NCBI GenBank assembly: GCA_001801825.1
Contig: MGYR01000135.1
Coordinates: forward strand, 1 to 36,281
Direction: 5' to 3'
DNA: 36,281 nt
Origin: Gammaproteobacteria bacterium RIFCSPLOWO2_02_FULL_56_15
Lineage (GTDB): Bacteria > Pseudomonadota > Gammaproteobacteria > Eutrophobiales > Eutrophobiaceae
The notes below the pieces were generated by a model that saw nothing but the letters and a program-made list of their open reading frames with translations, searched no databases and was not told where the DNA came from. Positions 1 to 36,281 of this stretch are shown piece by piece. The stretch's first letter is position 1. Each line of letters opens with the position of its first letter. Made by a program: the position numbers and the translations under genes.

Positions 1-372
1 CTGCAAACCACTGGCTACCGCATGATCTTCGGCTTCGGAGAACGGCTCGGGTTCTATAACATTCAATTTGATCATGCCACCGGACTTCGCTGCATATTCC
101 CGCAACAGATCAGCAACCCGGTTGCCGTAGTTGATCATGGACGGGAATCCGTCCAGTGTTTTCCTGGAAAAATAAAAGTCCAGCTGCACCGGTTCATCCA
201 GAGCAGCCAGGATGTTTTCAGTGCCTTCTGAGAGGGTATAGAGTTTGGCTTCCGTCAAATCCAGACGCACTCCTGTAACACCGGTATTGACCAGGATGAT
301 GAGCGCGACTGCCAGAATCCCGGCTGGCAGCAATCCGGAACCCGACATGAACATGCTCTGTTTCATATTCAT
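1..372 (-). CDS. GldG-like auxiliary component of ABC-2 transporter (partial; C-terminal part runs off the window)
   Basis: My own minus-strand translation from ATG at 372 (GGAG 8 nt upstream) gives MNMKQSMFMSGSGLLPAGILAVALIILVNTGVTGVRLDLTEAKLYTLSEGTENILAALDEPVQLDFYFS...NVIEPEPFSEAEDHAVASGLQ. It stays open to position 1. The signal-anchor plus LDLTE..YTLS pattern is typical of GldG-type proteins. It sits directly downstream of the ABC ATPase and permease. It is absent from the ORF track because no stop lies in the window. Confidence 0.6.
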   Translation of the reverse strand, partial: MNMKQSMFMSGSGLLPAGILAVALIILVNTGVTGVRLDLTEAKLYTLSEGTENILAALDEPVQLDFYFSRKTLDGFPSMINYGNRVADLLREYAAKSGGMIKLNVIEPEPFSEAEDHAVASGLQ

Positions 373-382
373 GCTGACACTC

Positions 383-1117
383 CTATCCGCCCTTTTTCAT
401 ATCAATCACAACCACAGTCGCATACAGCCAGAACACGATAAGCACGGCGAAATAGACGATATCCCGCAGGTCGATAACGCCCTTGCTTATGGCACTGAAA
501 TGCGTGAGGAAACTGAAGGAGGCTACTGCATCAATAAGCGCCTGTGGCGCCCACGACTGGAACACGTTGAGGACCATGGGGAAACCGCTGAGCACAAAAA
601 GGAAACAGATCACCACGCTGATCACAAAAGCGATCACCTGGCTCCGGGTGAGGGCGGAGACGCATGAACCGATGGCCAGGAATCCACCAGCCATCAACAG
701 GCTCCCGGTATAGGCCGACAGGATGACAGTATTGTCCGGGTCTCCCAGATAATTCACCGTGATCCATATCGGGAAGCTCAGCACCAGCGCGACGGCGCTG
801 AACAACCAGGCTGCAACGAATTTCCCCACCACCGCTTCCGTGATGGTCACAGGCAGTGTCATCAGCAATTCTATGGTGCCGCTCTTGCGCTCCTCGGACC
901 AGAGTCGCATGGCGATGGCCGGCAGCAGGAAGAGGTACAGCCAGGGATGAAAGTTGAAGAAGGGATCCAGATCCGCCTGGTTTCGTTCGTAGAAGGAGCC
1001 GACATAGAAAGTGAAGATTCCCGTCATGAAAAGAAAAATGACAATAAAGACGTAAGCGACGGGCGTGGAAAAATACCCGTACAGCTCTCTCTTCGTTATA
1101 GCGATGATATTTCTCAT
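383..1117 (-). CDS. ABC-2 type transporter permease
   Basis: 244-aa ORF with about 6 hydrophobic segments. The N-terminus MRNIIAITKRELYGYFSTPVAYVFIV is typical of ABC-2/GldF-like permeases. Its start overlaps the stop of the upstream ATPase by 4 nt. Confidence 0.8.
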   Translation of the reverse strand: MRNIIAITKRELYGYFSTPVAYVFIVIFLFMTGIFTFYVGSFYERNQADLDPFFNFHPWLYLFLLPAIAMRLWSEERKSGTIELLMTLPVTITEAVVGKFVAAWLFSAVALVLSFPIWITVNYLGDPDNTVILSAYTGSLLMAGGFLAIGSCVSALTRSQVIAFVISVVICFLFVLSGFPMVLNVFQSWAPQALIDAVASFSFLTHFSAISKGVIDLRDIVYFAVLIVFWLYATVVVIDMKKGG

Positions 1118-1944
1118 CCGGCAAGCCCTGTGGCTTGCGCCGTGGTTATGCTGCGGAAGGCATCATCGATATCGTTGCGATCAGACTTGGCCCGTAATTC
1201 CCCTGGGGAACCATCAAACAGGATCTCTCCGGCGGAGATGATGATGGCCCGCGTACATACCGCGTCCACTTCCTCAAGAATATGCGTGGAAATAATGATG
1301 GCCTTGTTACTGGACATATTCTTGATGAGCGAACGGACCTCGTGCTTCTGGTTGGGATCCAGGCCATCGGTAGGTTCATCCATGATCAAAACATCGGGGT
1401 CGTGCAGGAATGCCTGGGCCAGGCCGACGCGACGCCTGTATCCCTTGGACAATGTCTCGATAGTCTGTTTGCGAACACTTCCCAGATTGATGATCCTGAT
1501 GATATCGGCGATACACTTGTCCCGTTCTGTTGAGTCAAATCCCCTGATTTCCGCGATAAATCGCAGAAACTTCTCGACCGTCATCTCCCCATAGGAAGGC
1601 GCACCCTCCGGAAGATAGCCAATCCTCGCTTTAACACCGACCGGGTCATCGATGACGTTAAGGTTATTTACCAGGACTGTGCCCCCATCGGGTCTGAGAA
1701 AGCCCGCAATCATCTTCATGGTTGTCGATTTACCAGCGCCGTTCGGCCCAAGAAAACCCAGAACTTCCCCATGATCCACGCTGAAGGAGATCTTTCTCAC
1801 CGCGTGAATCGGGCCGAAGTACTTGTCCAGTGATTTGACTTCTATTGCAGGTCTGTTATCAGGCATGGGACTGCGTAGTAGGCTTCTTAACTCTGTCCGA
1901 TCAGGTAGCCGCCGGTCCACCGGCATGGCCGGTATATTTTCCAT
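1114..1944 (-). CDS. ABC transporter ATP-binding protein
   Basis: Walker A GPNGAGKST, signature LSKGYRRRV, Walker B VLIMDEPTDGLD. The first 26 aa look like an unlikely extension, so an alternative start is ATG at 1866 (MPDNRPAIEVKSL). Neither start has a clear SD. Confidence 0.9.
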   Translation of the reverse strand: MENIPAMPVDRRLPDRTELRSLLRSPMPDNRPAIEVKSLDKYFGPIHAVRKISFSVDHGEVLGFLGPNGAGKSTTMKMIAGFLRPDGGTVLVNNLNVIDDPVGVKARIGYLPEGAPSYGEMTVEKFLRFIAEIRGFDSTERDKCIADIIRIINLGSVRKQTIETLSKGYRRRVGLAQAFLHDPDVLIMDEPTDGLDPNQKHEVRSLIKNMSSNKAIIISTHILEEVDAVCTRAIIISAGEILFDGSPGELRAKSDRNDIDDAFRSITTAQATGLAG

Positions 1945-2023
1945 AAATAATCACGAGCGTCAATCTATCGTAGACCGGTCATCGGATCTATCCTGTTCTT
2001 GCACGAAAAACTGTACATCTATT

Positions 2024-2890
2024 TTATTCCTCACCAGACTTTTTTTTCAGCCGGTAGAGCGCAGAGATATCCTCATCTCCATAGCCTTCATCCATCAACC
2101 GTCGATACTGCTGTATTGTCATCTCGATTATCGGCAAGGACAGACCGTGGTTAGCTGCCGTATCCGTGCAGATCAGCAGGTCCTTATGATGCAGTCTCAG
2201 CTTGAATCCCCTGGCGTATTCCCCGGCCAGCATGGTCTTCCCGCGATGATCAAGAAACCAGTTGGCTGCGGCGCCGTTCGCCACCACCTCGATGACCCGC
2301 TCCATATCCAGTTCCAGTGCAACGCCGAACGCCAGTGCATCGGTGACAGCCTGGTTGATGCCGGCAACCATGATCTGATTGACAGCCTTGCATGCCTGAC
2401 CACAGCCAACCGGCCCCACATGTATAATCCTGGCGGCTACCGCACTAAGGGTCTCCAGGGCTCGTTCGAGCACAGATTCATCACCTCCCACCATCATAGC
2501 CAGCGTGCCGGCAGACGCACCTTCCACACCGCCGGTTACCGGTGCGTCCAGAAAGCAAGCCTGCCTGGAACCCAGGATAGAGGCGGCCTTGCGGGCCGTG
2601 GTGCTGCTAACCGTCGATGTATCCACTACGATCGTTCCAGCCCCTACCGTTCCGGCAATCCTGGCCGTTACCTCAAGGACATCCGGATCCGCCGAGATGC
2701 AAATCAGGATCAATTCGCATGCAGCGGCGAGGTCTTCGATGGATGCCGCAATACCGACTCCCGTTTCTGCGGCCAGTCTTTCCGCACGGGAGCGGGTCCG
2801 GTTCCAGACCATGTGCAAGTTGCCTGCCCGGTTTAGGTTGAGGGCCATAGCTGCACCCATGGACCCCAGTCCGATGATTCCGGCCTTCAT
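2024..2890 (-). CDS. NAD(P)-dependent oxidoreductase, 3-hydroxyisobutyrate dehydrogenase (HIBADH) family
   Basis: N-terminal Rossmann motif MKAGIIGLGSMGAAMALNL, 288 aa. AGGAGG lies 6 nt upstream of the ATG. Confidence 0.85.
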   Translation of the reverse strand: MKAGIIGLGSMGAAMALNLNRAGNLHMVWNRTRSRAERLAAETGVGIAASIEDLAAACELILICISADPDVLEVTARIAGTVGAGTIVVDTSTVSSTTARKAASILGSRQACFLDAPVTGGVEGASAGTLAMMVGGDESVLERALETLSAVAARIIHVGPVGCGQACKAVNQIMVAGINQAVTDALAFGVALELDMERVIEVVANGAAANWFLDHRGKTMLAGEYARGFKLRLHHKDLLICTDTAANHGLSLPIIEMTIQQYRRLMDEGYGDEDISALYRLKKKSGEE

Positions 2891-2972
2891 GTCAAGATCC
2901 TCCTGATCCTATAGATGGACGAACTGTATCAACCCTGCGAGTAGGTAACCCTGAGTATGGGCTGGAAGAACT

Positions 2973-4385
2973 TCAGGTACCGGCGGAATATTGTTTGGCG
3001 ATTACTTCTGCGACACAACAACTCAGTTTCTTTGCCGTGGGTATGTGAAGAAACTCATTGGGTCCGTGGGCGTTGGCTTGCGGCCCCAGCACGCCGGTGA
3101 TAAGAAACTGGGCCTCTGGAAACCGTTCCCCGAGCATTCCCATGAAAGGGATGGTGCCACCCTCACCCATATGCACTGCTGCTTTTCCGAAATAATTTAT
3201 TGATGCCTGGTTCAGCGCCTCATCAAGCCATGGCAACATTTCCGGGGCATGCCAACCACTGGAACTCCAGTCGGCCTTGAAAGTCACCCGGGCGCTGTAA
3301 GGCGGGTCTTCCTCCAGTAATTGCCGTAATCGCTCTACCGCGGCATCGGCATCGCAGGTGGGCGGCAGCCGCAATGAGACCTTCACGGTTGTATAGGGGC
3401 GCAATACATTACCCGCCCGATCCACTTCCGGGATTCCACTGATACCCGTTATTGAAAGAGCCGGGCGCCAGGTCCGATTCAGGATCAACTCGACCGGATC
3501 CACGGTCACTGGCTGCATACCATCGATAAACGGGAATCGGCGATGGATCTGTAGTCCCAATACGGCAGCAGCTACGGCAGCCTGCCGCATACGCTCCCTA
3601 GGAATATCCGCTTTGAATTTTTCCTCCAGCACAATACCACTACGGTAGTTGTCGATACGGTTCAGTAAGGTGCGCAGGATGCGGAAACTGGATGGCACAA
3701 TCCCACTGGCATCCCCGGAATGGACTCCCTCGCGCAAAACATCAATCCGCAGTTCACCGCCAACGAGACCTCGCAGAGAGGTGGTATTCCAGAGCTGTTC
3801 ATAATTGCCACAACCGGAATCCAGGCAGATTATCAGAGAAGGCTTGCCGCAGCGACCCGCCAACAGTTCAATATAGGCAGGCAGATCAAAGCTGCCACTC
3901 TCCTCGCAGGCTTCAATAATAATGATGCACCGGCTTCTGTTCACGCCCTGATCAAGCAACGATTCGATCGCGATAAGCGCCGCAAACATGGCGTATCCGT
4001 CATCCGCACCACCCCGACCGTAGAGCCTGTCACCTTCTATGACCGGCTGCCAGGGCCCGAGATCAGGGCGCCATCCGGTCATCTCCGGCTGCTTGTCCAG
4101 GTGACCATAGAGAAGTATGGTTTGATCGCCTACGCCCGGTATATCAATAAAGAGCAGCGGAGTCCGTCCAGGCAAGCGCAATACCTCCAGTTCCAGTCCG
4201 GGGATTTTGCGGGAGCGACACCAGGCGCTAAACCGCTCCACAGCCTGATCCATGTAACCGTGTTCTTGCCAGTCAGGATCGAAACCAGGCGAGAGATTGG
4301 GGATCCTGATATATTCCATGAGTTCCGGGATCGCCATGGAATCCCAGCTCTGGTTGCAGTAAGCAATGGTTCTGCGTGTGTCCAT
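2973..4385 (-). CDS. M20 family metallopeptidase (dipeptidase-like)
   Basis: 470 aa with YGHLDKQP and GRGGADDGYA metal-ligand motifs and EACEESGS, typical of M20A dipeptidases. Confidence 0.8.
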   Translation of the reverse strand: MDTRRTIAYCNQSWDSMAIPELMEYIRIPNLSPGFDPDWQEHGYMDQAVERFSAWCRSRKIPGLELEVLRLPGRTPLLFIDIPGVGDQTILLYGHLDKQPEMTGWRPDLGPWQPVIEGDRLYGRGGADDGYAMFAALIAIESLLDQGVNRSRCIIIIEACEESGSFDLPAYIELLAGRCGKPSLIICLDSGCGNYEQLWNTTSLRGLVGGELRIDVLREGVHSGDASGIVPSSFRILRTLLNRIDNYRSGIVLEEKFKADIPRERMRQAAVAAAVLGLQIHRRFPFIDGMQPVTVDPVELILNRTWRPALSITGISGIPEVDRAGNVLRPYTTVKVSLRLPPTCDADAAVERLRQLLEEDPPYSARVTFKADWSSSGWHAPEMLPWLDEALNQASINYFGKAAVHMGEGGTIPFMGMLGERFPEAQFLITGVLGPQANAHGPNEFLHIPTAKKLSCCVAEVIAKQYSAGT

Positions 4386-4515
4386 GACGCTAGTCTACCG
4401 CCAAGCGGCATGAAGTTATATCAAACCACAGGAATTGACTGACCGGGAGGCCGCCCACCAGGTACTCCGGCAGTCTGCTCATGACCGGTGGCGGGAGGCG
4501 GAGTGCGAGGCTTCA

Positions 4516-5655
4516 TTATCTCCACAAATCCAGGCCGCGACGGAGGAGATCGGCGACCACTTGGTGACCATCATGGGTATAATGCCCTTCGTTGGGGAAG
4601 AACCAGTCCGGCTTGTCCCCGGATTTGTACCGCTCGCGCATGGGCGCTGCAATATCCACAGTAACAAGTCCACTATCCGCCGCTACGCCAAGAATAAATA
4701 ACCGTACATGATCCTGGAACAGGGCAGAAGGGGATGCTGGTCTGGTGACATAGGACATGCCCGGCAACAGTACGAGAGCCAATCGGCTGCCCTGTCCCGC
4801 AGTGTACTCGCCCATCTCCCGGATGATGGCCGCCAGGAGGCGCCGCTGCTCCACTAGTCGTGCGTCCAGGATGCCCTGAATCTTTGTACCTTCGAAGTGG
4901 GGATCCGGCAACAGTCGGTCAAGCAAACGGCTCGAGCTCAGGATACGCGAAAGCGGGTTCTGCATTCTCGCCAACTCTGTTCCATATACCACGGACTCAA
5001 GGGAGGATTCCGCCACTACCCCCGACGCTTGCCCGCTTGGGACGGGCACATTCTGCAATCTCAGTTGACCACCTTCCTCCAATCTATAGAAGGGCTTGGC
5101 CTGTTCCACCTGTAACGGGACGGACAGCATATTATCGATGATATCGTTACCCAGGTACAGGAACAGCAGGTAGAGATCCGGCTGAAAGCTGCTGACAACT
5201 TCCTGCTGCAACAGGTATTCCTGGTCGGTGCTGTACCCGGGTACCCCGAAATTGAGATATTCCGTTGCTGGGTCTTGTTCCGCCATGCGCACGGCAAAAG
5301 TCTCTGCCTCGTTGACACCGAGTCCGAAGGTAAAACTGTCACCGAGGAGTGCCACCCGCCTGCGGTCCGACCTCCCGCTTGATACCGGCTGGCCGCGAAA
5401 GCCAAAGTAATTGACCTGATAGTCTGCGCTGAAATCATGATGCCGGTGACTGCCCCGCCACCCCGGGTTCAGGACCCATCCCAAGCGTGGATGGTAACGC
5501 AACAGCCCGGGATCTAAGACTGAACTCGCGCTGATAGTCTGTTCGTACCATCGCCAGGCTAACTCTGCGGCCAGGAGCGACACGAGGGCACTGAACAGTA
5601 GGGTCGTGGATGCCAGAAACCACAGGCGCGCCCCACGCAGATGCGCAGTCCTCAT
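4516..5655 (-). CDS. SGNH/GDSL-type hydrolase family protein with N-terminal membrane anchor
   Basis: 379 aa. Has a hydrophobic N-terminal segment, a block I motif VALLGDSFTFGLGV, and later GNDI and a C-terminal DGHQ-type block. Confidence 0.6.
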   Translation of the reverse strand: MRTAHLRGARLWFLASTTLLFSALVSLLAAELAWRWYEQTISASSVLDPGLLRYHPRLGWVLNPGWRGSHRHHDFSADYQVNYFGFRGQPVSSGRSDRRRVALLGDSFTFGLGVNEAETFAVRMAEQDPATEYLNFGVPGYSTDQEYLLQQEVVSSFQPDLYLLFLYLGNDIIDNMLSVPLQVEQAKPFYRLEEGGQLRLQNVPVPSGQASGVVAESSLESVVYGTELARMQNPLSRILSSSRLLDRLLPDPHFEGTKIQGILDARLVEQRRLLAAIIREMGEYTAGQGSRLALVLLPGMSYVTRPASPSALFQDHVRLFILGVAADSGLVTVDIAAPMRERYKSGDKPDWFFPNEGHYTHDGHQVVADLLRRGLDLWR

Positions 5656-6097
5656 GGCCTATCCATCAAGTTGGTCCTGCCGCAGGATGGTAGAGACGGC
5701 AAAACTGCTTCATTGAAGCAGAAGTTGGTGAGCATATTCACATTTCTGCAAAATAAGCAGCTGAAACTCATGCCCGGTACAGATACAGAGGTGACGGTAC
5801 TTTTTATATCCTTTCATCCTGATCATAAATATAACATTCTGTATTTCCTATGAATTATTCCATTCTCCGCACAAGATTACACGAATGCTTTTGTCGTGTT
5901 TCTTTACAGATCCAGACTGTTTTTGCAAAACATAATCTAACTTACTGGTTTAAATGGATTATCTATAAAAATAGGGCTTTTTTTGGATACCCATACATGG
6001 GAATAGGTGTCGGTTTTTTTTACAAAATTATCAGAACTCCAAAGATTCAGAAGGTGTAAAACCGATATCTTACTGTTTTTAATTAATAAATAATTTA

Positions 6098-6113
6098 TGG
6101 CTTATATATTGCA
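6098..6113 (+). promoter_or_regulatory. candidate sigma-54 (-24/-12) promoter
   Basis: TGGCTTATATATTGCA has GG and GC elements at the exact spacing of the TGGCACG-N4-TTGCW consensus. It lies 65 nt upstream of the ATG at 6178 and downstream of a roughly 450-nt AT-rich tract. About one such match is expected by chance in a window this size. Confidence 0.3.
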
Positions 6114-6177
6114 TCCTATCTCGACATGGGTGAATGCAATTGCATGCGCCTGCTGTGAGCATCGTTTAGGAGTGTAT

Positions 6178-7023
6178 ATGAAGAATCAATGCCGTGTACT
6201 CACCGTCTTGTTCGGATGCGTGTTGTGCACTGCTACCATGGCAGGACCGCTTTCGGTTTGGGATTCCACCTGGACGCAATTCCAGGATGATACCCCGATA
6301 GAGGACTATATCGGGGGAGGGGGCTTTGTCGATCCCGGTTGGGGTGGACAGGCGTTTGATGCGGAATATCTGTTCTACAAGATTGAAGGGAATACCCTGT
6401 ATCTAGGTCTTCAAACTGGATTCAATATTGTAACGGGCACCCAAGAAGTTTCAGGGAAAAAATATTATTCCGGAGACCTCGCCTTGTCTTTTGATGGGGA
6501 TGTAAGTGGCGCCAATGGCGCCGGCTATGAATATGGAATCGATTTTGGGCTCCTCACAAGAGATTATGATGGCAATGATTATGTAGATATGGGTACGGGT
6601 ACCGGCGTAGACGGTTCAGGCTTATATACCGCTACGTTATGGAATAACGATATGGTTAATTCCTTCGAAAGTGTATCAACGCCCTTCGCACTGGATGCCG
6701 GCTCCTTTAGCCGAAACCTCTTGTCGAATAGCTTTGGCTCAGGTAACAACGGCGGCCTCAGCTACTACCGGATGGTCTCATTCGACATCAGCGGACTACC
6801 TGGGCTGACTGGGTATAACTATATTGATGTGCACTGGACCATGTCCTGTGGTAATGACAATATCAACGGCCGGTTTAAGGTGCCGGAACCTGCCGGAGTT
6901 GTTCTGATGGGACTGGGCCTGCTCGGATTAGCGGCGACTAGTCTACGGCGCAGGAGAATGTCAGAGCTTGCCCTCCGGTTGCCGTCTAACCATCCTTTTA
7001 CAATCGGATCACGGCAAAATTAA
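6178..7023 (+). CDS. PEP-CTERM sorting-domain secreted protein
   Basis: Start chosen at ATG 6178 (AGGAG upstream, signal peptide MKNQCRVLTVLFGCVLCTATMA) rather than the ORF-track start at 6097. C-terminal VPEPAGVVLMGLGLLGLAATSLRRRR is the PEP motif, TM helix and Arg cluster. A 21-aa tail follows. Confidence 0.75.
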   Translation: MKNQCRVLTVLFGCVLCTATMAGPLSVWDSTWTQFQDDTPIEDYIGGGGFVDPGWGGQAFDAEYLFYKIEGNTLYLGLQTGFNIVTGTQEVSGKKYYSGDLALSFDGDVSGANGAGYEYGIDFGLLTRDYDGNDYVDMGTGTGVDGSGLYTATLWNNDMVNSFESVSTPFALDAGSFSRNLLSNSFGSGNNGGLSYYRMVSFDISGLPGLTGYNYIDVHWTMSCGNDNINGRFKVPEPAGVVLMGLGLLGLAATSLRRRRMSELALRLPSNHPFTIGSRQN

Positions 7024-7077
7024 TAGCTGAATTCTCTGCAGGTATGCATGGATGCATAAATACTCAAAGGAAACAAA

Positions 7078-7113
7078 AGACCAGATGTCTCGCGGACATC
7101 TGGTCTTTTTTAT
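7078..7113 (+). terminator. rho-independent terminator
   Basis: Perfect 12-bp stem AGACCAGATGTC / GACATCTGGTCT with loop TCGCG, followed by TTTTTTATTT. Confidence 0.8.
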
Positions 7114-7204
7114 TTATGCAACTCCCGATCGCCTGAGCTGATAAACATGCCGGATTGATGATTTCCACCCAGTAGTTTTCTTTCACCTTAACAAGGAGGT
7201 TACC

Positions 7205-7873
7205 ATGAAAAATCGTTGTTTTTTATTCATCAGTTTTATACTTTCATTCCAGTTGTTCCTGCCCACCAGCGCCACCCCGGTCATTATCAATGAGGTCCTC
7301 TTCGATGGGCCCGGCAGCGATGCGGATGATGTTTTTACCGAACTCTACGGTACACCGGGCCTGGTACTGGATGGCTGGTCTCTGAAAGGTACTAATGGTG
7401 AAAATGGGCTAATCTACCGTAGTATTGATTTGAGTGGCGCCACGATCCCGGACAATGGCTACCTGCTGATTACCACAGCGTCGGCAAACTTGGCGCTAGC
7501 AATGCTGACGGACTTCATCGCCAATGTGGACTGGCAAAACGGTCCCGATTCCATCCAGTTACTCGATCCATACGGGGATATTATTGACGCCTTGCAATAT
7601 GGTGATGCCGGCATATATAACCGGGGAGAAGGACTACCGGCCTTATTGCCGGGTATCGGTCACAGTCTCTCCAGGATACTTCCCAGCCTGGATACCGATA
7701 ATAATCTCAGCGACTTCATTGAGCTGACACTGCCTACGCCCGGTACGGGGCCACTTGCAAACCAGGTCCCTGAACCCAACAGTATGGGTATATTTTTGAT
7801 CGGTATCGCAGCCTTTCTATCCATGTATCGAGGCGCCTATCTTCGTCAGAACTCATCCATGCTGTACAGGTAG
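7205..7873 (+). CDS. lamin-tail-domain (LTD) protein with PEP-CTERM anchor
   Basis: AAGGAGG SD and a signal peptide. VIINEVLFDGPGSDADDVFTELYG is an LTD-like motif. C-terminal VPEPNSMGIFLIGIAAFLSMYRGAYLRQ is PEP-CTERM-like. Confidence 0.7.
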   Translation: MKNRCFLFISFILSFQLFLPTSATPVIINEVLFDGPGSDADDVFTELYGTPGLVLDGWSLKGTNGENGLIYRSIDLSGATIPDNGYLLITTASANLALAMLTDFIANVDWQNGPDSIQLLDPYGDIIDALQYGDAGIYNRGEGLPALLPGIGHSLSRILPSLDTDNNLSDFIELTLPTPGTGPLANQVPEPNSMGIFLIGIAAFLSMYRGAYLRQNSSMLYR

Positions 7874-7894
7874 GTAGTATCCCTCTGCCATATA

Positions 7895-7923
7895 CACCCA
7901 CCCCGGGGAACTCGGGGTGGGTG
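7895..7923. terminator. GC-rich hairpin between convergent genes (possible bidirectional terminator)
   Basis: CACCCACCCCG / CGGGGTGGGTG is an 11-bp stem with a 7-nt loop. There is no clear U-tract on either strand. Confidence 0.4.
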
Positions 7924-7941
7924 ATCTGGCTATGCGACTCA

Positions 7942-8745
7942 TCAGATGAACGTGGCGATCAGCAGGATCCCCAGCAGAAAACGGTAGATGACATAGGGCA
8001 ACATCCCGGTTCGCTCCAGAAATCCCAGGAATAGATTGATGGTAAGCCAGGCGGTTAGGCCTGAGCTAATAACGATTACCCATGTTGCTGTCCAATCGAT
8101 AACCATCTGTTCGATGAAGTACCGATAAGCTTCATAAGAACCTGCCATCAGGGTGACCGGTATTGACATAAGAAAGGAGAAGCGGGCCGAACTGCGCCGA
8201 TCCAGCCCCAGCCAAAGACCCGCCGTCATGGTCACCCCGGAGCGGGAAGTGCCTGGCATGATGGATAACAACTGGGCCAATCCCAGAATCAGGACATCCT
8301 TCATGCGGAGAGCGTCCATCCTGCGCAATCCCTTTGACCTGTGATCCGCCCACCAGAGGAGGGCTCCAAATACCAAGTTGGTACCGGCAATCAAGAGCGG
8401 ATTGCGAAACGCGGTGGAGACGATGTCGTATAGCAGATAACCTCCTGCGACTACCGGGATACTGGCAATGACGAGATACCAGAACATTCGACTCTCATAA
8501 TCCCGACGCCCGTGGATAACTCCTTCCAGCCCTGCAACTGTGATGACTTTCAGATCACGACGCAGATAAATGAGCACGGCAGCGAGAGTGCCTATATGTG
8601 CTGCGATGTCGTTCCCCAGTCCCTGATCCGGCCAATGCAGAATTTGAGGTAACAGAATCAGGTGGGCGGAGCTCGATATAGGGAGGAACTCTGTCAATCC
8701 CTGGACTATCCCCAGCAGTAGTAGTTGCAGCAGGTCCATCGTCAA
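7942..8745 (-). CDS. uppP: undecaprenyl-diphosphate phosphatase
   Basis: 267 aa. GIVQGLTEFLPISSSAHLIL and PGTSRSG motifs are characteristic of BacA/UppP. Confidence 0.9.
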   Translation of the reverse strand: MTMDLLQLLLLGIVQGLTEFLPISSSAHLILLPQILHWPDQGLGNDIAAHIGTLAAVLIYLRRDLKVITVAGLEGVIHGRRDYESRMFWYLVIASIPVVAGGYLLYDIVSTAFRNPLLIAGTNLVFGALLWWADHRSKGLRRMDALRMKDVLILGLAQLLSIMPGTSRSGVTMTAGLWLGLDRRSSARFSFLMSIPVTLMAGSYEAYRYFIEQMVIDWTATWVIVISSGLTAWLTINLFLGFLERTGMLPYVIYRFLLGILLIATFI

Positions 8746-8773
8746 GGCTCCATTCTAAATCTCTGAAAGATGC

Positions 8774-9505
8774 TTATGGTATCGGGAGGAATACCGCTGT
8801 GGCCATCCTCTGGATCACTTTTCTTATCATCCGGTTGTTCTTTCCCGCCAGAACTAAGGCCATGGTATCCTGTAAAGCAATCAGCTTGCCGAAAAGTCTT
8901 TCATAACTGAGATTTTCTATCTCTCCGGGCAAGGAATTGCTGTACACCAGCGGCTCCCCCTGGTGATCCCGTGCATGACTGAGCTTCCACACAGCCAGTT
9001 CGATGTTTCTCGCACTGTTATAGAGTGCCTGCGAGTCAATGCTGTCATAGAGAAAAAATTCTGTCTTGTAGCGGTAGGACGCCATGACCATGGACATCAG
9101 ACCTACTACGTAACAGAAAACCCGATCCCCTCTATATCCGGGTGACAGCGAAAGTTCAATCGCCTCGGCCCCGTAGATCCCGTCAAGTTCCTCGAAATTC
9201 CAGTTGCTGGTCCGGCTGATAATCCGGTTGATATTCTCTCCGGCATCAGGGTGGGGCGATTTTACAAGTTCACGGGGATTTCGTTTGTAAAGTTTTTCCA
9301 TCAAGGACTGTAGATAGGAACGTGCTTCCCGCACATTGACCTCCATAACCTGATTCATATCCGACTTGACTAGGGAACGCAGTCTGAATTGATCCGTTTT
9401 TGGACCATCGGCATCAGGCCGTAACGTGCTACAAGCCGAGACTATAACCAAAAGTAGAAATATAAGGTATCGTTCGTTCCCGGAATCGCGTATAGATGAC
9501 GCCAT
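8774..9505 (-). CDS. hypothetical lipoprotein
   Basis: 243 aa with a signal peptide and lipobox-like LVIVSAC. I do not recognise a family. It is tightly packed between the MidA-like gene and uppP. Confidence 0.5.
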   Translation of the reverse strand: MASSIRDSGNERYLIFLLLVIVSACSTLRPDADGPKTDQFRLRSLVKSDMNQVMEVNVREARSYLQSLMEKLYKRNPRELVKSPHPDAGENINRIISRTSNWNFEELDGIYGAEAIELSLSPGYRGDRVFCYVVGLMSMVMASYRYKTEFFLYDSIDSQALYNSARNIELAVWKLSHARDHQGEPLVYSNSLPGEIENLSYERLFGKLIALQDTMALVLAGKNNRMIRKVIQRMATAVFLPIP

Positions 9506-9508
9506 CAG

Positions 9509-10723
9509 TTACAGATGTCCCCGTTGATCGGAGCGTGTGAAGCCACGCAACTGATGAGGGCATTTCCTACCCAACACCATTAGCTTGAAGCGTTCCCCCA
9601 TCTCGCCGGGCATCGTCAGCATTCTAATCTGAGCCAGCAGTTGCATGCGGTGCTTTTGATCCATATCCGCGAGCCGGTTCATGATCTGTTCCATATCGCA
9701 AGACAGCAGAAAATAAGCCTGGTTCGTGTAACCGATCAGTGAAAGTCCCGCATCGATGGCTGCTTCCGCCACTGCGGTAAAATCAACCGAAGTCGTTATA
9801 TCCTGCAATCCCGGATAAAGGAAGGGATCATGGTGCACTCGGTGACGGTAATGACACAACAGTGTCCCCTGATCGCGCTGCCAGTGATAATACTCATGCC
9901 GTGGATATCCATAATCCACCAGCAGGATGACTCCCTGCTCCAGAATGCCAGCGAAGGTGCTTACCCAGGCGTCCAGTCCCAGATTTATCTCTGTCGTGTA
10001 GCCATTGGGCCATGCTCCATCCAGTTGCCTTCTGATTCGCCCAGCATGGGAGATTATCTCAGGTCCTGCAGTGACTTTACTCCAGGTAAAATCATCTCGT
10101 TCCCGCGACACGCAGTATTCGAATATCCCTTCCCTCTCAAAACCAAGTCGTACCACCGGTTGTGCATCCAAGACCTCGTTAGCCACGATTACTCCACGAA
10201 ATTCGTATTTGGGTAATCCGGCCAGCCATTCAATCCGACCCATGAGATGCGGGATGCTCATTGTCAGCAGTTCCTGCTGACGGGCCTTCAAATCTGCACT
10301 GATCTCCAGGATGAGATATCTCTCCGGCAGGCAATTCCGGTACTCCAGCTCCCTGAGCATTTCCGCAGCCATTGCACCTGTCCCCGCACCCACTTCAAGT
10401 AGGGATCCACCTCCAATCGATCGCAGGACTTCTTCGCACTGCACCGCGATACAGCGGGAAAACAACGGGGAGATTTCAGGAGCCGTTACAAAATCACCGT
10501 CCCTGCCAAATTTTCTTGCCCCGGCGCTGTAGTAGCCCAGCCCCGGTTCGTAGAGAGCCATCCGCATGAATTGATCGAAACCGATAGCTCCCTTGTTTTC
10601 TATAATCCTTTCTATAATTCGATGTGTCAGGGCCTCGCTGTGTGCGATGGCTTCCCGACCCGGTGCAGGGACGTTGCAGACACTTCGGCCCGATCCAGCA
10701 GCAGCTTGCCTGAAAGTGGTCAT
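9509..10723 (-). CDS. class I SAM-dependent methyltransferase, MidA/NDUFAF7 (DUF185) family
   Basis: 404 aa. FMRMALYEPGLGYYS...FGRDGDFVTAPEISPLF and LLEVGAGTGAMA are typical of the MidA family. Confidence 0.8.
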   Translation of the reverse strand: MTTFRQAAAGSGRSVCNVPAPGREAIAHSEALTHRIIERIIENKGAIGFDQFMRMALYEPGLGYYSAGARKFGRDGDFVTAPEISPLFSRCIAVQCEEVLRSIGGGSLLEVGAGTGAMAAEMLRELEYRNCLPERYLILEISADLKARQQELLTMSIPHLMGRIEWLAGLPKYEFRGVIVANEVLDAQPVVRLGFEREGIFEYCVSRERDDFTWSKVTAGPEIISHAGRIRRQLDGAWPNGYTTEINLGLDAWVSTFAGILEQGVILLVDYGYPRHEYYHWQRDQGTLLCHYRHRVHHDPFLYPGLQDITTSVDFTAVAEAAIDAGLSLIGYTNQAYFLLSCDMEQIMNRLADMDQKHRMQLLAQIRMLTMPGEMGERFKLMVLGRKCPHQLRGFTRSDQRGHL

Positions 10724-10811
10724 CTAATGGTTTTCGAAAATGCGATTTTCTGTCCGCTTGTTGGTACAATCATACTGTCGATGTTACAACTTGCATAATA
10801 TCAACCAGACC

Positions 10812-11543
10812 ATGGCAAATAAAACAGTTCTTGTAACCGGAGCTGCGAAGAGACTTGGCGCCGGACTTGCCCGGTATTTGCACGGTCAAGGTATGGATAT
10901 CATCCTTCATTACCATCATTCACAGGATGAGGCACAAGTGTTGGCTGATGAACTCTCGGAATTGCGGGATGGATCAATCTTGACCGTAATGGGTGACCTG
11001 AGAGATCCCGACGCCCCCAGGCAGATAATTTCTGCTGCAGCTCAATTCAAGGGACACCTTGATGTGTTAATCAACAACGCCTCGGTTTTTTATCCGACCC
11101 CACTGGAGCACGCTACCCTCTCGCAATGGGATGAGTCGATTACCGTAAATATGAGAGCACCTTATTTTCTCACGAAAGAGGCAGCCTCTTATTTGCGTAT
11201 AGCAAAGGGCTGTATTATCAGCATCGCGGACATCCATGCGGATCGGCCTCTGTACAACTACTCCATATATTGCGCTTCCAAGGCGGGACTGGTGATGCTG
11301 ACCCGGGCACTAGCCCGGGAGCTGGGGCCGGCAATACGGGTAAATGCAGTTGCACCTGGCGCAATACTCTGGCCCGAATCTATGCCCATCAGTAAACAGA
11401 ATGACATCCTTGACCGGACAGTACTGAAACAGGCCGGCAGCACGGATGATATCGCCAAGGCAATCAGGTACCTGATCCTTGATGGGGATTATATTACGGG
11501 TCAGGTGTTGACCGTGGACGGCGGACGCACACTCTACTCCTGA
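10812..11543 (+). CDS. SDR family oxidoreductase, pteridine-reductase-like
   Basis: Start taken at ATG 10812 (MANKTVLVTGAAKRLG, i.e. TGxxxRxG). Has NNAS and the YxxxK catalytic motif (YCASKAG). It neighbours folK and folB. Confidence 0.7.
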   Translation: MANKTVLVTGAAKRLGAGLARYLHGQGMDIILHYHHSQDEAQVLADELSELRDGSILTVMGDLRDPDAPRQIISAAAQFKGHLDVLINNASVFYPTPLEHATLSQWDESITVNMRAPYFLTKEAASYLRIAKGCIISIADIHADRPLYNYSIYCASKAGLVMLTRALARELGPAIRVNAVAPGAILWPESMPISKQNDILDRTVLKQAGSTDDIAKAIRYLILDGDYITGQVLTVDGGRTLYS

Positions 11544-11550
11544 GTGGCGC

Positions 11551-11574
11551 CGGCAATGCAAGGATGAATTGCCG
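11551..11574. terminator. hairpin between convergent genes
   Basis: CGGCAAT-N10-ATTGCCG is a 7-bp stem lying between the SDR stop and the lipoprotein stop. Confidence 0.3.
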
Positions 11575-11576
11575 AA

Positions 11577-11990
11577 TTACTCAAACTGCGGGATCTCACC
11601 GGCATTAAACCAGGCTTTCAGCTCCGGGTCATACCACCACTGATGTTCGAAGGATATTTTTTGCAATGTGCCACGACTGGTATTGTAATATTCGATTTGC
11701 CCCTTGATAGTCGCCTCTGACACGGATTCATCAACGACCTTTTCATCCACCCGGTAGCCTGTAACACGCACTGCCTGCAGTTTCCCGGTATCCAATTGCA
11801 GCTGCCCGCCATCCCGATCCCGGTGAAAGTCCTCGATTTCGTTATATAGAGACCAGCGCCACGCGACACTGTACCCGTTAATCGCCGCCTCAAGGGAATT
11901 AGCCCTGGACCTGATATTACTGCTGTTGCATGCCGCAAGAGTCAGCAGAAAAATGTACAGTAGATATAACTTTCTGTTCATAGCAATCAC
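11577..11990 (-). CDS. hypothetical lipoprotein
   Basis: 137 aa with signal peptide and lipobox LTLAAC. No family recognised. Confidence 0.5.
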   Translation of the reverse strand: MIAMNRKLYLLYIFLLTLAACNSSNIRSRANSLEAAINGYSVAWRWSLYNEIEDFHRDRDGGQLQLDTGKLQAVRVTGYRVDEKVVDESVSEATIKGQIEYYNTSRGTLQKISFEHQWWYDPELKAWFNAGEIPQFE

Positions 11991-12039
11991 CTGTCAATTA
12001 TTATTGGTGGCCTCAAGTACAACAGGAGCAGAGAGAGAA

Positions 12040-12531
12040 TCATAGCGGGTTGAATTGAACCTGCCATATGGATTGTTCCGGGTCACAGAACTTGATCCAT
12101 AGTTCCGCCATACTGATGCCGAGCACGGGGTGTATGATGTTGGCGGCAATATCGGCGAGTGGTTTCAGTACAAACGCATATCTTGTGATTTCCTCCCTTG
12201 GAACCTGAAACCTTCCCCATTGTTGAATGAGATCGCCGTACATCAGCAAGTCGAGATCCAGTGATCGGGAACCAACATATGGTCCGGTCCTGACCCTCTT
12301 GCATAGTGATTCGATCTCGTGCAGTTCTATAACCAGTTGTTTCGGGGCCAACCCGGTACTAAACCCGACCACGAGATTATAGAAATTTTCTCCTTCAAAG
12401 CCCACAGCCCGGCTTTCATACACGGGTGAAAGTGAGATAATTCCGAAACGCTCTCTGATCTTAGCAATACCGATCCTGATATTCTGCTCGCGGTCCATAT
12501 TACTGCCGATTCCCACAAACACCATCTCCAT
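12040..12531 (-). CDS. folK: 2-amino-4-hydroxy-6-hydroxymethyldihydropteridine diphosphokinase
   Basis: 163 aa. VFVGIGSN...SPVYES..VG...FYN and RSLDLDLL motifs are HPPK-typical. It abuts folB. Confidence 0.9.
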   Translation of the reverse strand: MEMVFVGIGSNMDREQNIRIGIAKIRERFGIISLSPVYESRAVGFEGENFYNLVVGFSTGLAPKQLVIELHEIESLCKRVRTGPYVGSRSLDLDLLMYGDLIQQWGRFQVPREEITRYAFVLKPLADIAANIIHPVLGISMAELWIKFCDPEQSIWQVQFNPL

Positions 12532-12532
12532 A

Positions 12533-12889
12533 TCAGCCAGGCATCCTCCTTTCTATAATGACGCCCACATCCCGGACTCCCCTGACTGCACCTTGTTTGT
12601 TGAGCGTCAGGCGGCACCAGGGTACCTTGAATTCCATCAAAATGATTTCTGCAATTTTTTCCGCCAGTGATTCGACCAATTCAAAGCGGCTTTCTTCTAC
12701 AAAGGAAATAATCCTCTTTGCTACTTCCTTGTAATTGAGCGTATTCTCAATGGAATCTCCGGCGGCCGCTTTTGCCACGTCAGCTCCCATTTCAATATCC
12801 AGAATAACCGTCTGCCTGGTTCTGCGTTCCCACTCATAGATCCCTATTACGGTATCGATACGCAAATCTCTCAGAAATATTATGTCCAC
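12533..12889 (-). CDS. folB: dihydroneopterin aldolase
   Basis: 118 aa. MDIIFLRDLRIDTVIGIYEWER...LNYKEV is a FolB-typical pattern. Confidence 0.9.
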   Translation of the reverse strand: MDIIFLRDLRIDTVIGIYEWERRTRQTVILDIEMGADVAKAAAGDSIENTLNYKEVAKRIISFVEESRFELVESLAEKIAEIILMEFKVPWCRLTLNKQGAVRGVRDVGVIIERRMPG

Positions 12890-13063
12890 GGAGCTAGTCT
12901 AATCACAGTAGTCGAAAACAGTATACACTCTGAGAAATAGTCTGCCAGATCGAAAGCTTCAAGCCCGCAAGGGTCGCCCTTGAAAATATCCGGGTACATA
13001 TGCATTGACACCGCTACAATAAGACAAGGCAAAGATTAAGGGACTGCCTCTGGATATAACAGC

Positions 13064-13660
13064 ATGTTGATGAATCTTTTTCTCGTTTCCCTCGCATACC
13101 TTTCTGGGTCACTCTGTTCCGCTATCATCATTTGCAGGCTCCTGGGTCTGGAAGACCCGCGCCGAGGCGGTTCCGGCAATCCGGGGGCTACCAATGTATT
13201 GCGTCTTTATGGCAGCAGGGTGGCTGCATTTACCCTGGCAGGTGATGTATTAAAAGGTATTGCACCCGTACTTCTGGCGAAGTTCCTGCAGGCCCCACAA
13301 ATTGTCATCGCCCTCTGTGGCCTGGGTGCATTTTTTGGACACGTTTATCCATTGTACTTCCGATTCCGGGGCGGGAAGGGTGTCGCTACGTTCCTCGGTG
13401 TGCTTGGAGCGACTGACTGGTTGCTGGGACTCGGTTTCATCATTACCTGGTCGGCTGTGGCCCTGGTGTCCAGATACTCTTCACTGGCGGCAGTCATTGC
13501 CTCTGTCATGACGCTGTTATATACGTGGCTGCTAACAGAATCACCTGTTTATCTGCTATGTAATCTATGCATTGTATCTGCCCTACTCTGGAGGCACAGA
13601 TCCAATCTGGCCAAACTGCTGACCGGAACGGAAAAAAAGATCGGGGGAAAAAGCACCTGA
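13064..13660 (+). CDS. plsY: glycerol-3-phosphate acyltransferase (acyl-phosphate dependent)
   Basis: 198 aa membrane protein with GSGNPGATNV and FRGGKGVAT motifs. Confidence 0.9.
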   Translation: MLMNLFLVSLAYLSGSLCSAIIICRLLGLEDPRRGGSGNPGATNVLRLYGSRVAAFTLAGDVLKGIAPVLLAKFLQAPQIVIALCGLGAFFGHVYPLYFRFRGGKGVATFLGVLGATDWLLGLGFIITWSAVALVSRYSSLAAVIASVMTLLYTWLLTESPVYLLCNLCIVSALLWRHRSNLAKLLTGTEKKIGGKST

Positions 13661-13673
13661 AATTGCCACAACA

Positions 13674-14690
13674 CTACGGATCCACGACCCTGGGCAGATC
13701 TTGCAACGGCCAGCGGGGATATGCGGCAAAGGCCAGGGGTTCCTGCACCCCGGATTGCAGACGCAGCCACCCTGCGTAGGCGATCATGGCGCCGTTGTCA
13801 GTGCAAAATTCCGGTCTGGGAAAATATATCCTTCCCCCCTCTTCCCCAATCATGCGGGTTAAGCCTTCCCGTAACTGACGATTCGCGCTTACACCCCCAG
13901 CCGCAATTAGCCGCTTCAGCCCCGTGGAACGCATGGCCCGTCGGCATTTAATTATCAGCGTATCCACCACTGCATCGACGAAAGCACGGGCTATATCCGC
14001 CCGAGTCTGTTCATCCGATCCCGAGGCTGTCACTGTATTCAGAACCTGAGTCTTGAGACCACTGAAACTGAAATCCAGACCCGGCCGCGCAGTCATCGGC
14101 CTGGGGAAAGTAAAAACCCCGGTTCGACCATTTTCTGCCAATACCGATAGCTGAGACCCGCCTGGATATTCAATGCCCAGTAATTTCGCTGTTTTGTCAA
14201 ATGCCTCGCCCGCAGCATCATCCAGCGTATCTCCCAGTATGTAATAGACGCTAGGGGCATCAACTTGGACCAGTTGCGTGTGGCCTCCGGACACCAGCAA
14301 GGCCAGGAAGGGGAAATCTGGGGGATGTACTTCCAGCATGGGAGCGAGCAAATGAGCCTCCATGTGGTGCACGGCAATCGCCGGTTTTCCCCATGCATAT
14401 GCCAGACTTCGACCGATCGCGGCGCCCACCAACAGGGCGCCTACGAGACCAGGCCCGGCGGTATAGGCGATTCCGTCCGCCTTGGTGATACCTGCCGCTT
14501 CCAGGACATCACGGATCAGGAGAATAGTGCGGCTGATATGGTTGCGTGACGCGAGTTCAGGCACGACACCGCCATAATCACGATGCAGACTGGCCTGACT
14601 GTGCAACAAGTGTGCGAGCAATCCCCGTTCCGGGTGGTAAACGGCCACTCCGGTCTCATCACAGGAGGTTTCTATCCCCAGTACATACAT
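13674..14690 (-). CDS. tsaD: tRNA N6-adenosine threonylcarbamoyltransferase
   Basis: 338 aa. [25 protein letters not shown] and GGVSAN motifs. It is divergent from rpsU, as in many Proteobacteria. Confidence 0.95.
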
Positions 14691-14730
14691 AATTACTTTC
14701 TAAATAATGGTAAGATTTGCCGATTATGCC

Positions 14731-14758
14731 TTGCAATTCACCGGAATAGCACTAAAAT
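14731..14758 (+). promoter_or_regulatory. candidate sigma-70 promoter for rpsU operon
   Basis: TTGCAA, a 16-nt spacer, then TAAAAT, about 45 nt upstream of the rpsU ATG. Confidence 0.35.
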
Positions 14759-14803
14759 TGCCCGCTTTTCCATAACCAGCGGGATTTCAGGAACCATAAC
14801 TAT

Positions 14804-15019
14804 ATGCCATCAGTTAAAGTCAGAGACAATGAACCATTTGACCTGGCCCTGCGCAGGTTCAAGCGTGCCTGCGAAAAAGCCGGGACACTGGCCGAAGTCC
14901 ATCGCAGGGAAGCCTATGAAAAGCCCACGCAGATAAGAAAACGCAAAGCAGCAGCGGCTGTAAAACGTAACCAGAAGCGCGTCTCCAAGGAACTGAACCG
15001 GCATATCCGACTGTACTAA
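14804..15019 (+). CDS. rpsU: 30S ribosomal protein S21
   Basis: 71 aa starting [27 protein letters not shown], the canonical S21 sequence. Confidence 0.95.
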
Positions 15020-15049
15020 GTACACGTTGCCCGGAATAATCCAATCCCC

Positions 15050-15499
15050 ATGTCCGCCTTGAAACAACGGATCAGTGATGATGTCAAGCAGGCCATGCGC
15101 GAGCGGGACAAGGAGCGGCTTTCCACACTTAGACTTCTAACTGCAGCGATCAAGCAGAAAGAAGTCGATGACCGGCTAGAGCTTGATGATGGCCATATAC
15201 TGGCTTTACTGGACAAACTTATCAGACAATATAGTGATTCCATCGAACAGTTCAAAAAGGGGAATCGATACGACCTCGTGGAGAAGGAAACTCGGGAACT
15301 GCAGATAGTACTGCACTACCTGCCAACGCAAATGACCAGAGACGAAATCGCCAGCTTGGTAGCCGATACCATTGATGAGACCAGTGCAACGAGTATCCGG
15401 GACATGGGCAAGGTCATGGGCGCGCTGAAACCAAGGGTACAGGGTCGTGCAGATATGAGTATCGTCAGCGAACTTCTCAAACAGCAATTATCCCCGTAA
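15050..15499 (+). CDS. GatB/YqeY domain-containing protein
   Basis: 149 aa starting MSALKQRISDDVKQAMRERDKERLSTLRLL..IKQKEVD, a YqeY-family pattern. Confidence 0.85.
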   Translation: MSALKQRISDDVKQAMRERDKERLSTLRLLTAAIKQKEVDDRLELDDGHILALLDKLIRQYSDSIEQFKKGNRYDLVEKETRELQIVLHYLPTQMTRDEIASLVADTIDETSATSIRDMGKVMGALKPRVQGRADMSIVSELLKQQLSP

Positions 15500-15581
15500 T
15501 ACTTCTTGTTCTTCTTGCTACAGGGATCCACGGTACGGCACCCTGTCATGGCAGTTCTCTCCGGCTATACTTCACAGAACC

Positions 15582-17369
15582 ATGAGCGGCCTGATACCAC
15601 AGCCCTTTATTGATGACCTGTTGGCCAGAACAGACATTGTGGATCTGATCCACAGTTATGTTCCCTTGAAGAAGGCTGGCCATAATTATCAGGCACTGTG
15701 CCCGTTCCACGACGAAAAAACCCCATCATTTTCAGTCAATCAAGACCGGCAGTTCTATCATTGCTTCGGTTGTGGTGCGAGCGGGAACGCCATCAGTTTC
15801 ATGATGAATTACAACCGCATAGATTTTGTTGACGTGATCGAAGAACTGGCTACCCGTGCAGGATTGACTGTCCCGCACGAAGGAACAGCGCAATCACAGA
15901 AGGTCAAGGAAGACCTGACAGAACTCTATGAACTGATGGAACTCGTAATCGATTTTTATCGCAAGCAGCTGCAGGATCACTCACAATCTGGCTGTGCGGT
16001 TGAATACCTCAAGCACCGTGGCATCACTGACGAGATTGCATCAAAGTACGAGCTCGGCTTCGCACCGGATAACTGGGATTACCTCATTCAAAACCTGGGG
16101 AAGTCCGAGGCGGCAAAGGATCGTCTGTATAAAGCGGGGATGATCATTCGGCGTGATAACGGTAACTATTATGATCGATTCCGGCAACGCATTATGTACC
16201 CGATCCGGGACCAGCGTGGTAGGGCGATCGGTTTCGGTGGCAGAATTATCGATTCCGGTAATCCCAAGTATCTCAATTCGCCGGAAACATCTATTTTTCA
16301 CAAGGGCAGAGAACTTTACGGACTGTACCAGGCCCGCCAGAGTACAAGAAATCCAGAACGGCTTTATGTTGTAGAGGGTTACATGGATGTACTCGCTTTG
16401 TCCCAGCATGGGGTTACGAATTGCGTTGCAACCCTCGGCACAGCAGCTACAAGTGAACATATTGAACGGGTATTCCGCACCACGAGTGAAGTAGTCTTTT
16501 GTTTTGATGGTGATGACGCAGGCAGCAAGGCAGCATGGCGCGCCCTGGAAATTACGCTGCCAATGTTGAGAGACGGAAGGGAGGCCTATTTCATGTTCCT
16601 ACCAGAGGGACAAGATCCGGATGATTATATTCGTACTAACGGTAGGGAGGCATTTACTGACGCGAGCCAGCATCGCCCGCTTTCCAATATACTACTGGAG
16701 TTCCTGACACGGAACTTTAACCCGGCGATAATGGAGCATAAGGTCAGCCTGGTACACAAGGCAACACCATATCTGCAGAATCTACCCCAGGGGAGTCTGA
16801 AGCAGTTACTGTTGGCACAGCTTGCAATGCTTACCGACCGGGACACCAGCCAGTTGGAATTACTCTCATCACACCGAGAAACCCATGAAATCAGGAAATC
16901 AGCTGTTACTTACTCCGCACGAGAGGAGCGGAAACTGGTATCACAAGCAGTCAAACTACTATTACAACGCCCTCAACTTGCCTTACAAGTAACAGAAAAG
17001 ATGTCGCTGGAAAAGAGCGAGACTGCAGGAATCGAATTTCTTCAGGCACTAATCTTACTCGTTAAGAAAAATCCGGATATTACCTGTGCTCGGATACTTG
17101 AAAACTGGAGAGGGACACGATATGAAAAGCGTCTCGTACAGCTCGCACCAGGTGGACAATCACGCTATGGAGCGGATGAAACCTGCTTTGAAAGCAGCGA
17201 CTTCCTGCAGTCAGAATTCCTGGGAATTATCTACAGGTTAGAGGATGGTGAGAGAAAAAAACGACTCGTGGAATTCAATACCGTATCCAGTACCGCGAAA
17301 TTGACCAAAGAGCAAAAGGAATTCCTGAAAAACCTCAACCCGACGGCCAGAAGACCCGGTCAAAAGTGA
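15582..17369 (+). CDS. dnaG: DNA primase
   Basis: 595 aa. Zinc ribbon CPFHDEKTPSFSVNQDRQFYHCFGCGASGN and TOPRIM EGYMDV...FDGDDAG. Confidence 0.95.
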   Translation: MSGLIPQPFIDDLLARTDIVDLIHSYVPLKKAGHNYQALCPFHDEKTPSFSVNQDRQFYHCFGCGASGNAISFMMNYNRIDFVDVIEELATRAGLTVPHEGTAQSQKVKEDLTELYELMELVIDFYRKQLQDHSQSGCAVEYLKHRGITDEIASKYELGFAPDNWDYLIQNLGKSEAAKDRLYKAGMIIRRDNGNYYDRFRQRIMYPIRDQRGRAIGFGGRIIDSGNPKYLNSPETSIFHKGRELYGLYQARQSTRNPERLYVVEGYMDVLALSQHGVTNCVATLGTAATSEHIERVFRTTSEVVFCFDGDDAGSKAAWRALEITLPMLRDGREAYFMFLPEGQDPDDYIRTNGREAFTDASQHRPLSNILLEFLTRNFNPAIMEHKVSLVHKATPYLQNLPQGSLKQLLLAQLAMLTDRDTSQLELLSSHRETHEIRKSAVTYSAREERKLVSQAVKLLLQRPQLALQVTEKMSLEKSETAGIEFLQALILLVKKNPDITCARILENWRGTRYEKRLVQLAPGGQSRYGADETCFESSDFLQSEFLGIIYRLEDGERKKRLVEFNTVSSTAKLTKEQKEFLKNLNPTARRPGQK

Positions 17370-17463
17370 TTTTACCTGGCGCGATGTTGAGATACCTGTT
17401 ATACTGTTCTGTTAGCATTTCTGCTATTTTTTCTATTTTATCAACCACTTAGAGAAAACCATC

Positions 17464-19362
17464 TTGAAAGCGATGCCATCACTGGAACACGTAGTAGAAG
17501 ATAGCTTGGGCAATACCTCCAACGACGGTGAATCCCGGCTGAAACTCCTCATCTCCAAAGGGAAGGAACAGGGCTTCCTAACCTATCACGAGGTAAATGA
17601 TCACCTGCCTGACGATATCGTCGATCCGGAGCAGGTCGAAGACATTATCAACATGATCAATGACATGGGCATAGAGGTTCATGAAACTGCCCCTGATTTG
17701 AGCCTAGTCATGACGGAGAAGACCGAAAGCCCGGATGAAGACGCCGCTGCGGAAGCGGCAGCCGCAATTCTTAGTGTGGATAATGAATTCGGCAGGACTA
17801 CAGACCCGGTTCGTATGTATATGCGGGAAATGGGTACGGTTGACCTCCTCACCCGTGAGGGCGAGATAAAGATCGCAAAGCGAATCGAAGAGGGTCTGAA
17901 CCAGGTACTGACCGCCCTTTCCCAGTTTCCAGGCAGCATCGACACACTGTTAATAGCGCATGCCCAAGTCGAGAAAGACGAAATCAAACTGGCAGATGTG
18001 CTAACTGGTTTCACCAACCAGGACGACTACCAGCAATCTGCGGCTCAGCCGGTTACTTCGACCGTGGATCGTGCCGCACCCAGTGCCGATAACGATGATG
18101 AAGAGGAAGATGAGCTCCAGGACAGTTCAGACAGCGATCCTGCGGAAGTTTCCATCGATCCCGAGGAAGTCAGAAAGCACATCAAGCAACTTGCCGACCA
18201 ACACAAGAAACTGATTCGGGCTATTCCGAGAAACGGCCGGGGCAACAAAAAAACTCTGGCTCTGCAGGACAAGCTCACCGAGCTTTTCATGGAACTTAAG
18301 CTTGCCCCAAAATTCATCGACGAATTGACTGTCAATCTCAATACGCTGATTGACAGTATCCGCTCCACGGAAAGAAACGTGATGAAACTTTGCGTTAAGG
18401 ACGCCAAGATGCCGCGTAAGGATTTCATCAACCAGTTTCCAGGTAATGAAACTAATACCAACTGGGTCACGGGTCTGATGAAAACCAGAAAAGCCTGGGT
18501 CGGGAATCTCGGTGCAATTCAGGCGGAGGTTGTCAGAAACCAGTCCAGACTGGCTCAGATCTTCGATAACAACTTGCTTACCATACCGGAGATAAAAGAA
18601 ATCAACCGAATGGTTTCTATCGGTGAGGCAAAGGCGCGGCGGGCAAAAAAGGAAATGGTCGAGGCGAACCTTCGTCTCGTGATCTCCATCGCCAAGAAAT
18701 ACACCAATCGTGGCCTCTTGTTTCTTGACTTGATCCAGGAAGGGAATATTGGGCTGATGAAGGCGGTGGATAAATTTGAATACCGCAGGGGATACAAGTT
18801 TTCCACCTATGCTACCTGGTGGATCCGGCAGGCTATAACACGTTCCATCGCTGATCAGGCTCGAACTATCCGTATACCGGTGCACATGATCGAAACCATC
18901 AACAAGCTGAACCGTATCTCCCGCCAAATCCTTCAGGAACTCGGACGCGAACCGACCCCAGAGGAACTTGCCGTGAGGATGGAAATGCCGGAGGACAAGG
19001 TGCGAAAAGTCTTGAAAATCGCCAAGGAGCCAATCTCCATGGAGACCCCTATTGGGGATGACGACGATTCTCATTTGGGTGACTTTATCGAGGATTCCAA
19101 TACTCAGGCACCGGCGGATTCAGCCGGATTCGAAGGCCTCCGCCGGGCGACAAAAACCGCGCTTGAAGGACTTACCCAACGTGAAGCGAAGGTGCTGCGC
19201 ATGCGCTTTGGTATAGAAATGAACACCGATCACACACTGGAAGAAGTCGGGAAACAATTTGATGTCACCCGTGAGCGGATCCGCCAGATCGAGGCCAAGG
19301 CCCTGCGCAAATTGAGGCACCCAAGCCGCTCGGATGAGCTACGAACATTTCTGGATTCATAA
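17464..19362 (+). CDS. rpoD: RNA polymerase sigma factor RpoD (sigma-70)
   Basis: 632 aa with an acidic region 1 spacer, region 2 ([32 protein letters not shown]) and region 4. The ORF-track start is TTG 17464. ATG 17473 is an alternative. Confidence 0.95.
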
Positions 19363-19403
19363 ATATCAGAATAATGGGTACGTAACTTCCGGAATACTTA
19401 CTC

Positions 19404-19431
19404 TTGATTTCCTGATCGCTGCCCTTATAAT
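19404..19431 (+). promoter_or_regulatory. candidate sigma-70 promoter for the tRNA gene
   Basis: TTGATT, a 16-nt spacer, then TATAAT, about 80 nt upstream of tRNA position 1. Confidence 0.4.
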
Positions 19432-19509
19432 CCGCACTTCATTCAAGCAGTAGCCGGCGCCGAAGAGCGATCACGCGGCAACGGTATTTGTGTATTGGTT
19501 CTATAGAAC

Positions 19510-19822
19510 GGGCCTGTAGCTCAGTTGGTTAGAGCAGTGGACTCATCAGTAATGGTGCGTTCATACCGAGAGGTATGAAATGAACGGGATGAATTCAGGG
19601 AACCCTTAGCAACTCAGTTGATGGGAACCCTGAGCCAAGCCGGAGGTACACCTCCGGAAGGTGCAGAGACTACCTGGGAACTTGAGTGTTCTTAATCACA
19701 GGCTGGAGCGTCCCGCTCCCCAGCGACTCCGGTTGCGGGAGATGAGATAGTCCACTCCTGCCAGAAATGGCAGGACAGAGTGAATCCATTGGTCGTAGGT
19801 TCGAGTCCTACCGGGCCCACCA
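19510..19822 (+). tRNA. intron-interrupted elongator tRNA with CAU anticodon (probably tRNA-Ile2, lysidine type; tRNA-Met not excluded)
   Basis: Exon 1, 19510-19546: GGGCCTG TA GCTC AGTTGGTTA GAGC A GTGGA CTCAT. Exon 2, 19783-19822: AA TCCAT TGGTC GTAGG TTCGAGT CCTAC CGGGCCC A CCA. Joined, they give a 77-nt cloverleaf with a 7-bp acceptor stem (one G:U pair), a GTTCGAGT T-loop and an encoded CCA. G1-C72 excludes an initiator. C4-G69 and C5-G68 match what I recall as TilS identity pairs. Confidence 0.85.
19547..19782 (+). ncRNA. group I intron (IC3-like, ORF-less) in the tRNA anticodon loop
   Basis: 236 nt that begins after exon U and ends in G. GUG at 19555-19557 can pair with exon CAU. P2-like hairpin UUCAUACC-GAGA-GGUAUGAA at 19560-19579. 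P4 pairing UUCAGGG/CCCUGAG at 19594-19600 and 19628-19634. Hairpin CCGGAGG-UACA-CCUCCGG at 19640-19657. Core string GAGCCAAGC...GAAGGUGCAGAGACUA at 19632-19672 closely matches my recollection of the Azoarcus tRNA-Ile intron. Terminal GAAA-tetraloop hairpin at 19757-19774. Confidence 0.8.
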
Positions 19823-19985
19823 TTTACTTTTCGCTCGATTGAATCGAAGAGTACGCACCTATCGACACTTACCAGTGAATAAGAATAGCTTGTATACTTC
19901 TTCAGGAAGGTTACCTGTTGCACCTACGACAGATCCCAGGATTTGCACAGGGTAATCGTCATAATTGCGAGATAGAAACCATTGC

Positions 19986-20375
19986 ATGTCAGATCTCAGA
20001 CAAAATCCCAGAATCCCCGAAAATGCGGATGTCTCAGTCAGGATCGAGTCCTCACCTGAGGCGAGAAATCTTGAAGGCAGGGTTTTTATCTCGAACTCCA
20101 TCGATATTTCATTGGGCGGCCTGCAGATAACTGTGGAATTTCCGATTCCGGTGGACGCATCACTAGAGCTGAAAGTCACTTTTCATTCCTCTTCCAAAAC
20201 ATATTGGCACAAGGGCATTGTTATCTGGGATGATGAACTGGACAGTCACGGGAAGGAATATAAAATGCACAGGGTCGGAGTGGAATTCAATACCCTGGAT
20301 AACCCACAATTTTTTGCCTGGCGGGCGGCCATATCCGAGTTGTTGAATAAATCCACGGATACAGGATCTTCCTAA
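19986..20375 (+). CDS. stand-alone PilZ domain protein (putative c-di-GMP receptor)
   Basis: Start taken at ATG 19986. RQNPR (RxxxR) and DISLGG (DxSxxG) motifs lie about 30 aa apart. 129 aa. Confidence 0.65.
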   Translation: MSDLRQNPRIPENADVSVRIESSPEARNLEGRVFISNSIDISLGGLQITVEFPIPVDASLELKVTFHSSSKTYWHKGIVIWDDELDSHGKEYKMHRVGVEFNTLDNPQFFAWRAAISELLNKSTDTGSS

Positions 20376-20467
20376 TCCGGTCACAAAAGCGGACTGGAAT
20401 CGATGCTGGGTGTGCGTGTGCATCCAGTGGATTTCGATTACAGCATCATCTGAAGGAGGGAAACAAC

Positions 20468-22150
20468 TTGAGAATCATCCTGACCCTAGGTCTCCTACTA
20501 TTTTTCCAGGTACAGGCAGCCAGCCCGGGAGCGATCCATGCCAGCGAGGGGATGGTGGTATCACGATCCGCTCTGGCCTCAACCGCCGGGGTGGAAATTA
20601 TGAAATCTGGCGGAAATGCCATTGATGCTGCCGTCGCCACTGGCTTTGCCCTGGCAGTCACCTACCCTTCCGCAGGAAACCTGGGGGGAGGTGGCTTTGC
20701 CGTTATCCAGTTGCAGGATGGCACTGTGGTTACACTGGACCACAGGGAAACCGCACCCGGTCACGCCAGTCGCGATATGTATCTCGACAAAGACGGCACA
20801 GTGATACAAGGATTGTCGCGACAAAGCCATGCTTCCTCCGGTGTCCCTGGAACCGTTGATGGACTGCTGACCCTGCTGGAAAAATACGGCACAAAAACCC
20901 GACGGGAGGTCATGGCAACTGCCATCCGGCTGGCGCGCGAAGGTTTTCCACTTTCGCGGGACATGACCGAGCAGTTTGCCGGCGTCCTTGGTTTTATGCA
21001 GGACCACCCGACATCTCACAAGGTCTTCAGCAATAATGGACAGGCCTACCGCGAAGGAGATCTCTGGAAGCAACCCGATCTGGCGGATACGCTGGAAATA
21101 ATTGCCGAAAAAGGACGTGATGGTTTCTATAATGGCAGGATTGCAGAACTCATCGTTGCGGAAATGCAGCGTGGCAACGGCCTGATATCCCTGCAGGACC
21201 TCACGAATTACCGATCAGTCTGGCGCGAGCCGGTGCATGGGACTTACCGAGGCTATGATATCTGGGGTATGCCGCCACCATCCTCTGGCGGTGTATTGGT
21301 CGTGGAGATGCTGAACATGCTGGAACCCCATGACCTGGCCGGTATGGGCTGGGGCAGCGCCGCTGCCGTGCACGTGCTGATAGAATCGGAGCGTCGTGCC
21401 TATGCAGATCGATCCGAATATCTTGGAGATCCTGACTACTACCCCGTCCCGGTATCGAAGTTGATCGCCAAGGATTATGCACGCCAGCGCTTTAGCGACT
21501 TTCGTGCAGATCAGGCGAGCAACAGCGCTACCATCACACCCGGCAAATGGTCGGAAGAAAGTATCGAAACCACGCACTTTTCAACCATGGATGCCGCAGG
21601 TAATGCGGTTGCCCTGACAACGACTTTAAACAGCAGCTTCGGGAACCGGATCGTGGTCACGGGTGCCGGTTTTTTGCTGAACAACGAAATGGATGATTTT
21701 TCCATCAGGGAAAACACGGCCAATCAGTATGGTCTACTGGGTCGGGAAGCGAACTCTATCGAGGCCGGCAAGCGGATGCTGAGTTCCATGTCACCCACCA
21801 TCGTCAGCAGGGAGGGGAAACCCTACCTGATAACCGGCTCCCCGGGCGGCTCAACCATCATCACCACCGTACTCCAGGTCATTGTCAACGTGATCGATCA
21901 CAAGATGGGGATCGAGGATGCCGTTGCCCTGCCCAGGTTTCACCACCAATGGCAGCCCGACGGTGTCATCTATGATCCCTTTGCCATCTCACCCGACACT
22001 CTCGCGATCCTGGGGAAAATGGGACACAAGGGATTCCGCAATTTTCCCTTCGGCGGTGGGCTCGGCGATGCCAACTCCATTCTGGTCAAAGAAGGGGAAT
22101 TGCTCGGTATGAAAGACCCACGCAACGAGGGCCTGGCAGTAGGCTACTAG
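20468..22150 (+). CDS. ggt: gamma-glutamyltransferase
   Basis: 560 aa. TTG start with GGAGG 8 nt upstream, and a signal peptide. GGNAIDAAVA, the autoprocessing-site region ETTHFS, and GSPGGSTII. Confidence 0.9.
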   Translation: MRIILTLGLLLFFQVQAASPGAIHASEGMVVSRSALASTAGVEIMKSGGNAIDAAVATGFALAVTYPSAGNLGGGGFAVIQLQDGTVVTLDHRETAPGHASRDMYLDKDGTVIQGLSRQSHASSGVPGTVDGLLTLLEKYGTKTRREVMATAIRLAREGFPLSRDMTEQFAGVLGFMQDHPTSHKVFSNNGQAYREGDLWKQPDLADTLEIIAEKGRDGFYNGRIAELIVAEMQRGNGLISLQDLTNYRSVWREPVHGTYRGYDIWGMPPPSSGGVLVVEMLNMLEPHDLAGMGWGSAAAVHVLIESERRAYADRSEYLGDPDYYPVPVSKLIAKDYARQRFSDFRADQASNSATITPGKWSEESIETTHFSTMDAAGNAVALTTTLNSSFGNRIVVTGAGFLLNNEMDDFSIRENTANQYGLLGREANSIEAGKRMLSSMSPTIVSREGKPYLITGSPGGSTIITTVLQVIVNVIDHKMGIEDAVALPRFHHQWQPDGVIYDPFAISPDTLAILGKMGHKGFRNFPFGGGLGDANSILVKEGELLGMKDPRNEGLAVGY

Positions 22151-22161
22151 ATAGCCATCGG

Positions 22162-22932
22162 ATGATGCAGGTCCTGCTCATCGATGCATTGAACCTGATC
22201 AGGCGCCTCTATGAGGCACTGCCCCATGGTCCGGATACCATACATCCGGACAACATGGACAATGCCGCACACACCCTTGAGCGTGTCCTGCGCCTGCATT
22301 CACCGAGTCACGCCTGCTGCGTGTTTGACAGTCGCGGCCCCACTTGGCGTCATGAGATATTCAGCGACTACAAGGCCAACCGCAAGGCCACGCCACGCCC
22401 CCTGCTGGAGGCGCTGCCCGGATTTTCCCAACGATTTCAGGACCTCGGTATCCGCTCGGTATCCGTACCCGGTTTCGAGGCGGATGACGTGATCGCCACC
22501 CTGGCCCAGGGGATCAGCCAAAGACATGGCCACGTCACCATCCTGTCGACGGACAAGGGTTATCTGCCACTGCTGGGAATACGGATCCGGGTTTATGATC
22601 ATTTCAACCAGCAGACCTATTCACCGGAATCGGTACTGACTAAATACGGTGTCCGGCACGACCAACTTATCGACTACTGGGCGCTTGCAGGCGATCCAGT
22701 CAGTAACATCAAGGGGGTCCCTAAAATCGGGGCAAAGACCACCCAAAACCTGCTGCAGGAATTCGGTACGCTGGATGCCCTGTTTGAACATCCACCCGAG
22801 GGCGCTGTCGGTCGGCGGATCCTGGAACACCGCGACGCTCTGGAGCTCTACCGCCGGCTGCTCCAGCTCCGAACCGACCTCACTGTGGGGCTCAACCTGA
22901 AGGAACTGCGATACCCCACCAAGTCAGCCTGA
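22162..22932 (+). CDS. xni: flap endonuclease Xni (5'-3' exonuclease family)
   Basis: 256 aa. LLIDALNLIRRLY, FEADDVIATLA, STDKGY and H3TH GVPKIGAKT motifs. Confidence 0.85.
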   Translation: MMQVLLIDALNLIRRLYEALPHGPDTIHPDNMDNAAHTLERVLRLHSPSHACCVFDSRGPTWRHEIFSDYKANRKATPRPLLEALPGFSQRFQDLGIRSVSVPGFEADDVIATLAQGISQRHGHVTILSTDKGYLPLLGIRIRVYDHFNQQTYSPESVLTKYGVRHDQLIDYWALAGDPVSNIKGVPKIGAKTTQNLLQEFGTLDALFEHPPEGAVGRRILEHRDALELYRRLLQLRTDLTVGLNLKELRYPTKSA

Positions 22933-22981
22933 TTTTCTCCTTGAAAGTTCTCCGAAGGTACTCTTATACTCCAAGGTTCCC

Positions 22982-23996
22982 ATGGCGGACTTTTCAGAAA
23001 ATACGTTCTGGCAACGGGCCATCGCCCTGGTGGACATGAATGCCTTCTTCGCCTCGATAGAGCAACGCGATAATCCGGCGCTCTACGGCAGGCCCGTGGC
23101 CGTCACCAACGGGCTTACCGGTACCTGCATCATCACCTGCTCCTACGAAGCCAGGGACTGCGGCATCCACACTGGAATGCGTATCCGGGAAGCCCTCCGG
23201 CTCTGCCCGGTTCTGCTGGTACAGCGACCGGCCAACCCGGAACGCTACGCCAGGGTATCCAGCAACATCATGGCGGCCCTGCAGGACATCAGCCCTGACA
23301 TGGAGGTCTTTTCCGTGGATGAGGCTTTCCTGGACGTCACGCGCTGCCAGCGGCTCTGGGGATATCCCGTGCAGATTCAAACAGAGGGTGTTCCAGGCCT
23401 CTGGGGTACGCTGCTCGGTGGGCATGAGCGGGGACAAAACCACCGCCAAATACGCCGCTAAGCTGCAGAAACCCGACGGGCTCACCCTGATCCCGCCTTG
23501 GCAGGCACGGGAACGACTGCGGAATGTCCCGGTTACCGGGCTAGGTGGTATTAACCAGGGAATCGGCGCTTTTCTGGCCGACCGTGGCGTCTTTACCTGT
23601 GGCGATATGGACAGGATACCTATCAGTACACTGGGGCAGCGTTTCGGCAATCCCGGCCGCCGTATCTGGTACATGTGCCGCGGCGAGGATCCGGACAAGG
23701 TCCAGGGGCATATCCATCCCCCGAAATCCGTCGGTCACGGGAAAGTGATGCCGCCGGATACCCGGGATAATGATCTGATCTTCATGCACGCACTGCACCT
23801 CAACCGGGCACTGGATCTGATCAATGAACGTTTCGGCGAATTCACCATCGCCCCGGCGAAACTATTGCACCGCTCCGATATGCCGAATGTCATCGCACCG
23901 GCCTGGAAGCCCTACGGCCACCGGCAGACCATCCCTTCCACCCGGCCGCAACGACGCCGGGATACGTCCGGAAAGGTGCATGATATGGATTGGTGA
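22982..23996 (+). pseudogene. dinB: DNA polymerase IV (Y-family, DinB-like), disrupted
   Basis: Frame of 22982 gives ALVDMNAFFASIEQRDNP...SVDEAFLDVT...WGYPVQI, then runs to a stop at 23461. The homologous continuation KQRVFQASGVRCSVGMSGDKTTAKYAAKLQKPDGLTLI... is in the frame of 23319, so a frameshift lies near 23375-23385. After GKVMPPDTRDNDLI the sequence jumps almost directly to the C-terminal LNRALDLINERFGEFTIAPAKLL...NVIAPAWKP tail. That suggests loss of most of the little-finger domain. Confidence 0.65.
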
Positions 23997-24020
23997 AACC
24001 TCCGCTAAAAGTTTTTTATA

Positions 24021-24665
24021 TCAGGGAGCAAGTCGCTGCATCACCCAAGCACGGTCTCCCGAAAGCGCATAACAGATCCGGTCATGCAACCTGCTCTCCC
24101 TTCCCTGCCAGAATTCGATGGTTTCCGGTTTTACGCGGTAACCAATCCATTCGGTGGGGCGTGGTACGGGTCGGTCGCCGTACATCACCTCGAGTTCTCC
24201 CATTCTTTCATCAAGAACTTTCCTGCCTGTAATTACACTGCTTTGTTTCGCGGCCCAGGCACCCAGTCTGCTGGCATATGGACGTGATTGGAAATACTCA
24301 TCTGCTTCGGTATTACTGACGTGGCTTACTACCCCGGCGATTCGCACCTGGCGATCCAGCACAGGCCAGTAAAACAGCAGGGATGCCCTGGGGTTTTCCG
24401 CCAGTTGCCGGCCTTTCGGACTGTCTGCATGGCTGTAAAAAACAAATCCGTCACTATCATAATCCTTCAGCAGGACTATCCTGACAGAGGGCATCCCATC
24501 GCTGCCGGCGGTAGCCAGTGACATGGCATTGGGCAGGTCGATGCCTGCCGTTCTCGCTTCCTCAAACCAGCGGTGGAACTGCTCAACAGGATCGGCGGAC
24601 ATTTCCGCCTCTGTCAGCGAGGCATACAGGTATTCACGCCTAATTACAGAGATATCCTTGTTCAT
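24021..24665 (-). CDS. pdxH: pyridoxamine 5'-phosphate oxidase
   Basis: Start taken at ATG 24665 (MNKDISVIRREY), giving 214 aa. MSLATAGSDGMPSVRIVLLK, RIEFWQGR and RLHDR motifs. The ORF-track start at 24737 would add 24 unlikely residues. Confidence 0.9.
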   Translation of the reverse strand: MNKDISVIRREYLYASLTEAEMSADPVEQFHRWFEEARTAGIDLPNAMSLATAGSDGMPSVRIVLLKDYDSDGFVFYSHADSPKGRQLAENPRASLLFYWPVLDRQVRIAGVVSHVSNTEADEYFQSRPYASRLGAWAAKQSSVITGRKVLDERMGELEVMYGDRPVPRPTEWIGYRVKPETIEFWQGRESRLHDRICYALSGDRAWVMQRLAP

Positions 24666-24676
24666 GGAAATTATCG

Positions 24677-25057
24677 TTAGATGGTTATAAATACCCGATT
24701 CCGGGCGATGGCGATGATACAGAAGAACACCAGCCACGCCCCGGTCAATGATAACACTCTGTGCCGTTTAGTTCTGCCGTATCGGAGGGCGATCGCACCA
24801 AGCAGGATATACAAGAGAAGCCCACCCAGTTTGAGTAGCAACCATGGCTGCATGAATACCCCGTTATAAAACACCAGGACAAGAGAAACCCCACTCGCCA
24901 GCAGCAGCGCATCAATGACATGCGGGACAATTCTCACCACTTTGCGTCGCAGCAAGCTGTTGCCAGTGATCATCCAGTACCCCCGTAAACTGAATGTTAT
25001 AAAGGTAAGCAAAACGCAGGCCAAGTGTATGGATTTCAAATGGATATACCAGTGCAT
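24677..25057 (-). CDS. SirB2/YchQ family membrane protein
   Basis: 126 aa with 4 TM segments. The N-terminus MHWYIHLKSIHLACVLLTFITFSLRG resembles SirB2-family proteins. Confidence 0.65.
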   Translation of the reverse strand: MHWYIHLKSIHLACVLLTFITFSLRGYWMITGNSLLRRKVVRIVPHVIDALLLASGVSLVLVFYNGVFMQPWLLLKLGGLLLYILLGAIALRYGRTKRHRVLSLTGAWLVFFCIIAIARNRVFITI

Positions 25058-25156
25058 ACTGTATACTATACCTCGCTACGCTACGGCATGATGATTGGAT
25101 CAATCGCATGCCTGCTTGGATTATAATCACTGGCAACCGCTTACGGGATCAGGAAA

Positions 25157-25423
25157 ATGACCGACAAGCAATTACAGGAAAAGCTTGAAAAACTGCGCCA
25201 TGAGGTAGACCGAGTCGCCGGTGATGATCCCGGAGCCAGGGAACAACTGGACCGGCTGATTCGCGAGATCGAGAAACGGCTGGCACTTCCGTCTGATTCT
25301 GAACTCCATGACAACCTGTTGCTTGGGCTGAAGGATACCATCAGCCAGTTCGAAACCGACCATCCCCGTGCCACGGCGATACTCAATGACATCATGGTGC
25401 TGCTGAGCAACGTGGGAATTTAA
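25157..25423 (+). CDS. DUF4404 family protein
   Basis: 88 aa, helical. LQEKLEKLRHEV...LKDTISQFETDHPRATAILNDIMVLLSNVGI is typical of DUF4404. Confidence 0.6.
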   Translation: MTDKQLQEKLEKLRHEVDRVAGDDPGAREQLDRLIREIEKRLALPSDSELHDNLLLGLKDTISQFETDHPRATAILNDIMVLLSNVGI

Positions 25424-25461
25424 TCGTACCGCCAAATAGCAGTAACCCTGGACAAATGTTC

Positions 25462-25504
25462 GCGGTCAGAGGGCTTCTTTTCCCGAAGCTGGTCGCTTTT
25501 TTTT
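25462..25504 (+). terminator. rho-independent terminator
   Basis: Outer stem GCGGUCAG/CUGGUCGC (8 bp, two G:U) and inner stem CUUC/GAAG, followed by T8 at 25497-25504. Confidence 0.55.
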
Positions 25505-25593
25505 ATCACTAGATATCTTCATAAATATCGGCAACCGGCCAACCACAATACGGGAAGATGCCAGGTTTGGCGCCATATCAAGGTACAATTTTC

Positions 25594-26313
25594 TTACCCC
25601 ACCAATTTTTGTCCGAGCATACCGATAAAAAACCCCAGCGACGCCCCTAATGCCGGACTCCAGTCTTTCCCCGTATGAGACATCGGGGCGATATCCTGAA
25701 ATGTCAGATATATGATACCCCCTCCGGCGAAAAGCATAAGCGCGGCAATTGCTGACGGATGGTTGTGAAGTAAATGGAATCCCAAACAAGAAGCAATCAT
25801 GCCGGATAAGCTCAGGGGTAATAATATTAATAAAGACTTGTTTGGAGAAAATCCATTTTTCACCAATTCTTTAAATGAATTAAATCCCTCCGGCAAATTC
25901 TGTAATCCTATGAATATTGCTAACAATAACCCCAAGTCTTTATCATGGGCGAAAACTGCCCCCAGCGCTATTGCCTCCGGAATGAAATCAATCATCATAG
26001 CCATTAACTGGGAAACGGCCGTCCCGCTCCTTCCAATTTTCCTGACAAGAAGAAAAAATGCAAATGCGCCTGACAAAAAAAATACTGCAATATAAGGAAT
26101 TGAAAGCGATTCAATACCACGAGGCACCAAGACAAATGAGACAGCAGCAACCAGCACTCCTCCCCCGAATGCAATCATTGCGTGAAGTATGCGTTCTTTG
26201 TATTTACTATCCGGGAAGCTGTCTAATCTTGATAACCCTCCGCCTATTAGGATGGTTATCCCGGATGTAAACGCGTAAAGGCTAACTGTTAAATATTCCG
26301 AAGTTATTATTAT
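25594..26313 (-). CDS. ZIP family metal transporter; N-terminus lacks a canonical start codon
   Basis: The ORF-track ORF (25594..26178, 194 aa) has the ZIP-like motif GLQNLPEGF. The frame stays open upstream to the TAA stop codon at 26325-26323 and encodes a plausible first TM region (IIITSEYLTVSLYAFTSGITILIGGGLSRLDSF...). That stretch has no ATG, GTG or TTG. It has only three ATA codons at 26313-26305, just after AGGAG (26320-26316). Confidence 0.6.
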   Translation of the reverse strand: MIITSEYLTVSLYAFTSGITILIGGGLSRLDSFPDSKYKERILHAMIAFGGGVLVAAVSFVLVPRGIESLSIPYIAVFFLSGAFAFFLLVRKIGRSGTAVSQLMAMMIDFIPEAIALGAVFAHDKDLGLLLAIFIGLQNLPEGFNSFKELVKNGFSPNKSLLILLPLSLSGMIASCLGFHLLHNHPSAIAALMLFAGGGIIYLTFQDIAPMSHTGKDWSPALGASLGFFIGMLGQKLVG

Positions 26314-26563
26314 TTCTCCTGGTTAATCCCATCCAGAAAAAAGCAACGTGCTACTGTACAACATCCGGTTAAAACCCAGCTGACAAACACCGTACTAAAA
26401 GTTTTACAAGATAAATTTGCAATGTCGGTTTACATCTCCCAGAAAAGCGGCCTCGTTTTCAGGGTTGTTGAAATGCTTTGCAGCCTGAGCCGCCAGATTG
26501 ATACTTTTGTATTCAATCTGGCGAGACTCAAAATAATAGGAGGCTGCGCCTAGTGAACATGGA

Positions 26564-27232
26564 TCAGTGCTGATGGCTTTCATGATCATGATTTTCTGCA
26601 GTGTCCTCCGGCATCTGGCTTTCCGTTTCATGGTGTATGTCATCAGTTGCCGAGTGTATTTGGGAACCTTCGTCCTGATGACCGGCATCTTCCTGCAACG
26701 CCGTCGTATCCACATTATGGTCATTATCAACCGGCGTGGAGTGGTCATGTGAAGCATGGCCATGCTCACCGGATTCGTTCTGCGGAAGGGAAATAACACC
26801 TATACCATGCCGGTAAACAACCTCGGCACCTCTCCAGGCAGTGCTTCCCAACATCATGCCGGCAAGCAGAAGCGTACCAAGAAAGATGTACCCGGGCTGT
26901 GACCGACTCCTTACACGCCATAAGGAATAAACAGACAAAACAATAAACAACGCCAATGTCGCCAATGCCCAGTTCCTGTGGTCCGTCATTGCTGCATGTG
27001 AGAGGGTACTGTTGTGCACCACGCTGTTATAGGCAAACCACCCGGCGATGGCGGTAATAATTCCGAACCCTGTGCCAAGCCAGAGATCCCAACGTGCCAA
27101 TATTTCAAACTGTTGCTTGATCCTTCCTTCAGGCAAGAATGGATAAAGAATATGGAAACCAACAGTAAGACTCAATAATGCAACAGTAAAGTGCACAAAT
27201 ACCGGGTGCCAATTAGGGATGATTTCAAACAT
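26564..27232 (-). CDS. DUF2231-like 4-TM membrane protein with His/Asp/Glu-rich C-terminal tail
   Basis: 222 aa. The N-terminal NWHPVFVHFTVALLSL motif (HPxxVHF) and 4 hydrophobic helices fit DUF2231. The last roughly 70 aa are rich in H, D and E (GEHGHASHDH...HHETES...NHDHESHQH). The ATG overlaps the cusA stop (ATGTTTGA, 27225-27232). Confidence 0.65.
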   Translation of the reverse strand: MFEIIPNWHPVFVHFTVALLSLTVGFHILYPFLPEGRIKQQFEILARWDLWLGTGFGIITAIAGWFAYNSVVHNSTLSHAAMTDHRNWALATLALFIVLSVYSLWRVRSRSQPGYIFLGTLLLAGMMLGSTAWRGAEVVYRHGIGVISLPQNESGEHGHASHDHSTPVDNDHNVDTTALQEDAGHQDEGSQIHSATDDIHHETESQMPEDTAENHDHESHQH

Positions 27233-30200
27233 AGTTAATTACCTCACTTAATCCCTTCCGCCTGCGAAGGTTCCATTCCTTGACCAGTGCATAGATGGCC
27301 GGAATCACGATCAGCGTCAGTGCGGTGGATGACACCATACCGCCCACCATGGGTGCGGCGATGCGCCTCATCACCTCGGAACCGGTACCACTGCCCCACA
27401 TGATGGGCAAGAGGCCGGCCATGATGGCCACCACGGTCATCATCTTAGGACGTACCCGCTCCACCGCGCCTTCCATCACCGCCGCATAAAGGTCGGCCAC
27501 GGCAAACGGCTTGCCCTCGGCATCCCGCTGCGCCTTGAGGGCCAGGTAAGCGTGATCAAGATAGATCAGCATGACGACGCCGGTTTCTGCCGCCACCCCG
27601 GCCAGCGCGATAAAACCGACCGCCACCGCCACGCTCATGTTGTAGCCCAGCCAGTGCATGAGCCAGACCCCGCCCACCAGCGAGAACGGCACCGACAGCA
27701 TAACGATCAGCGTCTCCGTCAAGCGGCGGAAATTAAGGTAAAGCAGCAAGAAGATGATCAGCAAGGTCAGCGGCACCACGAGCTTGAGGCGCTCCTTGGC
27801 ACGCTCCATGTACTCAAACTGGCCGCTCCAGGTGATGTAGTAGCCAGGCTGGAATTTGACCTGGTCGCGCACCGCCTGCTGTGCGTCCGCCACATAGTTG
27901 CCGATGTCGCGTCCGCGGATGTCGACGAAGATATAAGCCGACAGCAGCGCGTTCTCGGTACGGATGCTGGGTGGCCCTTTTTCCAGGGAGATATGCGCCA
28001 GTTGGCCGAGCGGGATCAGCATCCCGCCCATGGTCGGCACCAGCACCTGGCGAGCAATAGTGACCGGATCGGAGCGCAGCTCGCGCGGATAGCGCGTAAT
28101 CACGCCGAAACGCTCCCGACCCTCCACCGTAGTAGTGATCAATTCTCCGCCGAGTGCGCTGCCGATGACATCCTGCAAGTCACCGACCGCCAGCCCATAG
28201 CGTGCCAACGCCTGCCGATCAGGGTCGATGACGAGATAGTAGCCACCCGTGATGCGTTCGGCATAGGCGCTGGTGGTGCCCGGCACGGCCTTGACCACGG
28301 CCTCGATTTCCTTGGCGAGTTTTTCCATCTCCCCCAAATCGCGCCCGAACACCTTGATACCGATGGGCGTGCGGATACCGGTAGAAAGCATGTCGATGCG
28401 GGCCTTGATCGGCATGGTCCAGGCATTGCTCACGCCCGGGATTTGGACCGCCTGGTCCAGCTCCGCAATCAGCTTGTCAATGGTCATCTCGGGGCGCCAC
28501 TCTGCCTCGGGTTTGAGATTGATCACTGTCTCGAACATTTCCAACGGCGCCGGGTCGGTAGCCGTATTGGCACGACCGGCCTTGCCGAATACCGAGGTGA
28601 CTTCCGGAAAATTCTTGATGATCCGGTTCTGGGTCTGCATGATCTCGGCGGCCTTGGTCACGGAAAGCCCCGGCAAAGTGACCGGCATGTAGAGCAACGT
28701 GCCTTCGTTCAGCGTCGGCATGAACTCGCTGCCAAGCCGGTTCAGCGGGTACACAGTCACTCCCAGCACCACCAACGCTGCGAAGATAGTAAATTTTTTC
28801 CAGCGCATCACCCCGGCGATGATCGGCCGGTAGAGCCAGATCAGCAGCCGGTTTAACGGGTTCTTGCGTTCGGGCATTATCTTGCCGCGAATAAACAGTA
28901 GCATCAGCACTGGCACCAGTGTCACCGACAGAAACGCCGCACCCCCCATGGAAAAAGTCTTGGTGTAGGCCAGCGGCTGGAACAAACGGCCCTCCTGTGC
29001 TTCCAGCGTGAATACCGGCAGGAAGGAAACAGTGATGATCAACAAGCTAAAGAACAGCGCCGGCCCGACCTCGCGGCAGGCGTCGATCATCAACTGGACG
29101 CGCGGCGCGCCCGGTGGCGCCCGCTCGATATGCTTGTGCGCGTTTTCGATCATGACTATGGCGGCATCTACCATGGCGCCGATGGCAATGGCGATACCGC
29201 CCAGGCTCATGATGTTGGAATTGAGGCCCAGCCAACGCATCAGGATGAACGCGATCAACACACCCACCGGCAGCATCAGGATAGCCACCAGCGCACTGCG
29301 CACGTGCAGCAGGAACAGCACGCACACCAGCGCAACAACAACACTTTCCTCGATCAGCGTTGTTTTGAGATTTTCGATGGCGCGGTGGATCAGATCAGAG
29401 CGGTCGTACACCGTTTCCACCGTAACGCCATCCGGCAGGCCGGAGGCGATTTCGGCAAGCTTTTGCTTGATGTTGTGGATGACATCGAGCGCGTTCTGTC
29501 CGTAGCGCGCCATGGCGATGCCGGCCACCACTTCGCCTTCGCCATTAAGCTCAGTCAGCCCGCGCCGCTCGTCCGGCGCCAGCTCTACCCGCGCCACGTC
29601 GCGCAGCAATACTGGTGTGCCCTCGTCGGCCTTGACCACCAGGCTTTCCAGATCGCCAATACCACGCAGGTAACCCTTGCCCCGTACCATATATTCGGTC
29701 TCGGTCATTTCCACCACGCGCCCGCCAACATCGCGATTACTGTCGCGGATCACCTGCGTAATGCGGGCCGGCGAAACACCGTAGGCTTGCAGCTTGAGCG
29801 GGTCAAGCACCACCTGGTACTGCTTGACAAAACCTCCCACGCTGGCCACTTCGGCCACGCCGTGCGCCTTGCTCAATTGGTAGCGCAGATACCAGTCCTG
29901 GATTGCCCGCAGTTCTTCCAGCGTGCGATTTTTGGCCAGCACCACGTATTGATAGACCCAGCCGACACCGGTGGCATCAGGACCCAGGGTCGGCGTGATA
30001 CCACGCGGGAGGGTCCCACTGACGGAATTAAGGTATTCCAGGACGCGCGAGCGCGCCCAGTAGATATCGGTACCGTCTTCGAAAATGATGTAGACAAAGC
30101 TCGCACCGAAGAACGAAAAGCCGCGCACTACCTTGGACTTCGGCACCGACAGCATGGCCGAGGTGAGCGGGTAGGTGACCTGATCCTCCACCACCTGCGG

Positions 30201-30371
30201 CGCTTGCCCGGAGTACTCGGTATAGATGATGACTTGCACGTCTGACAGATCGGGTATGGCATCCACCGGCATCTTGTACACGGCATAGACGCCCGCACCA
30301 ACCACGAACAGGGTAGCCAGCAACACCAGAAACACATTGCGTACCGACCATTCAATGATGCGCTCCAGCAT
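27225..30371 (-). CDS. cusA: Cu(I)/Ag(I) efflux RND transporter permease
   Basis: 1048 aa. SLGGIAIAIGAMVDAAIVMIENAHK is nearly identical to the E. coli CusA TM4 region as I recall it. 12-TM RND architecture. Confidence 0.9.
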   Translation of the reverse strand: MLERIIEWSVRNVFLVLLATLFVVGAGVYAVYKMPVDAIPDLSDVQVIIYTEYSGQAPQVVEDQVTYPLTSAMLSVPKSKVVRGFSFFGASFVYIIFEDGTDIYWARSRVLEYLNSVSGTLPRGITPTLGPDATGVGWVYQYVVLAKNRTLEELRAIQDWYLRYQLSKAHGVAEVASVGGFVKQYQVVLDPLKLQAYGVSPARITQVIRDSNRDVGGRVVEMTETEYMVRGKGYLRGIGDLESLVVKADEGTPVLLRDVARVELAPDERRGLTELNGEGEVVAGIAMARYGQNALDVIHNIKQKLAEIASGLPDGVTVETVYDRSDLIHRAIENLKTTLIEESVVVALVCVLFLLHVRSALVAILMLPVGVLIAFILMRWLGLNSNIMSLGGIAIAIGAMVDAAIVMIENAHKHIERAPPGAPRVQLMIDACREVGPALFFSLLIITVSFLPVFTLEAQEGRLFQPLAYTKTFSMGGAAFLSVTLVPVLMLLFIRGKIMPERKNPLNRLLIWLYRPIIAGVMRWKKFTIFAALVVLGVTVYPLNRLGSEFMPTLNEGTLLYMPVTLPGLSVTKAAEIMQTQNRIIKNFPEVTSVFGKAGRANTATDPAPLEMFETVINLKPEAEWRPEMTIDKLIAELDQAVQIPGVSNAWTMPIKARIDMLSTGIRTPIGIKVFGRDLGEMEKLAKEIEAVVKAVPGTTSAYAERITGGYYLVIDPDRQALARYGLAVGDLQDVIGSALGGELITTTVEGRERFGVITRYPRELRSDPVTIARQVLVPTMGGMLIPLGQLAHISLEKGPPSIRTENALLSAYIFVDIRGRDIGNYVADAQQAVRDQVKFQPGYYITWSGQFEYMERAKERLKLVVPLTLLIIFLLLYLNFRRLTETLIVMLSVPFSLVGGVWLMHWLGYNMSVAVAVGFIALAGVAAETGVVMLIYLDHAYLALKAQRDAEGKPFAVADLYAAVMEGAVERVRPKMMTVVAIMAGLLPIMWGSGTGSEVMRRIAAPMVGGMVSSTALTLIVIPAIYALVKEWNLRRRKGLSEVINYV

Positions 30372-30372
30372 G

Positions 30373-31854
30373 TCAGTGCCCCTCGTGGCCCGTATCCGTT
30401 ACCGGAGCAGCCATGTCGGGCACGGCGGGGTTGCCTGCGGCCTGATCTTCATGCTGGCCGAAACTGCTGAACGCCGCCGTAAGATTACTCTCTGCGTCGA
30501 TCAGGAAATTCGCCCGCACTACCACGTTCTCGCCCTCGCCCACTCCTTGCAGCACCTCGACATAACCATCGCTCCGCACTCCGATTTTTACCGCGCGCGG
30601 TTCGAACAGACCTGCGTCGAGTTGCACCAGCACTACCTGGCGCGTGCCGCTGTCGATCACGGCCGAATCCGGCACCGTCAGTACTGGGCTTTTGCCCCCT
30701 CCTGCCTCCAGTTGCAGGCTGGCATACATATCGGGCTTGAGCATGCCGCCAGGATTATCCAATTCCACCCTGACCGGCACGGTGCGGGTCACAGGCGAGA
30801 GCGTGGGATATATATAAGCGACCTCGCCGCTGAATTCCTTTCCGGGATAGGCATCGACACTGATTTTAACTTTGTCACCAATACTTACATAGCCAAGATC
30901 CTGCTCAAACACATCTGCGATTAGCCACAGCCGCGCAAGATCAGCGATCAGGTAAAGCGGATCTCCTGGCATAAAATGCATCCCCAGCACGGCAGTTTTT
31001 TCCAGCACCACACCGTTGGCGGGCGAATACAGGGTGATGGTGCTGGTTGCCTTACCCTCGCTCTGCAGTCCTTTCAGTTCACTATCAGAAATATCCCAGT
31101 TGCGCAGGCGCTGCAGCGCGCCTTCCGCCAGATGCTCCATCCCTGTCTGCGATTCCTCAGTACCGCTGTTCAGGGCTTGCTTGCCTTGCCAGGCGATCAG
31201 GTATTCCTCTTTTGCCGAAATCAGTTCCGGACTGTAGATCTGCATCAATGGCTGACCGCGTTGCACCGGCTGGTTGGTCGCGTTCACATAAAGATCCTCG
31301 ATGTGACCCTCGAACTTGGTGGTCACCGTATGCAGGAGTCGCTCATCCACCTGGAACTTGCCTACGGCGCGCACCGTCCTGGTCATTTTGCGCAACGTCG
31401 CAACCTCGGTCCTCACGCCCAGCTTCTGCACCTTGTCCAGGCTTATTTTCACCTGGCCGGACTGCGTCGACTCACCCTCGTAGACCGGGATGTAATCCAT
31501 ACCCATGCTGTCCTTTTTCGGCTCCGGTGATGTATCTGGTAAACCCATCGGATTGCGGTAGTACAACACCCTGCGCTGCGTGTTGCCCGAGGCAGGAGCG
31601 GTCGCACCCGGCAATTCGTCTGCATAGACCGGGATGTAGTCCATGCCCATGCTGTCCTTTTTCGGCTCGGTCGAGGTGTCGGAAAGGCCCATCGGGTTGC
31701 GGTAATAGAGGATTTTTCTCTCAGCAGGCACGAATGTATCTGCCGACTTTTCAGCCAAGGGCTGGCCTGCCTGCTTCATTCCCCACCAGTAGCCTCCTCC
31801 CGTCGCAACAACACCGAACAATGCCAGTGCAATCCAGATTCCTGGTCGATTCAT
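30373..31854 (-). CDS. cusB: Cu(I)/Ag(I) efflux RND periplasmic adaptor
   Basis: 493 aa with an N-terminal anchor and two copies of the YYRNPM...SMGMDYIPVY motif (compare E. coli CusB YWYDPM...FMDMDLVPKY). It also has the barrel-sandwich and beta-barrel core. It lies adjacent to cusA and overlaps the cusC stop by 4 nt. Confidence 0.85.
   Translation of the reverse strand: MNRPGIWIALALFGVVATGGGYWWGMKQAGQPLAEKSADTFVPAERKILYYRNPMGLSDTSTEPKKDSMGMDYIPVYADELPGATAPASGNTQRRVLYYRNPMGLPDTSPEPKKDSMGMDYIPVYEGESTQSGQVKISLDKVQKLGVRTEVATLRKMTRTVRAVGKFQVDERLLHTVTTKFEGHIEDLYVNATNQPVQRGQPLMQIYSPELISAKEEYLIAWQGKQALNSGTEESQTGMEHLAEGALQRLRNWDISDSELKGLQSEGKATSTITLYSPANGVVLEKTAVLGMHFMPGDPLYLIADLARLWLIADVFEQDLGYVSIGDKVKISVDAYPGKEFSGEVAYIYPTLSPVTRTVPVRVELDNPGGMLKPDMYASLQLEAGGGKSPVLTVPDSAVIDSGTRQVVLVQLDAGLFEPRAVKIGVRSDGYVEVLQGVGEGENVVVRANFLIDAESNLTAAFSSFGQHEDQAAGNPAVPDMAAPVTDTGHEGH
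31480..31713 (-). repeat. tandem in-frame duplication (144-nt / 48-aa period) inside cusB
   Basis: Residues 48-77 are ILYYRNPMGLSDTSTEPKKDSMGMDYIPVY and residues 96-125 are VLYYRNPMGLPDTSPEPKKDSMGMDYIPVY. The DNA copies 31624-31713 and 31480-31569 are about 42/45 identical over their first 45 nt. Confidence 0.85.
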
Positions 31855-33140
31855 AACTCTTCTCCAATCAGTTTTTCAATCTCTGCCAAGTGCATTTCCT
31901 GCTCTGCCTGCGCCCTGATCTGATCCTGTTTGGCATGCCAGATGGCACGCTGCGCTTCGAGCAGTGTAGTGAAATCCACCTTGCCGTTTTCATATCCCGC
32001 CAGAGCCGAGTGCAAGGTTAGATTGGCCTGTGTCAACAGGGTATTGGTGAGCAGATGTTCCTGATCCCTGGCCGCTTCGTAGGCTGCAATAAATTCCTGC
32101 AGTTCACCCATCACATTATTGACTATAGACTGCTGGCGCTCTCTGGCGGCAGCCAGCATGGCGCCTGCCTCCGCTTCCTGGGCGCTGCGGGAATCGAACC
32201 GGATCGGAATGTTGACCTCTACCATCGCTTCCCAACCGTCGATGCTGCTGCCGCGCTGGGTTGTCGCAATCCCAAAAGTCACGTCGGGATAGCGGTTTTT
32301 CTCTACCAGATTCCGGTTGGCCTCGGCCATTGTGATTTGCACATCCTGGGTTCGTAGCAACGGATTATTGCGCTGCGCCTTTTCCCGCAACAAATCCGCA
32401 TCGAATATTTCCGGAGACAGACGGCGCAGTATTTGAGGATCTGCCAGCGGTGCGTGCTGTGGCCGCCCGGTCATCGCATTCAGCCGTGCCCGGGCCTTCT
32501 TCTGCTCGGCTTCCAGCGTAATGATTTCAGAACGCAACAATGTTTTCTCGACCTGTGCCCGGATCACATCCTGTTGCGGCACCAGCCCGTTGGAATAACG
32601 CACCTGGGCGATGGTCTCAATTTCCTGCAACAGTGCCAGAATTTCTTCGTTGAGCTTTTGCAAGCTGTATGGTTGATAGAGCTGTGCATAGGCAATTTTT
32701 ATCTGGGAATGAATTTCGGCAAGCAAGGCCGCTCTACGAGACTTTGTCTCATCCAATCCCGCTGTCGCAATTACGGTGCGCAGATCACGTTTGCCCCAGA
32801 GCGGAAAATTCTGCATCAATGTGTACTTGGTTCCACCCACCTCGCTGGGCAGCACATTGAACCCGTTCGGTGCAGCCGGTCCGGCAAAATCCATCAACTC
32901 GATGCGCAGCATCGGATCAGGTAATGCACCTGCAGGCACGATACGGCTCTGTGCGGCCTCGATTTCAAAACGCATGACACTAAGTTCGGGATTATGCGCA
33001 TCGGCCCATTGCAGCAGTTCCCCCACTTCGATGCCGATAGGTGTTAAATCAGAGAATTCATCCGCTTTCACCGACCCTGATTGCTTTGCAAACACTAGTA
33101 GCAGATAGACTAGGATTAAAGTTTGTTTATTCGTTTTCAT
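31851..33140 (-). CDS. cusC: TolC-family outer membrane efflux protein
   Basis: 429 aa with a signal peptide without a lipobox, and two-repeat coiled-coil/OEP architecture. It is the first gene of the cusCBA-type operon. Confidence 0.8.
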   Translation of the reverse strand: MKTNKQTLILVYLLLVFAKQSGSVKADEFSDLTPIGIEVGELLQWADAHNPELSVMRFEIEAAQSRIVPAGALPDPMLRIELMDFAGPAAPNGFNVLPSEVGGTKYTLMQNFPLWGKRDLRTVIATAGLDETKSRRAALLAEIHSQIKIAYAQLYQPYSLQKLNEEILALLQEIETIAQVRYSNGLVPQQDVIRAQVEKTLLRSEIITLEAEQKKARARLNAMTGRPQHAPLADPQILRRLSPEIFDADLLREKAQRNNPLLRTQDVQITMAEANRNLVEKNRYPDVTFGIATTQRGSSIDGWEAMVEVNIPIRFDSRSAQEAEAGAMLAAARERQQSIVNNVMGELQEFIAAYEAARDQEHLLTNTLLTQANLTLHSALAGYENGKVDFTTLLEAQRAIWHAKQDQIRAQAEQEMHLAEIEKLIGEEL

Positions 33141-33198
33141 GATTTCACCTGATTATGTCGGCACATCCAGATGCTATGGATGCAGGAACATATTGACT

Positions 33199-33291
33199 TC
33201 AGTGCACTTCAAATATCCTTACATTGAGAAAAGAATCCGGGTCGTTCTCAAATTTTTCCTGGCAAGTTCGCGAACAAAACAATCTTTTCAT
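33199..33291 (-). pseudogene. remnant of a YHS/TRASH-domain gene (C-terminal half only)
   Basis: The minus-strand 30-codon ORF MKRLFCSRTCQEKFENDPDSFLNVRIFEVH matches the ...YYFCSxxCxxKFxxDPxxYL end of YHS/TRASH domains. A TAA stop lies 7 codons upstream of the ATG, and the CGM half of the domain is absent. Confidence 0.4.
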
Positions 33292-33339
33292 ATTGCCTGG
33301 TCCAAAGATAATTTATCGGGATTGCTGAAGTCTGGACTC

Positions 33340-35922
33340 CTATAATGCCGCCCGCTTTAGTCTCAATGCATTGGCAACAACCGAGAGAGAACTGAAACTC
33401 ATGGCAACTGCGGCAATCATCGGTGACAACAGCATTCCGAATACCGGATAAAGTATACCGGCTGCGATCGGCACACCGAGAGCGTTGTAGATAAATGCAA
33501 AGAATAGGTTCTGCCGTATGTTTCTCATGGTGAGCCGGCTGAGTTTGCGCGCCCTGGCGATGCCGCGTAAATCACCCTTTACCAGTGTTATGCCCGCACT
33601 TTCCATGGCTATGTCCGTACCGGTACCCATCGCAATCCCGACCTCGGCCTGGGCCAGTGCAGGGGCATCATTTATCCCGTCACCCGCCATGGCTACGATG
33701 CGTCCTTCTGACTGTAACTTCCTGATCACTCCCACCTTTTGCTCCGGCAGAACTTCGGCCACCACCTCATCAATCTCCAGCAATTTTGCGACTGCCTCTG
33801 CCGTTTTCCGGTTGTCTCCGGTCAGCATGATTACTTTTATTCCTTCTGCATGCAGGGCTTTAATTGCCGCTGGTGTGGAGGATTTGATCGGATCCGCCAC
33901 ACTGATAATACCGGCGGGACGTTGATTGATTGAGACAAACATAACAGTATGTCCAGCTTGCCTCAGGCTATCAGCCTGGTCGCGTAAACAGTCAGAGCTT
34001 ATAGAAAGTTCCTCAAACAATTTTGCATTACCTACCGCCACATGATGCCCGTTAACCATCCCACTGACACCTTTACCGGTCAGTGACCGGAAATCGTTCA
34101 CCTCTGCGAGGTGTTTTTCCTTGTTTTCCATGCTGGCAACAATCGCCTCGGCAAGTGGATGCTCACTACCGCGTTCCAGACTTGCAACCAGCTGCATCAA
34201 TGTAACTTCATCAAATCCCGGTTCAACAAGCACACTCATTAATCGTGGCCTGCCTTCAGTCAGTGTTCCTGTTTTATCGACTACCAGTGTGTCTATTTTC
34301 CCAGTAACTTCGAGTGCCTCGGCATTCTTGATCAGAACTCCATGCACCGCTCCAAGTCCGGTACCTACCATGATCGACATGGGTGTCGCCAGCCCCAGTG
34401 CGCAGGGGCAGGCAATTATCAACACAGCGACCGCATTGATAGTTGCATATGCCAGACGGGGTTCCGGCCCCCAGACCCACCACAACAAAAAAGTAGCACA
34501 AGCTACAACAATTACAGCAGGCACAAAGTAGCCGGCAACCTTATCCACCAGTTTCTGGATCGGCGCCCTGCTGCGTTGTGCCTCAGCGACCAGGCGCACA
34601 ATTTGTGCCAGCAAAGTATCACTACCGACCCGCTGCGCCTCCATGACCAGGCTACCGGCGCCATTGATTGTTGCTCCAATCAGATTATCATCAACCTGTT
34701 TGCCAACCGGGATGGGTTCGCCGGTCATCATTGACTCATCGATGGAACTGCTGCCTTTGATCACAATACCATCTACTGGTATCTTTTCACCGGGACGTAT
34801 CCGGAGTCTGTCCCCTGGGCGGACTTTCTCGACTGGAATATCTTCTTCAACCCCATCATCCCGTATCTGCCGTGCCGTTTTCGGGGCCAGTCCCAGTAAC
34901 AATTTAATGGCAGCATTCGTCTGACTACGGGCCTTGATTTCCAGCACCTGTCCCAACAACACCAAAGCAGTGATGACTGCAGCCGCCTCAAAATAGACGG
35001 GGACGACACCCATTTCATTTCGCATAGATGCGGGGAAAATGCCCGGCAGTAACACCGCCACAAAACTATAGACCCAGGCTACACTTACACCCAGTCCGAT
35101 CAGCGTAAACATATTCAGGTTACGTGTTACGATGGACAACCATCCCCGCTGAAAAAATGGCCAGCCGCACCAGAAGACCACTGGCGTTGCAAGGAGAAAC
35201 TCAAACCACTGTCTTATCCGTGGGGAAATGATTTCGGCAATCATGTCCGGCCAAAACTCCGAACCCATGGCGCTGAATAATACCGGCAGTGCCAACGCCA
35301 GACTAACTCGCAGGCGGCGGGACATATCCATGAGCTCGGCATTGTCTTCTTCAACTTCCACCGTCCTGGCCTCTAGAGCCATACCGCACTTGGGACAACT
35401 TCCTGGGTGGTCCTGCAGTACTTCCGGATGCATCGGACAGGTGTACTCGGTCCTGGTGGCAACAGGGACCAAAGCCATGGATCCAAGGGCCATACCGCAT
35501 TTTGGACAGGAGCCTGGCCCCTGTTGCTGGACTTCAGGATCCATGGGACAAGTGTAAACGACAGATGCATCAACCTGCCCGGCATGAATATGACCCTGAT
35601 TATCGGGTTGTTGCTGGTGCAGAAAGGGATCGGGGTTACTGATAAACTTGCTGGAGCCATTCTTACAACAGGAACTGTGGTGCTTGTCTTCATGCTCAAC
35701 CGTATGCATGGAATTATCCATACTATCTATACTGCATACAGGGTCTTTGAGGATATTCTCAAAATATTGATGAGGTGATTTCTCGAATTCACTCAAGCAG
35801 CTGCGACAGCAGAAAAAATAATCTTGTCCCCGGTATGTTGAGTGAAATTTACTACTCTCTCCAACCGTCATACCGCATACAGGATCCTGAAACAGGATTT
35901 TTACTTTAGATGATTCTTCCAT
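33340..35922 (-). CDS. copA: copper-translocating P1B-type ATPase
   Basis: 860 aa. CPC motif ([11 protein letters not shown]), [21 protein letters not shown]. The N-terminus has a TRASH/YHS-like DPVCGM...YFFCCRSC and two YTCPM(D/H)PEV...[11 protein letters not shown] modules, and no GMTCxxC HMA domain. Confidence 0.9.
35374..35556 (-). repeat. two tandem Cys-rich metal-binding modules in the CopA N-terminus
   Basis: Residues 123-146 are [24 protein letters not shown] and residues 160-183 are [24 protein letters not shown]. Confidence 0.8.
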
Positions 35923-36176
35923 GGCAATCAGGAACCCGGGTTAGAGTTAAATTTTCCTCAACTGGTAAATGCTGGTGATTCACCGGGCCATTTTCATGCT
36001 CACCGGATTCGCTATCTGGCACCTGTAAGTCTGTATCTTGATCATTAGCAACTGATGTCGGGTGATCATGTGATGTATGGTCATGATCTCCGGTTATACT
36101 CTGCGGGAATGACATGACACCAATACCATATAAAATGCACAAACATAGGATGCCAATAAGGTAAAATTAAAATCAT
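35906..36176 (-). pseudogene. internally deleted paralogue of the DUF2231/His-rich gene, immediately upstream of copA
   Basis: AGGAG plus ATG at 36176 encode MILILPYWHPMFVHF, comparable to the MFEIIPNWHPVFVHF of the intact copy. Within a few codons the homology switches frame to ..ILYGIGVMSFPQSITGDHDHTSHDH..SESGEHEN.., comparable to ..VYRHGIGVISLPQNESGEHGHASHDH.. in the intact copy. The four TM helices are missing. A 17-nt identity (CATGCTCACCGGATTCG) is shared with 26761-26777. The stop overlaps the copA start. Confidence 0.5.
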
Positions 36177-36281
36177 AAATATCACTCCTGACCAGTCAGG
36201 GTCAGCGTCTGTAATATAATCAAGAGCCGGATGTGTATCGACCAGCGAATAACGAACTCCATCATGATTCGGTTCCGGATG

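Follow-up and report, generated by a model that had tools for sequence, protein, structure and literature searches.

A split tRNA gene downstream of rpoD

The window (the whole 36,281-nucleotide stretch of DNA that we analyzed) carries tsaD on the reverse strand, followed by rpsU, a yqeY-like gene, dnaG, and rpoD, and then by a tRNA gene that is split in two (Table 1). The 5' exon, which ends in ...GGACUCAU, contains the 5' strand of the acceptor stem, the D arm, the 5' strand of the anticodon stem, and C32, U33, C34, A35, and U36 of the anticodon loop. The 3' exon resumes with A37 and A38 and continues with the 3' strand of the anticodon stem, the variable loop, the T arm, the 3' strand of the acceptor stem, and an encoded CCA. 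Between tRNA positions 36 and 37 lies an intron of 236 nt whose first base is C and whose last base is G. On the joined exons, ARAGORN calls a canonical 77-nt tRNA(CAU) cloverleaf. With its intron option it reports a split tRNA at 19510-19822 with an intron of 236 nt, while the default search of the raw window returns no tRNAs. An earlier description of this DNA, made from the letters alone (the sequence-only reading), had placed the exons and the intron exactly as in Table 1 and had described a complete cloverleaf with an encoded CCA on exon joining.

The splice junction can be read directly. Only one cut reproduces CUCAUAAUCC, the sequence that is also found in uninterrupted orthologues; the junction is unique because C follows CUCAU and G precedes AAUCC. 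The loop reads CUCAU before the cut, c...g for the ends of the intron, and AA after it; with the intron removed, it is the loop of the intact orthologues. The last base of the 5' exon is U (U-1) and the last base of the intron is G (omega-G), as had been claimed, and both are present in all 23 of the split tRNA(CAU) genes that we examined. ARAGORN also offered a tRNA-Gln(CUG) reading of the split gene, with the junction off by 2 nt. We rejected that cut because C, not U, would precede the splice site and because the intact orthologues read CUCAUAAUCC.

A sigma-70-type promoter-like site lies after the rpoD stop (19362) and ahead of the tRNA 5' end; by its resemblance to the consensus it is a candidate promoter for the pre-tRNA. 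We found no terminator-like site downstream of the split tRNA.

Table 1. Features of the split tRNA gene and its intron, in window coordinates
Feature	Position	Strand	Evidence
Sigma-70-type promoter-like site, TTGATT-16 nt-TATAAT	19404..19431	+	consensus scan, 10/12 matches; pattern match only
tRNA-Ile2(CAU) 5' exon	19510..19546	+	ARAGORN on joined exons
Group I intron, 236 nt	19547..19782	+	Rfam RF00028, homologue covariation, MFE z-score, no ORF
P1 stem-loop, 4 bp	19544..19557 (19544-19547 with 19554-19557)	+	4/4 pairs invariant in 19/19 homologues
P2 hairpin, 8 bp, GNRA tetraloop GAGA (19568-19571)	19560..19579	+	both-side changes in 8/8 pairs; MFE fold
P3 5' strand CGGGAUG, pairs with 19709-19715	19585..19591	+	7 pairs 100% paired, 2 compensatory; Rfam alignment
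P4-P5-P5a domain	19595..19633	+	homologue pair counts; Rfam alignment
P6/P6a, GCC...GGU, inner hairpin 19640-19657	19634..19662	+	P6a 5/6 pairs compensatory, 100% paired
P7 5' strand GAGACUA, bulged A19667, pairs with 19748-19753	19666..19672	+	6 pairs invariant in 19/19
P7.1 hairpin, between P7 and P3'	19673..19702	+	homologue pair changes
P3 3' strand CGUCCCG	19709..19715	+	pairs with P3 5' strand
P8, 5 bp + CA bulge + 5 bp, UCCG cap	19716..19741	+	7/10 pairs compensatory; MFE fold
J8/7 AUGAGA + P7 3' strand UAGUCC	19742..19753	+	invariant or nearly so in alignment
P9.0 enclosing P9	19754..19781	+	compensatory changes
Terminal guanosine (omega-G), 3' splice site after it	19782	+	G in 23/23 split tRNA(CAU) genes
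tRNA-Ile2 3' exon, AAUCCAU...CCA	19783..19822	+	ARAGORN on joined exons

Fold and covariation of the intron

The Rfam model of group I introns (RF00028, Intron_gpI) matches the + strand at 19535-19774 over model positions 1-253 of 253, with 66.0 bits (gathering score 50) and E = 9.3e-15, which is far beyond chance. The intron also has an MFE z-score of -4.69, and its MFE fold shows, independently, P2, P3, P4, P5, P6a, P7.1, P8, and P9. As had been claimed, it has no ORF: no reading frame contained entirely within it exceeds 29 aa.

For comparative evidence, we aligned 19 homologues (the window, 15 other gammaproteobacteria, and 3 betaproteobacteria) with MAFFT, which gave 256 columns, and counted pairs explicitly. 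Across the 76 proposed pairs (P1-P9 and P9.0), 93.9% of cells are paired, and in a control that displaced the partners by 1-3 columns pairing falls to 36-42%. Compensatory changes on both sides occur in 42 of the 76 pairs, versus a mean of 26.2 in shuffled alignments, and 0 of 500 shuffles reached any of the observed measures, but this control ignores relatedness, and the double changes often fall between the 16 gammaproteobacterial sequences (window included) and the 3 betaproteobacterial ones, so that these stand for few evolutionary events. P1 and P7 are invariant and so give no covariation signal. The comparison itself shows the conserved core, from P3 to P8 and including the P3/P7 pseudoknot, with P7 consistent but uninformative. 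The sequence-only reading had proposed a group I intron in a tRNA anticodon loop and had named a covariance-model search and a conserved P3-P7 core as its tests; the Rfam match and the core found in the 19 homologues bear it out, as do the identity to an intact orthologue and the synteny described below. The relatives' Intron_gpI scores range from 56.7 to 77.6 bits, and the window's own score is only moderately over the threshold.

P1 consists of C19544-G19557, A19545-U19556, U19546.G19555, and C19547-G19554, with the internal guide sequence GGUG at 19554-19557. The U.G wobble, which is invariant in 19/19 homologues, marks the 5' splice site. The CAU/GUG pairing that had been suggested for P1 is therefore right, while its suggested length of 3 bp is one pair too short. 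The Rfam alignment would extend P1 to 9 bp, into the anticodon stem; we kept 4 bp, since relatives such as L097 do not conserve the outer pairs, which moreover overlap P2.

The hairpins that had been described as GNRA-capped are P2 and P9. The P4 pairing that had been proposed is also present (19595-19600/19628-19633), and the domain further contains P5 (19604-19605/19623-19624) and P5a (19610-19613/19617-19620), with J4/5 reading AA. P6/P6a corresponds to the string that had been given as GAGCCAAGC-hairpin-GAAGGU. P7, the guanosine-binding helix, forms a pseudoknot across P3 and agrees with the P7 annotation of a published tRNA-intron alignment. In P7.1, all four pairs of the outer helix (19673-19676/19699-19702) change on both sides, always between the gammaproteobacteria and the betaproteobacteria, and two pairs of the inner helix (19677-19681/19688-19692) vary within the gammaproteobacteria. 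P9 is an 8-bp hairpin (19756-19775) with a GAAA tetraloop (19764-19767) and compensatory changes in 7 of its 8 pairs. Both pairs of P9.0, which immediately precedes the omega-G, covary: A19754-U19781 is AU in 10 sequences, GU in 5, and GC in 4, and C19755-G19780 is CG in 16, GC in 2, and AU in 1. We see no P10 pairing between the intron and the 3' exon. As to subgroup, the P4-P6-P7 core agrees with that of sequences listed as IC3, and P5abc and P2.1 are absent; P7.1 is present, and a helix at that place is more usual in subgroup IA.

Relatives and origin of the intron

Split tRNA genes of this kind have been known since 1992, and public genomes contain many of them. The one in the window is real, and it is a further case of an already known class, so nothing here alters existing knowledge of that class. 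Williams mapped 5292 tRNA genes that are split by group I introns and counts Ile2.5Ug (cut between CUCAU and AA) among the four classical types of bacterial tRNA intron (Williams 2020, bioRxiv 10.1101/2020.01.27.920355). The window gene falls within Ile2.5Ug, as a tRNA-Ile2 that is cut after the fifth nucleotide of the anticodon loop, with U-1 and omega-G. The site, and not the structure of the intron, defines this class, whose only seed (Aol6) is of the Azoarcus type without P7.1.

In our scan, species with the core pattern numbered at least 120. Among the matches listed there are 23 tRNA(CAU) genes that are split at the same site, 15 of them gammaproteobacterial, and tRNA-Leu(UAA) accounts for 39 of the 120 hits. 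Lysobacter daejeonensis GH1-9 and Luteimonas aestuarii B9 have this split gene as well. The sequence-only reading had called bacterial tRNA introns rare and, within the proteobacteria, known from only a few alpha- and betaproteobacteria. Neither statement holds, given the thousands of genes that Williams mapped, the number of species in our scan, and the 15 gammaproteobacteria with the same split gene. We compared 80 rpoD loci of gammaproteobacteria: an intact tRNA(CAU) stands at 41 of them and a split one at just 3-4. The same pattern matched viral contigs at least 120 times, mostly outside recognizable split tRNAs; none of the matches listed is closely related to the split gene of the window, and so they give no lead to a phage vector.

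We define Azoarcus-type introns by GAGACUA-GACGG without P7.1, a length of about 205 nt, and a J8/7 of AAGGCA or AAGGGA; L003, L089, L106, and L116 are examples in our sample. The window intron instead has a P7.1 of 30 nt, AGCGUCCCG as P3', AUGAGA as J8/7, and just 53% identity to the Azoarcus intron over the longer sequence. By these features it belongs to a P7.1-bearing subclass of small bacterial tRNA introns and not to the Azoarcus subclass, despite the shared site. The core string had been described as almost the same as in the Azoarcus ribozyme, and indeed only one base differs between GAGCCAAGC-hairpin-GAAGGUGCAGAGACUA in the window and the published GAGCCAAGC-hairpin-GAAGGUGUAGAGACUA. 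The resemblance is sound for the catalytic core and does not extend to the rest of the intron. The extra length relative to Azoarcus had been placed at 19673-19756, and P7.1, which accounts for most of it, lies inside that range.

In one conceivable history, to which we give slightly less than even odds, the site between positions 36 and 37 of tRNA-Ile2 was colonized at least twice, by an Azoarcus-type intron and by a separate P7.1-bearing lineage whose kin are introns of tRNA-Asn, tRNA-Phe, and tRNA-Lys. The latter lineage would since have been maintained at the rpoD-linked ileX across several gammaproteobacterial orders, perhaps in the sole tRNA-Ile2 gene of genomes like this one, where AUA would then be decoded only with the help of a ribozyme. 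It seems to us rather unlikely that the intron instead goes back to the same invasion as the Azoarcus tRNA-Ile intron, by vertical descent with a gain of P7.1 and no second colonization. Such a history would suit the insertion site and host gene that are shared with Azoarcus, the nearly identical P4-P6-P7 core, the adjacency of rpoD and the split gene, seen at betaproteobacterial loci of the Azoarcus type (L003, L106, and L116) as well as at gammaproteobacterial ones, and the P7.1 type of intron in three betaproteobacteria (L030, L038, and L042). But the introns with P7.1 also depart from the Azoarcus type in their P3 strands, in J3/4, and in J8/7 (AUGAGA or AAGAGA versus AAGGGA or AAGGCA), and the same set of features is found in the P7.1-bearing introns of tRNA-Asn, tRNA-Phe, and tRNA-Lys. 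Also, outside the core, the window scores 57-69 against those introns, while all Azoarcus-type Ile2 introns fall outside the best 60 (the lowest score there being 41), and the low overall identity to Azoarcus points the same way. Outside the core pattern, the tRNA-Asn introns L056, L075, and L005 are among the most similar non-Ile2 introns in our sample, as is L118.

Splicing, host gene, and known systems

We consider it highly likely that the region is an orthologue of ileX into which a compact, self-splicing group I intron without an ORF has been inserted, between positions 36 and 37. The intron is very probably functional; its catalysis, the order of processing, and the use of the promoter we infer from homology to the Azoarcus, Anabaena, and Tetrahymena systems. 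Transcription of the pre-tRNA would be driven by the promoter-like site (19404-19431) or run on from rpoD, and the intron would then form P1-P9 and the P3/P7 pseudoknot. P7 would bind a free guanosine for an attack on the phosphodiester after U19546, a base that is held in the U.G wobble with G19555 in P1. That guanosine would then be replaced by the terminal G19782, positioned by P9.0, and the 3'-OH of U19546 would attack after G19782, which would join the exons and restore the loop CUCAUAA. Only after splicing would C34 be turned into lysidine by TilS, and A37 into t6A by the TsaD pathway. (The window contains no tilS.)

It is very unlikely that the intron is a splicing-dead relic in a tRNA pseudogene, with AUA read by another copy of tRNA-Ile2 elsewhere in the genome. 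A second copy would not be odd, as E. coli genomes hold a median of 2 matching places, and the patchy distribution across the 80 rpoD loci would fit as well. But the core is intact (the U.G pair, the G-binding helix P7 with its bulged A, J8/7, J4/5, and the omega-G), compensatory changes keep the stems in 19 species, which neutral decay would not preserve, and the exons share 97% of their bases with an intact orthologue and differ from it only in a compensated pair. Across the at least 18 species compared with the window, the exons and ribozyme core are conserved and the stems are compensated.

The host gene is, by sequence comparison, the orthologue of E. coli ileX, or tRNA-Ile2(CAU). In E. 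coli K-12 the order is tsaD (reverse), rpsU, dnaG, rpoD, mug (reverse), and ileX, the gene for tRNA-Ile(CAU), so E. coli has the same neighborhood as the window, with mug between rpoD and an ileX that has no intron. This synteny is observed directly, and it supports the sequence-only reading of a tRNA-Ile2(CAU) downstream of rpoD in a gammaproteobacterium. The closest relative that we found, L123, has an uninterrupted tRNA(CAU) after rpoD (75.5 bits on the Rfam tRNA model) that is identical to the joined exons at 75 of 77 positions: all 37 nt of the 5' exon match, and the 3' exon differs by one compensated pair in the T stem. Among species-representative genomes the best match to RpoD reaches only 70% identity, and a look-up of the exact DnaG protein gave no record. 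Identity to E. coli ileX is 81%. Pairs G3-C70, C4-G69, and C5-G68 mark tRNA-Ile(CAU), while A11-U24 and G12-C23 mark fMet (PMC1635315); the joined exons have the former three and lack the latter two. An elongator tRNA-Met(CAU) is hardly credible as the host: ARAGORN labels any CAU anticodon as Met, and tRNA-Ile2 and tRNA-Met are alike with determinants that are not universal (PMC1635315), but the gene has the position of ileX and the identity to it just given, its G3-C70 (with C4-G69 and C5-G68) contrasts with the C3-G70 that is usual in Met and fMet, and the top listed E. coli matches are tRNA-Ile at 81.8%, except in two strains (best 83.1%, annotated as tRNA-Lys).

Once modified with lysidine, tRNA-Ile2(CAU) reads AUA, and the intron would have to be gone before the anticodon loop can acquire lysidine and t6A. 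Were this the only copy of tRNA-Ile2, an essential step of decoding would depend on a ribozyme. Default ARAGORN misses the split gene, and with the intron search on it is mislabelled as tRNA-Gln(CUG) or tRNA-Arg(CCG). Because standard tRNA finders miss it, the Woeseiaceae, Steroidobacteraceae, Lysobacterales, and several lineages of Pseudomonadales will seem to have no decoder of AUA. Also, the 19 aligned natural variants, with an Azoarcus-like core and a conserved P7.1, form a comparative set for the folding and engineering of small group I ribozymes.

The structural model system is the 205-nt intron in pre-tRNA-Ile(CAU) of Azoarcus sp. BH72 (A. olearius), which self-splices in vitro (PMC13168695). 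It shares with the 236-nt window intron the host tRNA (Ile2, CAU), the insertion site between CAU and AA, U-1, the omega-G, the lack of an ORF, a GNRA-capped P2, a GAAA-capped P9, and nearly the same P6-J6/7-P7 core, GAGCCAAGC...GAAGGUG(U/C)AGAGACUA. Unlike the window intron, it (Aol6) has no P7.1 hairpin between P7 and P3', its P3 strands are GGUGUC/GACGGCACC versus CGGGAUG/CGUCCCG, its J3/4 is AAA versus AAU, and its J8/7 is AAGGCA versus AUGAGA. The P5 of the Azoarcus intron contains the canonical GAAA receptor CCUAAG/UAUGG. We looked for this 11-nt receptor in P5 of the window and found only a near-match (CCUUAG/GAUGG), and the relatives differ there.

The cyanobacterial and plastid tRNA-Leu(UAA) IC3 intron is another small bacterial tRNA intron with the P4-P6-P7 core pattern of the window, but it has another host and site (after U34-A35; Leu.3Ug) and lacks P7.1, with GACGG directly after GAGACUA. 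The P7.1-bearing seeds of Williams' gpI.sto (Dba165.Lys.2Ug, Pam37.Asn.4Ug, Mba55.Phe.2Ug, and Mga42.Leu.1Ug) differ from the window in their host tRNAs, in their positions in the anticodon loop, and in the inner part and loop of P7.1. Like the window intron, they have a hairpin right after GAGACUA, the P3' AGCG(C/U)CC, the J8/7-P7' sequence AUGAGAUAGUCC, and the J3/4-P4 sequence AAUUCAGG.

Host gene and its neighbourhood

The split gene matches the description that had been made from its sequence alone exactly as given, and the core interpretation, a group I intron in a tRNA(CAU) gene downstream of rpoD, is supported. It is very probable that this intron, which interrupts an orthologue of ileX, is functional and self-splicing. 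ARAGORN calls no tRNA in the raw window. Given the joined exons, it folds them into a canonical cloverleaf of 77 nt whose anticodon is CAU, so these exons do make a complete tRNA, as had been claimed, and with its intron option it reports a split tRNA at 19510-19822 with an intron of 236 nt. We rejected ARAGORN's own junction, 2 nt upstream ('Gln CUG'), which would put C, not U, before the splice site and does not reproduce the loop of uninterrupted orthologues.

The neighbours named by the sequence-only reading (tsaD / rpsU-yqeY-dnaG-rpoD) are all present (see table). The order in E. coli K-12 is tsaD(-), rpsU, dnaG, rpoD, mug(-), and ileX, which is annotated as tRNA-Ile(CAU); because the order of tsaD, rpsU, dnaG, and rpoD matches, the split gene occupies the ileX position. 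Using the window's RpoD, we fetched 80 gammaproteobacterial rpoD loci (best identity 70%). An intact tRNA(CAU) lies within 3 kb in 41 of the 80, usually no more than 150 nt downstream of rpoD, while three have the split form (L124, L134, and L173) and one (L165) has an intron core at the contig end. The joined exons agree at 75 of 77 positions with the uninterrupted tRNA (75.5 bits, Rfam tRNA) of L123, the closest relative that we found, and both differences belong to one compensated T-stem pair. Identity to ileX is 81%. Furthermore, the joined tRNA has G3-C70, C4-G69, and C5-G68 but not A11-U24 and G12-C23, the D-stem pairs of the initiator, and these marks distinguish tRNA-Ile(CAU) from Met and fMet (Silva et al. 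2006, PMC1635315). Given its position, its orthologues, and these pairs, we conclude that the host gene is tRNA-Ile2. Its product would carry lysidine; the window contains no tilS. The lysidine site C34 and the t6A site A37 lie on either side of the insertion point, and both modifications presumably need the spliced loop. No terminator-like site was found downstream of the split tRNA.

By default, ARAGORN overlooks this gene (19510-19822) and those of L004, L024, L025, L057, L070, L080, and others (loci from other genomes). When its intron option is on, a shifted junction or the choice of a ghost 3' exon inside P9 (as in L094) leads it to call such genes tRNA-Gln(CUG), Arg(CCG), or Ser(CGA). 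Under automated annotation, genomes with such split genes will seem to lack tRNA-Ile2. The practical value is in annotation, since the AUA decoder of these genomes escapes tRNA finders run with default settings.

Elsewhere in the window, dinB (DNA polymerase IV) is apparently split by a single frameshift, which makes it a pseudogene unless the shift is an error of sequencing or assembly. A metal-efflux cluster (CusA/CzcA-type RND pump, CusB-like adaptor, outer-membrane factor, and CopA-type P-type ATPase) is ordinary chromosomal content, unrelated to the split tRNA.

Features of the window, with the evidence or detail for each
Feature	Position	Strand	Basis or detail
tsaD	13674-14690	-	
rpsU	14804-15019	+	
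yqeY-like ORF	15050-15499	+	
dnaG	15582-17369	+	
rpoD	17464-19362	+	
Promoter-like site	19404-19431	+	sequence pattern, TTGATT-16-TATAAT
Split tRNA	19510-19822	+	
5' exon	19510-19546	+	GGGCCUGUAGCUCAGUUGGUUAGAGCAGUGGACUCAU
P1	19544-19547 / 19554-19557	+	A1 pair counting
P2, GAGA loop	19560-19579	+	A1 pair counting
P3	19585-19591 / 19709-19715	+	A1 pair counting
P4-P5-P5a	19595-19633	+	A1 pair counting
P6-P6a	19634-19662	+	A1 pair counting
P7, pseudoknot	19666-19672 / 19748-19753	+	A1 pair counting
P7.1	19673-19702	+	A1 pair counting
P8	19716-19741	+	A1 pair counting
P9.0	19754-19755 / 19780-19781	+	A1 pair counting
P9, GAAA loop	19756-19775	+	A1 pair counting
Omega-G	19782	+	
3' exon	19783-19822	+	AAUCCAUUGGUCGUAGGUUCGAGUCCUACCGGGCCCACCA
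ggt	20468-22150	+	
xni	22162-22932	+	
dinB, both parts	22982-23996	+	
dinB part 1 ORF	22982-23461	+	profile positions 5-126
dinB part 2 ORF, overlapping, other frame	23319-23996	+	profile positions 125-266
Metal-efflux cluster	27225-35922	-	

Intron structure and proposed splicing

The Rfam group I model, which had been suggested as a check, gives a significant match: Intron_gpI covers 19535-19774 (+) over the whole model length with 66 bits (gathering score 50, E = 9.3e-15), and no other Rfam family passes its threshold anywhere in the 36 kb of the window. The intron had been described as lacking an ORF, and indeed none longer than 29 aa lies wholly within it.

We wrote the structure from the window sequence and then counted pairs across an alignment (A1) of the window with 15 gammaproteobacterial and 3 betaproteobacterial relatives. 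Standard pairs fill 93.9% of cells, versus 79.9% in column shuffles and only 36-42% if partners are slid by 1-3 columns. Both sides change in 42 of the 76 pairs (shuffle mean 26.2), the covariation score is 0.384 (control, 0.131), and none of 500 shuffles equalled any observed measure. P1 and P7 are invariant across A1: they fit the structure but carry no covariation information. Several double changes, among them all four in outer P7.1 and both in P3, divide the 16 gammaproteobacterial from the 3 betaproteobacterial sequences and therefore represent few evolutionary events. Variation recurs within the Gammaproteobacteria in P2, P5a, P6a, inner P7.1, P8, P9.0, and P9. When the intron is folded thermodynamically by itself, P2, P3, P4, P5, P6a, P7.1, P8, and P9 are recovered (z = -4.69). 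In the window, C19603 and G19625 add a further pair to P5. The corresponding bases in most relatives are A and C, which do not pair; the double change, at the P5/J4-5 boundary, is specific to the lineage.

The intron is built like a standard group I ribozyme, and we therefore adopt the standard two-step pathway. U19546 is the U of the U.G pair in P1, and a guanosine bound in P7 would attack directly after it. Omega-G19782, held by P9.0, would then take the place of that guanosine, and the free 3'-OH of the 5' exon would attack after G19782, joining the exons. Splicing in these two steps is expected from homology: the Azoarcus pre-tRNA-Ile has been shown experimentally to self-splice at 37 C (PMC13168695).

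Relatives of the split gene

We scanned a single genome from each species for GAGCCAAG-N8-38-GAAGGTGYAGAGACTA, and at least 120 species, spread over many phyla, matched. Most of the listed matches lie within split tRNA genes according to ARAGORN; among those listed, tRNA-Leu(UAA) accounts for 39, followed by CAU-type, Asn, Arg(CCU), Phe, and others. Also among the matches listed, at least 23 tRNA(CAU) genes are cut at the same point as the window's gene (CUCAU/...G/AAUC), and at least 15 of these are gammaproteobacterial. The gammaproteobacterial carriers are Woeseiaceae, Steroidobacteraceae, Lysobacter, Luteimonas, Rhodanobacteraceae, Azotimanducaceae, the K189A clade, Pseudomonadales, and unclassified MAGs, and 15 such relatives align with the window's pre-tRNA almost from end to end, at 70-83% identity.

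In the window and 11 other relatives, the split tRNA-Ile2 is downstream of rpoD and co-directional with it. In three Pseudomonadales MAGs (L033, L095, and L099) it adjoins rpoD in convergent orientation, and the P1 loop of these introns has a large insertion. Two loci, from Polynucleobacter (L003, about 6430-6480, minus strand) and Burkholderiales (L038, about 2240-2285, minus strand), have an orphan tRNA-Ile2 5' exon (...GGACUCAUAA) that gives way to unrelated sequence; it lies some 230 nt upstream of the gene with the intron, and a matching 3' half is absent from both. The orphan exons may be remnants of recombination or of integration at tRNA-Ile2.

The core pattern also occurs in three archaea-labelled MAGs: two from Pacearchaeota (L011 and L040), within split tRNA-Asn(GUU), and one from Methanosarcinaceae (L062). 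For one Pacearchaeota case, mis-binned bacterial scaffolds have been suspected (Williams 2020, bioRxiv 10.1101/2020.01.27.920355). At least 120 IMG/VR viral contigs (L203-L322) have the P6-P7 core pattern. As 92 of the 120 listed viral matches are outside any split tRNA that ARAGORN recognises, these cores probably interrupt other genes. No close relative of the window's intron is among the 120 listed contigs.

Comparison with known introns

The sequence-only reading held that such introns are rare and implied that the host class is new. In about 80,000 bacterial genomes, Williams located 5292 tRNA genes split by group I introns, with four classical types (Leu.3Ug, Arg.5Ug, fMet.2Ug, and Ile2.5Ug), all catalogued as IC3 and together comprising 3453 introns (bioRxiv 10.1101/2020.01.27.920355). 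By Williams' definition, the window's CUCAU/c...g/AA is Ile2.5Ug. Gammaproteobacterial group-I-split tRNA-Arg(UCU) and tRNA-Leu(UAA) were reported in Beggiatoa and Thiomargarita (PMC4853749). Given these counts and reports, neither premise holds.

The proposed resemblance to the Azoarcus intron holds for the P6-J6/7-P7 string, which differs by one base from that of Aol6 (the 205-nt Azoarcus intron in Williams' seed alignment). It does not extend to the whole, as identity is 53% overall and 66% over aligned columns. In the Azoarcus, tRNA-Leu, and tRNA-Arg introns, GAGACUA runs straight into GACGG, the P3' strand, as it does in the betaproteobacterial Ile2 introns L003, L089, L106, and L116. In contrast, the window and its relatives have the P7.1 hairpin between GAGACUA and the P3' strand, along with different P3 strands, J3/4 AAU, and J8/7 A(U/A)GAGA. 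Williams' seeds Lys.2Ug, Asn.4Ug, Phe.2Ug, and Leu.1Ug share this combination. When the shared core is left aside, the window's scores against Asn-type introns (57-69) exceed those against any Azoarcus-type Ile2 intron; the latter are all absent from the 60 best matches, of which the lowest scores 41. The same site of the same rpoD-linked gene therefore harbours two structurally distinct intron subclasses, which may have arisen either by two invasions or by a single one with later remodelling. That the window's intron falls in the P7.1-bearing subclass, and not in that of Azoarcus, is the one mildly new point.
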